Shown: one piece after another, positions 1 to 64,000 of the stretch | Layout of the letters: each line of letters begins with the position of its first letter | Position numbering within the stretch: the first letter of the stretch is position 1 | Origin: Acinetobacter phage SH-Ab 15599 | Sequence record: MH517022.1 | DNA: 64,000 nt | Direction: 5' to 3' (one strand) | Notes under the pieces: model-generated | What the model was told of the DNA's origin: nothing | What the model saw: only the letters and a program-made list of their open reading frames with translations | Database searches by the model: none | Made by a program: the position numbers and the translations under genes

Positions 1-109
<109 letters not shown>

Positions 110-396
110 CGCAAGGAGTATCAAACCTGCAGGGACTTCGGAGAAGTAGAACAAATTGTGCGGCAAAGCATTTTGTTCATTTAGAGTTCTGTTAGGCTCT
201 AAATCTTCTCAGAACAACAATAACACTCTTAACCAAAATGCTATTGCCTAACGCTCATGAATACTAATATAATGAGTTCAGTATAAAAAGTCTAATTGGA
301 AAAACCGTTCCTAATAATTTATTTTTCCAATGCTGATATTTTTACTGTAACTATTGGATAACATTAAAATAAATTAAATTATTTTTATTTTACCCC

Positions 397-425
397 TTTA
401 CTTCAGAATTGAACTACATTATAAC
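397..425 (+). promoter_or_regulatory. Sigma70-like early promoter (TTTACT-N17-TATAAC) pointing into the ORF-free region
   Basis: tttact at 397-402, 17-nt spacer, tataac at 420-425. Same architecture as seven other promoters in the window. Confidence 0.5.
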
Positions 426-1058
426 TATCGGGCTGGTGCGTCTTTAACCATGTTTGACAAATCCAGTCCGTATGCGGCAACTGATGAAGAATCAGTACAG
501 TATACTGAATCGAAACAGGAAAGTGAAACCTGTTTGTCACGCTCTCCATCTTATGATGCGCAGTGTGATTGGCGCCAAAATTGAATCGAGCCAGATTATA
601 GGAGACACTTGATACAAAGCTTCTTATTGAAGTGATTTCATTGGTACATCTAGGTCTATAGACCCAATCATCAAATCCAATGATCTTATTGTACTTGTGA
701 CTGTGGAACGTTATGAAACCTATTTGATTGATAATATCTTAGAAATCTGTTTCAAGTTGATCATTTAGTTATTCCTTGGCGTTTAAAAATAATGAAGGAA
801 TAAGGTAGCGTTTATTGAATGTTTATTTCAATAAGGGTTCCGACAGATTGAGTTGTTTTCATTCTGTTGGTTGAGGGCTTCTCAATCTAAGATGACAGAT
901 GAAGTTGATTTTGAAACCTAAGAAATTTCAGATTCAAATTAATCTTGAGAGAGCTAACCGTAAGGTTAAAAGAATTGAGTATCAGCATTTCCAGATTGGA
1001 GATGTCCAATTAACAGATTGGGGCTGTTTAAGTTTTGATTCTCTTGTAAATTACAGAT

Positions 1059-1085
1059 ATCAGATTAATTTCTGATTTATTTTTA
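1059..1085 (+). terminator. Rho-independent terminator-like hairpin (atcaga-ttaatt-tctgat plus T run)
   Basis: 6-bp stem with a 6-nt loop followed by ttattttta. Confidence 0.4.
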
Positions 1086-1169
1086 AATGTAATAACGAGA
1101 GATATTGAATGATGAAACGGTTTGAGAAAAATGGGGAGGTATACCCGTAATTCACACCCCCAGGGGTCA

Positions 1170-1191
1170 ATGCGAGGGCGAAGCCCGAGTA
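1170..1191 (+). repeat. Left copy of the atgcgagggcgaagcccgagta motif (inverted copy at 63897-63918)
   Basis: 22-nt match with one mismatch to the reverse complement of 63897-63918. Confidence 0.7.
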
Positions 1192-1386
1192 TTGACACAT
1201 CGCGAGAAGAAAAAGAAAGCAAAGTAAAAACTACCCTGAAAATCAATCTGCTAAATAATAGTGAAGGGTAGAACGTAGTGAAGATCAATAAACTCACTGC
1301 TGAAATCTATTAAAAATGTAAATAAAGAGTGTTGTTTTTAATTCACTACGTTTTACCCTGTCTCCTCCAATACAATAATAAGTGTT

Positions 1387-1405
1387 CCACACGGTAGGCT
1401 GAGAG
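1387..1405 (+). repeat. ccacacggtaggctgagag motif, copy 1
   Basis: Identical 19-mer at 20383-20401. Near-identical at 35414-35431. Inverted variant at 63851-63869. Confidence 0.8.
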
Positions 1406-1617
1406 TCAAAAATAACACCCAAACTCTACTGTAAATTACAAGCCATAAAAACCCAAAATTAAGATATTATTGTTCATGAACAAAGTGCCCTAATAAAAAT
1501 ACAGAATTGATTTCTGACGTCTTGTTTTTCTTCCCTTATGATAGATTCCACTAAGATATATTCAGCCTTTATATTTCACGATAAAGGGTTATAATTGTTT
1601 CACTCGGAGAAAGACAG

Positions 1618-2310
1618 ATGTCTAAATCAATCACGCTATCTGCTAATACATTGGGTATTTTAAAGGTGGCATCTCAAATTAACAATGCAGTATTGTTCCG
1701 CGCTGGTAATGAAATTAAAGCAACAACAGAATCAGGTATCATCATTCTTCAAGCTACAATCGATGAAGAGTGGCCGCGTGACTTTGCCATTCTTGAGCTC
1801 AATCGTTTATTACAGGTACTGAACCAATCTGCTATGACTGGCGCAGCTCTTCATTTTGAAGACGGTAAAGAGTGTGTTGAAATCAAAGCATCTCGTTCAC
1901 GCGTGCGTTATAACTTCTCTGATATGGAAATGGTTACATCTGTAGACCGTACAATTGTAGTTGAACCTAATGACGTTAATCTCTCTTTTGATTTGAATGA
2001 ACAAACATTAAATGACGTTCGCAAAATGGCGGGTGTATTGGCCCATAGTCATTTACGCATCGAGTGTAAAGACAATACAATTAAACTGATCACTTATGAT
2101 CCAAAATTAGATGACCTGTCTAACGAATATACAACTGAAATTGAAGTTCCAGAAGGCGCTAATTTTGCTGATGGTACTTTCAACATCAAACTTGAAAACA
2201 TGATCTTGTTGCCTGGTTCTCATAAGGTTTCAATTTTTAAAGGCGTTGCTGCTGAATTTGCTCATCAAACTGTGAAAGCAAGTATTTTCATGGGTCTTGA
2301 AAAAATGTAA
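1618..2310 (+). CDS. 45: Sliding clamp (T4 gp45-like)
   Basis: 230 aa. N-terminal and C-terminal blocks align to T4 gp45 by eye. Sits immediately upstream of the gp44 homolog, as in T4. Confidence 0.8.
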   Translation: MSKSITLSANTLGILKVASQINNAVLFRAGNEIKATTESGIIILQATIDEEWPRDFAILELNRLLQVLNQSAMTGAALHFEDGKECVEIKASRSRVRYNFSDMEMVTSVDRTIVVEPNDVNLSFDLNEQTLNDVRKMAGVLAHSHLRIECKDNTIKLITYDPKLDDLSNEYTTEIEVPEGANFADGTFNIKLENMILLPGSHKVSIFKGVAAEFAHQTVKASIFMGLEKM

Positions 2311-2399
2311 TAATAGGGGGAGAATATCTCCCCTTGATTTTACCGACTCTTTACCGTAACATATTATCGTATTACTGAATACATTAAGGACAGATCCAA

Positions 2400-3371
2400 A
2401 TGTCAACTGCAACAATTCAAGCAACTGATCCAACTCACTTTTTGTGGGTCGAAAAATTCCGTCCAGACAACATTGAAGACACAATCTTGCCCCAAGATTT
2501 TAAAGCTTCATTAATGAAGGGTATACAAGAAAGCAAATTACCATCTTTCATTTTTTATTCTCCTTCTCCAGGCACTGGTAAAACTACAACTGCTTTAGCT
2601 GTAGCAAAGTCTGTTGGAAGCGTACTTTTCTTAAACGCATCAATTGATAACTCTATTGATACTATCCGTACTCGTATCACCCAATTTGCAACTACATCAT
2701 CTTTGAATTTTGACAAACCATTCAAAGTCGTAGTATTGGATGAGGCAGACCGTCTATCCCCTGCTGCTCAAGACGGTTTGAAAGCTCTTATTGAAGACGT
2801 TTCAAAGAACTGTTCATTCATCTTAACATGTAATAATAAAGCCAAACTGATTGATCCTTTACGTTCTCGTTGTTCTGAAGTGGACTTCATTTATAGTAAA
2901 GCTCAGCAGCTTGAAGTATCTACATTGATGTTAAAGCGTTTGATTGATATCTTGGAAGCAGAAGGCGTTCCATATGACGTGAAAGCATTAGGTGCTCTAA
3001 CAAAAGCTGTGGCCCCAGACAACCGTAAGTTGTTGCATATTTCTCAAGAATATTTTAACCGTCATGGTAAAATTGATGAAGGCATTTTAGCCCTTCAAAA
3101 ATCTCGTGATGTGAAAACGTATATTGATTGTATCCGTAAAAAGAACTTTGACCCTATGGTTCAGTGGTGCGTAGACAACTCTGATTCAATTGGTGAAGAC
3201 ATTTACCGCTACATCTATGACGCATTGAAAGATGACCTTACAGATCAGTCTCGCGCTTCTCTCATCTTGACTTTGAACGATTACCAACGAGTTCATAATA
3301 CAGTTCCAGACCGTTTTGTACACTTCACTGCTATGTCTACTCAGGTTATGATTGATACAGTATTCAAATGA
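2400..3371 (+). CDS. 44: Clamp loader large subunit (T4 gp44-like, RFC or AAA+ family)
   Basis: WVEKFRP, the Walker A motif SPSPGTGKTT, DEAD-like VLDEADR and an SRC motif. Close match to the T4 gp44 N-terminus. Confidence 0.9.
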   Translation: MSTATIQATDPTHFLWVEKFRPDNIEDTILPQDFKASLMKGIQESKLPSFIFYSPSPGTGKTTTALAVAKSVGSVLFLNASIDNSIDTIRTRITQFATTSSLNFDKPFKVVVLDEADRLSPAAQDGLKALIEDVSKNCSFILTCNNKAKLIDPLRSRCSEVDFIYSKAQQLEVSTLMLKRLIDILEAEGVPYDVKALGALTKAVAPDNRKLLHISQEYFNRHGKIDEGILALQKSRDVKTYIDCIRKKNFDPMVQWCVDNSDSIGEDIYRYIYDALKDDLTDQSRASLILTLNDYQRVHNTVPDRFVHFTAMSTQVMIDTVFK

Positions 3372-3485
3372 GTGGGACTTGGTTTAAATGCGACAGTTGC
3401 ACATTGATTGTTGCATATTATCAACTGAAAGAGGAGTTGTGTCCATATTGCAACTCCTCCGTTACTGATATCGATGAGGTACAAG

Positions 3486-3920
3486 ATGACAGAAGCAAAT
3501 CAACAAGCGCCGAAGAAGTACGGGATGTTTGATGTATTGAATAATATCAACAGCACTAAAGACCGTTCTTTGATGAATGAGCATACATATCGTGCAGCTT
3601 GTTCGCCGTTCTCTATAAACAGAGCTTTGATGCAGAACCCTAGAACAATTATGATTGCCCATGTTGCTAATCGCAATTGTCTTATTGATCCAGAAATGTA
3701 TCATGAGTATATGGTTTCAGCAATTCCAAAAAATAATTCCCGCGTGAAATGGAAAAAACGCGAAGATAAATCTGAACATTTACCTCTTATTATGGGTTAT
3801 TACAAGGTAAATGAGAAAGTTGCTTTGGATTATTTGAAAATCTTGACTAATGATCAAATTAAGGTTATAATTAAGAAAACTGAACGAGGCGGCAGAGTAG
3901 GTCGTGGAAAAAATGAATAG
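3486..3920 (+). CDS. 62: Clamp loader small subunit (gp62-like)
   Basis: YMVSAIPKNNSRVKW matches the T4 gp62 block YLMAAVPRGKRYGKW. Position follows gene 44. Start chosen at the ATG preceded by gagg. Confidence 0.6.
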   Translation: MTEANQQAPKKYGMFDVLNNINSTKDRSLMNEHTYRAACSPFSINRALMQNPRTIMIAHVANRNCLIDPEMYHEYMVSAIPKNNSRVKWKKREDKSEHLPLIMGYYKVNEKVALDYLKILTNDQIKVIIKKTERGGRVGRGKNE

Positions 3921-4389
3921 CTTGTCACAAATTTTAACAAAACTTCCGTTGGGCGAATCGATTCTTGATTACTGTATCGAGATCACTCCTGTAGTTGCAG
4001 CTGACGGGCGTTTCAACTCTTTCAATTCAATTCGAGAGACATTGAAGCGTATTGGGGTTGTATCTAAATCTGACGACAAAGTATTGACCCAATCTTGCCA
4101 TATCTTCTTACACAACGGCAAATATTACATCATGCATTTTATGATGATGTTTATGTTTAATGGTTCTCCTTCAAAAATTACTTTGCGGGATATCAAGCGT
4201 ACTGTAATCGTAGCCAAATTACTTCAGAAATGGGGTTTGGCTACGATTAAGAATCTAGATGTCATTGACGTTGAAACGACTGATAATGAATTAGAAGGTT
4301 TACGCGTTATCAAATATAAAGACGCCAACCAATGGTATTTCAAAAGTCTTTATAAGATGAAAAAGGAAACGCCGAATGGAAATGTATGA
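3913..4389 (+). CDS. regA: RegA translational repressor homolog
   Basis: DKVLTQSCHIFLHNGKYYIMHF matches T4 RegA DKVLYQSCHILQKKGLYYIVHF. The order 45-44-62-regA is conserved with T4. Confidence 0.65.
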   Translation: MNSLSQILTKLPLGESILDYCIEITPVVAADGRFNSFNSIRETLKRIGVVSKSDDKVLTQSCHIFLHNGKYYIMHFMMMFMFNGSPSKITLRDIKRTVIVAKLLQKWGLATIKNLDVIDVETTDNELEGLRVIKYKDANQWYFKSLYKMKKETPNGNV

Positions 4390-5251
4390 TCTAACGCTAC
4401 CCCGTTGGTTGAACTATTGTAAAGCAATGGTTGAAGTGAAAGATGTTGATCCAGTATATGACGGTTTGACAGGCGCGAAAGAAGAAATTGGACATGAACA
4501 ACTCTGTAACTTCTTAGTCTCATTCTCATTGTTTTATTCAATGGAAGAAAGTTGTAAAATTGTCTCAAATAAAATTCCAACTGTATTGATGTGGGATTTT
4601 ATGATTGAACATTACAAATATATGAAGCGCGGTAAAGCTAGACGATATTTCCGTGGCCAGGCTGGTTTGGATTGTCTTCATTATTTGAAAACTCATTTTG
4701 TAAGCCCTGTTCAATTCGTAGAATTAATGTATGCCCCTGACTATAAGGGTATCATGAGAAATTTTGAACCAGTACCTGCTTTCGGGGGTTATCACACTTG
4801 GAAGTGGTTAGATTTCTATGAACGCGTATTAGGTAAACCAGTTGAGCTTGATTATGAGTTGGGTGCAAAGGTTCTTCCGTCTGAACCAACCAAAGGCGCA
4901 AGACTCGTTCATTTAGAAATGTGTCCTCACAAACCGTTTGATTTAGAATCTATTCTGCGTTACATGGTTAATGAATGTAGAGAGCTTGGGCTCAAAGCTC
5001 CTCCATATGACGGGCGTTTAGTCGGTATTCAAGAAATTGAAACTATGCTTTGTGGTATTGTTCACATGTATAAAGGTAAGCATGTTGATTATATCGGTAA
5101 AGATGTAGCAGAGAAATATCTTGATGTTGAACGCATTGGGGAAGCTGATAATGATTGGTTATTGAAACATATGCCTCAGCCTATGTCGAAAGAACTAACA
5201 TTCACCGATCCATATTTCAATAATACTTTTTCTTTAATGGATATTTTATAA
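4376..5251 (+). CDS. Hypothetical protein, 291 aa
   Basis: Long ORF with an RBS (aagga) 8 nt upstream of the ATG. No recognisable motif. Confidence 0.5.
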   Translation: MEMYDLTLPRWLNYCKAMVEVKDVDPVYDGLTGAKEEIGHEQLCNFLVSFSLFYSMEESCKIVSNKIPTVLMWDFMIEHYKYMKRGKARRYFRGQAGLDCLHYLKTHFVSPVQFVELMYAPDYKGIMRNFEPVPAFGGYHTWKWLDFYERVLGKPVELDYELGAKVLPSEPTKGARLVHLEMCPHKPFDLESILRYMVNECRELGLKAPPYDGRLVGIQEIETMLCGIVHMYKGKHVDYIGKDVAEKYLDVERIGEADNDWLLKHMPQPMSKELTFTDPYFNNTFSLMDIL

Positions 5252-5313
5252 CCCATTAAAACAATAGCTTAACAAGGGAAGTAAAATATTTTTAAAAATA
5301 TTTTGAAAACCAC

Positions 5314-5342
5314 TTTACTTCCTACGTTAAAAAGTTAATAAT
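5314..5342 (+). promoter_or_regulatory. Early promoter ccacTTTACT-N17-aataat
   Basis: Matches the recurring promoter architecture. Followed by a leader containing ctcatcggagta before the ATG at 5419. Confidence 0.5.
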
Positions 5343-5418
5343 AGCTTTCATACAGGCTGAGATTGAAAATAAAGAAAATCTAGTCTGAACTTTACTAACA
5401 CTCATCGGAGTATCAGAA

Positions 5419-6099
5419 ATGACTACAGTTACAATCAAAAACGTACAAACTAACGCTTCTGTTGAAATCAATGTTGAAGATGTAAAATTAGCGGCTAAAC
5501 AATTACGTGAAGCAGGTCACTCTATCACTGCAGCTACAATCAACCGTATCTTGGAAACTGAAAAATCATCTGCTGGTTGGACAATCATCAAAGATGGTAA
5601 ACAATTCCCTTGGTCTGAGCGTGATGTTAAAAAATTCAAAATTACTGAAGAAGTTCAACCTACATTTGAGAACCTTTCTCATATCGTTGCAGAACAAGCT
5701 CCTGAAGTTGTTACTGAAGCAGTAGCAGAAGTGGCAGAACAAATTATCGAAGCTGAATATAGCAATGACCCAGACGATTTAACAGCTGATAATGTTAAAT
5801 GGTTAAAACGCAACGCGAAAGGTCCACAAGAGCTAGGCAAAGTGCGTAAAAACTCTAAAGTTTGGGAAATCATTGTATTACTCAAGAAAGAGCGTTTGAC
5901 TCTTAAACAAATCCAAGAAAAATTGTATGAAGTTGGTTTGGATGAAGATCAAATTGACGACTACAAAGTGACTCAAGCATTCTATGACGTAATGTGGAAA
6001 GGTTACAACATTGCTAAGATTGCGGTTGAAGGTGGAGAACCTGTATATGCTATCCGTCACCTTGACTTCACTAAAGTTACAGACATCCTTGTATATTAA
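5419..6099 (+). CDS. Hypothetical protein, 226 aa
   Basis: ORF with RBS ggag. An acidic central region. No recognised motif. Confidence 0.5.
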   Translation: MTTVTIKNVQTNASVEINVEDVKLAAKQLREAGHSITAATINRILETEKSSAGWTIIKDGKQFPWSERDVKKFKITEEVQPTFENLSHIVAEQAPEVVTEAVAEVAEQIIEAEYSNDPDDLTADNVKWLKRNAKGPQELGKVRKNSKVWEIIVLLKKERLTLKQIQEKLYEVGLDEDQIDDYKVTQAFYDVMWKGYNIAKIAVEGGEPVYAIRHLDFTKVTDILVY

Positions 6100-6108
6100 T
6101 AAATGAAA

Positions 6109-6131
6109 GGCGGGAATCCCCGCCTATTTCC
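6109..6131 (+). terminator. Rho-independent terminator (ggcggg-aatc-cccgcc plus tatttcc)
   Basis: GC-rich 6-bp hairpin followed by a T-rich tract. Confidence 0.6.
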
Positions 6132-6152
6132 ACAAATCAAGTGAGTATCAAC

Positions 6153-6500
6153 ATGTATACATTGACCCAACCTCAAATTGCTATGTTACTTGTAGCTGTT
6201 ATTGTTATTTGTTTCATCTTAATCGAGATCATGCGTCTCAAAGAAATGAAACAACAGAAGTTACGCGCTGAATATTTCGCATACCGCGCTCTTTTAGACT
6301 ACTTTGCTCCTTTCAACATTCGCATGATTGAAGTCTCGGAAGGGAAGTACAATTGCGTTCAGTTCTCAAAGAATGGAAAGCCAGTGTTTGATATTCTTTC
6401 TCATAAGGGTTCTGTAGTTTGTTCAAAGGTGGAAGACACTAAAAAGAAACAAGCGTTCAGTGCAACTCAATTAGCTGAAATGTATAAGGTTGAATTCTGA
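6153..6500 (+). CDS. Small membrane protein (N-terminal TM helix)
   Basis: Hydrophobic stretch IAMLLVAVIVICFILIEI near the N-terminus. Confidence 0.4.
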   Translation: MYTLTQPQIAMLLVAVIVICFILIEIMRLKEMKQQKLRAEYFAYRALLDYFAPFNIRMIEVSEGKYNCVQFSKNGKPVFDILSHKGSVVCSKVEDTKKKQAFSATQLAEMYKVEF

Positions 6501-6676
6501 TGCCAAATGTAAAATGCCCGCACTGCGATGAAGAAAACGATAGCGTTGACGTTTCTTTGAATGATGGATTCTGCGCGGAATGTGACAATGAGATCGAAGG
6601 GATCGAGTGTTACCAATGCGGTCATCTGAATATCAACGACGAAGCTAATTGCTCTCAATGCGATTATCCTTTATAA
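6500..6676 (+). CDS. 58-aa zinc-ribbon protein with four CxxC motifs (not in the ORF track because it is under 60 aa)
   Basis: Translated by eye as MPNVKCPHCDEENDSVDVSLNDGFCAECDNEIEGIECYQCGHLNINDEANCSQCDYPL. ATGA overlap with the upstream stop. Confidence 0.45.
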   Translation: MPNVKCPHCDEENDSVDVSLNDGFCAECDNEIEGIECYQCGHLNINDEANCSQCDYPL

Positions 6677-6702
6677 TCCCACAATTATTTTCTGATGCCC
6701 AC

Positions 6703-6731
6703 TTTACTTTCTAGTGATTTGGGCATATAAT
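6703..6731 (+). promoter_or_regulatory. Early promoter cccacTTTACT-N17-TATAAT
   Basis: Perfect -10, 17-nt spacer. Leader tcgctcatcggagta sits 10 nt before the ATG at 6772. Confidence 0.55.
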
Positions 6732-6771
6732 TACTTCACTAAATTCATTATCGCTCATCGGAGTAATTAAA

Positions 6772-7821
6772 ATGACAATCCACGCCTTTATCAATTCTGC
6801 TTTATATCGCAATTCTGAAATCTCTGGTCAATATGTTGTTTTTGGTAAAGAACCAAAGGACAAGGAATGTAAACGAGACTTTTATTTGAAATTGCGTCAT
6901 CCAGATACTGGTAAAGAGTTTGGCGTTCACATTTATGCTAAAGATGTCATTTTTAAAGATGAGAATGCCAACATTGTACATTTAGCTAATGGGCGAGTGA
7001 AGTCTTCCTCAGCTTCTGATTCTCAACCATCAACTGTTGTAACTCAAGAACCTGAGTTGACGGATGAAGAGTTGGATCGTATCATTTACAAACGTTTTCA
7101 AATTATGAGCCAATTGAGCGATTCTCTCATTCTAGGTCATACCAAAGCGTTGATTATTTCAGGAGCTCCTGGTATCTCTAAAACATTCACTCTTGAACAA
7201 AAATTGGATGATGCTTTGGAGTCTGGAGTAATTGAATCATTTGAACATCTCAAGGGGCGTGTTACACCTCTTCAGTTGTTTGTGAAACTTTATGAAAATA
7301 AAGACCCAGGCCACATTCTTTTGATTGATGACGTTAATCTATGGGGAGAAGAGAACTCAATTGAATTATTGAAGGCAGCTCTTGATACGGGTTCAAAACG
7401 TAGTGTAACTTGGGCGTCAACCGCGTCTTGGTTAAAGGAACAGAAGATACCAGAATCATTTGAATATGAAGGTTCTGTTTGTTTTATCACAAACGTTGAT
7501 TTTGACCGAGCAATAGCTCGCAATACATCTGCATCTGTTCACTTGAAAGCTCTTATCTCAAGAGCAAACTATCTTGATTTGAAAGTACACTCAAACAAAG
7601 AGATTCTTATCAGAGTGAAACAAATTGTGCGCGACTCATCTATTCTACAGTCAAATGGATTGTCTGAGGCGGACGGTAAAGAAATGTTACAATGGATGGA
7701 AGATAACATCGAGAAACTACGCGAGTTGTCTCTCCGCACGGTATTGAAGATAGCATCGTATATGAATACAAACCGTACAGATTGGACTGAAATTGCCGAA
7801 GTAATGCTGTTGAAAAAGTAA
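6772..7821 (+). CDS. AAA+ or P-loop ATPase
   Basis: Walker A motif GAPGISKT and Walker B motif ILLIDD. N-terminal roughly 110 aa of unknown function. Confidence 0.6.
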   Translation: MTIHAFINSALYRNSEISGQYVVFGKEPKDKECKRDFYLKLRHPDTGKEFGVHIYAKDVIFKDENANIVHLANGRVKSSSASDSQPSTVVTQEPELTDEELDRIIYKRFQIMSQLSDSLILGHTKALIISGAPGISKTFTLEQKLDDALESGVIESFEHLKGRVTPLQLFVKLYENKDPGHILLIDDVNLWGEENSIELLKAALDTGSKRSVTWASTASWLKEQKIPESFEYEGSVCFITNVDFDRAIARNTSASVHLKALISRANYLDLKVHSNKEILIRVKQIVRDSSILQSNGLSEADGKEMLQWMEDNIEKLRELSLRTVLKIASYMNTNRTDWTEIAEVMLLKK

Positions 7822-7884
7822 TAAACTGTAATATGAGGGTATAATATACCCTCTCTAATCAATATCTCCTAATGAGGAATTAAA

Positions 7885-8577
7885 ATGCATACATTTTGTA
7901 AGAACCGCAACGAACAACCAAAAACAACTGCAGTGTCATCTGTAATGAGCGGTTTGTTTGAATTTTGTGAAGCTATGGACAGCCGTAACCCTCCATCTGA
8001 GTTCATTATCAAAGACCGCAATATTGAATTGTTTCATTACAATGCGAAAATTGGTGTTACCAGAACAGCTGCTACTCAACATGAAGAAATTAAGGGAGAT
8101 GTTTTCACTACAACAGACCAATTGATTATTCACGGTACAAACTGTCTAGGGGTAATGGGGGCTGGGTTCGCTAATGTAGTAAAATATCGTTATCCAGATG
8201 TATATGATGAATATCAATTACATTGTCGCAAGAACATGTCTTTTGTTATTTTGGGTACAGTTCAATTTGTGAAATCTGAATGCATGGACAAGAAGATAAT
8301 TGGCAATGTCTTTACTCAAGAGAGTGTAGCAGGTCGAGTTGCTGGTCGCCCTTTCAAGTACAGAGCATTCATGTTAGCTATGGCAGATGTAGTGAAATAT
8401 TGCAAAGCAAATGGTCTCACTTCTTTTTCAATGCCTCGTATTGGATCTGATCTAGGGGGAGGAGACTGGGAGGTCATTAAACATATCCTTTGGTTCATGT
8501 TCCATAATACAGGGATTAAACCAAATGTATATGTTCTAGAGCGCCCTGCATTTGGTATGTTCAAAGGGGATAAATGA
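7885..8577 (+). CDS. Macro-domain protein (ADP-ribose binding or processing)
   Basis: IIHGTNCLGVMGAGFANVV matches the macro signature (VNAAN...GGGGV..AI). A second glycine-rich block FSMPRIGSDLGGGDWEV is present. True start probably at an internal Met. Confidence 0.6.
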   Translation: MHTFCKNRNEQPKTTAVSSVMSGLFEFCEAMDSRNPPSEFIIKDRNIELFHYNAKIGVTRTAATQHEEIKGDVFTTTDQLIIHGTNCLGVMGAGFANVVKYRYPDVYDEYQLHCRKNMSFVILGTVQFVKSECMDKKIIGNVFTQESVAGRVAGRPFKYRAFMLAMADVVKYCKANGLTSFSMPRIGSDLGGGDWEVIKHILWFMFHNTGIKPNVYVLERPAFGMFKGDK

Positions 8578-8924
8578 TGAACGCTGGATTCTATATGATG
8601 TGTCCATCTTTCCCTATGGTTCAGAGTATTGTACCCGAAGACTTTGCTATCGATAGCCAAATCTCTTACGGGATGCTATATGTAAGACAATACAACGGCG
8701 CTAAAATCAGCATGTTCCGGAAGAAAGATACAACCAGAGGTCAATGCGTCTCTGGAGTGAACGTTGATCTTTTCTTCGGGGAAGTGACCTACAACTGGGC
8801 TTTGAAAGATGTAAATGGACATACATATATCAACTCTGGTGAAAAACATAAGACTGATATTAATCTGAAGAATGTTTGGCTTTATGAAGATATAACCCAA
8901 TTACAACGAGACATTCTCAAATAA
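8574..8924 (+). CDS. Hypothetical protein, 116 aa
   Basis: ORF with ATGA overlap to the upstream gene. Confidence 0.4.
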   Translation: MMNAGFYMMCPSFPMVQSIVPEDFAIDSQISYGMLYVRQYNGAKISMFRKKDTTRGQCVSGVNVDLFFGEVTYNWALKDVNGHTYINSGEKHKTDINLKNVWLYEDITQLQRDILK

Positions 8925-8960
8925 AATTGGATAATTATTTCATTTAATGGTTGATATAAA

Positions 8961-9926
8961 ATGGAACAACGAAATATTGAACAAATTGATCATAAGAATG
9001 GAGTTAACAAAATTCTTGTCGGTTGGATCATCTTCTTCATTATTGAACGTCAGAAGATTTTGAAACGCAAACAAGCGGGACAGACTCCATATACTGAAGA
9101 TCCAATTTTCAATGAATATCGATTTTGTAATGTAGACCGCGAAGATGATCGAGTTACAACTTGGATCAGAGATAACATCCGCGTTCCATATGCTGATCAT
9201 AAAGACCTTTGGTTGATGTTAGCGCTTGCTCGTTGGATTAACTGGCCACCTACTCTTGCCGAATTAGTTGAAAGCAAATACTGGTTTGGCAAACCCGACT
9301 TCTCATTACAGGGTTTAGCCGACGTAATGCTAGAGCGTCAAAAACGGGGTGAAAAGATTTACACTGGGTCTTATATGATCCGAGCTGAATCAGACAAAAA
9401 TTCGCCATTTATAGACAAAACTAAACATGAGTTCGTTTGTCTGAAGGTAATCGGACAATTGGTAGAAGACCGAGAACGTATTGAGGCAGTTCTCAATAAA
9501 CCAGATTGCACACTTCAAGAGTTCAACCACTTGATAACAAGTTACGTCAATTGGGGCGGCTTCATGTCATATGAGCTCGTAACTGATCTGAATCATACTC
9601 GTTATCTTGAGAATGCTTCTGATCGTTACACTTGGTTGAATCCGGGCCCTGGGTTTGTACGCGGAGCCAACCGTCTTATGGGTTTACCTCTGAATGGTAA
9701 TCTCAGTGAAAAGGCTTCTAATGAATACGCTCTTCAAGTAATTGAGCATGCTCATAAGCTATACGATGAGGGTGTTATCCCAAATGACCTCATTGATAAA
9801 TCTCAAATTGATATGCGTTGTATTGAGTCTGCTCATTGTGAAATGGACAAATACCTACGCGTGTTAACTGGAGAAGGTAAACCGAGAGCGAAATTTCACT
9901 CTCATGAACAGTATTACAACATTTAA
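8961..9926 (+). CDS. Hypothetical protein, 321 aa (candidate DNA or nucleotide modification enzyme, inferred from context only)
   Basis: Large ORF immediately upstream of the TS-family gene. No motif recognised. Confidence 0.5.
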   Translation: MEQRNIEQIDHKNGVNKILVGWIIFFIIERQKILKRKQAGQTPYTEDPIFNEYRFCNVDREDDRVTTWIRDNIRVPYADHKDLWLMLALARWINWPPTLAELVESKYWFGKPDFSLQGLADVMLERQKRGEKIYTGSYMIRAESDKNSPFIDKTKHEFVCLKVIGQLVEDRERIEAVLNKPDCTLQEFNHLITSYVNWGGFMSYELVTDLNHTRYLENASDRYTWLNPGPGFVRGANRLMGLPLNGNLSEKASNEYALQVIEHAHKLYDEGVIPNDLIDKSQIDMRCIESAHCEMDKYLRVLTGEGKPRAKFHSHEQYYNI

Positions 9927-9957
9927 TTAAAATTAATTTTTGATTAATCATAACGTT

Positions 9958-10005
9958 GTAAAGATGATAGTATAATGTTCTATCGCTCTTTACAGCGTTT
10001 TATTT
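9958..10005 (+). terminator. Rho-independent terminator (12-bp imperfect stem with tataat in the loop, plus T run)
   Basis: gtaaagatgatag / ctatcgctctttac hairpin followed by agcgttttatttt. Confidence 0.55.
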
Positions 10006-10019
10006 TGGAGAAAACTTAA

Positions 10020-11147
10020 ATGCCAGCCGCCTATCCTTTGTTTATTCGAGGTGCAACTATCAATGAAACGGTCTATAATGCTATCAAAGCAATCATGGAA
10101 AACGGGTCAGAAATTGAAACCCGTAATGGTTCAGCTAAGTTCTTAAATGATTTAACTCTTCAAATCGATGATCCACGCCAGCGTCATCTCAGCCTTAAAG
10201 GGCGTACATCTAACATCTTTCAAATGATGGCTGAAACCTTCTGGGTGATGGCTGGTCATAGTCAAGTGTATAATTATCTCAATTTCTTTTTACCACGCGC
10301 TGTTAATTATAGCGATGATGGTAAAACTTGGCACGGCGCATATGGTCCGCGTCTGTATTGTTATAATCAGATGGAAGACTTGAGAGCAACATTTGTTCGA
10401 GAAGGTAAATCAACGCGCCGCGCTATTCTGATGATTGCGGATCCATCTATTGATAATTTGGATTATATCAGAAGCACTTATCAGTCTGAAACTCCTAAAG
10501 ACATACCATGTAACCGAGAAATTCATTTCTACATTACAGACAATGAATTCCACTGTAAAGTGATTCAACGTTCTGGTGATATGATCTTTGGTACGGGTTC
10601 TATCAATCCATTTGAATTTACATTCCTTCAAGAGTGTATCTATACCCGTCTGATTGAATTGCCTGGGTTTGAAGATGTAAAATTGGGTCATTACCGTTGG
10701 CACGTAACAAACGCTCATATCTATTCAGATCATTTCCAACAAGCTGAAAATATCATTACATCTCATCAGGTTCTAGAGGCGAGAGATTCTGAAGTAATGA
10801 GTATGAAGTGCTTATATAATAGAGAGGAGATGCACGAAATCATAACGGAAGTTGAGAATCTTATCTCAATACCTAATCCAGATTTCCTCATTGAAAAAGT
10901 AAAGAACTTATATCCAATGAGCGATTTTGTTGAACCAATTGAACTTTATCGTTTATTAGTTAGAACATATGCTATCGCAAAACGTTTGAAGACTCTAAAA
11001 TCAGACAAGAAATTAGTTCTTCAATTACCAACAATCAATAATGATTTGTATTATGCCATAACTGAAAGTACATTCCTCAATTTTGAAATTGTACATGGCT
11101 CATATACAAAATATATTTTTAAACCAAGTGACTCTATCGGAGCGTAA
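10020..11147 (+). CDS. Thymidylate-synthase-family pyrimidine hydroxymethylase (gp42-like dCMP or dUMP hydroxymethylase) with a roughly 100-aa C-terminal extension
   Basis: TS-fold motifs: RRAILMIAD, catalytic PC in DIPCNREIHFY, VIQRSGD, and HIYSDH aligned to TS GDTHLYSNH. Cys is followed by Asn rather than His, as in T4 gp42. Confidence 0.75.
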   Translation: MPAAYPLFIRGATINETVYNAIKAIMENGSEIETRNGSAKFLNDLTLQIDDPRQRHLSLKGRTSNIFQMMAETFWVMAGHSQVYNYLNFFLPRAVNYSDDGKTWHGAYGPRLYCYNQMEDLRATFVREGKSTRRAILMIADPSIDNLDYIRSTYQSETPKDIPCNREIHFYITDNEFHCKVIQRSGDMIFGTGSINPFEFTFLQECIYTRLIELPGFEDVKLGHYRWHVTNAHIYSDHFQQAENIITSHQVLEARDSEVMSMKCLYNREEMHEIITEVENLISIPNPDFLIEKVKNLYPMSDFVEPIELYRLLVRTYAIAKRLKTLKSDKKLVLQLPTINNDLYYAITESTFLNFEIVHGSYTKYIFKPSDSIGA

Positions 11148-11150
11148 CCA

Positions 11151-12326
11151 GTGTCCAAGCTTATTGTTTTATGCGGAGAACGCAATACAGGAAAGGATTT
11201 CCTAACTCAAGCTGTAACAAATCATATGAAACAATATGGTATACGCGTACACCGTCTTTCTTTCAGCGATGAAGTAAGACGTATTGCATATAACATTTTT
11301 CCGTTTTTGAAAGACGTTCCAGAAGAAAAGAAAAATGACCCAATCTATGGGGAGCCTAACAATCCATATAACTACTCTTGGCGAGATATCATCAAAGCAG
11401 TAGGTCGTATGCTACGTGATGTTGACCCTGCAATCTTTGCTAAGAAGTGGTGGACAAATCAGGGTCAACGTGTAGTGGATGGTACAGACAAAGACATTTT
11501 CTTTGTAACAGATATGCGCACTCAAAATGAATACGATTTGATTGAAGCAGAAGGTACGCTGGACGACGTAACTTTTGTGAAATTGGTATCTGATACTGGT
11601 CTACCTCCAGATGACTTTGAAGCTTGGACTCGAGATTTTCAAGGAGATTTCTTGTTCAAGAATGAAAGAGATGAAGCGTCTGCTAAGTCATTCTGTGAAA
11701 TTGTAGAGGGGTTTATTCAGCGCCCTAACCGTGCAAATTCTACAATGATTGCTGAATTGTTAACAATTCAAGATGAACTCAATAATGTTTATTCAGGCGA
11801 TACAGATTGGTTGAGTCAAGCTAGTCTTTCAAAATATGCAACTGCTGCTGACCGCGAGTTCTCTGAGTTCTTAGATGAGATCAGTACTCATTGGGCATGG
11901 TGGAAACCAGATACAATCTTTGATGTTAACAAAGCAATGGTTGAATTCTGTGACTTCATTTGTTTCCGTCTTTCAACATTCCTTATCAAGTTCTCAACGT
12001 CAGAACACGATCTTGATTATTCAGCTTTGTTTGATTATGTTAAAACGCGTGACTTCTCTCAAGAAGCCCGTATCAAAGTTGACTATGACGGTTGGTATAA
12101 GATCATCAAAACTGAAGGCTTTGATCTGAATAATGATAATTTGGATGAAGCAATCTTAGGTCTTATGACTGAGATCAACGTAACGTTAGATATGTTTGAT
12201 TTAGACCTAGCCCATTTCCATTCCACTATGATTAAGGTGTTCGAACGCAACCGAGAACGCGGCAAAAAGCTTTCAGCAGGTCTTCCTGTGGATAAGCAAA
12301 ACGAACAAGCAATTTTAACTGTTTAA
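11151..12326 (+). CDS. Fusion of dNMP kinase (gp1-like) with a MazG or gp56-like dCTPase-family NTP pyrophosphatase
   Basis: The N-terminus LIVLCGERNTGKDFLT matches T4 gp1 LIFLSGVKRSGKDTT. The C-terminal half (WAWWKPDT, MVEFCDFICFRL) aligns to T4 gp56 dCTPase (WKPWKK, EIKFELIDQFHF). Confidence 0.7.
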   Translation: MSKLIVLCGERNTGKDFLTQAVTNHMKQYGIRVHRLSFSDEVRRIAYNIFPFLKDVPEEKKNDPIYGEPNNPYNYSWRDIIKAVGRMLRDVDPAIFAKKWWTNQGQRVVDGTDKDIFFVTDMRTQNEYDLIEAEGTLDDVTFVKLVSDTGLPPDDFEAWTRDFQGDFLFKNERDEASAKSFCEIVEGFIQRPNRANSTMIAELLTIQDELNNVYSGDTDWLSQASLSKYATAADREFSEFLDEISTHWAWWKPDTIFDVNKAMVEFCDFICFRLSTFLIKFSTSEHDLDYSALFDYVKTRDFSQEARIKVDYDGWYKIIKTEGFDLNNDNLDEAILGLMTEINVTLDMFDLDLAHFHSTMIKVFERNRERGKKLSAGLPVDKQNEQAILTV

Positions 12327-12338
12327 GGAATCATATAA

Positions 12339-13424
12339 ATGTCTTCTCTGGCGCAACGTCTCATTAAAGCAGCTCCAAAGTCTATGGCCACTATGATCAG
12401 CAAGACTGATATTGGGGTAAAATCTAAAATTGCTTCTTTTGTAATCCCATTGATGAACCTGATGTATAGTGGTTCATTCCAGGGTGGTTTATGTGCTGGT
12501 ATCGTTCAGCTCGTGGGCGACTCTCGTACATTTAAAACCAATAAGGCTGTAACAGCGGCCAAGGCTTATCTGGATACAAACGCCAATCCAGATAATCCTC
12601 CCATCTTAGTCATTTTTGACTCTGAGTTCTCAATACGTCCAGTTATTGAAGCTTTCGGTATCTCAGAAGATCAAGTGGTGTATGTTCCATTTGAGAACCT
12701 TGAAGAACTGAAAACAAACTTGGTTCAAATGATTTCTGAAGTGAAACGTGGTGAAAAGGTTTTCTTCTTAATTGACTCTATCAGTCAGGTTGCTTCTCTC
12801 AAAGAAGTTGCTGATGCATTGAAGGGCGAATCTAAAGCAGATATGACCCGTGCTAAAGAAATGAACTCAATGTTCCGTATGATCACACCTATGTTGGCTG
12901 TACGCGATCTGCCTTTGTTTGCAATTAACAGCTTCTATGATGAAATTGGTAATGATTATGCTGAACCAGTCATCAAAGGTGGTAAACAGAACTTCCTTTC
13001 ATCAGACATCATCTGGTTTGTGAGTCGTTCTCAAGATAAAGATGATACATCTAAAGAATTGAAAGGTTGGTTCTTCAACTATCGCGCATTGAAACATCGT
13101 TTTGTTAAAGAGAAGTCTTTATTCAAATTGCATGTAACATATGACGGCGGTATTGATTGGTCATCTGGTCTGATCGAACTCGGCATCGAGAGTGGCATCA
13201 TCAAATCTTCAGGTGGTTGGTTCAAATTAGATCACCCTAATACTCCTGAAGAGTTGAAGAAAAGTTTTCAGCGTCGTCAAGTTGTTGCTAAGGGCGATAC
13301 TGGATTCCTTGAGTTCTTGCTTTCACTTCCAGAGTTTGAAGCATTCTGTCAAAACAAATACCGTTTAGCCGATGAAGATCGAGAGATTATTTCTCAAGAG
13401 CTTACTGAAGAATCAAAACAGTAA
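12339..13424 (+). CDS. uvsX: UvsX recombinase (RecA-like)
   Basis: N-terminal LIKA...MMN..SG..GG and the GDSRTFKTN motif match T4 UvsX. 361 aa. Confidence 0.9.
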   Translation: MSSLAQRLIKAAPKSMATMISKTDIGVKSKIASFVIPLMNLMYSGSFQGGLCAGIVQLVGDSRTFKTNKAVTAAKAYLDTNANPDNPPILVIFDSEFSIRPVIEAFGISEDQVVYVPFENLEELKTNLVQMISEVKRGEKVFFLIDSISQVASLKEVADALKGESKADMTRAKEMNSMFRMITPMLAVRDLPLFAINSFYDEIGNDYAEPVIKGGKQNFLSSDIIWFVSRSQDKDDTSKELKGWFFNYRALKHRFVKEKSLFKLHVTYDGGIDWSSGLIELGIESGIIKSSGGWFKLDHPNTPEELKKSFQRRQVVAKGDTGFLEFLLSLPEFEAFCQNKYRLADEDREIISQELTEESKQ

Positions 13425-13441
13425 AATCGGTTAACATTTAT

Positions 13442-13470
13442 AGAGGCTAGTTCATTCTAGCCTCTTTTTA
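13442..13470 (+). terminator. Rho-independent terminator (agaggctag / ctagcctct plus ttttta)
   Basis: 9-bp perfect stem followed by a T run. Confidence 0.7.
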
Positions 13471-13476
13471 GGGTAT

Positions 13477-14901
13477 TTGGAAATGCAATTTGAAAATCTC
13501 TTATTGAGTACAATGTTGTATAGACAAGACTTCACGTTTCGTCTAATACATTTCATTAAACCAGAATATTTTTCAGACATTGGACAACGCAATACTTTCA
13601 AAATCATAAATGCATTCTATTTGAAATATAAAGCAGCTCCTACAAAGGACGCTCTGCTGATTAATTTGAATAACACTACATTACCTGAAGCAATCTATGA
13701 GCCTACAGCTTTGGCAATTGCTGCGCTGTATAACCCTCATGATGAACTTTCTAATGAAGATTGGATGTTCGATGAGTCTGAAAAGTGGGCTAAGGAGCGC
13801 GCTTTATTCTTAGCAATGTCTCAAGCCTTGGCGGTGATGAATGGAGAAGATAAGACCATTCAAAAGGACGGTTTACCAGAACTTTTACAACAAGCATTAG
13901 CTGTGAGATTCGATCAATCATTGGGTCATGATTATATTGAAGACGCTAAAGCTCAGTGGGACTATTACCAAAACCCAGCGTTCAAGATAGCTTATTCTCA
14001 AGATATTATGAACAAAGTTACTCAAGGCGGTAATACCAGAAAGACCTTATCAATTGTACAAGCTGGTATCAACGTTGGTAAAACAACTTGGATGCTGAAC
14101 ATAGCTTCAGACTATGCAAAACAAGGGTTGAATGGTATCTATTTCACTCTTGAGATTGCTGAAGAGGTATTGCGTGAGCGCGTCGATGTTAAGATGTTCG
14201 GAGAATCTTCTGAACAGATTAGAGCATTAGATTCATTTGCGTATCTCAACAGAACTCAAAAGATCAGCAAAGAAGGCTTTGGTAAACTTGTAATTAAACA
14301 ATTTCCAGCTTCTACTGTACACGTGGGTCATCTGCGTCACTTCTGTAGAGAGTTTGAAATCAAACACGGTAAAAAACCAGACTTCATCGTGGTTGATTAC
14401 CTAACGTTATTGAACTCAGCAGTGTTACATCCTAGTTCTAAGAGTGATTCAAACACATACTACACTCAAGTGGCTGAAGAATTACGCGCTTTGATGGTTG
14501 AGATGGACGCTATTGGTTGGTCCGCGCAACAATTCAACCGTACTGGTCAGGATGAGAAAGATCCAAAACTATCAAATTCTGGATTGTCTATTGGTGTACA
14601 GGCTACTTCGGACTTTACAGTAGCATTTGTGTCTCCAAATGAATTGAAGGCTCAAAACAAGGCTATTGGTATTGTATTGAAGAACCGTTTTGCTAACAAG
14701 CAACATATACCTAAATTTGCTATCGGTCTTAATGACGATCTTCAAATATTCTTTGATCTGCCAGAAGGTGGTGAATATAAGGATATTAGTGATCGCATGG
14801 ATGAAGAGATTAAAGAAGCATTGTCTCAAGTAGTTGCTATAGAAAAGAAACCAACAGCTACACATGATTTGAGTAGTTTGAATTTTGGTCAACCTGTTTA
14901 A
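13477..14901 (+). CDS. 41: Replicative DNA helicase (gp41, DnaB family)
   Basis: 474 aa. Walker A motif GINVGKTT followed by YFTLEIAEE. Size matches T4 gp41. Sits directly after uvsX as in T4. Confidence 0.9.
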   Translation: MEMQFENLLLSTMLYRQDFTFRLIHFIKPEYFSDIGQRNTFKIINAFYLKYKAAPTKDALLINLNNTTLPEAIYEPTALAIAALYNPHDELSNEDWMFDESEKWAKERALFLAMSQALAVMNGEDKTIQKDGLPELLQQALAVRFDQSLGHDYIEDAKAQWDYYQNPAFKIAYSQDIMNKVTQGGNTRKTLSIVQAGINVGKTTWMLNIASDYAKQGLNGIYFTLEIAEEVLRERVDVKMFGESSEQIRALDSFAYLNRTQKISKEGFGKLVIKQFPASTVHVGHLRHFCREFEIKHGKKPDFIVVDYLTLLNSAVLHPSSKSDSNTYYTQVAEELRALMVEMDAIGWSAQQFNRTGQDEKDPKLSNSGLSIGVQATSDFTVAFVSPNELKAQNKAIGIVLKNRFANKQHIPKFAIGLNDDLQIFFDLPEGGEYKDISDRMDEEIKEALSQVVAIEKKPTATHDLSSLNFGQPV

Positions 14902-14925
14902 TCTTCTATAATATAGCGTAACGCC

Positions 14926-14958
14926 ATAAATATATGATAACATGTTATGGCGTTACGC
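14926..14958 (+). promoter_or_regulatory. 14-bp perfect hairpin immediately upstream of the RBS of the 1282-aa gene
   Basis: gcgtaacgccataa, then a 15-nt loop, then ttatggcgttacgc. No T run follows, so this is more likely an operator or processing site than a terminator. Confidence 0.5.
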
Positions 14959-14973
14959 ATAGAGGATTAACCC

Positions 14974-17900
14974 ATGTCTCAAATTTTTCTAGAAGCATTT
15001 AATAGTCAACCATATGATACCGAGAAGGTTGAAAAGAATGGGTTGATGGATATTGTTTATACATTTCAGGATGAATCAAATAATGAATTTCGTTATCATT
15101 TTGAAAAACGCGTAAACTATGGTCGTAATGTATTTGTTTGTACCCTTGGTCAAAAGACTCCAAATCTAAAAACATACAAGCGCATCTTCTCCAATTTTAA
15201 AAATCCAATGCGTGTAATTGCAACGCTGATTAACATTGTTAAAGACGTACATGCCACTCGTAAAGATGTGAAGGGTATTATCTTTGAGATGCCAACTCAA
15301 GCCTTTGGTGCACACGGTAAATTGGTTGATAAAATCCTAGCTCGTGAATTGCGTTCTGTTATTACTGTTGAAGATATGAATTTCTCTATTGAAGAATTTG
15401 AGAAAATGCAACTTCAAGGTACAGTGACAACAGTGAAGCCTAACCGTATGCAAGATGTGTATACTGGTAAGATCATGAATGATATCTTTGCTCAACGCTC
15501 TGCTGGAACGGCAACAACTCCGGCAAAACAGCCTGTTGAAATGAAGAACATTAACCTCAGTACATTCAAAGCAGCTGCACCTCATGTGCCTCAAGCCGCT
15601 GAACAAAATGCCTCTACTGCCCCGAAGGTTGAAGCTGGTAATCTTAGTGGCCAAACCTTTAAAATCTCTGCTTATGACCGCGTAGAAGGCGCTCGTATGG
15701 AGATTGACTTTGCTAAAGATGATTCCGTCACTATTGGTGGGATCAAACGTCCAATGTCAAATTATCTTACATCTGTTGTAGACAAAGTGTTTGGTTCTCA
15801 ACCAGTTGATACAATCAAGAAGGTTGTAAACAAGTTGGTTGTTGATCTTCATCTCGGTACAGTAGAAATTGCTGACCAATTAGTGAATTTGAAGAAGGTA
15901 TTGGAAAAGGAAGGAGCAAAAGTCTCTCTTGAAACTCCATTCCCAGCTGCTGAAACGTCTCCTGAACCGTTTCCAGGCAGCCAAACTACTGACGGCGTGA
16001 AATTCAACTTCTCTTATGAAACTCATGTTCTCACTATGCCATCTGTTAAGGGCTACGATATTGGTTTAGTTTTGAATCAATTGTTAGGTGCATTCTCAGA
16101 ATCTTTTGAGAAGATGTCAAACAATGCGTATAAGATGGTAAAAGAGGAATTTCCAATTGAAAATTTCCTTGGTTTGTTAGCGAAGGTATCATTCAATAAA
16201 TTGATCGCCACGCGCATTTCCCCTAATTGGAGAAAAATTGTAGATGAAGCAGAGAATGTATACAGTCTATCAACTACATTCTATACATTGGTTGATCCAG
16301 ATTCTGAAAAATTTTTGGATGACTACGGTATCCTTGTTACATTCAAGAAAGATGATGCTGGCGTCTATCGTTTCATGAATTTGCAGTCTAAATCTAAATT
16401 GACAGAAGCAGCTATCAAGAAAGTACAATCTGCAGGAGCTTCAGTTGTTGATCAAGGTATTTCAGTAGCAATTACTGAAGATTGTAATCTTGAAAATAGT
16501 AAGGTTATTGTAGAGTTCATCAAAGCAAGTGACGACGCTTATACATTCGCGAGCCAAAGAGCGATCGATTACAAATTCAACGGTTACAAAGCAACCTACA
16601 AACCGAAGTATGCTGAAGTGAGCGTTCGCTTCAATAATACGCATATCTGCGGTCTTGAAGGGACTCCATTAGGTTCTTGGAACTCTGTTGTTACTAGCGA
16701 TAATACCATTGAATTTCTTATGATCAACAGCATTGAGAAGTTCTATCAATTGATGGATGCTCTCAAAGATTTCAACTTCCCTGAATTGTTGCCAACAGCT
16801 ATTAGAAATGGAAGCCAATACATTGCCGATGTATATGCTACTACTGGTTTGGAACAAGGCGAGAAAATATTCCCGCTTAAATCTGGCGGAGAGCTGAAAG
16901 TGGAGATTTACGGTGGTCTTATCTTCGCTACCATCAGTGGAGCTTCTTTCCCAGTAAATCTCAGACATCCAGAAGTGTTCTTCAACAAAGAGCGCACAAG
17001 CTTCCGTCTTTCTACTCAAGAATACAATACTGATGGCATTAAAGATTTCTTTGCTTCATTTGATGCTTTTATTAATACTCAATTGAACTCGGTTATTGGA
17101 AAAACTAATGAGCCTGTTATCTATGAAGCAACTGGTAAGTTTGAGACCACTGGCGTTGAAATTGTATTGACTCCTAGAGATAAAGTGTCAGCTTCAGTCG
17201 CTAAACAGGTGAAAGAAGTTATCAAAACTGTAGATGATACAGTTGCAGAAGCAGTTCAACCAGTGACTATTGATTTTGATAATCAAGGGCTGATTACCAT
17301 CAAAACAAACAGTATCTTAGCAGCGTATGTTGCTTGTGAACAGTTGATCGAGCAAACGAACAAGATCAGTAACTTTGCTATTATCAAAGTAAAAGAGTTG
17401 TTTGATGCTACTGGTTTCAACAAGAAAAGCCTATCTGTTGAATATAATTTTGAAGTTACTGGCAAAAATTCTGCCAATGTCAAGGTTCCAGCTGGCGCTC
17501 AAAAATCAGTTACAATGATTGCTCATTGTTTAGGGTTCTCTTTGAGTAGTGTTGATAACGGGGTACTTTCATTCCAAGGTGGAAATCCATCAGCTTTACA
17601 TTTTAACATTCATGTTCTTGGTAAACAATTGAAGACTCCGGAACTTTCTACTGATAAACCAGATGTAGTTATTCAGGCAACTAAAACTCTGGCTAAAAAG
17701 GCTCCTAAACTGGATAAAGTACGTCTTAATCCAGAAGCGTACTCATTTACAGCTGACGGGCGAGAGATTGCTCGCGCAGTAAAACGTAAAGTCAAGGGTG
17801 TGGATTCATCTGGTTGGGATGTGAGTGAATTTCAATCTGGAATTTCTCTTACTCAGTACAATTCTGTTGTAACGCTATTCAATGAATTTAAAGCGAAGTA

Positions 17901-18822
17901 CATTGCTTGGTTTATGGAAAATGCGGCTAGTGTTCAGATTCCAGAACTTGACCTTGGTCAATTCTCCACAGTGAAACCTGACGTCAAAGCGGCGTTCAAT
18001 ACTCTTTCTGTGGGTCTTCCGTCTCAAGACCGTGACAACAGTAAAACATTTGAATCAAATGGCGTAATTGTTAAGATTTTTGACAAAGGTGTTTCATTTG
18101 AGTCTGTTACTCCTAAGGGAAGCGTATCAAATATTGAGACTCGTCTGAAAGCTCACGGTTTGAAGACTTCTAAACGTATGGTTGGGGATATTGTTCTCAA
18201 GTTCTCCCGTGGAAGAAACGACTATGAAATGCGTATCAATGAAAATCGCATTATGTTCAAAGGTGTGCCGCAAGGTGTTCCTCATTCAGCTTCAAACTTT
18301 GTCAACGTTCCATCTTCTGTAGCTAATGGAACAGAAGCGCAAAACAACTTGATTAGAGACGGCTTGAGAAAGCTCTACACTGAAGAGGCTCCAGCGGCTC
18401 GTTTCTCTCGCTTCTTAGCTTCTATGTCTAGTCTTAATGAAACAACTAATACAGACGATAGACGTAAATCTCAAGTGACAGTTGACATTGATATGACTAA
18501 GCAAGCGAATGTAGACCTCATCAAGTCAATCCTGTCTCCATCCGGTAAGATGAATGAGTCTATCAAAGAAGATTTGACTGGCGTAGCTCCTAAGCGTAAC
18601 AAAGTTGATAAGAAATTGTTTGAAACTACATTACGCGGTCTAGGGTTCTACCAACCTACATTCTCTTATGGCGGCGCAGGGTTCCAGTTGACTTTGAATG
18701 AAGGTGTAGTTGATATCCTACCAACTTATGGTAATATCGTAAATCTTCAGAAGTTATTGAAGGCTCGTTTGGGCGCTGAGATTGTTACTGATGATCGCGG
18801 CGGCTTAACATTCTGCTTTTAA
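14974..18822 (+). CDS. Large hypothetical protein, 1282 aa, orphan
   Basis: Uninterrupted 3.8-kb ORF with RBS agagga. No recognisable catalytic motif. Occupies the position of primase gene 61 in T4. Confidence 0.6.
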   Translation: MSQIFLEAFNSQPYDTEKVEKNGLMDIVYTFQDESNNEFRYHFEKRVNYGRNVFVCTLGQKTPNLKTYKRIFSNFKNPMRVIATLINIVKDVHATRKDVKGIIFEMPTQAFGAHGKLVDKILARELRSVITVEDMNFSIEEFEKMQLQGTVTTVKPNRMQDVYTGKIMNDIFAQRSAGTATTPAKQPVEMKNINLSTFKAAAPHVPQAAEQNASTAPKVEAGNLSGQTFKISAYDRVEGARMEIDFAKDDSVTIGGIKRPMSNYLTSVVDKVFGSQPVDTIKKVVNKLVVDLHLGTVEIADQLVNLKKVLEKEGAKVSLETPFPAAETSPEPFPGSQTTDGVKFNFSYETHVLTMPSVKGYDIGLVLNQLLGAFSESFEKMSNNAYKMVKEEFPIENFLGLLAKVSFNKLIATRISPNWRKIVDEAENVYSLSTTFYTLVDPDSEKFLDDYGILVTFKKDDAGVYRFMNLQSKSKLTEAAIKKVQSAGASVVDQGISVAITEDCNLENSKVIVEFIKASDDAYTFASQRAIDYKFNGYKATYKPKYAEVSVRFNNTHICGLEGTPLGSWNSVVTSDNTIEFLMINSIEKFYQLMDALKDFNFPELLPTAIRNGSQYIADVYATTGLEQGEKIFPLKSGGELKVEIYGGLIFATISGASFPVNLRHPEVFFNKERTSFRLSTQEYNTDGIKDFFASFDAFINTQLNSVIGKTNEPVIYEATGKFETTGVEIVLTPRDKVSASVAKQVKEVIKTVDDTVAEAVQPVTIDFDNQGLITIKTNSILAAYVACEQLIEQTNKISNFAIIKVKELFDATGFNKKSLSVEYNFEVTGKNSANVKVPAGAQKSVTMIAHCLGFSLSSVDNGVLSFQGGNPSALHFNIHVLGKQLKTPELSTDKPDVVIQATKTLAKKAPKLDKVRLNPEAYSFTADGREIARAVKRKVKGVDSSGWDVSEFQSGISLTQYNSVVTLFNEFKAKYIAWFMENAASVQIPELDLGQFSTVKPDVKAAFNTLSVGLPSQDRDNSKTFESNGVIVKIFDKGVSFESVTPKGSVSNIETRLKAHGLKTSKRMVGDIVLKFSRGRNDYEMRINENRIMFKGVPQGVPHSASNFVNVPSSVANGTEAQNNLIRDGLRKLYTEEAPAARFSRFLASMSSLNETTNTDDRRKSQVTVDIDMTKQANVDLIKSILSPSGKMNESIKEDLTGVAPKRNKVDKKLFETTLRGLGFYQPTFSYGGAGFQLTLNEGVVDILPTYGNIVNLQKLLKARLGAEIVTDDRGGLTFCF

Positions 18823-18839
18823 TCCAAACTGAATAAATT

Positions 18840-18868
18840 GAGGGAGCTATATGCTCCCTTGATTTTTT
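18840..18868 (+). terminator. Rho-independent terminator (gggagc-tatat-gctccc plus ttgatttttt)
   Basis: Hairpin followed by a T run after the 1282-aa gene. Confidence 0.7.
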
Positions 18869-18919
18869 ATTATTACACTATTTTATATTATAATTTATTT
18901 GCCCATTTGGAGATACAGA

Positions 18920-20308
18920 ATGAACGTTCATGAAATAATTCAAGCAACAAAGGCTGCTAAAGGTTCAAACAATAAGATTGGATTGTTGAACAATAACAGC
19001 AATAACAAATTGTTGGAAAACTTTTTGGCCACAACATATGATACCCGTGTATCATTTTATGTAAACAAATTTACAATGGGGGAACCCTCTGTTCAAGCCT
19101 ATGACGATATTGAAGTTGAGAATATGCTAGACTTCGTTCAATCATTGTCAGAACGCTTACTCACTGGTAACGCTGCCTTAGAAGCAATTACAGAGTTTAC
19201 TGGTCAATTGTCTGCTGAAGGTCAATCTTTATTCAACATGTTGATCAAACGCGACATTAAAGCAGGTGTTGCTGCAGGTACATTAATCAAAGTCTGGCCA
19301 AAGTCTATTTTTATTGAACCGTATCAACGTTGCTGTCTTGCTAAAGATACCAAAACTGATCTTCGTAACTGGGGCATGTATATCTCTCAGTTGAAGGCTG
19401 ACGGGATGTTCTCTTCTGCTAGTTGTTCAACTGAAATTGGTCATATTGCAAGCCGCGCTGGTACAATCTACCCTAAGAGTGCAGCATTTGATTTGGTGAA
19501 CTCAGAATTACAATCGCACGCTCATTTGGAAGCATTTCCAGGGGTTCTGGTTGGAGATTGTACTGTTGAAGGTGAGTTGATTGTTGTAAAAGATGGTAAA
19601 GAGTTACTCCGCGCTGAATCAAACGGTATGTTGAACTCATTACAACAGTCTGGCGAAGCTCTGCCTGAAGGTTATGACCTTGTTTATCATGTTTGGGATA
19701 TCCTTCCAACTGCGCGACGTACCTATAAGGGTACATTCAATGTAGCTTACAAACAACGCTTTGACGTAATTGAACGTTTGTTCGGTCAGGCTGGTGTCCG
19801 CGTGAAACCAATTGAAACCAAATTCTTCAATACATATGCTGAATGTGTGGCGCACTTCTTGGAAACAATCGGTCTTGGAAAAGAAGGTACAATCATCAAA
19901 CATCCATCAGCAACTTGGATGGACGGCGATAACCCTCTCCAAATCAAGATGAAGATTGAAGCTGAGTGTGAGCTACGTGTGAAAGGTTTCAATCCAGCTG
20001 AAGAAGCCTCGAAGTATGAACATCAATTTGGATCATTACAGTGTGAATCAGAAGATGGTTTGTTGGCAGTAGGCGTTTCATCTGGTTTGACTGACGCAAT
20101 GCGTACTGAACTTCATGCTATGGGAGACTCTCTGATTGAGTGCGTCATTACAGTTAAGTTTAATGACGTCATGCTTCCTAAAGAAGATCAAAACAAACAT
20201 AGTCTATTCCTACCTCGATTCGTTGAGTTGCGCCTAGATAAATCTTCAGCCGACTCGCTTCCACGTATTTTTGACATCTTTGAAGACGCTAAAAAGAATG
20301 CTTCGTGA
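18920..20308 (+). CDS. 30: ATP-dependent DNA ligase
   Basis: Adenylation motif KADG within SQLKADGMF. Size of about 460 aa resembles T4 gp30. Start placed at the ATG after ggag. Confidence 0.8.
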   Translation: MNVHEIIQATKAAKGSNNKIGLLNNNSNNKLLENFLATTYDTRVSFYVNKFTMGEPSVQAYDDIEVENMLDFVQSLSERLLTGNAALEAITEFTGQLSAEGQSLFNMLIKRDIKAGVAAGTLIKVWPKSIFIEPYQRCCLAKDTKTDLRNWGMYISQLKADGMFSSASCSTEIGHIASRAGTIYPKSAAFDLVNSELQSHAHLEAFPGVLVGDCTVEGELIVVKDGKELLRAESNGMLNSLQQSGEALPEGYDLVYHVWDILPTARRTYKGTFNVAYKQRFDVIERLFGQAGVRVKPIETKFFNTYAECVAHFLETIGLGKEGTIIKHPSATWMDGDNPLQIKMKIEAECELRVKGFNPAEEASKYEHQFGSLQCESEDGLLAVGVSSGLTDAMRTELHAMGDSLIECVITVKFNDVMLPKEDQNKHSLFLPRFVELRLDKSSADSLPRIFDIFEDAKKNAS

Positions 20309-20328
20309 GTGAGCAATAATTACTAAAA

Positions 20329-20401
20329 TCCATAAAAATTGCCCTGTTATTAACAGGGCTTTTTAGTGGTATTTTTAATGTTCCACACGGTAGGCTGAGA
20401 G
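20329..20401 (+). repeat. Composite intergenic element: tccataaaaattgc, terminator hairpin, spacer, ccacacggtaggctgagag
   Basis: Hairpin gccctgttattaacagggc plus T run at 20341-20365 (terminator for the ligase gene). Motif at 20383-20401. Same arrangement at 35359-35431 and, degenerate, at 51106-51180. Confidence 0.7.
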
Positions 20402-20461
20402 GTAAGAATTTATATGGGTTAGCAACATAAAAATAAATCTTAATTATTTTTGCCTAACCAC

Positions 20462-20490
20462 TTTACTTAAAACTTGAAAAGCGCTATTAT
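20462..20490 (+). promoter_or_regulatory. Early promoter ccaCTTTACT-N17-TATTAT
   Basis: Leader tcgctcaacggagta 10 nt before the ATG at 20529. Confidence 0.55.
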
Positions 20491-20528
20491 ATCTCTATCA
20501 AATATATTATCGCTCAACGGAGTAGACC

Positions 20529-20831
20529 ATGATTTCACTAGATACATTTCAAGCTCAAGTTCTTTTATCAATCGCACGTTGTTCTGATGTGAACAAGAAG
20601 GGCATAAGAATGGATGACCTTGCGTCTAAAGAAGACATTGAAACTAAAGACTATGGCTCTGCCCGCGTTGCTAAGATGGTTGGTTGTAATTATACCGTTT
20701 TAACTGAAACAATCAATTTTCTTCAACAAGAAGGATATATCAACTCAGTTGAACGCAGAAATGGAAAAGTCCTTATGATGTTTACTGATAAAGGCTACAA
20801 AATGATTAAAGAAATGGTAGCAGCAGCTTAA
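20529..20831 (+). CDS. Small putative winged-helix DNA-binding protein
   Basis: 100 aa. Pattern resembles MarR-like or winged-helix proteins. Weak call. Confidence 0.4.
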   Translation: MISLDTFQAQVLLSIARCSDVNKKGIRMDDLASKEDIETKDYGSARVAKMVGCNYTVLTETINFLQQEGYINSVERRNGKVLMMFTDKGYKMIKEMVAAA

Positions 20832-20928
20832 ACAATAATCCCAAATACAATGGCGTCTAAATGGCGTCATTTTTATTGCTTCTCCATAAATATTCTCAGT
20901 ACAAGAATTTTAACATTGGAAGAAGCCC

Positions 20929-22689
20929 ATGAGCAATCGCCAACCAGATAGTTTTGACTTCAGAGATATTCAAGAGTCATTACAACAGTTCTTATCAACA
21001 GACCCTAGATTCCAAGATGTGAACTGGAAAGGTTCAGTTGCGGCTAGGATGATAGACCTTCATGCATATAACACTTCTATCAACGCATCTTCTGTAGGAT
21101 TCGCCTTTAATGAAGGATCGTTGCATTCAGCTACAATCAGAGAAAATGCAGCTGCTAAGGCCAGCGGAGTTCTTAATTATCTCCCTGCATCCAAGCGCTG
21201 TTCTGAATTGTACGTAAAATTAGAAGTATCTCCTTCAACCGTCAATCCAGATAGTGAAATTGCATTTGACCGAGAAGTAAGATTTGTTGGCGTTAGCAAT
21301 CAGGTTACTCTTAATTTTGTACCAGATACCACTTATAAAGCTCAGCTTGAAGACGGATTGTATACATTCCCTTCAGTGAGACTTATACAAGGTGAACGTG
21401 TAACTAACAGATTTATTGTTAATACCGCACAATCTATTGAAACATATATTATCCCAAATCAAAATATTGATATCAATACTTTGAATGTTATGGTGAAAGA
21501 GGGCGATACCCTCATGCCTTACACTCGGTATAAACATCCTAATCAACTTGGTAAAAACAATCGTTTATTTTATCTCCGCATTAACCCTATGGGACAATAT
21601 ACAATAGAGTTCGGAGATAATGTATTCAGTCGTCAATTGGAATACGCTGAAACTGTTGTTATAGATTACGTTTCAACTAAGGGAGATGAAGGAAACGGAG
21701 CCGCTAAAGTAGCCCCGTCTGGAGCCATTGGAGGTTCAACTAACATTGCGGTGACAATGTTATCTCAATACAGTACTGGAGGCGCTGATGAAGAGTCTAT
21801 TGAATCCATCAAACGTTTAGCTCCACTAGGATTTGGTTCAAACGGGGCTTGTGTTACAGATGCAGACTTCATCTCCGCTACCAAAGAGATCATGGGCGAT
21901 TCAATCTCTGTAAATGCTTGGGGCGGTGAACAAAATGATCCTCCAAAATATGGTTATACATTCATCTCTGTGAGAGGCAAAGATGGTAATGCTATTGACC
22001 AATATACAAAGGATTATTTGAAAGAACAACTACAGCCGCTTTGTGTTGGACAAATTACTCCTGTAATCAGAGATGCTGCTATCACATATCTCTATACAGA
22101 TGTGAAATTTGATTATAATGAAAATAGAACTGTCTTAACCAAATCTCAATTGGAACGTAAGGTTGAAGAAGCCTTGATTGCATATTCCAAGAGAAATCTA
22201 GAACAATTCAGTCAAGATTTTGATAACTCTGTTTTAAACGCATATGTCAAATCTATTGATAATTCTATTACTATTGGACAAACCAATATAGCATTTTATC
22301 AATATAATGATCAAGCTGAAGCCAACTACTATTTCAGTGGAAAACAGTCATTCGATTTTCCTATTGTAGATGGATCTGTAGTTGTGAGTGGATTTAAACC
22401 TCTGGAGACGGATAACAATCTGTACAACTACGAGTTATATGAATCAAACAAACAATTATTGATGAGACGTATCAATATTGCAAATGGCAGCATTTCTTTG
22501 TATCCAGGCAAATACGGAAGTGTTGATCATGCAAATGGCGTAGTCAATATTCAGAATCTCTATATTGATGAATTATCTCCGCGTTTGAAGGTATTTGTTC
22601 AGAAGGATGCTTTGGACAAATCTGCAAAGGCAGAGAAGGATGTGATATTCCAGATTGACGTCGGTACTGTTACGGGGGCTAAACTATGA
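20929..22689 (+). CDS. 6: Baseplate wedge protein (gp6-like)
   Basis: Blocks align to T4 gp6: EFGDNV...VIDYVSTKGDEGNGAA versus YFGEGE...IEYISTNGADANGAV, and EESIESIKRLAPLG...CVTDADF versus PEDIERIRELGTIK...CVTATDYDTF. Confidence 0.7.
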   Translation: MSNRQPDSFDFRDIQESLQQFLSTDPRFQDVNWKGSVAARMIDLHAYNTSINASSVGFAFNEGSLHSATIRENAAAKASGVLNYLPASKRCSELYVKLEVSPSTVNPDSEIAFDREVRFVGVSNQVTLNFVPDTTYKAQLEDGLYTFPSVRLIQGERVTNRFIVNTAQSIETYIIPNQNIDINTLNVMVKEGDTLMPYTRYKHPNQLGKNNRLFYLRINPMGQYTIEFGDNVFSRQLEYAETVVIDYVSTKGDEGNGAAKVAPSGAIGGSTNIAVTMLSQYSTGGADEESIESIKRLAPLGFGSNGACVTDADFISATKEIMGDSISVNAWGGEQNDPPKYGYTFISVRGKDGNAIDQYTKDYLKEQLQPLCVGQITPVIRDAAITYLYTDVKFDYNENRTVLTKSQLERKVEEALIAYSKRNLEQFSQDFDNSVLNAYVKSIDNSITIGQTNIAFYQYNDQAEANYYFSGKQSFDFPIVDGSVVVSGFKPLETDNNLYNYELYESNKQLLMRRINIANGSISLYPGKYGSVDHANGVVNIQNLYIDELSPRLKVFVQKDALDKSAKAEKDVIFQIDVGTVTGAKL

Positions 22690-24488
22690 AGCACTCTACC
22701 CTAGTTGGGAAGCATCTGCCTAGACATTTCAAAAATCAGTATGCAGATTTTGTTTTGTTTATAGAGACGTACTACAAATATATGGAAACCCCAGGCTTCA
22801 TGAATGAAGTCATCAGGGGTCGTATCCAGCGAGGAGACTCTGAACTCGTAAGAGATGATCCAGAGTTGTTTATTCAGACTCAAGATGAACGTTTGTCTGG
22901 CATACGTCAAGACCTTGCAGATATTGATGTCGCCAATTGGAGACCGCCTGAATGGTGGATCAACAATATGGTTGATATCCAAAACATGGAGCGCATCAGA
23001 GAGACATTAAAAACATTTGAGGATCAAACATTTAAAACTTCAGATGGGACTAATTTTGATGCGCAATTTGTACATGATTCAACAGTTTCATCTTGGATGT
23101 CAGATTCTGGATTTCCAGAAGCTACGTTGTTTGGAGGCGATCATGTATTGACAGCTCGTATCCTTCGTTCTTTGTATCAATTGAAAGGAACAACAAAGGC
23201 TTTGGAATTGTTTTTCAATGTCTTCTATGGAGAGGCTGTAAGCATTATTAACCCTAATAATCTGATAGCCGTGTTGGATGACAACTTTGTTTTGGATTCC
23301 AGTGTCGTATTGAAAGATGATATTGTATTCTCTGAATTTGGTATTATCATCAAGGCTAAGCACGATAAATCATATTATGAACCTTTGTTCACAGACGTAT
23401 ACTTGAAGATGTTCCATCCATCTGGGTTCGGCGTCAATTTCATTGAAGGCCAGCCAGATGAAACGCCTATAGTTGTTAGACAATTGGATATTGATTTGTT
23501 TAAACCGTATGCAAACGGTATTTCCAATAACGGAACAATTCAAGTGAAACAACTACAAGGTGGTAATAGTTGGGAATATACAATTGACGGCGGTTCTGTA
23601 TACAGAAAGGGGTATGGAACGACTTTCCAAATATCTGATGGTCATTATCTATCTGGAAAGGTAGGAGCGAGACAAATTACCCCTGCTGGAGAAAAGTCCC
23701 AAACCAAGTTCATGGGGGCTTTCTATGTAGAAACAAAACAACCTTTGGTTACCGTATTCGCCGACTCAGAATATAAGAGAATCAAGGGCAGTACGTTACC
23801 ACGTATCAAAGTTGAACTGTTCAAATATTCTGGAGAACTTCTTCAAACTACCAAATCTGATAATTCTGGCATTTACAGATTTGTATTTCTTGATGGTATT
23901 CCAGTAGGCGAATATGTTATTACAGTTACATCAACTGCTGGAAATCAATCAACAATTACTTTCAATGCAAACTACCAAGACAAGTTGTATCCTGTTCCAA
24001 ATCTGAAATTGGTTAATGATACTGGAGGGAGTGCAACTGATTACATCTCTAAAGACGGGCTTGTTGAAGTCTCTGAAAGTCAGGGTTACGCATGGGAATA
24101 TTCAACAAACGGCGGTTCCACTTGGAATGATGGTTCTGGCACTTCATTTAGATTGAAGCACGGCAAATATCGGTCTGCGACTATCATGGCTAGAACCAAG
24201 AAAGGTATTTTCCATAGCCAATCAGGTTTTATTAACGCCCCTGTAAATATCATTTTGTTGAACCCTAAAATCAATGTATCCAGAGTTGAAGATAAATTGA
24301 TAATCAACTCTACAGACGTACAGACAGTATCTGTTTATAACAACGGTTCTTACGTTGGGACATATGATCTCAAAAACAACAATGTGGAACTGTTTATACA
24401 ACCCGTGGATTGGGATGAATATCGTATAGTTGGAACTGACATGGCGGGTAACACAACCGAAGTCAACTATACTGTTCAAATCCTATAA
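22686..24488 (+). CDS. Baseplate or tail structural protein with tandem Ig-like repeats
   Basis: 600 aa. Internal repeats WEYTIDGGSVYRKGYGTTFQISDGHY and YAWEYSTNGGSTWNDGSGTSFRLKHGKY. Located between gp6 and the sheath. Confidence 0.5.
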   Translation: MKHSTLVGKHLPRHFKNQYADFVLFIETYYKYMETPGFMNEVIRGRIQRGDSELVRDDPELFIQTQDERLSGIRQDLADIDVANWRPPEWWINNMVDIQNMERIRETLKTFEDQTFKTSDGTNFDAQFVHDSTVSSWMSDSGFPEATLFGGDHVLTARILRSLYQLKGTTKALELFFNVFYGEAVSIINPNNLIAVLDDNFVLDSSVVLKDDIVFSEFGIIIKAKHDKSYYEPLFTDVYLKMFHPSGFGVNFIEGQPDETPIVVRQLDIDLFKPYANGISNNGTIQVKQLQGGNSWEYTIDGGSVYRKGYGTTFQISDGHYLSGKVGARQITPAGEKSQTKFMGAFYVETKQPLVTVFADSEYKRIKGSTLPRIKVELFKYSGELLQTTKSDNSGIYRFVFLDGIPVGEYVITVTSTAGNQSTITFNANYQDKLYPVPNLKLVNDTGGSATDYISKDGLVEVSESQGYAWEYSTNGGSTWNDGSGTSFRLKHGKYRSATIMARTKKGIFHSQSGFINAPVNIILLNPKINVSRVEDKLIINSTDVQTVSVYNNGSYVGTYDLKNNNVELFIQPVDWDEYRIVGTDMAGNTTEVNYTVQIL

Positions 24489-24519
24489 TAGCATAAGTAA
24501 TTCAAATGGGAGTTTCACT

Positions 24520-25032
24520 ATGGCTTTTTCTATCTCACCACAGGTGAACATTTACGAGAATGACGCCACGTCCTTATCAGTTCCTTTTGTTGGGGGTGTA
24601 GTAGGGGCTATGGCTGGACTTTCTCAATGGGGATCGGTATCAAAACCGATCCAATTGACTAAAGGATTTGATGAGTATCTTGAAAGATTAAGAGAGCCGA
24701 CTGTTGAATGTTTACAATCATTCTACATCGCTAAGGATTTCCTTCAATACAATGGCGCAATGATGTTTGTTAGAGCCGTTGGCCCAAAAGCAAGAAATGC
24801 TTGTTGGCAACCTGCTGGTGATAACGTAAAACATGATTTTATCAGTATTTCATCTGCTCCTCATCTAAATATTGTTGATACATCTTCTGAGCCGAATGCT
24901 AATGTGGAATTGTCTCTGAATGGAGTCATTGAAGCTAAGCAGATTACAGATCAAAATGGTAAGACGACTTTCCAAATTGAAGTGCCAGAAGGCAAGAAGA
25001 TTGTATACATGAAATTGACGAAAGTCGATTGA
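24520..25032 (+). CDS. Tail-sheath N-terminal-domain paralog with a C-terminal Ig-like extension
   Basis: MAFSISPQVNIYENDA...QWGSVSKPIQL...FYIAKDFLQYNGAMMFVRAVGPKARN aligns to the T4 gp18 N-terminus (FQWGPAFQIKQV...FMSAMNFLQYGNDLRVVRAVDRDTAKN). An extra 75 aa follows. RBS ggga. Confidence 0.6.
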   Translation: MAFSISPQVNIYENDATSLSVPFVGGVVGAMAGLSQWGSVSKPIQLTKGFDEYLERLREPTVECLQSFYIAKDFLQYNGAMMFVRAVGPKARNACWQPAGDNVKHDFISISSAPHLNIVDTSSEPNANVELSLNGVIEAKQITDQNGKTTFQIEVPEGKKIVYMKLTKVD

Positions 25033-25096
25033 GAAGGTGTTAAAACCTAAGTAAACAGAGTTGAATTTAAACAACTAATGGATAAGGAGGAAGCTG

Positions 25097-25402
25097 ATGG
25101 CTTTCAATATTTCTCCTCAAATTAACATCTTTGAAGTCGACAATACAACCTTTGTCGAAACCAAGGGTGATACGATGGGGGCAATGGCGGGTTACTCTCG
25201 CTGGGGAGCAGCAAACAAGGTTGCTCTTATCACTTCTGGCGCTGCTCAGTTCGCTGAACAATTCTTCAAACCAGATACGCAGACTGCTCTGCCATTCTTT
25301 GTTGCAACGGATTTCCTTCGTTATAGCAACAAGATGATGTTTATCCGAGTTGTAGGTGACAAGGCTAGAAACTCTATTGTTGACACTGAATTAGGAGCAT
25401 AA
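25097..25402 (+). CDS. 18: Tail sheath N-terminal fragment (first roughly 100 aa of gp18)
   Basis: MAFNISPQINIFEV...RWGAANKVALI...FFVATDFLRYSNKMMFIRVVGDKARN. Strong RBS aaggagg. Stops with TAA 5 nt before the next ATG. Confidence 0.65.
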   Translation: MAFNISPQINIFEVDNTTFVETKGDTMGAMAGYSRWGAANKVALITSGAAQFAEQFFKPDTQTALPFFVATDFLRYSNKMMFIRVVGDKARNSIVDTELGA

Positions 25403-25407
25403 CAATA

Positions 25408-27015
25408 ATGGCTACAGCATCAAACGTTTTGGTATTAAACGAAGACGAATTGGAGTTTGCTGATTTTGCAGGTTCGCCATTTATTGGTCGCTATCCAGGC
25501 AGTCTAGCAAACGGCATCATGATTTCAATCGCCGATTCAGCTACATTTAGCACTTGGCCATTTGCCTACGCATTTGAGTTTACTCCAGATGCTGGTCAAT
25601 ACGCTATTGCAGTGCTTGATACAACTGGCAAAATTCGCGGTACAGGTTCTGCTTACCAACAGTTCAATGTATACTTTGAACGTATTCGTACAGCTGACCC
25701 AGCGGTAGATTCTACTATCACATTTGGTGGAGCTACTGTTTCTTATAACACAGCCGATACAATGGAAGTGTTCTTGAACAAAGTTGAAACTGCGTTCTTG
25801 GCTGCTGCTTCTAACAATACAAAGTATTCTGTTGTTTCTAAGAAAGTGAGTGGTAACACTGCAGTGATGACTATTAACAACCTAGTGTTGGGAAGTCAGA
25901 CACCTGCATTTACTACTGATGAATACATTCATATCTCTAAAGCGGTCACCAAAGCTGGTGGTTACGGTACGATGATTGAAAAGTATGAATCTGTTTCTAT
26001 GAATCGTGGCGCTAAGAAGGAAGATGGTACAACCAACTATTCTCCTGATATCATCAACCGTCGTTCAGTATGGATTTATCAAAACCCTGCTATCTCAACG
26101 TTGACTCCTGGCGATTACGTTTTAGCTGGTGGCGTGGACGACTATGACACGACTCTTTACAATGCTTTATTGGCATATAAAAATGCTGAAAAGTACAAAT
26201 TCAATTACTTGTTCGGTGCAACTCGTCCACTCGAGAAAAAACTGATTCATGAAATTGTAGAAGGTCGTCGTGACTGTATCGGGTTCGTTGCGCCTGATAT
26301 GAATGACGTTGTAAACAATACTGGACGCGAAATGGAATCAGTAATTGATTTCCGTAATGTGCGTTTCAATATTGCATCAACATACGTCTTCACTACTGAC
26401 AACTGGGCTCAAGTGTACGATCAATACAATGACCGTTATGTTTGGATTCCAACTTGTGGCGGTACTGCAGGTTTGAAAGCTCGTACTACAAACAACGAAA
26501 ACGCGTGGAAATCGCCAGCTGGTTACACTCGTGGTGTTTACTCTGGTTACAACCGTTTAGCTTGGTCTGCAGAAAAGGCTCAGCGCGACGAGTTGTATAA
26601 GATTGGTGTCAACTCTATTGTTGACGCGGGTTCTGACGGTATTATCTTGTTTGGCGATAAGATGACTACCAACAAACCTACTGCATTCAGCCGTATCAAT
26701 GTGCGTTCTGCGTTCATCGTAGCTGAACAGTCAATTGCCAACTATGCGAAATACTACTTGTTTGAGAATAACAACGCTGAAACGCGTTCTCAATTCTTGA
26801 ACGCTGTGAATCCATTCTTCCGTAAGATGGTTACACAAGAGGCGTTTGAACGAGTGGAAACTCAAGTTGACGAAAACAACAACCCGTTGTCTGTTCGTCA
26901 AGAGAACCGCTTTGTTGGTAACTTCCGTATCTGGCCTCAGTATAGCATCAATTACATTGATCTGTACTTCCAAGCTGAAGGAACTAATGCTTCTTTTGAA
27001 GAAAATGAAGCATAA
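25408..27015 (+). CDS. 18: Tail sheath body (gp18 middle and C-terminal domains)
   Basis: C-terminus VWIPTCGGTAGLKARTTNNENAWKSPAGYTRG...FSRINVRSAFIV...NFRIWPQYSINYIDLYFQA aligns to T4 gp18 RWVPLAADIAGLCARTDNVSQTWMSPAGYNRG...FDRINVRRLFNM...TFYIQPARSINYITLNFVA. Confidence 0.85.
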   Translation: MATASNVLVLNEDELEFADFAGSPFIGRYPGSLANGIMISIADSATFSTWPFAYAFEFTPDAGQYAIAVLDTTGKIRGTGSAYQQFNVYFERIRTADPAVDSTITFGGATVSYNTADTMEVFLNKVETAFLAAASNNTKYSVVSKKVSGNTAVMTINNLVLGSQTPAFTTDEYIHISKAVTKAGGYGTMIEKYESVSMNRGAKKEDGTTNYSPDIINRRSVWIYQNPAISTLTPGDYVLAGGVDDYDTTLYNALLAYKNAEKYKFNYLFGATRPLEKKLIHEIVEGRRDCIGFVAPDMNDVVNNTGREMESVIDFRNVRFNIASTYVFTTDNWAQVYDQYNDRYVWIPTCGGTAGLKARTTNNENAWKSPAGYTRGVYSGYNRLAWSAEKAQRDELYKIGVNSIVDAGSDGIILFGDKMTTNKPTAFSRINVRSAFIVAEQSIANYAKYYLFENNNAETRSQFLNAVNPFFRKMVTQEAFERVETQVDENNNPLSVRQENRFVGNFRIWPQYSINYIDLYFQAEGTNASFEENEA

Positions 27016-27067
27016 ATAAATCAAATGAGAGGGAGTTCTACTCCCTCTTCACAGTGAGGAATGATTA

Positions 27068-27595
27068 ATGTCAGTTCAAGACCTAAAGAATGCGGTGAAG
27101 AGTGGTTTGTATCGTAACCACAAATTCCGCATTCTCTTCAACTTTCCTGAGTTCGCAGGTACAGCTGATGTTGTAAAACAAGCAGCTATTTTAGCGCGTT
27201 CTTCAAAGACTCCAGCTTCAACTCTGGGTGTTATTGAAGTACCGTTTGAAGGACGTACAGTTCCGTTGCCAGGTGATCGTCAGTTTGAAGAATTTACTGT
27301 TACCTTGTTAGCGGTAAACGATTTCAAAGTGCGTAATACATTAGAAATTTGGTCTGAAGCAATGAACGGTAGTGAATCAAACACTACTACATCTTTGGAT
27401 TATACTGATTTCTTACGCGACATTACCGTTGAGTTGCTTAATATTAACGATCAAGTTATCAAAACATATACATTGCAAGACGCATGGCCAAACCTTCTAG
27501 AAGGTGTTGACTTAGATCGCGGCGCAATGGATAACTCGTCTGAATTCAATATTTCGTTGCGTTACTTACAATATGTTTCAGACACAACTCGATAA
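27068..27595 (+). CDS. 19: Tail tube protein (gp19-like)
   Basis: 175 aa. GDRQFEEFTVTLL matches T4 gp19 GDRTFDDWTVTVM. Follows the sheath gene. Confidence 0.75.
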   Translation: MSVQDLKNAVKSGLYRNHKFRILFNFPEFAGTADVVKQAAILARSSKTPASTLGVIEVPFEGRTVPLPGDRQFEEFTVTLLAVNDFKVRNTLEIWSEAMNGSESNTTTSLDYTDFLRDITVELLNINDQVIKTYTLQDAWPNLLEGVDLDRGAMDNSSEFNISLRYLQYVSDTTR

Positions 27596-27606
27596 GGTGT
27601 AACAAC

Positions 27607-29154
27607 ATGGCAGGTTCATGGATTGGTTTAACGAGCAAAAAGGCAAAGGACCTTGAAAAGAAGATCGTTCCGTATCAACTACGTGCAACGGATCCACTTG
27701 ATGGTTCCCTTCTCTTTAGCGGATTCCACCATGAATCTGCTAAGTTGGCTCTGGATGGAACGTTTCAAAACAGTTCTGCTCTCATTAATGAATATCGCGA
27801 TATGGCGATGGATCCAGATGTTGACATGGCTGTTGATGATATTATCAACGCTATTGTAACCTGTGAAGAAGATAAGAAAGCCGTTGAACTTGACTTCAGT
27901 AAGGTCGATATCAGCGAGAAAATGATGGACAGATTCAGAGAAGAATTTGACTTCATTTTAGACCTTATGGATTTTAATGAAAATGGATATGAACGTATCA
28001 GACAATGGTACGTCGACGGAAGACAGTATATCCAACCTATTATCAATCCAGCATCTAAGAAACAAGGCTTAGCCAAATTGGTGTTTCTTGATTCTCGTAC
28101 AGTTCAGAAAGTGAAGATGATTGAACGTCGTCACGCTGTAAGAGAAGGGAAACAGGTTGATGAAATTGCTACAATTAAAAGTTGTTTCGTTTTTAACCCG
28201 TATTGGGCTCCCGAATACAACACCTTCTCTAACAGCTTATCAATGCCAGCTGTAACTCGTTTAGACAATCAAGAATTAAACGAGGACAGCCTTATTTACG
28301 TGCATTCTGGCGTAAAAGATCCATTGACTGGGGTAGTGGTATCAGATTTAGAGAAAGCCAAAAAACCACTTAATAACCTTAAAATGCTACGTGATGCTCA
28401 GGTTATCTACCGTCTGACGCGTTCTGTTGAGAAAAGAGTGTTTAAGGTGGATGTAGGTTCACTACCTCCTAAGCAAGCTGAAGAGCAGATGAAAAGGGTC
28501 ATCCGCGAGCATAAAACGAAACTTGAATATGACCCTAAAACTGGTAAAGTTAATGGACGTGGTCATCAACAACATATGTTACAAGACTTCTGGCTACCAG
28601 TACGTGAAGGCGGTAGAGGTTCAGATGTAACAACATTAGCTGGTGCACAAAACCTTTCTGAAATTGATGATATCTTATATTTCCAAAAACTTCTTTACCG
28701 TTCATTGAATACTCCGGAAGGACGTCTGGGCGAACAACAACCTGTGATTTTTGGCAATAGAAACGCTGAAATGACTAGAGATGAATGGAAATTTAACAAA
28801 TTCATCATGCGTAAGCGTAAACGCTATGCTGACGGCGTCTTCATTCCGCTATTGCGTGTTCAATTGATCTCAAAGGGTGTTGTAACAGAAGAACAATGGG
28901 ATGAATTATTCGCTCGCCAACTTCAGTTCAAATGGACTTCAGACTCTTGGGTTGAAGATCAACAAGAGACTGATCAACTCCTTAATAGATTCAACAATAT
29001 ATCAGCAGTTGAAGAACAAGTTGGTAAATACGTTTCAATGGAGTGGGTATACGAGAACATCTTGCGGTTCACACCTGAACAGATTCAACGCGAGAAAGAA
29101 CGTATAGCCAAAGAGCCAAAACCAATCGAGGAGAATCCAAATGACGGATACTAA
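27607..29154 (+). CDS. 20: Portal protein (gp20-like)
   Basis: 515 aa. Position is sheath, tube, portal, then protease, as in T4. Size is similar to T4 gp20. Confidence 0.75.
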   Translation: MAGSWIGLTSKKAKDLEKKIVPYQLRATDPLDGSLLFSGFHHESAKLALDGTFQNSSALINEYRDMAMDPDVDMAVDDIINAIVTCEEDKKAVELDFSKVDISEKMMDRFREEFDFILDLMDFNENGYERIRQWYVDGRQYIQPIINPASKKQGLAKLVFLDSRTVQKVKMIERRHAVREGKQVDEIATIKSCFVFNPYWAPEYNTFSNSLSMPAVTRLDNQELNEDSLIYVHSGVKDPLTGVVVSDLEKAKKPLNNLKMLRDAQVIYRLTRSVEKRVFKVDVGSLPPKQAEEQMKRVIREHKTKLEYDPKTGKVNGRGHQQHMLQDFWLPVREGGRGSDVTTLAGAQNLSEIDDILYFQKLLYRSLNTPEGRLGEQQPVIFGNRNAEMTRDEWKFNKFIMRKRKRYADGVFIPLLRVQLISKGVVTEEQWDELFARQLQFKWTSDSWVEDQQETDQLLNRFNNISAVEEQVGKYVSMEWVYENILRFTPEQIQREKERIAKEPKPIEENPNDGY

Positions 29155-29344
29155 AGAACAACTGGCGGAAGCAATCTTGGCTATCAAAGAAGATGACCAA
29201 GGTGTTCTCGACTCAAATACAACTGCTGCTCTTACGGGCGCAATCACAAATCGTTTGGATGTAGCTTTACAAAAGCGTAAAGATGATATTCGTTGCGATC
29301 AACTTAAAGGCAAATTCCTTGGTACAGATGACATTGAGGGTTAA
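29141..29344 (+). CDS. Small prohead core protein (gp67-like position)
   Basis: 67-aa ORF between the portal and protease genes. Confidence 0.4.
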   Translation: MTDTKEQLAEAILAIKEDDQGVLDSNTTAALTGAITNRLDVALQKRKDDIRCDQLKGKFLGTDDIEG

Positions 29345-29347
29345 TCA

Positions 29348-29626
29348 ATGACTAATATCAATATGGAGGCCATTACTGAAAAGTTCATCTATAAGGTGAA
29401 CTTCAAAGGTAAAAAGCGTAAAAAATTGGAATGTCCTCCTGGATATCATCCAAACGCGGATGGCACTGCTTGTGTACCGATGACTGCTTCTATGAAGACT
29501 CATCTAAAACAAGGCGCTCGTAAGACTAAAATAACCAAGAAAGGTATGGGTATCAACTATATCAAACGGGTTGTTAAAAAGACGCGACGCGCTATGAAAT
29601 TCCGTAAACAAACATACGGTCTGTGA
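29348..29626 (+). CDS. Basic small head or internal protein (gp68-like position)
   Basis: 92 aa, very K/R-rich. Confidence 0.35.
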   Translation: MTNINMEAITEKFIYKVNFKGKKRKKLECPPGYHPNADGTACVPMTASMKTHLKQGARKTKITKKGMGINYIKRVVKKTRRAMKFRKQTYGL

Positions 29627-30300
29627 GAAAGAGTATGGATGGTTTATTATTGTTGCGGGAATCCACTGACCAAGTGGAAATTTTACGTGAAAATACTGCC
29701 ACTGGCTCAGCGATGTACATTGAAGGTCCTTTCATCAGCTGCAACATGAAAAACCGAAATGGGCGCGTTTACCCTCGTTCAATGATGGAAGCTGTAGTTG
29801 ATCAATATCAACGTGAATACATTAATGAACGCAGAGCTATTGGTGAGTTTATTCACCCTGAATACCCATATCCAAACCCAAAAATGGCTGCTCTTCGTAT
29901 TGACTCTTTAACTTGGCAGGGCGATCTTGTTATCGGTAAAGCCAAAGTTTTAGAAGGTATGGAAGATGGTAAAAAATTGAAGACTCTCATCGAAGAGGGT
30001 TTCAAGCTAGGTGTTTCAACTCGCGGCTTAGGTAAACTGGCTCGTGACAAGGTCACCGTTGAACAATATCGAATGAATGCGGTTGATGCTGTTGATTTAC
30101 CGTCTGGTCAACCTTGTTACTTTGATGTTGTTAATGAATCCGCTCTGTGGTACCCTACAGAGACGGGTGGTTGGGTTCAACGTAATGAAGATGGTCATAT
30201 CATTAATGAAGCCGATGATGCTGCGCAAGTAGCAGAATTCAATATGGATTCATTTTTGAAACGACTTGATGAAGCTCTTCATCAAAAGATTTATCGTTGA
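29623..30300 (+). CDS. 21: Prohead core protease (gp21-like)
   Basis: NRNGRVYPRSMMEAVVDQY matches T4 gp21 NRNGRIYPKDLMEKAIEEY. Confidence 0.8.
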   Translation: MRKSMDGLLLLRESTDQVEILRENTATGSAMYIEGPFISCNMKNRNGRVYPRSMMEAVVDQYQREYINERRAIGEFIHPEYPYPNPKMAALRIDSLTWQGDLVIGKAKVLEGMEDGKKLKTLIEEGFKLGVSTRGLGKLARDKVTVEQYRMNAVDAVDLPSGQPCYFDVVNESALWYPTETGGWVQRNEDGHIINEADDAAQVAEFNMDSFLKRLDEALHQKIYR

Positions 30301-30345
30301 CTTAGTAAAATTAACAAGAGTTCAACCCTCTTTGAATAGGAATAA

Positions 30346-31107
30346 ATGACCATGTCACAAGTAATTGTAGCATTGTTAGCCGAGGCCAAGATTGACGAAG
30401 CCCTAGCTGATAAAATTGTAGAAGCTTTTGAACAAAAGCTTGAAGAAGGTATTACCAACGGCGTTGAAACCCGTCTTGTTGAAGAACAACAAAAATGGGC
30501 TTTGACGCAAGCAACTTTAGTTGAAGATGCGATCAATGGTATCGTTGACGGTTGGGCTGCTGCTAATACTTCACTATTGGAAAATAGCGTAAAAGCTGAA
30601 ATTGTAAATGAATCAATTGATGCTATTCGTAATCTTGTTGGTTTCAAACCAGAAGAGTTTAACGAATCTGTTAACCAATATGCTGAAGGTAAAATTAGCA
30701 CCTTAAACGGCACGATTGATACCATTCAATCTCAGTTAGATGAACAAACCAAACTCAATGAAGAAATGACAAAAGAATTGGTTGGTTTCCGTCGCGCTGA
30801 AATCTTTGCAGAAGCAACTGAAGACCTTTCAGAACTTTCTTGTGACAAGATCCAAGAAGCTCTTGAAAAGCAAGAATTTGACGCTGATGAACAGTTCAAA
30901 TCATTTGTTGTTAGTCTAGCAGAAGCTCATCGTCCAGCTAAAACTGTTGAAGGTACTCCTGACACTTCAGTTGACACGGTTGCAACACAAGCTCAGATTA
31001 ATGAACAAACTGATCTAGCAGGTCAGGGCGGTACGCAAACTCAAACCCAAAAGCCAGTGTCACTCGTTGAAGCAACTTTGGCCCAAATGAACGGCGTAAA
31101 ATCTTGA
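30346..31107 (+). CDS. 22: Prohead scaffold protein (gp22-like)
   Basis: Acidic, coiled-coil-rich 253-aa protein between the protease and the major capsid gene. Confidence 0.6.
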   Translation: MTMSQVIVALLAEAKIDEALADKIVEAFEQKLEEGITNGVETRLVEEQQKWALTQATLVEDAINGIVDGWAAANTSLLENSVKAEIVNESIDAIRNLVGFKPEEFNESVNQYAEGKISTLNGTIDTIQSQLDEQTKLNEEMTKELVGFRRAEIFAEATEDLSELSCDKIQEALEKQEFDADEQFKSFVVSLAEAHRPAKTVEGTPDTSVDTVATQAQINEQTDLAGQGGTQTQTQKPVSLVEATLAQMNGVKS

Positions 31108-31176
31108 TCAATTAGATCAAGATTTTGCCTTAACTAAATAATTCCATCAAGTTTATATATCCGAGGAACTAAGGTC

Positions 31177-32520
31177 ATGGATAAAACAAAACAAGCCACT
31201 GAACAATTCAACGAAAGCGTGAAGAAGTGGGAACCGATTATCGAAGGTACAGACAAGTCTGCTGAAACCAACTTCAGCCGCCTTTCGCGTAAAGGTATTA
31301 TGACTCAGCTTCTTGAAAACCAAGAAAACTGGTGTAATAACAACGTTCAAACGTTAATGGAAGCAGCTCCTACTAACACCATTGGTGGCGGCGCAGTTGC
31401 AACTTGGGCTCCTGTTCTTATCCGTATGGCGAAACGTGCTCAACAAGCGCTTATCTCAATGGATTTCTTCGGTACTCAGCCTGCAACAACTCCTGATACG
31501 TTGATCTTTGCTTTACGTTCTCGTTACACTTCACAAACTGGCCCAGAAGCTTTATTTGGTAAACCAAATGCTGCATTCTCTGGTGCGGGTGCTGATGTAG
31601 GTTCTACATCTGGTTTCACTGAAGAGTTCATTACTGGCGCAGGTGCTACAACTCAGCCTACTACTGGTACGGCAATGACAACTGCCAACGCTGAATTGTT
31701 AGGTTCAGATGCGTCTCATAAATGGGGTCGTATGGCGATCAGCATTGAAAAACAAACAGTATCTGTTGGTACTCGCGGTTTATATGCTGACTACACTAAC
31801 GAATTACGCCAAGATTTAATGGCAGTTCATGGTGAAAACGCTGACGAAATCATTTCAAGCTTGCTTGTAAATGAAATCCTAGCTGAAATGAACCGTGAGT
31901 TCATTACAACTATGAACATCTCTGCTAAGCTTGGTGCTAAAACTGGTACTGCCACTCCAGGTAAATACAACCTTACAACTGACTCTGATGGTCGTTGGTT
32001 ACTTGAACGCCTCAAAGCGTTATTGTTCCGCATTGAGTTAGAAAACAACGCAATTGCGATTGATACTCGTCGTGGTCGTGGTAACCGTCTCTTAACTTCA
32101 GCTAACGTTGCATCTGCTCTTGCGATGGCTGGTATGTTAGACTTCTCTCCTGCAATTGCTGCAAACGGTGAGTTGGACATCGACCCTACTGGTCAAACAT
32201 TCTGTGGTGTGTTGGCATCTGGTCAACGTGTATACATCGATCCATTTGCTGACGTGAACTACGTAACTGTTGGTTACAAAGGCGCGACTGAATTGGATGC
32301 TGGTATCTACTACGTTCCTTACACTCCGCTTGAAATGCACCGTGCTCAAGACCCTGAGACTATGCAACCGCGTATGGCATTCAAAACTCGTTATGCAGTA
32401 TCTGCTAACCCGTTCTTTGCTCAAGACGCTACTGGTGCTGCGACTCCAGGCAAAGGTCTTGGTCCTCAGTCAAACGGTTACTACCGGAAATTTTTAGTGA
32501 ACGGCCTCGAGATCGCATAA
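31177..32520 (+). CDS. 23: Major capsid protein (gp23-like)
   Basis: WEPIIEG near the N-terminus and DAGIYYVPYTPLEMHRAQDPETMQPRMAFKTRYAVSANPF, which matches T4 gp23 DAGIYYAPYVALTPLRGSDPKNFQPVMGFKTRYGIGINPF. Confidence 0.9.
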   Translation: MDKTKQATEQFNESVKKWEPIIEGTDKSAETNFSRLSRKGIMTQLLENQENWCNNNVQTLMEAAPTNTIGGGAVATWAPVLIRMAKRAQQALISMDFFGTQPATTPDTLIFALRSRYTSQTGPEALFGKPNAAFSGAGADVGSTSGFTEEFITGAGATTQPTTGTAMTTANAELLGSDASHKWGRMAISIEKQTVSVGTRGLYADYTNELRQDLMAVHGENADEIISSLLVNEILAEMNREFITTMNISAKLGAKTGTATPGKYNLTTDSDGRWLLERLKALLFRIELENNAIAIDTRRGRGNRLLTSANVASALAMAGMLDFSPAIAANGELDIDPTGQTFCGVLASGQRVYIDPFADVNYVTVGYKGATELDAGIYYVPYTPLEMHRAQDPETMQPRMAFKTRYAVSANPFFAQDATGAATPGKGLGPQSNGYYRKFLVNGLEIA

Positions 32521-32550
32521 TATCTCGTCTCCGATTCATAGAAAGAAAAA

Positions 32551-32571
32551 GCCCCGCAAGGGGCTTTTTCT
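32551..32571 (+). terminator. Rho-independent terminator gccccgcaaggggc plus tttttc (copy A)
   Basis: Perfect 5-bp GC stem with a GCAA tetraloop and a T run. An identical 25-mer recurs at 33609-33633. Confidence 0.8.
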
Positions 32572-32622
32572 TTTGTCAATAAAATAGTATAATGAATATT
32601 TTAGCAAATACAACTAATCATT

Positions 32623-33609
32623 ATGTCATTCTATGTTTACAAACTAACAGTTGAAGATCAAGAGTTACCATTTTATATTGGTAAAGGACAAGGCAACAGA
32701 GCGTACTATCATTTCAAGAACGATTGTTTCAACAATGACTCAAATCGCCACAAAGTCAATACGATACTCAAAGCCAAGAAAGAAGGCAAAGAGATATTGG
32801 TTGAGTTTGTGAAGCACAATTTGACGGAACAAGAAGCTCTTCAGTTCGAAATGGAACTCATCTCTCGTTATGGTAGAAGGGATATTGGAACTGGATGTCT
32901 CACAAATATGACAAACGGCGGAGATGGGGTAAGTGGTCTAGTTCACTCTGAAGAAACAAGAAAGAAATTAAGCAATATATCTAAACAACAATTCAGTTCT
33001 CCAGAGGCGAGAGAACAACTGAGATTGTATAGCAGAAAGGCTCAACAGATAATCTGGGGAAGAGATAGACAAAAACACGTAGAAAGGGTCAAGAAGCAAG
33101 CCAAAGAGAATTATGAAAACGGCAATAAAGAAAATCTCTTAAACGGCATTAAAAACTGGGTAGAGACTAATCCAGAACAAGTGTTGGAACGTAATAAAAA
33201 GATTAAGGAAGCCATGAGTTCGGACAAGAATAGACAACTCGTAGGCGAAAGAACTAAACGCCTCTATAATGATCCAAGCTACCGTGCAGCTGTATTCCCG
33301 CCGTTCCATCGTTCACCTCGGTATTTGAAACCATCTGCGCCTGATTTAAGAGAACGTCAAATGTTATGTGCATGCCTCGGTCTGTTTTACAATTTTTGGG
33401 TTGAGAATGGTAAGAGAACATTCAGTTTCTATGAGAACCCTAACAGCGTTGGATTTGCTTTCGATAACAAGATACTGGTTCAACCAATTAAACAATTTCA
33501 AATGGGATACAACCCGTGGGATTGTGAAGAGTATGTGCAGTGGCATACGACTCAACCAGTAGATCAATATTGGAAAGAATTGAATATTACCAATAAGAGG
33601 GTAAAATAA
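32623..33609 (+). CDS. GIY-YIG homing endonuclease (Seg-like) with NUMOD-like repeats
   Basis: N-terminus YVYKLTVEDQELPFYIGKGQGNRAYYH is the GIY-YIG motif. Downstream SEETRKKLSN-type repeats resemble NUMOD modules. Confidence 0.85.
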   Translation: MSFYVYKLTVEDQELPFYIGKGQGNRAYYHFKNDCFNNDSNRHKVNTILKAKKEGKEILVEFVKHNLTEQEALQFEMELISRYGRRDIGTGCLTNMTNGGDGVSGLVHSEETRKKLSNISKQQFSSPEAREQLRLYSRKAQQIIWGRDRQKHVERVKKQAKENYENGNKENLLNGIKNWVETNPEQVLERNKKIKEAMSSDKNRQLVGERTKRLYNDPSYRAAVFPPFHRSPRYLKPSAPDLRERQMLCACLGLFYNFWVENGKRTFSFYENPNSVGFAFDNKILVQPIKQFQMGYNPWDCEEYVQWHTTQPVDQYWKELNITNKRVK

Positions 33610-33611
33610 AA

Positions 33612-33632
33612 GCCCCGCAAGGGGCTTTTTCA
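33612..33632 (+). terminator. Rho-independent terminator gccccgcaaggggc plus tttttc (copy B)
   Basis: Identical to copy A. Flanks the homing endonuclease gene on its other side. Confidence 0.8.
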
Positions 33633-33665
33633 ATTCTTGATTGGAATAAACAATTAAAATATATC

Positions 33666-33694
33666 TTTACTTGAGAATAAAATCATACTATTAT
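33666..33694 (+). promoter_or_regulatory. Early promoter TTTACT-N17-TATTAT
   Basis: Leader cactctttggagta sits 9 nt before the ATG at 33756. Confidence 0.5.
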
Positions 33695-33755
33695 ACGCTT
33701 CATACAGAACAAACTGTATAGAATCTTACATAATATCACTCTTTGGAGTATCAAA

Positions 33756-34127
33756 ATGCTTTTAACAATGGATAACATTTCTAATTTTGTATCTGAAAAT
33801 TCAGAAGTTATGAACCTTCAATCTGTCTTAGAAACATTAGGATTCCGTGGCGCAGGTAACCAAGTTGCTTTTGGTATACTTTCTAAACGAGTTATTTTTG
33901 GCGCTCAATTTTTAAAAATGATGGGCGTTAACCCGAGTAAAGCAAAATCTTTAAACCCTCAATTCAAGTTTGTTGAATGTGAATATATTGAAGAGCCACT
34001 AGATTTCTCTCAATTCCAACCTGTTGGTCGTATGGAGTCAAGCTTTACAGTATATGATATTAGCAAACTGGGTGATGTATTTGTATTGCGGGCGCAGAAC
34101 GGTTGTAAAGCAATAGTAACAATGTAA
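33756..34127 (+). CDS. Hypothetical protein, 123 aa
   Basis: ORF behind a promoter plus RBS, ended by a bidirectional terminator. Confidence 0.45.
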   Translation: MLLTMDNISNFVSENSEVMNLQSVLETLGFRGAGNQVAFGILSKRVIFGAQFLKMMGVNPSKAKSLNPQFKFVECEYIEEPLDFSQFQPVGRMESSFTVYDISKLGDVFVLRAQNGCKAIVTM

Positions 34128-34159
34128 TAAAAAGCCCCTCAGGTGAGGGGCTTTTCTTT
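34126..34159. terminator. Bidirectional terminator at the convergence point of the two arms (gcccctc-aggt-gaggggc)
   Basis: A-tract upstream and a T-tract downstream. A nearly identical hairpin occurs at 40188-40205. Confidence 0.75.
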
Positions 34160-34166
34160 GTCTGGG

Positions 34167-34715
34167 CTAGACGCCGCCATATGCCTTTACGCTTACGAGT
34201 TTCACGCCACTGTTGAGATGCTTCTTCAGAATAGTCTCAATAGGTTTAGCATCAGCCTTTCCAGCCTTCTGTTGTTTACCCGCTTCTTTGAGAAGATCAT
34301 TGATAACTTTTTCATCAAAACAGAGTTCAATGTCAGCTCTCTTACCAACAGGGCGTTTGCTACCTGCATACAACTGTACCTGAACATCGGAGATATACAG
34401 AGCAAAGTCTTCATCTCCTTTTAATACAGCTAAGAACGTTCCTGCTCTCACAGTTGCTTCTGTCAGGCCATCTTCCCCTTCATCATCTTCATCCCCGTCT
34501 TTATCTTCTTGCAACTGATAAGACAACACTGAATCTGTCATCACACCGCCGTCATTGATTGCCTTTTGAATAAGACGCAATGCAGACTTATTTTGAGACT
34601 TGAACGACACAGATGATTCAGATAGATGAACCTGTACGCCGCCGCCAAAGAATTGAAGAGTCGGTTTGTTCCAACCTTTGGATTCAAGAAGGGTTTTCAT
34701 TGCAGAGTATTTCAT
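34167..34715 (-). CDS. Hypothetical protein, 182 aa
   Basis: Last ORF of the minus arm. Acidic DGDEDDEGEDG tract. Confidence 0.45.
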   Translation of the reverse strand: MKYSAMKTLLESKGWNKPTLQFFGGGVQVHLSESSVSFKSQNKSALRLIQKAINDGGVMTDSVLSYQLQEDKDGDEDDEGEDGLTEATVRAGTFLAVLKGDEDFALYISDVQVQLYAGSKRPVGKRADIELCFDEKVINDLLKEAGKQQKAGKADAKPIETILKKHLNSGVKLVSVKAYGGV

Positions 34716-34752
34716 TGCATTTCTCCTTAGAAATAATGATTACTTAAAAGAC

Positions 34753-34781
34753 TTTACTTTCAAATTGAAATATATTATATT
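34753..34781 (+). promoter_or_regulatory. Early promoter CTTTACT-N17-TATATT
   Basis: Leader acgctcaacggagc sits 9 nt before the ATG at 34815. Confidence 0.45.
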
Positions 34782-34814
34782 TAATTCTCTCAATAACGCT
34801 CAACGGAGCTTGAT

Positions 34815-35147
34815 ATGAAAATCTCATTAGAGACTAACCAAAGATTCGATCTATCATTAAAATCGCCTCTTAATATTACAACCGATCTCCTAGAGGCAAT
34901 CAAAGCTGAGAAATGTAAATTCATTGATATAGAAGTAGAAAAGAAAGTCATAGATGTTCAATATCGTACCAAAACTGGTATCTTTCTGGGTGTTATGATT
35001 ATTAAAAAATCAAATGGCGGTATTGAATTGATCATAGATAATGACGGAGAAAAGATTAAGAACCTACACAACCTTACACATGAAGAGCTATTAGCAGAAC
35101 TTGAGACATTGCCTATCGCCAGATATGTTTATCTCGGTACACTATAA
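34815..35147 (+). CDS. Hypothetical protein, 110 aa
   Basis: ORF with the conserved leader and RBS. Confidence 0.4.
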   Translation: MKISLETNQRFDLSLKSPLNITTDLLEAIKAEKCKFIDIEVEKKVIDVQYRTKTGIFLGVMIIKKSNGGIELIIDNDGEKIKNLHNLTHEELLAELETLPIARYVYLGTL

Positions 35148-35158
35148 AAGAAAGGAGC

Positions 35159-35341
35159 TTAATGCTCCTTTTTCTTTCCAACAACTATCATAACAGTGCG
35201 CCGATATCCGGTGGTATAATCTTTAACCGATTTTGGTTTTCCATTCCACTTATACCATCCACCACCTTTGATATCATTCAGATCAGTACCTTTTGCAACT
35301 TCAGTCGTATTCATTTCTTTCTCCGCTTCGTCTTTGTTCAT
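35159..35341 (-). CDS. Hypothetical small protein, 60 aa
   Basis: Short ORF. Weak call. Confidence 0.3.
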   Translation of the reverse strand: MNKDEAEKEMNTTEVAKGTDLNDIKGGGWYKWNGKPKSVKDYTTGYRRTVMIVVGKKKEH

Positions 35342-35358
35342 GATCAGTATATCCTAAA

Positions 35359-35431
35359 TTCCATAAAAATTGCTCTGATATATACAGAGCAATTTGACTG
35401 TATTTTATATGTCCCACACGGTAGGCTGAGA
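35359..35431 (+). repeat. Composite element copy 2 (tccataaaaattgc, hairpin gctctgatatatacagagc, cccacacggtaggctgaga)
   Basis: Same order and orientation on the plus strand as the copy at 20329-20401, although the flanking genes here are on the minus strand. Confidence 0.7.
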
Positions 35432-35436
35432 CATAG

Positions 35437-35994
35437 TTAATTCTCTGTATCTACTGGCTTGCAAAGATATGTATCGGGATACTCTTGCACAGAGTTTATA
35501 TCCATAGCATATTTCGCAGGGCGTTGACCAAGAATTTTGAGTGGAGGCGCATTCCCAGATTCACTAATACACTCTCCAAACTGATTATACATTCGCATTT
35601 GCTCAGTTGGATCTTCAAATACAACAACGTATTCATTTGTACGGAAAGATTGGACTTTCGAAACAATTAAGGTCTTTCTGTTCTTCTGAATGATCTGTTG
35701 TCCATCTTGAAGTTTATCCATGTCAACCATCTTCCAGCCCATATCATATCCTTGTATAGTGAAGATATTCAAGGCAGGTATGTCCATAGCAACTTTACCG
35801 CGTTCATCTACAATGATTCTGAACGAAGTTTGGTCATCTTTGGTATTCTCCCCATTATAGAGAACCAACTTCAAATCATAGAGGGCGTAAGTGTCTTTGA
35901 CATTATTAGTCTTGTTTCTTTCCTTAACAAGATAGATTCCAGCATCTGTGGACACTGTAGTTACATTGGGAACGAAATCAGCTACATTAACCAT
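35437..35994 (-). CDS. Hypothetical protein, 185 aa. Tandem paralog B
   Basis: VADFVPNVTTVSTDAGIYLVKE and EYVVVFEDPTEQMRMYN parallel the upstream paralog EDFVPNLTRVKLKNGHIYLIKE and YYIVFEDENMVIMSYD. Confidence 0.5.
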   Translation of the reverse strand: MVNVADFVPNVTTVSTDAGIYLVKERNKTNNVKDTYALYDLKLVLYNGENTKDDQTSFRIIVDERGKVAMDIPALNIFTIQGYDMGWKMVDMDKLQDGQQIIQKNRKTLIVSKVQSFRTNEYVVVFEDPTEQMRMYNQFGECISESGNAPPLKILGQRPAKYAMDINSVQEYPDTYLCKPVDTEN

Positions 35995-36544
35995 TGTTAT
36001 ACACAGCTCCTATAATAGTGAAAGGGTCAACTGTTCCTGCTGCGGTGCTTCGTAATGTACGAGCATCCTTATCATAAGACATGATGACCATATTTTCATC
36101 TTCAAATACAATATAATACACATAACCCATCTTTTGAGTTAAGTCCTTTTGAATGCGAGCAATTGTATGTTCTTGACCACAATACATTTTGACTGTATCG
36201 CCGATCTGAAGTTTATTGATATTAACTTTACGCCAAGAAGTAATTTCGCTTTCGATGTTATGCGTTTCTGAGAATTCATAAATTGCCGGAATAGAACCGC
36301 CGACGTAGAATGGTAGTTGAATATCAATATCTTGAAAGGATTCGTTTTCCATTCTTACCAAATACAACTTACCTGAAGTCCAGTTGACGCTTATTCCTTC
36401 AACTTCTTTTATTAGGTAGATGTGTCCATTTTTCAATTTGACTCGTGTCAAATTCGGTACAAAATCTTCAACAGAAATCCGTTCACTTGCATCATTCTTC
36501 ATACTATTGTAAATTGGGGTATCAACTTTCATTTCAGTTCTCAA
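35987..36544 (-). CDS. Hypothetical protein, 185 aa. Tandem paralog A
   Basis: See paralog B. Equal length. Overlapping stop and start. Confidence 0.5.
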   Translation of the reverse strand: MRTEMKVDTPIYNSMKNDASERISVEDFVPNLTRVKLKNGHIYLIKEVEGISVNWTSGKLYLVRMENESFQDIDIQLPFYVGGSIPAIYEFSETHNIESEITSWRKVNINKLQIGDTVKMYCGQEHTIARIQKDLTQKMGYVYYIVFEDENMVIMSYDKDARTLRSTAAGTVDPFTIIGAVYNNG

Positions 36545-36822
36545 TATAGGTGTTCAGAATAAAGAGTACCAACACACTTGTCTTGGTCTCGTATGATTTG
36601 ATTTGCTGCTAGAGCTATTGTCCAAGCCTCTTCTCGCTCCACAAACCGCTTTTTGTTAGTGAGGAACCCTTGAGTCCAAAGATGATAATTCTCAACTTCT
36701 GGATCAAAGATTTCATCAGCAATGCGAAAGAATATTTCATCTCCGTGTCTGATAGACGGTATTACGTGACCAGACGGAGATTTGGCCGCAGCCATTACAA
36801 TACGTTCATTCATACTATTCAT
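36541..36822 (-). CDS. Hypothetical protein, 93 aa
   Basis: ORF in the operon. ATGA overlap. Confidence 0.4.
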   Translation of the reverse strand: MNSMNERIVMAAAKSPSGHVIPSIRHGDEIFFRIADEIFDPEVENYHLWTQGFLTNKKRFVEREEAWTIALAANQIIRDQDKCVGTLYSEHLY

Positions 36823-37054
36823 TCACAGTTAATTCACAAGATTCAACTGGGAATATCTTGATAGCATGTTTGGTTCTGATTTCTATGACGCGAACGCTAG
36901 TAAATTCAAAATTACCCTTTGGACCAGTGAATGTATACACTTTACCGTCAACTGGAGACTTACAACGAGCTGTAATTGTAGCCTTGCTATTGTAGACAAA
37001 TGCTGTAGATGACATTGATACAAGCAATAAAGCCGCGATTAAAATTGTTTTCAT
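36815..37054 (-). CDS. Small secreted protein (signal peptide)
   Basis: N-terminus MKTILIAALLLVSMSSTAFVYN looks like a classical signal peptide. Confidence 0.45.
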   Translation of the reverse strand: MKTILIAALLLVSMSSTAFVYNSKATITARCKSPVDGKVYTFTGPKGNFEFTSVRVIEIRTKHAIKIFPVESCELTVNE

Positions 37055-37482
37055 TCTGAATCTTCTCCAGTAATTTGTTTAAATGTGAATTTCATTTCAA
37101 CGTGATCCGTTTCAGCAGTGTATTCACCTCTCGGTTCATAATCGAACCCGTAAGAAAATTCACGGATTCCTTCAAATCCAAAGTGGAATGATTCATGAGG
37201 GAAGTCGTCTGGATTATCAATTTTGTAAACCAGAGATGTATCCATGAAGACTTCTACATCAGCGATCATCTTCTTGTCCGCAAGAGTTAAACCAATTGCC
37301 AAACGGTCTTCAACATCGAGTTTAACGTCTAAAGACTGACGGAACTCTCCTTCGTTTACATTCAGCAGAATGGTACCAGTCTCGAACCAGTATTGGCAAG
37401 AGAATGTTTTCAATTCCAATACCAATTTCTGGTTATGAGTCATAATATGATTCTGGTTTATTTCAATAAAAATTTGTTCCAT
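37051..37482 (-). CDS. Hypothetical protein, 143 aa
   Basis: ORF in the operon. Confidence 0.45.
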   Translation of the reverse strand: MEQIFIEINQNHIMTHNQKLVLELKTFSCQYWFETGTILLNVNEGEFRQSLDVKLDVEDRLAIGLTLADKKMIADVEVFMDTSLVYKIDNPDDFPHESFHFGFEGIREFSYGFDYEPRGEYTAETDHVEMKFTFKQITGEDSE

Positions 37483-37577
37483 GAGACATCTCTCCCTCGC
37501 TGGGATTATACCAATAACAATGGTTGTTTATACAGGATAGAGTTATTATATTATGAAAAGGGAAATTGAATTATTTT

Positions 37578-37988
37578 TCAATTTCCCTTGTTTTGACTAG
37601 AGAAAGATAGGTTTGAAAGGTCTTGGTTTTTATTCCCTATAACTTCCCCATTCAAGGAAAGACCTCCAGAAGCAACTTTTGCCATGGATTCAAAGACCAC
37701 CATTTGAGCTTTGGTTAGCATGGCACTTTGTTCAGAGATATTTCCTTCACAATCCAACTTAATGCCACAAACAACCTTATCCTTTTGTTTTACCAAGAAG
37801 AAATTTGTTTTCATTATGGTTGTATATGTAAATTTCTTATAATGGAATTCCAAAGTACCTGTATCCATATACTCTAGGATTAAATCAGTTGGTACAACTT
37901 CTCCGTCAATAACCATTTGGAGATTTTGGTTGAGAGTTATAACTCTATTTTCAACTACAATAGCTGGTACGCCATAGAAATTAAGCAC
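37578..37988 (-). CDS. Hypothetical protein, 136 aa
   Basis: ORF in the operon. Confidence 0.4.
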   Translation of the reverse strand: MLNFYGVPAIVVENRVITLNQNLQMVIDGEVVPTDLILEYMDTGTLEFHYKKFTYTTIMKTNFFLVKQKDKVVCGIKLDCEGNISEQSAMLTKAQMVVFESMAKVASGGLSLNGEVIGNKNQDLSNLSFSSQNKGN

Positions 37989-38424
37989 TTTGTGCCTCCT
38001 TATATTCTAAAAATTCTTTGAGACGTTTATTACTGTATATGTTGAAATCAATCTCTGAGAAATCAACAGTACACAATAATTCAATGTCTTTAGCTTTTAC
38101 ATTTGAAAGAACGACCTGTACTTGAAAGTCGTCATCGGATTTGATAGACGAGTATTCAGGATCATCCATTGTTTGGTAATCAGAGATATCAACCAACAAG
38201 ATTGCTATCTCATCATATTTGAATATTTCAGGGTATGTGTCAGATATCAATAGTTGAACCCAGTCGTCTGAAACGTAATGACCTAGTGGATCATGGTTAT
38301 CGGATGTATTTGGAACGGCGTGGAGGATAAGTCCAAACTGTAATATACTGTCCAAATTTTCTAACGGGGTTATATGATACCAACTCACATTTATTCTCCC
38401 TTGAAGTATTTCAACATCAAACAA
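37981..38424 (-). CDS. Hypothetical protein, 147 aa
   Basis: ORF in the operon. Confidence 0.4.
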   Translation of the reverse strand: MFDVEILQGRINVSWYHITPLENLDSILQFGLILHAVPNTSDNHDPLGHYVSDDWVQLLISDTYPEIFKYDEIAILLVDISDYQTMDDPEYSSIKSDDDFQVQVVLSNVKAKDIELLCTVDFSEIDFNIYSNKRLKEFLEYKEAQSA

Positions 38425-39185
38425 TATTTGTAAATGTCTGTATAACGATATGGACCATTTACTTCTAATTTGTCAGATAACAAATTAGTCTTCTCCCTCT
38501 TTTGAACAGTTTCGTTTACAAACTTCATGATTGGTTCTATTGTATCTTGACCGTTCAAATCTGTTTCGTCAAGACCCAAGAGCTTATCAATTTTATGATA
38601 ACCAATTTCTGTTGGTTCTTTCTTAGACCCCTTTACAAAGAACAAAATTATGTTGATAACTGTACAAAAGAATACAAGAAACCAAAAGCCATGAACCCAA
38701 GTAGGTTCTTCCGCTGTATTACGCAACATAATAAGAATTGGCCAGACGATAGCCGTGTACCACATCCAGATGTAATTGCGAGAGACGTATTTTTGAGCAT
38801 ATTCAGAATATTCAACCCAGATGTTTGGATCGTTGAATCTCACTTTCAGTTCATCTGTATTTGGATTGGAGTTGACTAGACCTAGGATGAATACAATCAT
38901 TTCTGTCGGATCAGTGGCGTCTTCCAAACTAACAATAGACTTGGAACCCAAGAAATCGTCTATTTCTTGACGCTTTTTCAGAGCTTGTATAACAGAATCT
39001 GGGGCGCAGACAAGACCGTTCAGGAGTATAGTCTTCTCCACTAGCTCTCCTAGAAGCTTAGACATATTACCGTGGTTCATTTCAACGCAACGGCGAAATG
39101 AAGCTGCCGCGCGATTTTGTAAAGCTTTCATATCCGTATTAGTTATGAATATGTTTGGTAAACCAAAAGTTTTATTGTTACTCAT
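38391..39185 (-). CDS. Membrane protein, 264 aa
   Basis: Hydrophobic helices: YIWMWYTAIVWPILIML and FWFLVFFCTVINIILFFV. Confidence 0.45.
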   Translation of the reverse strand: MSNNKTFGLPNIFITNTDMKALQNRAAASFRRCVEMNHGNMSKLLGELVEKTILLNGLVCAPDSVIQALKKRQEIDDFLGSKSIVSLEDATDPTEMIVFILGLVNSNPNTDELKVRFNDPNIWVEYSEYAQKYVSRNYIWMWYTAIVWPILIMLRNTAEEPTWVHGFWFLVFFCTVINIILFFVKGSKKEPTEIGYHKIDKLLGLDETDLNGQDTIEPIMKFVNETVQKREKTNLLSDKLEVNGPYRYTDIYKYCLMLKYFKGE

Positions 39186-39721
39186 GAGCGTCTCACCAAG
39201 AATGCACCTTTGTTACCAACAGTTTCAACGTCATGCGGGTAAATGGTTTTAAACCATTTGTTTTCTGGAATTGGAACGCCGCCTGTAACACAACCTTCAA
39301 CGCGCACATTCTCTACAAATGAACCGTCAGGGAGATATGTAGGTTTATTGGCGAAATAGATTTGTTTACCGTCAGCTTGTACAGCTAGGAATCTGTAACG
39401 CTTACTTGGAGCGTATCTGAACAAGTCTCTATCCCATTCAGGTTCTGGCGGTTGTTCTATTTCAATTTGACAGATATGACTAATAGGAATGATATGATCT
39501 GGAAAATCTTCTTCAGGCTTGTTAGGGGTTGGAGAGTATTTCCAAGCGCCCTTTTCATAAAGCAGATGAAGAACCTGACTACAAGAACCTAGACAGATGT
39601 AATGACCTTCGTCAATTTCATCTTCTGGTGAATATTCTTTGAATAGAAGCATTTTACCCTCGTTAGGAGTTAGCAATTTAATGGAATTATAATGTAATAG
39701 AGGTCTATAGACAAAAATCAA
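39182..39721 (-). CDS. Hypothetical protein, 179 aa
   Basis: ORF with overlapping stop and start. Confidence 0.45.
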   Translation of the reverse strand: MIFVYRPLLHYNSIKLLTPNEGKMLLFKEYSPEDEIDEGHYICLGSCSQVLHLLYEKGAWKYSPTPNKPEEDFPDHIIPISHICQIEIEQPPEPEWDRDLFRYAPSKRYRFLAVQADGKQIYFANKPTYLPDGSFVENVRVEGCVTGGVPIPENKWFKTIYPHDVETVGNKGAFLVRRS

Positions 39722-39732
39722 ATATTGCCCAC

Positions 39733-39761
39733 TTTACTTGTTTGATTTTTACCATTATACT
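39733..39761 (+). promoter_or_regulatory. Early promoter cccacTTTACT-N17-TATACT
   Basis: Leader aactctcaacggagatt sits 10 nt before the ATG at 39811. Confidence 0.5.
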
Positions 39762-39810
39762 ATATCTGTACCAACAACGGTACGTTTGCTAACTCTCAAC
39801 GGAGATTATA

Positions 39811-40182
39811 ATGATTACTTTCAAGTGCGTGCGTCAACCCCAAGTCGTTCTTCATGAACCAGTTGACTCGTTAAATTTATTTGATAAAATTACATTTGAT
39901 TGTTATTTTGTAAATGAATTTCTAAAGAACAATGAATACAATTTAGAAGTATCAATGACTGAGAACCTCAAATATGTATCTTTCTTCGTAAGAAACAAGA
40001 TCAACTTTGATGGTATGTCTATCAAATTAGAAGGAGACAGAGTGATCTGCAAACACGTATATCTGAAAACCAATTACAATTTCTCAAGAGAAGGTTTTTA
40101 TGAATTCATGCAACAAGAAGGTATAAAGAGTGGAGCTGGGTATTTTGAGATTGTCTCTGATCTGATAAGAGCAATCAAATAA
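39811..40182 (+). CDS. Hypothetical protein, 123 aa
   Basis: Plus-strand ORF inside the minus arm, with its own promoter, leader and terminator. Confidence 0.45.
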   Translation: MITFKCVRQPQVVLHEPVDSLNLFDKITFDCYFVNEFLKNNEYNLEVSMTENLKYVSFFVRNKINFDGMSIKLEGDRVICKHVYLKTNYNFSREGFYEFMQQEGIKSGAGYFEIVSDLIRAIK

Positions 40183-40213
40183 AAGAAGCCCCTCAAGTGA
40201 GGGGCTTTTCTTT
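40183..40213. terminator. Bidirectional terminator (gcccctc-aagt-gaggggc), near-identical to the one at 34134
   Basis: Same hairpin with a single loop change. A-tract and T-tract on the two sides. Confidence 0.75.
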
Positions 40214-41249
40214 AGAAGTCTATTCTAAATTTGTTCCGCTGTAATCCACTCTTAATCAGATCACTGTCGACAATACTCAACTGTCTTGCGCCTCTCTCAT
40301 TTGAATACTCAAACGGAGTTCTTGGTAGTTGTCCAACCTTCATTAAAAAGTCCAATACATAAGAATAAGATTCGATATTCAATGTATGAGCCTTTTCATT
40401 AACCAACTTGTGGAATACAGTTGGACACTCTCTCATTACGGCGCATAAAACGGAATGAGACACGACCGTAAGATCATTGCGTTGTCTAGGAGACCAGTTA
40501 ATACTATTCAACCAAGCATTGAAATCTTTGAATAGTTTTGTCTCTTGACGTTTATCTTGAGATTTGAAATCAAATACGTCTTTACGACAGTATGGAGAAT
40601 GGTATAACCATCTGAAGAAATCGGAGTGATTATTGAATGAATTGTCTACATCATAATAAGGTAAATGTTCGAGTTCAAAAATATTCAAGAACTGATACCA
40701 GTTGTTCAGGATGAGAGTTTCATGTTTCTTACCAGCTGTGGTGAATGTATAATATAAGCCGTCTGGTTTCAAAGATAGATTATATTTTTCAACCATACGT
40801 TGAAGAATTTGAGAAGCCATTCCATATGAATAGAAGCAACGAGCAAAGTTAATCTCAGACTCATTGAAGAACTGAGCGTCCACGCTGTACATTCTACCAG
40901 ATTGAGCGTTCATCTTTACTAGCATACACTGCTCATTAATGAATTGAACATATTGATTTTCACGCCCTTGAATTCTGTCATTATCTTTCATGAAGTCTTC
41001 AATTGGACTACGCCATAGAGTCATATCTGGATTATCTGAATGACTATATGCACAGGCCGTTAACAACTTCATTTTATTACGGCCTTTATCTATAATGAAA
41101 CAATCAACGTCGCCGTGGTCTTCCTTCTCTACGAAGTTGCGAGGGAACATGATTTCAGTATAACCAAATAAGTCTTTGAACATACGTTCGACTTTACGAA
41201 GCTCGGCTGTAGAGAGTCTTTCTAGACCAACAAATGCTTTACCGCCCAT
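40212..41249 (-). CDS. Hypothetical protein with a possible nucleotidyltransferase-like acidic motif
   Basis: 345 aa. FPRNFVEKEDHGDVDCFIID could be an NTase DxD-like motif. Speculative. No further motifs recognised. Confidence 0.35.
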   Translation of the reverse strand: MGGKAFVGLERLSTAELRKVERMFKDLFGYTEIMFPRNFVEKEDHGDVDCFIIDKGRNKMKLLTACAYSHSDNPDMTLWRSPIEDFMKDNDRIQGRENQYVQFINEQCMLVKMNAQSGRMYSVDAQFFNESEINFARCFYSYGMASQILQRMVEKYNLSLKPDGLYYTFTTAGKKHETLILNNWYQFLNIFELEHLPYYDVDNSFNNHSDFFRWLYHSPYCRKDVFDFKSQDKRQETKLFKDFNAWLNSINWSPRQRNDLTVVSHSVLCAVMRECPTVFHKLVNEKAHTLNIESYSYVLDFLMKVGQLPRTPFEYSNERGARQLSIVDSDLIKSGLQRNKFRIDF

Positions 41250-41394
41250 TTTGAAAACCTCTTATAACAATTAGCGTTATCATATTGTATTGTCTAAACC
41301 ATATCAAATAATCAATGAATTGTTTTAGCCAATCCAACCCTCAGAATGAGTGATTTTAACAATTAAAATTTTATAGTATTTTTTAATTTGATTA

Positions 41395-41423
41395 TTTACT
41401 TTTCATGAATCATCCATTATAAT
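41395..41423 (+). promoter_or_regulatory. Early promoter TTTACT-N17-TATAAT upstream of the HU-like gene
   Basis: Perfect -10. Leader ends acttttggagaaatgac before the ATG. Confidence 0.55.
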
Positions 41424-41490
41424 GGATTTCCATAACAAGGGAATAATTCTCTGTTTACTTTAAATGTCAAACAACTTTTGGAGAAATGAC

Positions 41491-41766
41491 ATGAACCGTA
41501 CTGACTTAATCGCTGCTGTAGCAAAAGAAACTGGTAACACTCAAGCTGTTGTTGAAGCTGTAATTAAAGCATCTGAAGGTAAAATTGCTGAAGCCCTAAT
41601 TGCTGGCGAAAACGTACAACTTGTTGGCTTTGGTACTTTTAAATCAACGCCTAAAGAAGCAACAACTGCTCGTAACCCTAAAACTGGCGAAGAAGTGGCA
41701 GTTGCAGCTACAAACCGCGTTACATTCAGCGTTTCAGATGCTCTGAAAGAACGTTTGAAAAAATAA
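41491..41766 (+). CDS. HU or IHF-family (DNABII) DNA-binding protein
   Basis: MNRTDLIAAVAKETG...GENVQLVGFGTFKSTPKEATTARNPKTGEEVAVAATNRVTF is the canonical HU signature (GFGTF, R.ARNP.TGE). Confidence 0.8.
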   Translation: MNRTDLIAAVAKETGNTQAVVEAVIKASEGKIAEALIAGENVQLVGFGTFKSTPKEATTARNPKTGEEVAVAATNRVTFSVSDALKERLKK

Positions 41767-41776
41767 TTTGATGCTG

Positions 41777-41816
41777 GGCATTAAAAAAGAGGCTGTTAAG
41801 CCTCTTTTTTAATGCC
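41777..41816. terminator. Very strong bidirectional terminator (18-bp perfect stem ggcattaaaaaagaggct / agcctcttttttaatgcc)
   Basis: Perfect inverted repeat with a 4-nt loop. A-tracts and T-tracts are built into the stem. Sits between the convergent HU gene and the 41862 gene. Confidence 0.8.
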
Positions 41817-41861
41817 TAGAATAAACAGACAAAATAAAAGGAGCCAAAAGGCTCCTTAGTT

Positions 41862-42119
41862 TTAAACAATATGCGGAGGTTCGACTAATGGTTCAGGGTC
41901 GCCCGTTTTACGCTTCGCTAATGTAGTCTGAAGCTCGATGATACGAGTGTTGAGTCTATCATTCTCATCCCGCTCATCCTCCAGTTCAGCTTCTAGAGCA
42001 ATAATATGTAATTGAGATTTTTTAAGCTCGCGTTTCAGGAACTTATTTTCTGACACTAGATGTTCTCCGTAAGCGAGTATGAAGAACGCAATAATGAAAC
42101 CTAAGATATAGACCATCAT
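41862..42119 (-). CDS. Small membrane coiled-coil protein (possible i-spanin or FtsB-like)
   Basis: N-terminal TM segment MMVYILGFIIAFFILA, then a coiled coil, then a Pro-rich tail. Confidence 0.4.
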   Translation of the reverse strand: MMVYILGFIIAFFILAYGEHLVSENKFLKRELKKSQLHIIALEAELEDERDENDRLNTRIIELQTTLAKRKTGDPEPLVEPPHIV

Positions 42120-42445
42120 GTGTTTAATCCTATAACAATAGCGACCAGCACCATAATATGAAGTATTTGATCAGTTTTGAAACTAATCCGTTTGTTGTTC
42201 TTACTGTAATCAATAATGAAGTGCGATACATACATTAACAGAGCAGCAGCTATATTACCCGTAACAACCCAGACCAACAGAGCGTGGATAGCGCAGTGAG
42301 CTGATAGTACGATGTACCATTGAGCAAATTTTTCTTTACTCTTATTGATTGCAATGTAATCATTCTGTAGTGCAAAGTCCCCTAGACAATGAAGACAGTA
42401 CAAAATAAATAACATCCCGAGTGGGTTAAGACTGTAAAAGTCCAT
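42116..42445 (-). CDS. Membrane protein (DUF3307-like)
   Basis: HCLGDFALQ motif, three or four hydrophobic helices. Confidence 0.4.
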   Translation of the reverse strand: MDFYSLNPLGMLFILYCLHCLGDFALQNDYIAINKSKEKFAQWYIVLSAHCAIHALLVWVVTGNIAAALLMYVSHFIIDYSKNNKRISFKTDQILHIMVLVAIVIGLNT

Positions 42446-42454
42446 TTAATTTCC

Positions 42455-42480
42455 CCTTAAAAAGCCCCTCTCGGGGCTTC
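42455..42480 (-). terminator. Terminator hairpin agcccctc-tc-ggggct with a T-tract on the minus strand
   Basis: GC-rich hairpin downstream of the 42490 gene, in minus orientation. Confidence 0.55.
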
Positions 42481-42489
42481 CAATTATTG

Positions 42490-42996
42490 TTAAACAACGT
42501 GTTGATAAACGCCCGTCAAACGCTCCCGCGCTTCTTTGGCAGCTGTGATTTGAGATGTAGCTAATACAACAACCGCGTCTCGTTCAGGGTTGTTAGATTC
42601 TCTGATACGTAACCGCACCTCATCAGTTGGGGTTACAAATACATAAAGGTCCGCGCCTTCAAACCAACCCAAATAGAAATGAGAGTCTTTAATATCATCG
42701 TTTTTAAACATATGTTGTTTAGGAATTACACCAAGAGTCATTTTCAGATTATCTTCATCGACCAATTCCACTTTAGCGCTCTTAATTTCTAGACCGCCGT
42801 ACAATTCAAGAGATTCATACCCTTGAATTTGTTTATTGATATGTTCTTGAAGTTGAGCTACATCGTCTGGATGGAACTTCTCTCCAGCTTCTGTATATTT
42901 GTGTTTCACGTCTGCCAAGAGACGCGTTGCTTGTTCACAAAATACCAAAGTGGTCTCTTGGTTCTTGATTGTTTGTTCTTGTAGATCAGTGGACAT
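42490..42996 (-). CDS. Hypothetical protein, 168 aa
   Basis: ORF in the operon. Confidence 0.45.
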   Translation of the reverse strand: MSTDLQEQTIKNQETTLVFCEQATRLLADVKHKYTEAGEKFHPDDVAQLQEHINKQIQGYESLELYGGLEIKSAKVELVDEDNLKMTLGVIPKQHMFKNDDIKDSHFYLGWFEGADLYVFVTPTDEVRLRIRESNNPERDAVVVLATSQITAAKEARERLTGVYQHVV

Positions 42997-42998
42997 GT

Positions 42999-43958
42999 TT
43001 ACTCCGATTTGTTAACTGTATCCCAACGATACGTTGATAGTGTACAAATATCGCTTCCATTCATAAGGCTGAGTGAAATGATACCATTAGATAAATTGAA
43101 TTTACCAAAACAATAATATTGAGGACCAAATTCTATGTCTGTTAAATCAACATGAACAAAACGGCGATACGGGTTCTCCGGCAGACCACTCAGAATGAAT
43201 TCATCATTCTTTTTCTTAGCCAAAAGACCAGATAGAAACACCAGATTGTTATTATCATTGATAATAGGCATATTGAATGTTGATTTCAATAAAGTGTCCA
43301 GCAATGATGATCTGAAATCAATTCCTTCAATCTGGAATGTTACGTTGCTTCTAGGTCTACTTTCTTTCAATGTAGCAATAAGCTGGCGTATGGAGTTCAA
43401 CACTTCAATGAATATAATGTTATGGGACATATCTGTCGCATTTTTCAATGTAAGTTTATCAGTATTGAAATGGTCACCAATGAAGTGTAATTTGATATCA
43501 GAATCATCTTCATGATTTTGAGATTGTTTATGATTAATTGACCAGATACAACGGTTTATAGAACGTTCCAAAGCTTCTTTCAAGTTGTTTTTAGCAGGAT
43601 CATATGAGATGTTGAAATCTCGAATGATGAAATGCTCAACCTTGTCTTTGAGAGATGGCGTACCAACTACATTGTAAGCTTGTAGATCAATTTTGGGAAA
43701 GTTTTCAACCAATGATGAGACCAACTTGCGTTCAGCCTTATCGGTGGGTCTACGTGTAACAACAGAAGGCGCTTTCTGAGCTACTTTATCCAGAGTATTA
43801 GTTGTATTGCTACTCGACAAAGCGATCTCGTCAGCCCATAGTCTTACTGTAGAAAGCGGCATATCGTATTGTTTTGCTACCGTTCTAGCGTGTAAACCTT
43901 TCTTCAATGCAGCCTTCACTGCATCCTTAAACTCTTCTGTATAGCGTCGTTTTGACAT
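42999..43958 (-). CDS. Protein with an IS3-transposase-like N-terminal HTH fused to a 270-aa unknown domain
   Basis: MSKRRYTEEFKDAVKAALKKGLHARTVAKQYDMPLSTVRLWADE strongly resembles the HTH_Tnp_1 OrfA N-terminus. The rest is unrecognised and has no DDE motif. Confidence 0.5.
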   Translation of the reverse strand: MSKRRYTEEFKDAVKAALKKGLHARTVAKQYDMPLSTVRLWADEIALSSSNTTNTLDKVAQKAPSVVTRRPTDKAERKLVSSLVENFPKIDLQAYNVVGTPSLKDKVEHFIIRDFNISYDPAKNNLKEALERSINRCIWSINHKQSQNHEDDSDIKLHFIGDHFNTDKLTLKNATDMSHNIIFIEVLNSIRQLIATLKESRPRSNVTFQIEGIDFRSSLLDTLLKSTFNMPIINDNNNLVFLSGLLAKKKNDEFILSGLPENPYRRFVHVDLTDIEFGPQYYCFGKFNLSNGIISLSLMNGSDICTLSTYRWDTVNKSE

Positions 43959-44075
43959 GATACGTTTACCTGATAGTATGTATAACAGATATTATAATGT
44001 AAAATATATTGTTTTCATAAAATCAAGAAAGGAGACATCTCTGTCTCCTTTCAAGGTTTGTTGGATCATCTTCGA

Positions 44076-44651
44076 TCAGGTATTCAACAATTGATTGGAA
44101 AGTTCGCTTCTCTCGTGAATCAGCTTATTCCAAGCAAATCCCATTGCAACTGCCGCCACAATAGAACCGCCAATGATAGCTAGTGGGGATAGTTCATAAC
44201 CCAAAACAGCTAGTCCGAATACCAATGTAAGTGCAAGTCCAACAGTTATAAAAAATGCCCAACGCATAATATCAATTTTAACTTCATTTTGTTTCAATTG
44301 AATTAATGTGCCGAGCATTTCTTGAGAGATAACATAAGAACGGAAGTCGCGGATGTCATAAAATTGACGTTTGATCCAAGATACAAATACATTAATGAGA
44401 AGTCTATTTTGGTCTCGCCCAAACCGTAATACTCCTTCATTTAATGCATTGATCACCGCTTTGCTATCAATATCGTCAAAAAAGTTGAAGACAGCTGTGG
44501 CAATTTCCTCAGCTGTCGAAATACTGTTTTTGAACGACGTCTGTAAATCTAAACACATAGAATACAAGTTGATAGCAACTTCGTCTTCTGTTTGGTCAAT
44601 AGGTTTGACCCACTCATATTGTTTAGAGATTTCAGGTATCGTCAGCATCAT
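44076..44651 (-). CDS. Hypothetical protein with a C-terminal double TM anchor
   Basis: C-terminus FFITVGLALTLVFGLAVLGY...IIGGSIVAAVAMGFAW. Confidence 0.45.
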   Translation of the reverse strand: MMLTIPEISKQYEWVKPIDQTEDEVAINLYSMCLDLQTSFKNSISTAEEIATAVFNFFDDIDSKAVINALNEGVLRFGRDQNRLLINVFVSWIKRQFYDIRDFRSYVISQEMLGTLIQLKQNEVKIDIMRWAFFITVGLALTLVFGLAVLGYELSPLAIIGGSIVAAVAMGFAWNKLIHERSELSNQLLNT

Positions 44652-44661
44652 AGTCTAACTC

Positions 44662-46308
44662 CTAGAAAAGGGAGTTAAGGCTGAATGAAGTCGGTGCCTT
44701 AGCCTCCCATTTGATTGCGACTAAAAAGTTTGTAAGTGGATTGATAAAACATTTACTGAATGCAGCATCTTTATCAATGAACTTCTCAAGATTAAACTCC
44801 TTCGGTAGTTGATCATCATACGCAATAACTTCCATACCAAACGGTGAGCCTTTTCTTAAAGGTAACACGTAGTATTTATTGCCGCTACGAAGTGGCATAA
44901 TTTGCGGTGCATCAACCTTAGTTAATAAGGTATTATGATTTATCGCCCCTTTAACATGATATGGGGTTCCTTTAACCGCAACGCCGTTACTGAGATAATC
45001 TTCAATATTGTTGATATTCTGAGCCGCCCCGTATTCATTGATATTACGAGATTTCATGAATTCAACTTCACACTTTGCTACAAAATCATGTAGTTCAGTT
45101 TTCTTCTCTTCAAGAGCCAATTGATAGCCCGTTTTCATCCACTCACGGCAGAACATTGGGTAGTTAGACTTGCGAGCCTCTAAACCAACGATTTTAAGCT
45201 TAGGAGTGGCGTAGCGCACGCCTTCGTTATCAGTTAATAACATAGCGTAACGCTTCTTGGTTGTAAAGATTGCTACCATAGCAATAGCTTCACGTTTGAA
45301 GAACAAAGCGTTGATTGGACAGTTATATGATGAAGCTAGTTCTTCAGCCCATTGAATGTATAGAGGTTCAATGGTTGTAGTCATCAATTCATCAAGCTTA
45401 TCTGTAATCTCAGAATCTGATAATTCGTCCCATCCAGAAGCCTTAACCACACCTTTGAACTCAGTATAGATCGAGTCAGTATCTCCATAGAAGCAATGGT
45501 CACCTTCAAGATTATAAGTTTTGTTGATCCATTCATTCAACTTAAACATAATATGTCGAGTTGAACATTGACCCGCAGTTGTAATAGCTTCAGCAATACG
45601 GATTTCAAAGTGGTCGGCGAAGTTTTCATTTGCAATCGCGCCATAACCCGCGTTTGCAGCAATCTTATGTGCGTGTTGGTTTGAGTCTCCGTTTTGGATT
45701 TTTGTTTCCCAAACATCATATTCTTTGTAATACGCTTCTGTCTTCTCTAATTGCTCATCCAAGTATTTTTTCTTGAAGGATTCAAGAGAACGTTCATCGT
45801 CTTTCATTGCCTTTTTAATGACCTTACGCGTATCATATAGGTCTTTGAATACACGGCGCAACAATGAAGGTTTTTCAGTCTTAAACATTGCAAGGTTTGG
45901 AGCCATACAGACTTTCAAACGTTTGAGAGTTTGGAACTGATATGGGGCTTCAAAGTAGATGTCCCAAATACCTTTACGCTCACGGAAACGTTGAGCATAT
46001 AAACGGGTGTATTGGGTTTGTTCTTCTTCCGGAATATCATCCATCTCTTGAGCCAGAGCGTCAAGAATCTTCTCTGTAATACCCCAAGGTACAAGCGTCT
46101 CAATACCCATGTTGAATTGTTGTGCCATATGCGGATAACCTATGTGTTCAGATGAGTTCGTGATTCTCACCTCGGAATTACATCCAGCTGTATGTCGCCA
46201 TACAGAGCAGACTATATCATCACCCACGTTATACGTTTGGTACGCTGTTGTAAGTAGCGCAGATGAGCTATACTCACCGTGTCTCCCGTTTCCATTTAAG
46301 CCATACAT
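44662..46308 (-). CDS. 43: DNA polymerase gp43, C-terminal fragment (family B palm, fingers and thumb)
   Basis: Motif B KIAANAGYGAIANENF and motif C YGDTDS. The track extends to 46323 through a GTG. The first ATG is at 46308, one nt after the stop of the HNH gene. Confidence 0.85.
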   Translation of the reverse strand: MYGLNGNGRHGEYSSSALLTTAYQTYNVGDDIVCSVWRHTAGCNSEVRITNSSEHIGYPHMAQQFNMGIETLVPWGITEKILDALAQEMDDIPEEEQTQYTRLYAQRFRERKGIWDIYFEAPYQFQTLKRLKVCMAPNLAMFKTEKPSLLRRVFKDLYDTRKVIKKAMKDDERSLESFKKKYLDEQLEKTEAYYKEYDVWETKIQNGDSNQHAHKIAANAGYGAIANENFADHFEIRIAEAITTAGQCSTRHIMFKLNEWINKTYNLEGDHCFYGDTDSIYTEFKGVVKASGWDELSDSEITDKLDELMTTTIEPLYIQWAEELASSYNCPINALFFKREAIAMVAIFTTKKRYAMLLTDNEGVRYATPKLKIVGLEARKSNYPMFCREWMKTGYQLALEEKKTELHDFVAKCEVEFMKSRNINEYGAAQNINNIEDYLSNGVAVKGTPYHVKGAINHNTLLTKVDAPQIMPLRSGNKYYVLPLRKGSPFGMEVIAYDDQLPKEFNLEKFIDKDAAFSKCFINPLTNFLVAIKWEAKAPTSFSLNSLF

Positions 46309-46309
46309 T

Positions 46310-47209
46310 TCAGGCACCCACACTTGGCTGTACTATGTCTTGCGACTGTCTAGTCGTTGAACCTTTCAGAATTTCTTTGATCTTTACAGTATAAACAGAA
46401 ACATCTAATCCTTTGAGATTTAATGGTCTGACGTAATTGGAAGTGAGAGCGCCGCTGTTAGTAAAAATCGCTTTACCATCAACATGAGCCTTTCTATAAA
46501 AATCGAACAATTGTTCTTCTGTCCAATTCTTAATTTCTTCTTTCTTACGTTCAAGACTAGCTTTGAATTTGTTCTTTCCTTCTTCAGATTGCATAGGGTT
46601 GTTTGTAGAGAACCCCTTGCCATCTAAATGATGAACTAATTCTCCAGAAGTATATCTTGGATCATTCTTTTCAGTCATGAATATATTCCCATCTTTGTCT
46701 TTTACAACAACTCGACCAGTCATATATTCTTTACTTTTTTGAACGATAGCTTTAGCAGTCTCTGCATCAGCGCCCATATATTTCTTCCCTTTCATATCAA
46801 GGCGTTGTACACCTTTCTTTGAAAGACTAATCTTTTGCTTCACATCTTCTCTTTTAGAAGGATTGTTTTCTCCGCTGTTTAGTTCTCTAGCTAATTTTCT
46901 TGCCGACTCACAATATTCAGCCCCATCTCTGGTTGTTACCATAAGATGATAGGCATATCCTGTAGATTGAGTCTTTGCACCTAGCATAAGAAGTCTATGT
47001 GCTTCCACGTGTTCTAATATAGATAATTCTACAATATTCCACTTGGCGTTTCTGTACTCATAAAAATCGCAGATTGGTAAAATATGATGGCGCTCAACAA
47101 CATCAGAACCTTTAGCAGATTGAATGTATTCAACGTATTGCTCTAGCAACGCGCTGTCTCCATTCTTATAAGTCTGCTTCAAAGCATCTAACATCTGTTT
47201 ACCGTTCAT
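46310..47209 (-). CDS. HNH homing endonuclease with NUMOD-like modules, inserted inside gene 43
   Basis: HHILPICDFYEYRNAKWNIVELSILEHVEAH is an HNH motif. GENNPSKREDVKQKISLSKKG is a NUMOD3-like repeat. Reading frame differs from both pol fragments. Confidence 0.8.
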   Translation of the reverse strand: MNGKQMLDALKQTYKNGDSALLEQYVEYIQSAKGSDVVERHHILPICDFYEYRNAKWNIVELSILEHVEAHRLLMLGAKTQSTGYAYHLMVTTRDGAEYCESARKLARELNSGENNPSKREDVKQKISLSKKGVQRLDMKGKKYMGADAETAKAIVQKSKEYMTGRVVVKDKDGNIFMTEKNDPRYTSGELVHHLDGKGFSTNNPMQSEEGKNKFKASLERKKEEIKNWTEEQLFDFYRKAHVDGKAIFTNSGALTSNYVRPLNLKGLDVSVYTVKIKEILKGSTTRQSQDIVQPSVGA

Positions 47210-47301
47210 AATCACTAACTCTGACTTGGCTGCTGATTGTCTCAGTGAGATTTCCCAGCAATTAAAGAGATTTTCATTGTGTTATTTCTAACACAAGCCC
47301 C

Positions 47302-48576
47302 CTATATGTTAAGGGCATTTGCATCGCTAGACATTACATTTTCATAACGCCCTGGGGTCACCTCTTTAACATAACCTCCGGCATAGTCTGGTTTTGAGTT
47401 TACGCGTGGACGAATTTCAGAAAACTCATTGTTACGCGCCCCGTAACCATACATGAGATATTGCCAAGGTAACACGGTTGCATTTGTATCATCTGGATTA
47501 CAGTGATACAAGAATGCTAATGTATACGCCAGTTGCAATAGTTTTGTTTTCTGAGCAATACGCAATACCAAGTTTACGTCGTGAATGTTATATCCAATAT
47601 AGTTTTGGTAATCTTTGATATAAAATTCTGTTAAGCTTGAGAACTCGCTATGATCAACCTTTTCTTCTTTGAGATAATGTTGAGCTGCAGTATTCAGCTT
47701 GTTGTTATCCAATTCAATAAAGCCGTGTTTTGCTACACTTTCTTTTAAGTCTAGGTTTGAAATACCTGAGATTGTAAATGTAACCTCTTCACCATATTTG
47801 CCGTTGAAGGTACGTTTGCGACAGTAACCATGAGGTGAAATACGATTCAGAATATCTCGACCCAACAGCTTATCAATGCGGTTACAGAAGTACGCAATAT
47901 CAAACGTATCACTGTTCCAACCTGAGATGTAGTCATATTGGTGGGATTCATACTGATCTACAAAATCATACAGAAGATCAATTTCATTATCATATCCAAC
48001 ATAGACAATGTCTTCTGGCTTGACCGTCTTACGAACTTGCTCAGGTAATTTGTTTACATCAAATGTACCCAAATCATGGCCTTGGAAATGCTCTAGACCT
48101 AACACATAGAACTTTTCAGTGAATGTATCATATGTTGTAATGGCTGTAATAGGGTATAAGGCTAATGCAGGATCAGGGAAGGGGCCAGGCTGAATTTTAC
48201 CGTCAGCAGTAATTGTACCAGATTCAACCTCAATATCGACCAATGCCCCTCTGATATATTTCATATCAAATTTGATTTCTTTTTCAGGGTAATGCTCTGC
48301 TGAGTATTGAGCTAATGGGTTATCAATACCGTAGATTTTGAAGTTGGGGATGTTCTTCATCTGCTCCATCCACTCTTCCATAGCGTAGTTGTTATCAAAC
48401 ACTATGCGTTCAAGAGGGATACCATTCAGAGACTTATAAGGACTATCAGCATTTGTAGATACGGTATACAAAGAAGGCTGAAAACTAATTTCACGCATCT
48501 TTCTCACGCCGTCTTCAACATAGCGCTCAAGAATGCGGTCTTTCTGTTTTGTTAGGTTGGTATAAAAGCGTTGCAT
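47302..48576 (-). CDS. 43: DNA polymerase gp43, N-terminal fragment (exonuclease domain up to motif A)
   Basis: MQRFYTNLTKQKDRILERYVEDGVRKMREISFQPSLYT parallels the T4 gp43 N-terminus. The fragment ends ...VMSSDANALNI at a TAG inside the motif-A (DxxSLYPS) position. Confidence 0.85.
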   Translation of the reverse strand: MQRFYTNLTKQKDRILERYVEDGVRKMREISFQPSLYTVSTNADSPYKSLNGIPLERIVFDNNYAMEEWMEQMKNIPNFKIYGIDNPLAQYSAEHYPEKEIKFDMKYIRGALVDIEVESGTITADGKIQPGPFPDPALALYPITAITTYDTFTEKFYVLGLEHFQGHDLGTFDVNKLPEQVRKTVKPEDIVYVGYDNEIDLLYDFVDQYESHQYDYISGWNSDTFDIAYFCNRIDKLLGRDILNRISPHGYCRKRTFNGKYGEEVTFTISGISNLDLKESVAKHGFIELDNNKLNTAAQHYLKEEKVDHSEFSSLTEFYIKDYQNYIGYNIHDVNLVLRIAQKTKLLQLAYTLAFLYHCNPDDTNATVLPWQYLMYGYGARNNEFSEIRPRVNSKPDYAGGYVKEVTPGRYENVMSSDANALNI

Positions 48577-48654
48577 TTACATGCTCCTTAGGTAATCAGA
48601 AATATTATAGCTTGTTTTTAGTGGTTAATAGATATATCAAAAAGGAATATCATT

Positions 48655-49164
48655 ATGAAGCCGCCTGTTTATTCAAATGCTCAATCTAATAATGCTATGT
48701 GTATTATAGAGACCATGGAAAATGTTCAGTTCAAGCTTTATGACTTTCAACTCCCGATGCTATCTTTCAACTCAACAATTTTGGGCACTGATAGTAAGGT
48801 ACAAATCAGAGTACCAGGCACTCATGTAGAGTTTGATTTCCTCCAAATCAACTTCTTTGTAGATGAATTATGGGAAAACTACTTTGAATGTTACGATTGG
48901 TCTATGTTAACAATCGGTAGCCCTGACCCATTTGAACATACAAAAACCATTTCTATTGTTCCCCTAGATAGTAATAAGAACCCAGTTGGACGCGTCTTCG
49001 TCTTTTTAGATGCTCATATTATGAATATGGCACCTGTTCAATTAGACGGAGAAGGAGAAACAACTGATATCGTTATGGGATTAACAATTTCCTTCTCTGA
49101 AATGAAAGTTGAAAAATGGTTTGATGCAGATGGATCAACCAATGTAGTTATCTCCAAGGACTAA
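48655..49164 (+). CDS. Hypothetical protein, 169 aa
   Basis: Plus-strand ORF with RBS aaggaa. Confidence 0.4.
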   Translation: MKPPVYSNAQSNNAMCIIETMENVQFKLYDFQLPMLSFNSTILGTDSKVQIRVPGTHVEFDFLQINFFVDELWENYFECYDWSMLTIGSPDPFEHTKTISIVPLDSNKNPVGRVFVFLDAHIMNMAPVQLDGEGETTDIVMGLTISFSEMKVEKWFDADGSTNVVISKD

Positions 49165-49194
49165 AGTGGCGGCATACCACTTTAGTCCTCTTTT

Positions 49195-49974
49195 TTACAA
49201 CAAGAATAACGGCGGGATATCATACCAATCTGCATGTTGACGGTGAAATCTGAAGACCTTATCCAATGTCTCGTCTCTTAATGAATCCACTGATTGAACG
49301 AATACATGAGCTGTAGTACGTTTTTTATCTTCTTCAGAAGAGATAATCACTACATCATCAATCTTTTCGCCGTAGCGTTCTTCATGCATCAAAGCATATA
49401 GACAGCCCTGAATGAAATAGTCTCTCATATCAGAACGTCCAAACACGTAGTTTTTGTTTTTGTAGTCAATGATCGCCTTACGATTTCTGAAAACGCCCAT
49501 CAAGTCGCAACGTCCTGCCACTTTCATCTTCTCGGAATACAATGCGTGTTCGACGTATGACCAACTGTTGAGTTCCATTAATGAGAGACGAATCTGCTCA
49601 TACATGAAAGTGAATTCGCCTACTCCAGCTTGAACGTCATAAGGTATACCCTGAATATAATGTTCAAGGGCCTCATGAATAGCCGTTCCACGATCTGTAG
49701 AACGCTTACAGATTCTATCGGCCTCAGCTTTGCCTACTCGGTTACGCCAAGCGATGATCTGGGAATCGTCTTCAAAAGCCCCTAATAGTGTGGTTACAGA
49801 CGGGTAGACGCCGCCATTTGGAGGTCTGTAATACCGTCTATCATTAAAATGAAATGTCTCGCCCCATTGATTGTCCGGAACCAGATTTGGAATAACTCTT
49901 AAATCAAATTTCTTATCAGGGGTGCGCCCTACGCCCTCAAGTTTTATTCGCTTCAGGTCTGCTAATGAAGCCAT
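49195..49974 (-). CDS. PD-(D/E)xK-family nuclease (Cas4 or YqaJ-like exonuclease fold)
   Basis: Ordered motifs YPSVTTLL, GTAIHEALE, AGRCDLMG and IIDYK fit a D...D/E-x-K nuclease core. Confidence 0.5.
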   Translation of the reverse strand: MASLADLKRIKLEGVGRTPDKKFDLRVIPNLVPDNQWGETFHFNDRRYYRPPNGGVYPSVTTLLGAFEDDSQIIAWRNRVGKAEADRICKRSTDRGTAIHEALEHYIQGIPYDVQAGVGEFTFMYEQIRLSLMELNSWSYVEHALYSEKMKVAGRCDLMGVFRNRKAIIDYKNKNYVFGRSDMRDYFIQGCLYALMHEERYGEKIDDVVIISSEEDKKRTTAHVFVQSVDSLRDETLDKVFRFHRQHADWYDIPPLFLL

Positions 49975-49977
49975 TGT

Positions 49978-50325
49978 TTACTCCAATGGTAATGTTTGAT
50001 CTATTTCTAAAAAGTCGTCATACCCGTATATGGTACCGCCCATGTCTCTCATATCCTCAGATGTAAGATGAAGAGTCCAATCCCAACATTTATGATAATG
50101 CGAATAAAAGATATAGAGGAGATTCAACCCAAGACAATAGCGGTTGTCAAAGGATGCATTTCTCTGTTTGATATGTTCTTGTACTGTCTTTGAAAAACGG
50201 TATCTGGGTTTAACAGATACACCTATTTCTTCCATTTTAGCAACAACTTTCTCAATCTGTTCATCTGTTAGCTCATAAACATTAATCGCGACAAATGTAT
50301 TGATCTTGAATACAGTTTTGAACAT
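49978..50325 (-). CDS. Hypothetical protein, 115 aa
   Basis: ORF in the operon. Confidence 0.35.
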   Translation of the reverse strand: MFKTVFKINTFVAINVYELTDEQIEKVVAKMEEIGVSVKPRYRFSKTVQEHIKQRNASFDNRYCLGLNLLYIFYSHYHKCWDWTLHLTSEDMRDMGGTIYGYDDFLEIDQTLPLE

Positions 50326-50328
50326 ATT

Positions 50329-50511
50329 TCACCCCTTAACCAGATCAAGAAAACATTCAACAATCTTAAATGGCATGAATACAACAATCAAGAAGAAAAG
50401 GAACATGTTGACATGTTTACCGTACCAACCCTTTGACCAAGCATATTCATTTAGAGCCGCTACCAGTATCAGGGTTGTAACAGAGAGTAGGGCAACCGCA
50501 GCATATTCCAT
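50329..50511 (-). CDS. Small two-TM membrane protein
   Basis: 60 aa with two hydrophobic segments. Confidence 0.3.
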   Translation of the reverse strand: MEYAAVALLSVTTLILVAALNEYAWSKGWYGKHVNMFLFFLIVVFMPFKIVECFLDLVKG

Positions 50512-50522
50512 ATCTATAATCC

Positions 50523-51020
50523 TTATGTACCGCTCATCATACGCTTGAAGTCAATAGCATATTTGATGGCATATAGACGTTCAGACATCATTTTCTTAGA
50601 GTCTTCAAGATACTTCACAATGCGTTCTTGAACTTGAAGTTCCATTTTAGCAAGAATAAGGTCTTCATCGACCTTCATATATTCATCAACCTCTGTTTTC
50701 ATAACAGATACGCGGAGAGGTTTTTGAGCATACTCTTCCTCACTAGACTTGCCCAAATAATACTTCTTGGCCTTGTTCTTTGCAAGATCAAAACGAATAA
50801 TTTGTTTTTCCAAAGCCTTATATTCTCTTGTATAATGGCGTTGAATCATGGTATGGATCTTGACGTGGCGCAAGGCTTCAGAATCCAACATTTCTGAATT
50901 AACTTCAAGAACTTCTTCAATTTCCTTTTGAATCTGTTCAAAACGAGCTTCATTCTCAGCAATACGTTGAGAAGTTGCTTCACGGGCAGTTTGTAACGGC
51001 GTTTTTTCAGTTGACATCAC
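50523..51020 (-). CDS. uvsY: UvsY recombination mediator
   Basis: YLGKSSEEEY, MKTEV and the C-terminus IKYAIDFKRMMSG align with T4 UvsY (YSGRGDGDEF, MKTVL, IKHIQDMRAFEAG). Near uvsW, as in T4. Confidence 0.65.
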   Translation of the reverse strand: MMSTEKTPLQTAREATSQRIAENEARFEQIQKEIEEVLEVNSEMLDSEALRHVKIHTMIQRHYTREYKALEKQIIRFDLAKNKAKKYYLGKSSEEEYAQKPLRVSVMKTEVDEYMKVDEDLILAKMELQVQERIVKYLEDSKKMMSERLYAIKYAIDFKRMMSGT

Positions 51021-51105
51021 TAATCTCCAATGGAATGACGTATTATAATAGAAAAATAATCACTATTATAAAAACAACTTTGTGAGTGGACAAAATTTTT
51101 CTAAA

Positions 51106-51180
51106 TCCATAAAAAATGCCCTGTAGGAATCAGGGCGAAAGGTGTGTTATTTTAACAAGACACACGGTAGTGCGGTACAG
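51106..51180 (+). repeat. Degenerate composite element copy 3 (tccataaaaaat, hairpin gccctgtaggaatcagggc, cacacggtag)
   Basis: Same plus-strand orientation. The hairpin with an upstream A-tract acts as the minus-strand terminator for the 51181 gene. Confidence 0.55.
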
Positions 51181-51891
51181 TTAATAACTCGATGTTAAAT
51201 TCATCTGAGAATTGATAATACTACTGATTGCTACAATATCATTTAAATCAATTAATGTTTCTAGATTAATTTTAATATTATAGTAATCCCCCATATCTTG
51301 AAAAGAGTGAGTCAATGATAAATCGTCTTTGACAAGCTCTTTGATATCAATATATGGGTTACCAGTTGAATCAATACCAAGACCGCAAAATGCATGATAC
51401 ATTCCATATAGGTCTTGTTTTCCTCTCAAATGACCAGTGATCATAAAAGAACCATGAACGGTTTGACCAATAAGAGGTTTATCAATGTTCAATTCATAGG
51501 CTGTATGAACTTGGTTGATAGAAGTCCTTTGAATATCCGTTGTTACAGGGAAGAAGTCAAACAGCTCATAACCATCCATCTTACGGAGATTGGCTGTAGC
51601 CGTTACTTCATAGAACCCGTTTAAACGTTTATCAAGAGAGTTGTGAACCTTAATCACATGTCCTTCTTTCAGGAAACTACCTTGTTGTGCATCTGTTAAA
51701 GCCTGATTGATGTCACTATAGTCTTTTACAACCTGAATGAAATTTCTCTGTTGAATGGATGCATCAATTCCAGCCATGGTTCTGATCTTACGACCATCTT
51801 CAAGCTCAACTGTGTCCTTCACACCCCCATTTACAAATCTGTTTAATTTGAAAATAAGAGTTTTTAATGCAGAAATAGATACTTCCATCAT
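51181..51891 (-). CDS. Hypothetical protein, 236 aa
   Basis: ORF with ATGA overlap to the upstream gene. Confidence 0.45.
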   Translation of the reverse strand: MMEVSISALKTLIFKLNRFVNGGVKDTVELEDGRKIRTMAGIDASIQQRNFIQVVKDYSDINQALTDAQQGSFLKEGHVIKVHNSLDKRLNGFYEVTATANLRKMDGYELFDFFPVTTDIQRTSINQVHTAYELNIDKPLIGQTVHGSFMITGHLRGKQDLYGMYHAFCGLGIDSTGNPYIDIKELVKDDLSLTHSFQDMGDYYNIKINLETLIDLNDIVAISSIINSQMNLTSSY

Positions 51892-52637
51892 TACATCTCC
51901 GCTAATTTGTAAACAGTGATTGTAGTTCCGGAACCAATTGTAACTTCGACCTTCACAGTATCGCCTTCAACATACATACGGTTGACTTTAACAAGATCAA
52001 AGTTGTTACCAATATAACCTTGAGTTGTCCAATATGTATTAGCGCCTTTAACGCAACCAGTGAACTCTACATTACAGATGTCATTAGAGGTTTCAGCGCG
52101 AATCAAAAGCTTAACGGTGTTGTATTCAAAACGGTTGAATGAATAAACCATTTTGTTGCCGCCTGTTAATTCAGCGATATCTGCCTGCTTAGCATCCTTT
52201 GTCCATTTACAAGGGATCCATTGTTTCAAAACGCCATCATAGTATTCAAGAGATTGAACACCACCTTTGTTTTTCAACAAAGAGACTTCATTGCCTTTCA
52301 AACCAGCGCTTGGAACATTTGAAGAACGTTCTGTGGTATCTTGGAAAGTACCAACAAACCCTCTCTTGAGTTTATCGAGAGCGATTTTGTCATCTTCAGA
52401 AAATATAACAGAACCGTCAATGGTTTCAAATAGAGTTTTCAACCATTCTGGATCGTCAAATTTCAATTTCCAGTCATAGAGATACTTCACAGAGTCAGCT
52501 GAAGCGACTTTATCAGCGCCCCCACCAAGACCGTCTGCTACAATATCATCTAATGAAATTTTTCCAGCAACAGAAGCCAAGATTTTATCAATCTCGGCCC
52601 CTGTATAACGACTTAAAAAACTATTAGCCATTATCAT
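51891..52637 (-). CDS. Hypothetical protein (possible virion or fibre-associated), start uncertain
   Basis: Likely start MIMANSFLSRYTGAEIDKIL after RBS agagga. Beta-rich C-terminus. Confidence 0.4.
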   Translation of the reverse strand: MIMANSFLSRYTGAEIDKILASVAGKISLDDIVADGLGGGADKVASADSVKYLYDWKLKFDDPEWLKTLFETIDGSVIFSEDDKIALDKLKRGFVGTFQDTTERSSNVPSAGLKGNEVSLLKNKGGVQSLEYYDGVLKQWIPCKWTKDAKQADIAELTGGNKMVYSFNRFEYNTVKLLIRAETSNDICNVEFTGCVKGANTYWTTQGYIGNNFDLVKVNRMYVEGDTVKVEVTIGSGTTITVYKLAEM

Positions 52638-52962
52638 TGTCCTCTTTTGATGAGCCCAACTTATTGGCGCCAGGCACAATGCTCTTCAACCAGCTCATAC
52701 CGTCCTTCTCAAGTAAGGCTAAAATTGGGTATGAAAGGAACCCCAAAATCATAAACAGACCATCTCTGTAATATAAATCTTTAGGGACAAATGACCCAGC
52801 TACGTTACCAACGAAGAATGCGATAACAATGGAAGCAAGAAGCAACCAACCGTTAAATGGTTCTTTGGATTGAGTCAATCTGTAGATGTAGGAAGCTATA
52901 CCGCCAAAAATGCCAACTCCACCTGCGATCAACAGTTCATAAAAACGCTCAAATAAGTTCAC
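52624..52962 (-). CDS. Small membrane protein (three or four TM)
   Basis: Hydrophobic segments throughout. Could be holin or immunity-like. Confidence 0.4.
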   Translation of the reverse strand: MNLFERFYELLIAGGVGIFGGIASYIYRLTQSKEPFNGWLLLASIVIAFFVGNVAGSFVPKDLYYRDGLFMILGFLSYPILALLEKDGMSWLKSIVPGANKLGSSKEDNDNG

Positions 52963-53067
52963 AGGATATATCCCCTTGTGTTCAGGGAGTATCTCCCTGC
53001 CGCAGACATCTAGTGCCCTTTAAAAAGGGCGTCTGTAGAACGCCCTTTGATTCATGAAGGTATTTAA

Positions 53068-54462
53068 TCAAACTTTCACAGATTCAATATCGGCAGCTAA
53101 AAGGAACTCTGGCGTTTTCTTTTCCAATTCATTGTATTCAGATTGAGCCTTTTGAAGTAACTTTTGAACTCTCTCAATACGTTCATCAGTTAATGCTAAA
53201 ATGTCTGATTCTAAGAATCGTTTAATGAGAGCATCATTATCAACAATATTTCTCAGCTCTGATTCAATTTCTGGACGCTTCTTTTTCAACAGTTCTGGAT
53301 TTGCTAACCAGAATTTAATATACTTGATGAGAGATTCATACCAGTGTACGTGATACTCTAACAACTCAAGCTTGTAATTCTTACGCACTTGAATCCACCA
53401 AAGGCGTTCTTCAATCCAATATTTCAATAGATCAGTAGCAGAATCAAAAGACTTGATACAGTTGTCAAAACCCCATACATTGATATTTTCAGTAAATGAG
53501 CTGTTCAATTTGAAGATGGAATGCAACTTATCAATTGTTTGTTTACCAAATTCTCTGCTGTGACGTATAATGATTTTCCAATTGCCTTCTGTAGATTCAT
53601 CATCAAATGATACAATCTTCTTGGAAGTTAACAAAGGTAATAATACGCGCTGTTTGTACTTCTCATATTGGAACGGCGAGAACGGAGGCAAGTCTGTAAT
53701 TGTAGTTGTAGTCTGATTGTTACGTTCAATGACACCAGTAATGATAAATTGTTTTGGGTCTTTAGCTTGAACAACCGTACCTTTGAAACCATTGAAACTT
53801 GGAATCATGAATTTTTCAGGTATCTCTTTTTCAGGAGATGTGAGATAGGCAGCAATTGCCTTTTTAATGTTAAGAATGTTTCGAGGTAAAATGTTGGACG
53901 AATAGCCAAACCCAATACCGAATCCACCGTTAATAAGAATTAAGGGCAATTTAGGAAGGAAAAAGTCTGGCTCGATCTCATCCCCGTCTGTTTCTTTATA
54001 ATTGATAATGGACAGGTCATCTTCATCAAACATTTCATCAATGGCTGTAGTACGTCGTACAAAAATGTAACGACCATCAGTTGCTCTGTTATCAATAGCT
54101 GTACCAAACTGACCTTCTTTTTGTAATAATGGATAGTTATTAGCTCCAGCAAAATCTTGAGCCAACCCGATTACAGACTCAATAAGAGAGCTTTCCCCGT
54201 GTTGATAATGCGTCTTGCTTGAGGTAAATGAAGCAAGGTTGTTAACCTTAACACTTTCTCCCTCTTTGATTTCTTTCATTACGGTGTAGATGACCTTGCG
54301 CTGAGACATCTTCAAACCATCTACAGCAGACGGGATAGAACGTTCATTATCATATTGAACGTATGGTTTAAAATCATTTTCAATGAATTCATTAATTGGA
54401 ACTATTTGAACGTCAAACATGTTTCTGGTACTCTGAAATGAAATAGGGATATCATAAGACAT
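53068..54462 (-). CDS. 52: Topoisomerase II medium subunit (gp52, GyrA-like)
   Basis: IPSAVDGLKMSQRKV and NNYPLLQKEGQFGTAIDNRATDGRYIFVR align with T4 gp52 (IPNMIDGFKPVQRFV, NNFPLLDGQGNFGSRTVQKAAASRYIFAR). Confidence 0.85.
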   Translation of the reverse strand: MSYDIPISFQSTRNMFDVQIVPINEFIENDFKPYVQYDNERSIPSAVDGLKMSQRKVIYTVMKEIKEGESVKVNNLASFTSSKTHYQHGESSLIESVIGLAQDFAGANNYPLLQKEGQFGTAIDNRATDGRYIFVRRTTAIDEMFDEDDLSIINYKETDGDEIEPDFFLPKLPLILINGGFGIGFGYSSNILPRNILNIKKAIAAYLTSPEKEIPEKFMIPSFNGFKGTVVQAKDPKQFIITGVIERNNQTTTTITDLPPFSPFQYEKYKQRVLLPLLTSKKIVSFDDESTEGNWKIIIRHSREFGKQTIDKLHSIFKLNSSFTENINVWGFDNCIKSFDSATDLLKYWIEERLWWIQVRKNYKLELLEYHVHWYESLIKYIKFWLANPELLKKKRPEIESELRNIVDNDALIKRFLESDILALTDERIERVQKLLQKAQSEYNELEKKTPEFLLAADIESVKV

Positions 54463-54483
54463 CCCTGTAGATAAGTTTAATTA

Positions 54484-54849
54484 TCAATAATTAAAGGCGC
54501 GGAAGGAAACTGTATTATATTTGTCAGTCTGAGCGCTCAAGTGTTGACACTGTTGATAACCGCAATATTGATCTAAAGTGTCATCGCTCAATAGAGCAAA
54601 TTGGATAGCTTTGAAAATCTTATTGGTGGCAGTATCTGGGAATTGAACATTCTTCACCAAAACATCGCAAATGTTTCTTTGAAGATTCAAGTCCATGAGA
54701 CTAGAGTCAACTTCAACCAAATACGCAGAAATGGTGTTTCCGCTGGCCTTCATTGCAATAGCTTGAGGGCCAGTTTCATCTATGATAGTATAGTCATAGA
54801 AAGCCTGGAGTGTTACATTATAGATAGCCATTAGTGAGATGTCTCGCAA
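54484..54849 (-). CDS. Hypothetical protein, 121 aa
   Basis: ORF in the operon. Confidence 0.35.
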   Translation of the reverse strand: MRDISLMAIYNVTLQAFYDYTIIDETGPQAIAMKASGNTISAYLVEVDSSLMDLNLQRNICDVLVKNVQFPDTATNKIFKAIQFALLSDDTLDQYCGYQQCQHLSAQTDKYNTVSFRAFNY

Positions 54850-55178
54850 TTTGGGATAAATTTATGACGTAGTGGTTCTGGAACTGTTCCTGCGCTCCAC
54901 ACATTGTTTGATTCAAATGTCGTTCCATCTTTCAATTTGAATTTAAACAAACGACCAGCATGTCCCAAAAATGAACGATCTCGCTCAGTGACGTTAGGTT
55001 TATGACCTCCATCAGACAGTGTTACATACCATTGGTTTACCAATAGCTTTCCATTCTGGTACTTGATATACGCTTCATCCCAGAAATTACAATAGAAACA
55101 TGTAGAATGATCTGGGCAATTATAGTCGCATTTTTCAGTTGACATTTTAGGTTTATCAGTCATATTGAATCTCCGCAA
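54831..55178 (-). CDS. Hypothetical Cys-rich protein, 115 aa
   Basis: ORF in the operon. CDYNCPDHSTCFYC cluster. Confidence 0.35.
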   Translation of the reverse strand: MRRFNMTDKPKMSTEKCDYNCPDHSTCFYCNFWDEAYIKYQNGKLLVNQWYVTLSDGGHKPNVTERDRSFLGHAGRLFKFKLKDGTTFESNNVWSAGTVPEPLRHKFIPNCETSH

Positions 55179-55554
55179 ACCAGTGAGCTTTGTTTTGAGG
55201 CTTCATACGAGCGGCAAAGTATGAAATTGGACGAGCGTAAGCCTCTCCCTTTGAATTAACATATGAGACCATTACAGGCCAGTTCTCTGTTGTAGAGTTA
55301 AGAACAGCCAACACCTTATACGGTTCCCCTTTGCCCTTATGGATGCATTCGTCCCCTTCTTCAATATTGTAACGCCCGTGATAAGTTGGATAACCGTATT
55401 CATTCATATGACCGCCGCCACAACCTTCACAACCCTGAGGCCAAGATTTAAATTCCCATTGGAAATCATCAGCTTGTTCTCCCATAGTCAAATCATTTTC
55501 ATCCGCGTCAACGCCCATTACGAGCTGAGTGCATTGTGCACAGAAATCAGCCAT
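55156..55554 (-). CDS. DUF1653-like protein with an N-terminal Cys cluster
   Basis: KGEPYKVLAVLNSTTENWPVMVSYVNSKGEAYARPISYFAARM resembles the DUF1653 core. Confidence 0.4.
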   Translation of the reverse strand: MADFCAQCTQLVMGVDADENDLTMGEQADDFQWEFKSWPQGCEGCGGGHMNEYGYPTYHGRYNIEEGDECIHKGKGEPYKVLAVLNSTTENWPVMVSYVNSKGEAYARPISYFAARMKPQNKAHWFAEIQYD

Positions 55555-55747
55555 TTATTCTCTCCAATTAAAAACTATTATTGCCAATATAAAACAAAGG
55601 ACTGCTAAAAATCCAAACAGAAAAATAAGTAACTTCATAGCAGTCGAATAATCCATTACTATTCTCCTTTACAAAATAAACAAGCTATACAGACAGCAAA
55701 TGAAGTTGCGAGTATAGAGAACGCTCCCGAAAATATAGCAACCCCAA

Positions 55748-56494
55748 TCATTGGTTAATTTCCAAAATAAACTGAAGATTACCAAAGCCTTGTTTCTTGA
55801 ACAAAGCGATTTCTCCAATCTTTATCCCAGGATATTCAGCGTCCATCAATGGGCCGTATTCTGAACAGTTGACTTTGATATCTTTGCCTAGTTTAAATCC
55901 AGAATGAATAGCCTCGATAACAGCTTCAGGAGTTTTCAAATAACGTTTGTATTGAATAGGAGACGTTTTGATTGAACCTTTGTTAACAACAACTGCGTTC
56001 TTATCAGTGAAAACATTATGCATAGGGATATAAGAATCTCCCCAGAAAGATTCCTTTCGGTGAGGTTGAATCCACATCTTGGCACCAATACAACCCTCAG
56101 CATCTACTACAAATTTGTAAGTTATATTGTCAATCATCAAACGGAAATCTTCCAAATCAACTTCTTCAAAATGTTTAGCTGCATAAGCCATATCAATAGC
56201 AGTCGCTTGTTTTGATGCCACTTTGAAAGCAACGTAGTGTTTACCTGCTTCGACAACTGTTTTGTTACCATTGATGATAATAGCATCAATGTTTTCTTTG
56301 AATGTTGGTTTAGGAATTACAGAACCAAAATGAAAATCTATGAGCTTTTGAGAAGCTGGAGCAAGAGTTGAGATGAAAGTTGGAATATAATTTTGACCCG
56401 TATGGTTGAACGGCGTTACAATGTAAAAATCATCTTTGTCGTATTTGTTAACAAGAATTTTTTGAAAACCAGAAATATAGAAGCCTTCAGACAT
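55748..56494 (-). CDS. Hypothetical protein, 248 aa
   Basis: ORF with an RBS. No motif recognised. Confidence 0.5.
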   Translation of the reverse strand: MSEGFYISGFQKILVNKYDKDDFYIVTPFNHTGQNYIPTFISTLAPASQKLIDFHFGSVIPKPTFKENIDAIIINGNKTVVEAGKHYVAFKVASKQATAIDMAYAAKHFEEVDLEDFRLMIDNITYKFVVDAEGCIGAKMWIQPHRKESFWGDSYIPMHNVFTDKNAVVVNKGSIKTSPIQYKRYLKTPEAVIEAIHSGFKLGKDIKVNCSEYGPLMDAEYPGIKIGEIALFKKQGFGNLQFILEINQ

Positions 56495-56593
56495 TTTGAT
56501 ACTCCAATGAGCGATAGTAATTAAAAACCCTTAGATGGGTTACATCTAAGGGCTATTATAATGAACATTTTGTTCTGGTTTTAAAATCAAGTT

Positions 56594-56806
56594 TTATTCT
56601 AAAACCAACAATGTTTCAAAACGAGGAGTTGTATCCTTCAAATAGGAACCAACTCTGAATGACTTGTAATCAACGCCTTTTAGTGTTTGTTTCCCCTTGG
56701 GTCGTATAAAAAGACCTCTATGTTTCAAGAACTTCTTCAAATCATGAATGGTCTTGAAATGACGTTCTACCATACGTTTCCGTTCATCAATAGTGATTAC
56801 AAGCAT
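56594..56806 (-). CDS. Hypothetical small protein, 70 aa
   Basis: Short ORF. Confidence 0.3.
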   Translation of the reverse strand: MLVITIDERKRMVERHFKTIHDLKKFLKHRGLFIRPKGKQTLKGVDYKSFRVGSYLKDTTPRFETLLVLE

Positions 56807-56817
56807 GAATCAATTCC

Positions 56818-57021
56818 TTAGAATGGAGAGTCTGCAACAATATTTACGATAATATCTGTCATGTTGTGTTTAGAGACTTCATGGCTGACGCCTTTCACAA
56901 TATAACGTTTTTGATTAATGAAAACGTCTTCATTCTTACGAGGAACCACTTGGGCATTATTATCAACGTAAATCAGTTGAGTTTTGTCTCTGTATTTAAT
57001 AATCATGTTAAAGCTACCCAC
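56818..57021 (-). CDS. Hypothetical small protein, 67 aa
   Basis: Short ORF overlapping the start region of the topoisomerase gene. Confidence 0.3.
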   Translation of the reverse strand: MGSFNMIIKYRDKTQLIYVDNNAQVVPRKNEDVFINQKRYIVKGVSHEVSKHNMTDIIVNIVADSPF

Positions 57022-58856
57022 TCTTTGCGGTCATCTGCGCGGTCTGGGTCAAATGATAAAGACAGAAGTGGATCATCTCGTTCTTCATCATATTCAACTT
57101 GAACGTAACAGTCTGGATTTGAAAGGAATGAAAGGAATTTTACAGAATCATGTGAACCTAGACCTTTACAGTATTTGGTTACTGCTTTAGGTTTATCTTC
57201 AATGAACTCTTTATAACTTCTTTCGTCATAAAAATCATATTCTTTGTTCTTATATTTCACCAAGAAAATAGGTGTGTTCAAGAACATGATACGACCTTGT
57301 TTCAACAATTCAGGGAAGAAATTTTTGAAGAACAAAACTAACAACCCACGAATATGCATACCGTCTAGGTCGGCATCTGATGCGATCACAACTTTTTTGT
57401 AGCGCATCTTATCGTAATTGGTATCACCCAACTTCAAATTCAAAATGCTAAGCACATAAAGAATCTCTTGTGTGAATACCGACTTCACATCTTTGTCATA
57501 ACTGTTTTCGGGTTTACCGCGTAAGGGGAATAAACCGTGGATTTTAGGGTCAGAAGCAGCCTTGAATGGGTTTAGGGCTGAGTCCCCCTCTGCCAAGAAC
57601 AAAATACACTGATCTCGGTTTGTAGATGTAGCTGGTCGATATTTTGGAATATCGTGGTAACCAGCTTTGCGAATAGCTTCAACCTCAGCTTCCATCTCTT
57701 TGAGGCCATTCAACAATTGACGGCGTTTAGCCCACTCAACAATAGAGGCAACAGTTGGTGACGCCAACAATTGTTTAATGAATTTCTCTGATAACTTCAG
57801 TTGACTTCCATAGTCTTTTACAGAAGTGATCAACTTCTCTTTGGTCTGAGAGTTATAACGGGGGTTGTTAATCTTACAATCAATGAACAAACGCAAATTG
57901 TTTTTGATGTCTGATGGTGGCACTTTCTGTTTTGTTTTCTTTTCAATGTGAGATCGAACTGCCTCTACAATTTTTTCAGAAACATAATCAACATGAGTAC
58001 CGCCGTCAAAAGAAGGGGTAGAGTTTACAAATGATACATGCTTGAAACCATCTTTTGAAAGACTAACGCCAATGATCCAACGGTCTTGAGATTGAATTGT
58101 ACATTCTGGCTCGTAAGCCTTGATGAAGTCTTCAAATGTATTGATATTGATCTTCTTTCCGTTATAGAAAACTTCAAGATTAGGGTTGGTGAACGCAATT
58201 TCATAACAACGGCGTTCAATTAAACGTAACGTATCAATATCAAAACTAGCATTAAGAATTGATAAATCGGGTTTATATGAAATTGTTGTACCATTACCAC
58301 AAGGCATCATCTCTGAAACATCTGGTTCGGTACGGGTTTTCATATGATCAGTAAAGACCTGATTGAACATCATACCTTTATAAACAGTTTGTACTCTGAA
58401 CTCTTTTGAGAAGATGTTAACCAGAGAAGCCCCTTCACCGTTTTGTCCAGTTGTAAGAGAGTCTGCATCATCGCTGAAGTTGGAGCCTGAGCGCAACTCA
58501 CCAAAGATCATCTCAGGGATGTATTGGTTATATTCAGGGTGTTTGACAACTGGAATACCGCCATTATCTCTTACAACAATACGACCTTCAACTGGATCAA
58601 CATCAACAGTGATTTTGTTTAGGTTTTTACCTTCTTTGGTGCGAGCGTGGTCAGCAGAGTTTGAAATAATTTCATCAAACAGTTTATGGAAAGCTGGAGA
58701 TGATACCAAAGTACCCTCTACAATCTTTCCATCTTCAATATACCAAGTCTTCAACTCAACTGGGTTGATAGAGCCAACATAACGGGCTGGACGTAACAAG
58801 ACGTGATCAATCTCGTCAAGTTTTTTATACTTTGCCCATTCTTGATTTTCACTCAT
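57003..58856 (-). CDS. 39: Topoisomerase II large subunit (gp39 with the gp60 portion contiguous, GyrB-like)
   Basis: 617 aa. EIDHVLLRPARYVGS is the GyrB N-terminal signature. The length equals fused 39+60, so there is no bypass element or split. Confidence 0.85.
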   Translation of the reverse strand: MSENQEWAKYKKLDEIDHVLLRPARYVGSINPVELKTWYIEDGKIVEGTLVSSPAFHKLFDEIISNSADHARTKEGKNLNKITVDVDPVEGRIVVRDNGGIPVVKHPEYNQYIPEMIFGELRSGSNFSDDADSLTTGQNGEGASLVNIFSKEFRVQTVYKGMMFNQVFTDHMKTRTEPDVSEMMPCGNGTTISYKPDLSILNASFDIDTLRLIERRCYEIAFTNPNLEVFYNGKKININTFEDFIKAYEPECTIQSQDRWIIGVSLSKDGFKHVSFVNSTPSFDGGTHVDYVSEKIVEAVRSHIEKKTKQKVPPSDIKNNLRLFIDCKINNPRYNSQTKEKLITSVKDYGSQLKLSEKFIKQLLASPTVASIVEWAKRRQLLNGLKEMEAEVEAIRKAGYHDIPKYRPATSTNRDQCILFLAEGDSALNPFKAASDPKIHGLFPLRGKPENSYDKDVKSVFTQEILYVLSILNLKLGDTNYDKMRYKKVVIASDADLDGMHIRGLLVLFFKNFFPELLKQGRIMFLNTPIFLVKYKNKEYDFYDERSYKEFIEDKPKAVTKYCKGLGSHDSVKFLSFLSNPDCYVQVEYDEERDDPLLSLSFDPDRADDRKEWVALT

Positions 58857-59050
58857 TTGGGTAAATCTCCAAAATCAAATACTTTAACACTTAGGTGACT
58901 TGGTACACCTTGGTTGTCACGGTTCTTCAGAATTTTACATTCAACGGGTTGACCATTTTGATTTTCTATGATATTGCGTTTAGCAACTTGTCTATCAGCA
59001 AACACAGAAATGAACATTTGTTCTAAATCAGCAGGCATTTGAACGCTCAT
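58853..59050 (-). CDS. Hypothetical small protein, 65 aa
   Basis: Short ORF. Confidence 0.3.
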   Translation of the reverse strand: MSVQMPADLEQMFISVFADRQVAKRNIIENQNGQPVECKILKNRDNQGVPSHLSVKVFDFGDLPK

Positions 59051-59448
59051 GATTGTTTATCCACAAATTCAATGAAGTCAGCTGGAGTTTCAATTTCAAC
59101 GACATCCAACTCATCTAAAATAGATAGGTCGCAGTCTCGGCTGATGTTCATGTAATCATCTTTCTTGCGAACAATATGTTTTCCATGACCAAATAGAGCT
59201 ACGTGACCAATACCATATTGCTGAACAATACTTGAGTCATGACGTGTTAACATCACTGGCGCAAACGTTCCATTACCGCGCTTATAGTTGTCTTTTAGAA
59301 TGTCTTTAGCAGCCTGAGTAATACAAGAGTGTTTAGTTGAAACAACTATGCCTAAAGGAGAATTGGCGATAAGGTCTTTGCTTTCTAAATCAGAATGAGC
59401 AGCAACCATTCCCTTGTATTCAAAGATATGTAATGTATATTTTTTCAT
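59047..59448 (-). CDS. Hypothetical protein, 133 aa
   Basis: ORF in the operon. Confidence 0.4.
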   Translation of the reverse strand: MKKYTLHIFEYKGMVAAHSDLESKDLIANSPLGIVVSTKHSCITQAAKDILKDNYKRGNGTFAPVMLTRHDSSIVQQYGIGHVALFGHGKHIVRKKDDYMNISRDCDLSILDELDVVEIETPADFIEFVDKQS

Positions 59449-59514
59449 TTATAAAGCCCCAAGGCTGATTAGCATTGGGGCTATTATATTCTCAGATATG
59501 TTAGAGATAGAAAA

Positions 59515-60996
59515 TCAAATTTGCATCATTATAGAATTAATTGGATGCCCTTCTTCAACATAGATGCTCAGACGTTCTCCGGCAAATTCCATTGACTTGT
59601 TCTTCTTGCCACTGAATTGCATAATATCAAAGATATCATAGATATAAGCAATATCTTTTGAATCATGCAGACGCAATAGACGACCAATGGATTGTTGAAT
59701 TGAAATGTTAGTCTTTCTAGGGTGAGCATATACCAAGTTATGAAGCTTCTTGATACTGATACCAGTTGAGGTTGTACCATAGGTTGCTAACAGAACAATA
59801 TCATCTCCGCGTTCAATGATAGCTTTGATATCATCCCGTTCTTCAACTTTGATATCTCCATGAATAACAAAATGGTAAACGCCCTTCTCAGTAAGCTTAG
59901 CACTGATTATTTCAATATGCTCAATGTTATTGAATAAGAATAGGCTATTTCCTTTCAGTCTTGATGCAAGGCGTACAATAACATCATTACGAGGTTCATA
60001 CTCAATAAGAAAGTCCATCTCGTCTCTATAGTTTGGATTATTACGCCACTTTCTTCTCACTTCTGTCGGATATTCCAATCCAATCATGTTAACAACGGTT
60101 TTAGTGGCTAATCCTCTGTCTTGAAGTTCTTTTGTTGAGATGAGACGTAATGAGTCACCAAAATGTTTAGCAACCTTCATTCTATGATCTTCACTGTTAC
60201 GTCTTAATGTAGCAGTTAGACCTAGACGTTGCCAACAGTTGATACAGTTATTAGCAATATTATCAAGAGTGTCAGAACCGAAAGTGTGAGCTTCATCTCC
60301 CATAAGGAAATTGAACCCATAAAAATACTCTCTTTCTTGCTTCCCAAGAGTTTGCCAAGTGCAGATGATAATCTGTTTTCTTGAATAAGGAGATACGCCG
60401 TCACCAGCCTTATGACAATTCATATCTACTGACCAATTAGAGTCATGAGATGAATAATCTCCAAAGTCAGCGTATGTCTGATTCACTAATTGTAAAGTTG
60501 GGACAACAATAAGAATCTTGCCTTCCTCTCCCATCATCTCTTGCCAAAATCTACAACATAGATATTGTAATAGAGTCTTACCAGCAGATGTAGCAGCCAA
60601 AGCCAAATATCTTGAATACTTGATACTGTTGTATAGACCTTCTACTTGGTAGTCATAAGGAGTTATTTTGTTACCGCCGCTTCTAATATCAAGATTGTCA
60701 ACCCATTCTTGAATATCTTTGCGCTCGATTGGTCTGATGATTTCTTTAATACATTCCTGGATGTCTGCTTTTTCTTCGTATAATTTACAATAACTGAGAA
60801 CCATGGATAACATACCAGATGGAAATGTTCCATTTTTTCTATTGAACAGGCGCTTCTTTCCATCCCATTTTGAGAATTGATTTTGTTGGAACTCTGGTTC
60901 CTTATATCTCATTTCTTCGTACAAGCTCTGAATCAGACTCTCATTATCGGTCTCAATAAAGAATGTACTTGCATTTACAGCGCCGATATAAGCCAT
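59515..60996 (-). CDS. uvsW: UvsW-like SF2 helicase
   Basis: Walker A motif ATSAGKT and the DEAH box LMGDEAHTF. 493 aa, like T4 UvsW. Confidence 0.8.
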   Translation of the reverse strand: MAYIGAVNASTFFIETDNESLIQSLYEEMRYKEPEFQQNQFSKWDGKKRLFNRKNGTFPSGMLSMVLSYCKLYEEKADIQECIKEIIRPIERKDIQEWVDNLDIRSGGNKITPYDYQVEGLYNSIKYSRYLALAATSAGKTLLQYLCCRFWQEMMGEEGKILIVVPTLQLVNQTYADFGDYSSHDSNWSVDMNCHKAGDGVSPYSRKQIIICTWQTLGKQEREYFYGFNFLMGDEAHTFGSDTLDNIANNCINCWQRLGLTATLRRNSEDHRMKVAKHFGDSLRLISTKELQDRGLATKTVVNMIGLEYPTEVRRKWRNNPNYRDEMDFLIEYEPRNDVIVRLASRLKGNSLFLFNNIEHIEIISAKLTEKGVYHFVIHGDIKVEERDDIKAIIERGDDIVLLATYGTTSTGISIKKLHNLVYAHPRKTNISIQQSIGRLLRLHDSKDIAYIYDIFDIMQFSGKKNKSMEFAGERLSIYVEEGHPINSIMMQI

Positions 60997-61040
60997 TGTT
61001 GGTCACTCTGTGGAAATTCATATTACTTATGAATATTAAG

Positions 61041-61370
61041 TCAGAATTGCCAAGACTCTATTGCTTCTTTGATTATCTCAGCGTGACAAGGTCTAGGAGC
61101 ACACCAACACTCTAATTTCAATGTCCCTTGTTTTGAGAGGTCTCTGAGTCTTCTCAATTCTTGTATTATGACTTGGTCTTGTTCAAAGTATACCTTAGCC
61201 CAGAGCCAGTCTTTATATTTCAATATAGCTTGTTCAACAGTTCTTGCTTTGAACCGAGCTATGGTATCATTGGAATGAGAAAATGGATTACCCAATAAAG
61301 ATGGGCGACCAACATACACTGTCTCGCCCGTTCTGTAATCCATATTGCGTTTATTGGTTACCAGAATCAT
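61041..61370 (-). CDS. DUF4326-like small protein
   Basis: GNPF ... CWCAPRPCHA pattern. Confidence 0.4.
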   Translation of the reverse strand: MILVTNKRNMDYRTGETVYVGRPSLLGNPFSHSNDTIARFKARTVEQAILKYKDWLWAKVYFEQDQVIIQELRRLRDLSKQGTLKLECWCAPRPCHAEIIKEAIESWQF

Positions 61371-61767
61371 AGATATATCTGTAATCCTTGATTGCTTGCT
61401 CTAGTGCTGGTTTCTCGAATAGAGTAGCATATTTGTTACTCCCTTGATTGATACTGTATAGAATATCAATCGCTTCTGCTAGACCTCTTTCAAATGCTTT
61501 GATTTGAGAAATTGAATCAGTTATACGTTTGAGGACAGAGAGGTTCATGAGTTCTTGAGCTTCATCAATGGCTCGATAGATTTCTTGCTCTGCCTTTACC
61601 CAAACCTTCCAATTGAAACGCCAATATTCTCCATCAACTATCTTTACAAAGGTTGGGATATTATGCATGGAATTGATATATAGCAGTTCAGATTCATCTG
61701 GGGCTGTTTCCAAAGTATCTTTAACGTCTTCAATTCTGCGGGATATAATGAACTCTTTTAATTTCAA
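61351..61767 (-). CDS. Hypothetical protein, 138 aa
   Basis: ORF in the operon. Confidence 0.4.
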   Translation of the reverse strand: MKLKEFIISRRIEDVKDTLETAPDESELLYINSMHNIPTFVKIVDGEYWRFNWKVWVKAEQEIYRAIDEAQELMNLSVLKRITDSISQIKAFERGLAEAIDILYSINQGSNKYATLFEKPALEQAIKDYRYIYDSGNQ

Positions 61768-61991
61768 GATAGTTCTACCTTACGTTTGTTCAACTTCTTC
61801 AATCGTTTATTTTTACGGCGGTTGAAGTCTGCTATTTGTTTAGCAACGCGATCTGAAGATGAAGGAGAAGGTGGCAATTTACTATCAACTACCTTCTCCC
61901 ATGGACCAAAGAATGATAACCCATCTGACATATGAGACAGATGGTATTTGAGTATCATTCCAGTTGAGTTATCTTTACTGTAGCCCATCAT
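61764..61991 (-). CDS. Hypothetical basic protein, 75 aa
   Basis: K/R-rich C-terminus. Confidence 0.3.
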   Translation of the reverse strand: MMGYSKDNSTGMILKYHLSHMSDGLSFFGPWEKVVDSKLPPSPSSSDRVAKQIADFNRRKNKRLKKLNKRKVELS

Positions 61992-61996
61992 ACCAA

Positions 61997-62326
61997 TTAC
62001 TCCAGATTTTCAATTTGCTCATCTGTCATAGCAGATAGTTGAGCTTGTTGACTCTTCGGTTTTGAACGCATTGCCTGGTTGATTTTATTTTGCTTATCAA
62101 CAGCGTGACGGAACTTACGGCGCTGATCTTTAGCAGCTTGTTTGGCTGCGCGTTTTTCCAACTGACGTTGAGAACGTCCAGTGGTATTCCGAGGGGTAGG
62201 AGTGAAGACATATTCAGCTTCATCTTCAAAGATTTGTCGCTTTTCTTCAGCAACCATTGGTATCTCTGATGCCGCTATAGAGGCAAATTGAGAACCAACA
62301 AGACCAATACGTCGTAAACTCATCAT
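61997..62326 (-). CDS. Hypothetical basic protein, 109 aa
   Basis: K/R/Q-rich. Confidence 0.35.
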   Translation of the reverse strand: MMSLRRIGLVGSQFASIAASEIPMVAEEKRQIFEDEAEYVFTPTPRNTTGRSQRQLEKRAAKQAAKDQRRKFRHAVDKQNKINQAMRSKPKSQQAQLSAMTDEQIENLE

Positions 62327-62327
62327 T

Positions 62328-62846
62328 TCAATTACTCCAAAGTGATTCGCTATAAGAAGCTCTCACATTCATTAAACAAATACCAAGATTATTATTTCCA
62401 AAGCCGTTCATACTAGTCCCCCAATATGAATCATGCCACCAATTGACTTCAATCAATGTCTTTGAACCCGTACTCAATAACAACTCTTTCAAGTCTGGGT
62501 TGTTATCAAATTTCTTTTGATTTAACAGTTGCATACAACGCAATCTGTTCTTCATGAAATCCATATCAACTGGATGTTCAAGTAAAAATTCTTTTGTCTC
62601 TGGAGAAGACATATGTTTCAAAGGAGCTGAAAACTTCTTGCTTTCTTGAGGGCTCATACCAGAAATAAGACGTTTAGTTTCATCTCTTCTGAACTTGAGA
62701 GCTTGATAAGCGGCTTCAGTTGAATGATAAGGAATATGTTTCCATTCTACAGGTATGTTGAGTACAAACATATTACTCAAGAACCGATATTCCTTAAAGA
62801 AGCCTCTAACTTCAATATCAGGATTAACAAACCATGGCTTAAACAT
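62328..62846 (-). CDS. NADAR (YbiA or DUF1768) domain protein
   Basis: FLSNMF, then STEAAYQALKF, then LLLSTGSKTLIEVNWWHDSYWGTSMNGFGNNNLGICLMNVRA. This matches the YbiA or NADAR consensus (F.SNF, SE.Y.QA.KF, LL.TG..LVE...D.YWG.G.G.N.LG.LLM.VR). Confidence 0.75.
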   Translation of the reverse strand: MFKPWFVNPDIEVRGFFKEYRFLSNMFVLNIPVEWKHIPYHSTEAAYQALKFRRDETKRLISGMSPQESKKFSAPLKHMSSPETKEFLLEHPVDMDFMKNRLRCMQLLNQKKFDNNPDLKELLLSTGSKTLIEVNWWHDSYWGTSMNGFGNNNLGICLMNVRASYSESLWSN

Positions 62847-63066
62847 TAGAGACTTCCTTGATCAATTTATCAACTTCATGAATTGCTTCTGTTATTGTAT
62901 TCTTGAAGATTGCTTTACCGCCTTTTACATTTTGAATTCTGAACGATTCAAGTGTAGTTGGATAATAAGAGTTATCAACATGGTTTGAAATAACATAGTC
63001 GCCTTTCTTGAAAGAACCCTTATGCGTAATTCTCCAACCATCTAATGAGATTTCTTTAATTTTCAT
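62839..63066 (-). CDS. Hypothetical protein, 75 aa
   Basis: ORF overlapping the start of the downstream gene. Confidence 0.35.
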   Translation of the reverse strand: MKIKEISLDGWRITHKGSFKKGDYVISNHVDNSYYPTTLESFRIQNVKGGKAIFKNTITEAIHEVDKLIKEVSNV

Positions 63067-63417
63067 AATAAAGTTCCGTAACGTTCATCAACCATTCTCT
63101 ATCACTACTCTCATTGACTGGCCATATTCAACTACCATCGTTCAAGAGAATGTTTTCAACTGAAGGGTTATTACTATTGTTCTCAGTCTGGTCTTGAACG
63201 GTAATAACCGCAGCCCCTTCTCGGCAACTGTTAATCTACAAACCTGAACCACCTCACTTTTCATGTCTACACAATATAATTTCATTGATAGACCCCAGCT
63301 ATTGGATAGTAACCTTACTTCAGCCTCTGTTGATGAATCTAAGATATAGCACCTATCATAGTATCATATCTCGACCGTATATAAAATCAAATAAAAAAGA
63401 GGCTTGCGCCTCTTTCT

Positions 63418-63699
63418 TTACTTCTTACAGTCTTTCTTTGTTGACCGTTCTTTACATTTGTCCGATGTAGTAGACCTATAAGGGATTGGAACAGTCGTAG
63501 GAGCTTTATACACTGTAGGTTTATAAGGGGCAGCAGCTTTGGGTGCAGGTACACTGGCTCGTACACTAGGGCTTGGAGCAATCACTACTCTTGCAGAAGC
63601 TCCGGCAAACCCAACTGCGTGAGCTACAGTTGAGAATGCAATAGCGCACATTACTGATACGGCTGGAAATACAATTCTTAAAAATTTTGGAACGTACAT
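63418..63699 (-). CDS. Small secreted Pro/Ala-rich protein (signal peptide)
   Basis: MYVPKFLRIVFPAVSVMCAIAFSTVAHA signal-like N-terminus. RBS aggag. Hairpin terminator at 63396-63416. Confidence 0.4.
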   Translation of the reverse strand: MYVPKFLRIVFPAVSVMCAIAFSTVAHAVGFAGASARVVIAPSPSVRASVPAPKAAAPYKPTVYKAPTTVPIPYRSTTSDKCKERSTKKDCKK

Positions 63700-63850
63700 G
63701 ATTGACTCCTATAAAGAACTTCTATAATAAGGCTGGAAACGTTCATTTATTATAAATCAATAATTCGTTGGCTTTGTTCATGAACAAAAATATTTAAAAT
63801 TGTCTTTTTATTGTCTGGAATTAACAAAGGAGTTTGATTGTTATTTTTGT

Positions 63851-63869
63851 CTCTCAGCCTACCCTGTGG
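63851..63869 (-). repeat. Inverted variant of the ccacacggtaggctgagag motif (ccacagggtaggctgagag on the minus strand)
   Basis: The reverse complement of 63845-63875 reads cgccacagggtaggctgagagacaaaaataaca, compared with tccacacggtaggctgagagtcaaaaataaca at 1386-1417. Confidence 0.7.
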
Positions 63870-63896
63870 CGAGAGTCATTTTGCTGTACTCGGTAA

Positions 63897-63918
63897 TACT
63901 CGGGCTGCGCCCTCGCAT
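63897..63918 (-). repeat. Inverted copy of the atgcgagggcg(a/c)agcccgagta motif
   Basis: The reverse complement gives atgcgagggcgcagcccgagta, compared with atgcgagggcgaagcccgagta at 1170-1191. Confidence 0.7.
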
Positions 63919-64000
63919 CACCTCAAAACCTGTTGCGGTGAGCAATCGGGAATAGGAACCACCCTTTCTCAGATTCTTCTCTTGAATACATAACCGACCA

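Follow-up and report, generated by a model that had tools for sequence, protein, structure and literature searches.

A probable single-gene expression cassette for an HU-type protein with an acidic residue 83 in Acinetobacter phage SH-Ab 15599

The HU-type gene of Acinetobacter phage SH-Ab 15599 seems likely to form a self-contained single-gene expression cassette for a DNABII protein of the phage's own that acts as a DNA bender, a reading to which we assign a probability of about 0.6. The 64 kb of DNA analysed here (the window) come from a phage that is unclassified within the Ackermannviridae, order Pantevenvirales; the initial annotation had called it T4-like, which holds only as a broad relation, through that order and family and through structural genes of the gp19/20/21/22/23 type. 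The gene itself adds little, since it belongs to a known family that is standard in this phage family and was already annotated, GenBank having listed it as "DNA-binding protein HU-beta" before this analysis. It is the setting, rather than the gene, that gives the locus its value, a phage with a defined thymine modification at TG sites, and the one unusual trait of the predicted protein is the charge reversal of the putative DNA-contact residue 83. The features to which we refer are these:

8961-11147, plus strand: thymidine-hypermodification genes, context outside the HU unit
8961-9926, plus strand: 5-hmdU DNA kinase domain protein (Pfam HMUDK_hel, E 6e-40)
10020-11147, plus strand: thymidylate-synthase-like gene, candidate dUMP hydroxymethylase (Pfam Thymidylat_synt, E 8e-12)
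40212-41249, minus strand: 345-aa divergent neighbour (weak PHROG match only)
41365-41394, plus strand: A/T-rich stretch (A+T content 93% in the 30 nt that precede the -35), possibly an UP element
41395-41423, plus strand: sigma-70-type promoter-like site TTTACT-17 nt-TATAAT, by consensus match
41430-41490, plus strand: 5' leader of about 60 nt from a putative start site, with the Shine-Dalgarno sequence GGAG at 41480-41483
41491-41766, plus strand: CDS of the 91-aa HU-type DNABII protein (Pfam, PHROG and PDB matches, structure model)
41777-41816, no strand assigned: predicted bidirectional intrinsic terminator, with perfect 18-bp arms, a 4-nt loop and A6/T6 around a GC-rich core
41838-41857, minus strand: predicted separate terminator of the convergent 85-aa gene (sequence and fold)
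41862-42119, minus strand: 85-aa gene, membrane/coiled-coil, convergent with the HU gene

The mechanical open reading frame spans 41464-41766 on the plus strand, and its true start is the ATG at 41491, 7 nt 3' of the Shine-Dalgarno sequence; in the related phage nACB2 reading from the upstream ATG meets a stop codon, which supports this start, and the database protein (P0001) is 91 aa long with the N-terminus MNRTDL. The product matches Pfam Bac_DNA_binding (PF00216) with an E-value of 6.8e-27 and 94 bits (cut-off 22.4 bits), residues 1-89 being matched of 90 profile positions, as well as PHROG 379 (E 3e-29), and the best matches in a PDB sequence search are HU proteins (E 1.6e-15). The AlphaFold model (pLDDT 93.7) has the order helix-helix-strands-helix (helices at 3-14, 18-37 and 83-90, with five strands), and Foldseek aligns it to HU and IHF structures with a probability of 1.00 and TM scores of 0.83-0.88. 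Its earlier description as a canonical DNABII protein is borne out, both of the motifs cited for it being present (GFGTF at residues 46-50 and RNPKTGE at residues 61-67). Eight positions do not vary across an alignment of 42 sequences, and all of them are retained (M1, G46, F47, G48, F50, N62, P63 and F79); a check of the conserved arm residues found R61, N62 and P63 intact, the last of these being invariant in 139 of 139 HUs. There is, however, a threonine at position 58 where 126 of the 139 HUs have an arginine, and DNA contacts by the arm may therefore be weaker than assumed. The net charge (+2), arm charge (+2) and pI (9.1) fall between the 33rd and 57th percentiles of 119 homologs, with net charge at the 33rd; because the net charge is ordinary it gives no global sign of special DNA chemistry, and we have rejected charge depletion of the arm and body as an adaptation to cationic DNA.

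The protein is HU-type by its length and by gene number, an HU profile search having found one DNABII gene in the window, yet it is not a hupB ortholog. Its NCBIfam equivalog scores all lie below the cut-offs, both for HU-alpha (65.3 versus 162) and HU-beta (55 versus 157) and for IHF-alpha (62.6 versus 111) and IHF-beta (49-52 versus 115-120). The HU-alpha and IHF-alpha scores are almost equal, the structural alignments to IHF chains reach a TM of 0.88, and RNPKTGE is the IHF form of the motif, all of which could point to an IHF-like, sequence-specific bender acting at a few phage sites, such as the origin, the pac site or late promoters. We consider such a role highly improbable, as there is a single gene and no alpha/beta pair, the length of 91 aa is HU-like, and all of the equivalog cut-offs are missed widely; moreover, RNPKTGE is not diagnostic of IHF, because it is also the majority form in the closest chromosomal HUs (consensus GRNPKTGE).

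Phage nACB2 is the only close relative, and the whole HU arrangement is conserved there. Its HU protein (nACB2_042, OQ032512) is likewise 91 aa long and 62% identical to that of SH-Ab 15599, with the rare residues K51, T53, P54 and D83 in common, although it has R58 where the window protein has T58; the gene has the same flanking neighbours, position and strand. The HU proteins have diverged more than the DNA polymerases of the two phages, which are 79% identical. The nACB2 terminator has the same bidirectional design but is unrelated in sequence (A6-GCCCC-TTGC-GGGGC-T6).

The gene had been credited with a consensus early promoter of its own, and there is indeed a promoter-like site with a consensus -10 hexamer, but the -35 hexamer fits TTGACA at just four of six positions. 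Ten sites in the window match TTTACT-17-TATAAT with no more than one mismatch, against 0.77 expected, and ten or more were found in none of 100 shuffles; they lie on the plus strand only and throughout the phage window, including one upstream of the DNA ligase gene (promoter at 18866, gene at 18899-20308) and others upstream of further non-structural genes. This promoter class, with its apparent resemblance to the T4 early consensus GTTTAC, is presumably early in timing. The promoter hexamers and spacing of the nACB2 HU gene are identical, and a block upstream of the -35, CAATTAAAAT (at about 41358-41367), is also conserved in that phage. The leader contains a possible 6-bp stem (41464-41469 with 41487-41492) that encloses the Shine-Dalgarno sequence, and the pairing AUGUCA/UGACAU in the window versus AUGUCU/AGACAU in nACB2 amounts to one compensatory change. 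We have nonetheless rejected a structured or known RNA element in the leader or terminator, with fold z-scores of 0.0 (leader) and -0.3, and an Rfam scan of these regions matched generic hairpins, all far under their gathering scores. A possible operator, the 16-bp palindrome ATCCATTATAATGGAT over the -10, is treated as chance: it lacks conservation in nACB2, and perfect palindromes with 11-nt arms are present elsewhere in the window.

The 40-nt palindrome at 41777-41816, which the initial annotation had described as a perfect 18-bp bidirectional terminator, is present as such by consensus match, and lies between the HU stop codon at 41766 and the end of the convergent gene at 41862. The sequence is GGCATTAAAAAAGAGGCT-GTTA-AGCCTCTTTTTTAATGCC, with a core of GAGGCT-GTTA-AGCCTC between A6 and T6, and would act as a terminator in both directions because the inner GC-rich stem precedes T6 on either strand. 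No perfect hairpin in the 64 kb is longer (dG -27.9), the runner-up, which follows the major capsid gene, having 14 bp, and folding of 41760-41870 gives a z-score of -10.5. Together with the hairpin at 41838-41857 it would form a tandem stop against minus-strand transcription into the HU gene. On the other side lies the 345-aa neighbour, for which no PDB relative was found and whose positional counterpart is nACB2_041; its putative promoter (TTGATA-17-TATGAT, 41307-41279) occupies the same intergenic region as the HU promoter. The DNA polymerase gene is about 3 kb away. The depiction of the HU gene as an isolated plus-strand unit within a minus-strand arm is correct as to orientation but not as to singularity, as there are several cassettes of the same design; other plus-strand units among minus-strand genes are located at 39811-40182, 34815-35147 and 48655-49164.

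Codon usage sets the gene apart in another way. Its GC3 of 0.207 is the lowest of the 69 ORFs in the window and it ranks second of the 69 in codon adaptation, with AAA in 9 of 9 instances, GAA in 9 of 9, AAC in 5 of 5 and AGA in none; the nACB2 homolog similarly has the lowest GC3 among the 19 genes of its locus. The promoter class, the strongest hairpin and the codon adaptation together suggest a gene designed to be expressed at a very high level. A promoter and terminator of its own, and an orientation against its neighbours, could also be those of a moron, a recently captured cellular HU gene with no phage-specific role, and a possible recent acquisition had been proposed at the outset. That proposal is contradicted by the present evidence, and we give it almost no weight: the gene is found in nACB2 at the same site and on the same strand with the same promoter, in both phages the HU gene has the most phage-adapted codon usage of its region, the cassette design recurs in other plus-strand genes of SH-Ab 15599, and the best cellular match reaches only about 51-53% identity and is to Clostridia-type HUs, not to those of Acinetobacter.

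These nearest bacterial HUs are chromosomal genes (about 50-53% identity, from BLASTP and from alignment columns) with a mazG-hbs-yabO-yabP context, in bacteria unrelated to the phage host. The Clostridia-type Firmicutes proteins (among them P0002, P0005 and P0013) resemble the window protein in length, in RNPKTGE and, in some, in RVTFS, but keep K18, K19, R58 and K83, which the window protein does not. A search of IMG/VR gave no relative above 46% identity, and a megablast of the HU region against the phage collection gave no match.

Phage HU homologs had been presumed rare, but 424 of 50,697 phage records carry one; in most cases the record comes either from a host that Ackermannviridae typically infect or from a Bacillus phage, SPO1-like in some instances and SPbeta-like in others. 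The conserved proteins listed for the Ackermannviridae include a "putative DNA binding protein" as well as a "putative histone like protein" (PMC10892097). The HUs of the classical members of this family (among them those of Menlow, gp122, PhaxI, LIMEstone1, ORF095, and phiMAM1, gp104) are 90-92 aa long, share the family and fold of the window protein, and like it have an MNRT N-terminus and an acidic residue 83; the HU genes of Menlow and LIMEstone1 each have their own annotated terminator behind them. They are, however, only 38-44% identical to the window protein and keep K18, and their genes are co-oriented with their neighbours, upstream of helicase, RNase H, gp55 and gp47, with the helicase directly downstream of HU in Menlow, IME250, CRW-SP2, Bue1, Ag3 and phiMAM1, whereas the neighbours in the window differ. 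Orthology is not demonstrable between the two (NJ bootstrap 8/100): a classical Ackermannviridae profile scores the window protein at 85 bits, no better than unrelated control HUs (82-105 bits), and bacterial profiles score it at 89-111 bits.

The hydroxymethylase locus to which the initial annotation had tied the protein is real, comprising the thymidylate-synthase-like gene and the 5-hmdU DNA kinase domain protein listed above. In SH-Ab 15599 about 23% of the thymines are alpha-diaminopropanyl-thymine (alpha-dapT), derived from hmU, and both the modification and its pathway have been demonstrated experimentally (2026; PMC13458397). The phage can now serve as an experimental system in which the thymine modification is defined, carries a positive charge and occurs at TG sites.

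According to reviews, which also describe what the K83A substitution does, K83 of cellular HU belongs to the Gly46-Lys83 "phosphate lock". The corresponding residue in the window protein is an aspartate. Among 275 sampled HUs, position 83 is a lysine in 203 and acidic in 45, and the acidic residue is confined to the SH-Ab 15599/nACB2 lineage, the classical Ackermannviridae and the TF1-type phages, with no instance among about 230 sampled bacterial or other-phage HUs. The prediction held on eight newly fetched HUs from these three groups and on seven new ones from other phages (SPbeta, RC1, CL131, OLIVR1, a jumbo phage, a Ralstonia phage and 0305phi8-36). Positions 18 and 19, which are lysines in 119 and 113 of 139 HUs respectively, are glutamine and alanine in the window protein. 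With D83 and neither K18 nor K19, the lateral, body-mediated DNA contacts of cellular HU are probably absent, and as judged from these residues the protein is probably a bender rather than a bundler. We note that overall similarity, by NJ tree and profile scores, does not group the lineages with acidic 83, and the acidic residue may therefore be convergent.

The TF1-type proteins offer the most suggestive comparison. SPO1 TF1 and its relatives (in Okubovirus, CP-51 and Exiguobacterium phage EalM-132) are phage-encoded DNABII proteins of phages with hmU-based DNA, and like the window protein they lack two lysines, with Q18 and V/A19 instead, and have an acidic residue 83 and a gene near the DNA polymerase gene; TQVSV is identical in TF1 and nACB2. 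TF1 is 32% identical to the window protein, and orthology is not demonstrable (NJ bootstrap 4/100). The preference of TF1 for hmU DNA is reportedly an experimental result, from the papers of Geiduschek and Grove. The SH-Ab 15599 protein could similarly be dedicated to modified phage DNA, as the initial annotation had proposed, and prefer its own DNA, with either the hmU intermediate or alpha-dapT at TG sites, over that of the host; the acidic residue would read or tolerate the modified base, and the preference would be used in the regulation of phage transcription or as a way of marking phage DNA that is to be replicated or packaged. The distribution of acidic 83, its success as a prediction and its possible convergence all speak for this, as do the shared residues 18 and 19 and the location of the HU gene within a hydroxymethylase/DNA-polymerase module in SPO1 and in Lysinibacillus phage LysYB2. 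We nevertheless regard it as rather doubtful. The hallmarks of TF1 are missing: arm position 61 is an arginine in the window protein and nACB2, but a phenylalanine in TF1, phi18, CP-51, EalM-132 and Nachito and a tyrosine in SPO1L1, and the window protein ends at the HU core with 91 aa, whereas TF1 has a 9-residue C-terminal tail (99-102 aa in the TF1 type). Furthermore, HU arms bind in the minor groove while the thymine modification lies in the major groove.

The distribution of thymidine-modification genes also weighs against a TF1-like preference. LysYB2 has a 5-HMUDK homolog and thymidylate-synthase-like genes beside its HU gene, yet retains K18, K19 and K83. PhiW-14, whose alpha-putrescinyl-T is the chemically closest modification, gave no DNABII gene in an HU profile search. 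The 5-HMUDK homolog occurs mainly in about 70 records of Pseudomonas phages, the group that holds the M6-like hypermodifiers, and Pseudomonas phages are nearly absent among the HU matches. A strict link between HU and thymidine hypermodification is therefore rejected as a rule, as is the idea that acidic 83 marks all phages with hmU-derived DNA (LysYB2 having K83 and Nachito S83), although a strong tendency remains. We tentatively raise the possibility, for which the odds are low, that the HUs of phages with hmU-based DNA form a functional class marked by acidic 83, comprising those of the TF1 type, the classical Ackermannviridae and the SH-Ab 15599/nACB2 lineage.

In the cassette reading that we prefer, the host sigma-70 RNA polymerase would transcribe the HU gene at a high rate, and the two downstream hairpins would separate this plus-strand transcription from the convergent minus-strand transcription of the 85-aa gene and beyond. 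As there is only one DNABII gene in the window, the protein is presumably a homodimer; it would bend phage DNA without sequence specificity, with Pro63 of the beta-arms inserted into the minor groove, and may act as an accessory factor when the alpha-dapT-modified genome is replicated, recombined or packaged, or in its late transcription. An alternative is that the target is the host, with the phage protein displacing host HU or forming mixed dimers with it early in infection, and so disturbing transcription, replication or the nucleoid itself in the Acinetobacter cell. The promoter class, being of the early type, and the very high codon adaptation suggest that the protein is made early and in abundance, mixed dimers are conceivable given the conserved dimer-core residues F47, F50 and F79, and loss of the phosphate-lock lysine would leave such dimers defective in lateral DNA binding. 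However, the conservation of all arm-tip residues speaks for a functional DNA binder and against a protein that only poisons, and we consider the host a very unlikely target.

The protein is an obvious candidate for the handling of alpha-dapT DNA, and the modification study neither mentions nor considers it (PMC13458397). Were the proposed functional class to prove real, acidic 83 would retune the protein for thymines that carry a hydroxymethyl group or a tethered amine, either through the loss of lateral phosphate contacts or through direct contact with the modification, and a phage HU could then distinguish its own genome from host DNA. The charge reversal at position 83 provides a handle on a question that has been open since TF1, namely how a protein that binds in the minor groove comes to favour DNA whose modification lies in the major groove.

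The HU gene of SH-Ab 15599 (41491-41766, plus strand) encodes a canonical DNABII protein, as the initial annotation had proposed, and the coordinates it gave for the unit are exact. A mechanical call begins the open reading frame at 41464 (+); the real start is the ATG at 41491, seven bases 3′ of a GGAG, because in the close relative Acinetobacter phage nACB2 (OQ032512) a stop codon cuts short the frame of the upstream ATG, the annotated nACB2 coding sequence opens MNRTEL, and the database protein is 91 aa long. The product (MNRTDL...GFGTF...RNPKTGE...KERLKK) is 100% identical to that database protein, retains all of the invariant residues in a 42-sequence alignment, scores 94 bits against Pfam Bac_DNA_binding (cut-off 22.4) and also matches PHROG 379; its structure model (pLDDT 93.7) has the order helix-helix-sheet-arm-helix and superimposes on HU and IHF structures with TM 0.83-0.88. 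It misses the NCBIfam equivalogs HU-alpha, HU-beta, IHF-alpha and IHF-beta, each by a wide margin, and the GenBank name "HU-beta" should be taken as "HU family". No other DNABII gene is present in the window.

A promoter and a strong bidirectional terminator had also been ascribed to the gene, and both predicted elements are borne out by the sequence:

41395-41423, plus strand: putative promoter, TTTACT-17 nt-TATAAT, 5′ of the HU gene
41777-41816: hairpin GGCATTAAAAAAGAGGCT-GTTA-AGCCTCTTTTTTAATGCC, ten bases past the HU stop codon
41857-41838, minus strand: second, smaller terminator, of a convergent 85-aa gene

The hairpin has 18 perfect pairs (dG -27.9), and no other perfect hairpin in the 64 kb is as long, the second longest being one of 14 bp 3′ of the major capsid gene; folding of 41760-41870 gives a z-score of -10.5, and an inner GC stem followed by T6 on both strands predicts bidirectional termination. 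With no more than one mismatch, TTTACT-17-TATAAT is found at ten sites in the window against 0.77 expected, all on the plus strand (397, 3843, 5314, 6703, 18866, 20462, 33666, 34753, 39733 and 41395), mostly 5′ of non-structural genes such as that for DNA ligase; four of the ten share an extended CCAC-TTTACTT. A search of the whole window with four -35 variants plus TATAAT (16-18-nt spacers) gave at most two minus-strand sites for each, so the minus-strand replication genes must use another type of promoter. The perfect 16-bp palindrome ATCCATTATAATGGAT (41412-41427), whose centre falls on the HU promoter's -10 hexamer, is probably a chance occurrence, since nACB2 does not keep it and the window has further perfect palindromes, with 11-nt arms, at other places. 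A possible 6-bp leader stem (41464-41469 with 41487-41492) lies around the Shine-Dalgarno sequence, with the start codon's first two bases in its second arm; the same stem can be drawn in nACB2 (about 5972-5977 with 5996-6001 of its locus, L001), with one compensatory change (AUGUCA/UGACAU to AUGUCU/AGACAU), and the overall fold of the leader is not significant.

The design of the HU cassette is not unique. The same promoter, a bidirectional A-tract/T-tract hairpin or the two together also accompany other small plus-strand genes that lie within the minus-strand arm, and two genes carry both elements:

39811-40182, plus strand: TTTACT-type promoter, and hairpin at 40186-40207
33756-34127, at the arm boundary: TTTACT-type promoter, and hairpin at 34130-34155

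The expression architecture is real, conserved and typical of SH-Ab 15599. Divergent from the HU gene is a 345-aa gene (40212-41249, minus strand), conserved in nACB2, with a GDVD motif near the N-terminus; its product matches a PHROG 'DNA polymerase' weakly (E 1e-14, residues 1-238) and has no relative in Pfam or the PDB.

Recent acquisition of the gene, as first suggested, is not supported. In nACB2, the only close relative, the HU homologue (91 aa, 62% identical; the DNA polymerases are 79% identical) has the same flanking genes, strand, promoter hexamers and spacing, and a conserved block lies upstream of and around the ribosome-binding site; the nACB2 gene also ends in a bidirectional terminator, but of different sequence. 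The window gene has the lowest GC3 (0.207) of 69 ORFs, as does its nACB2 counterpart within its own locus, and ranks second of the 69 in codon adaptation calibrated on virion genes. The closest cellular HUs, Clostridia-type chromosomal genes in the context mazG-hbs-yabO-yabP, are only about 51-53% identical (50-51% over shared alignment columns). IMG/VR holds no relative above 46% identity, and megablast of 39000-44000 against a 50,697-record phage collection, from which the SH-Ab 15599 record itself is seemingly absent, gave no match. A conserved cassette, phage-like codon use and distant cellular relatives all argue against recent capture, and we read the cassette from these comparisons as an old one designed for strong expression. 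A 226-aa ORF (5419-6099, plus strand) amid replication and DNA-modification genes exceeds all others in the window in codon adaptation (0.785), with its own TTTACT-type promoter at 5314 and no match in Pfam, NCBIfam or PHROGs; its product is predicted to be abundant.

Nor are phage HU homologues rare, with one in 424 of the 50,697 phage records. By host name most of these are Ackermannviridae, with genomes of about 155-160 kb and Salmonella, Klebsiella, Escherichia, Dickeya or Serratia as hosts, followed by Bacillus phages, part SPO1-like and part SPbeta-like. The conserved Ackermannviridae proteins given in a comparative study include a "putative histone like protein" and, beside the helicase, a "putative DNA binding protein" (PMC10892097). 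In classical genera of the family a 90-92-aa HU gene precedes those for helicase, RNase H and gp55, with an annotated terminator 3′ of it in Menlow and LIMEstone1. Orthology of the window gene with these could not be shown: identity is 38-44%, less than with the best bacterial HUs; neighbour-joining unites the window and nACB2 proteins in 77 of 100 replicates and places them with the classical group in 8 and with SPO1 TF1 in 4; and the window protein, run against a profile of 37 sequences of the classical type, reaches 85 bits, which does not raise it above unrelated HUs on that profile (82-105 bits) and is below its 89-111 bits on bacterial profiles. Salmonella phage Vi01 has a second 'histone family DNA-binding' gene (6626-7129, 167 aa, Vi01_008) near its topoisomerase II genes, whose product does not match the window HU at E <= 1e-3.

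SH-Ab 15599, whose GenBank record MH517022 is named in PMC10057805, is placed by NCBI taxonomy in the Pantevenvirales among unclassified Ackermannviridae; the window encodes T4-type gp19, gp20, gp21, gp22 and gp23, gp45, gp44, gp62 and RegA, together with topoisomerase II and UvsY. About 23% of its thymines are alpha-1,3-diaminopropanyl-thymine, made after replication from 5-hmdU and concentrated at TG steps, in a 2026 paper that does not mention the HU gene (PMC13458397). Further genes of the window, including a thymidine-hypermodification set and a DNA polymerase split in the same way in nACB2, are as follows:

4376-5251: amino-acid:DNA-transferase, weak match (hypermodification set)
8961-9926: 5-hmdU DNA kinase domain protein (hypermodification set)
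10020-11147: thymidylate-synthase-like gene (hypermodification set)
44662-48576, minus strand: split family-B DNA polymerase (exonuclease part 47302-48576, polymerase part 44662-46323)
46310-47215, minus strand: HNH homing endonuclease gene between the polymerase parts, 301 aa (PHROG 12434, E 5e-61)
7885-8577, plus strand: macro-domain protein (Pfam E 1e-5)
62328-62846, minus strand: NADAR-domain protein (E 8e-19)

The macro and NADAR domain families are both tied to ADP-ribose metabolism.

A link between the HU protein and DNA modification can reasonably be proposed, and the comparative data do not decide for or against it. A general need for HU on modified DNA is disfavoured on two grounds. 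Neither tblastn nor a profile search finds a DNABII gene in PhiW-14, although its DNA polymerase is the closest to that of the window after the nACB2 enzyme and its modification, alpha-putrescinyl-T, is chemically similar. In addition, about 70 Pseudomonas phage records contain a homologue of the kinase-domain protein, yet Pseudomonas phages are nearly absent among the HU matches. The idea that the protein is depleted in positive charge is rejected, its net charge and pI being ordinary, and the TF1-specific F61 and C-terminal tail are absent. In two other phages the HU gene is embedded in a modification and replication module: in Lysinibacillus phage LysYB2 (141-7714) it directly adjoins thymidylate-synthase-like genes on one side and the DNA polymerase on the other, with the end of a 5-hmdU DNA kinase homologue 3.2 kb upstream, and in SPO1 (641-3297) tf1 is flanked by gene 30 and by gene 31, which encodes the DNA polymerase.

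The window and nACB2 proteins share the rare residues K51, T53, P54 and D83. Position 83 is a lysine in 117 of a first sample of 139 HUs and acidic in six: those of the window, nACB2, three classical Ackermannviridae and TF1. We treated this pattern as a prediction and examined newly fetched sequences, finding Glu83 in five more Ackermannviridae genera and another Okubovirus, and Lys or Ser83 in SPbeta, Rhodobacter RC1, Aphanizomenon CL131, Agrobacterium OLIVR1, a 642-kb uncultured phage and a Ralstonia phage. A profile search of a 5.8-billion-protein database added 119 HUs, 31 with D/E83, all Ackermannviridae- or TF1-type by sequence and the named ones phage proteins; the other 88 have K or a neutral residue. 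The TF1 relatives in CP-51, which carries an SPO1-type dUMP hydroxymethylase (PMC4528723), and in Exiguobacterium phage EalM-132 have Glu83, Q18 and V19; phage 0305phi8-36 has Lys83. In total, 45 of 275 HUs are acidic at this position and all 45 fall within three phage groups with hmU-based DNA (Ackermannviridae encode an HMdU synthase; PMC10791037), although the non-acidic sample is biased towards relatives of the query sequences and the 45 amount to three independent events at most. There are two exceptions: LysYB2 retains K18, K19 and K83 despite its kinase homologue and thymidylate-synthase-like neighbours, and Nachito has S83.

The initial annotation read an ordinary and already annotated gene correctly, with overstatements as to rarity and recent acquisition. 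Reviews describe K83 as forming, with Gly46, a "phosphate lock" used in lateral DNA binding, and report that K83A lowers affinity. Loss of K83, K18 and K19 suggests that in the window lineage and TF1 the arms bend DNA while the body does not hold the flanking DNA, and the position-83 signature turns the modified-DNA hypothesis into a testable one.
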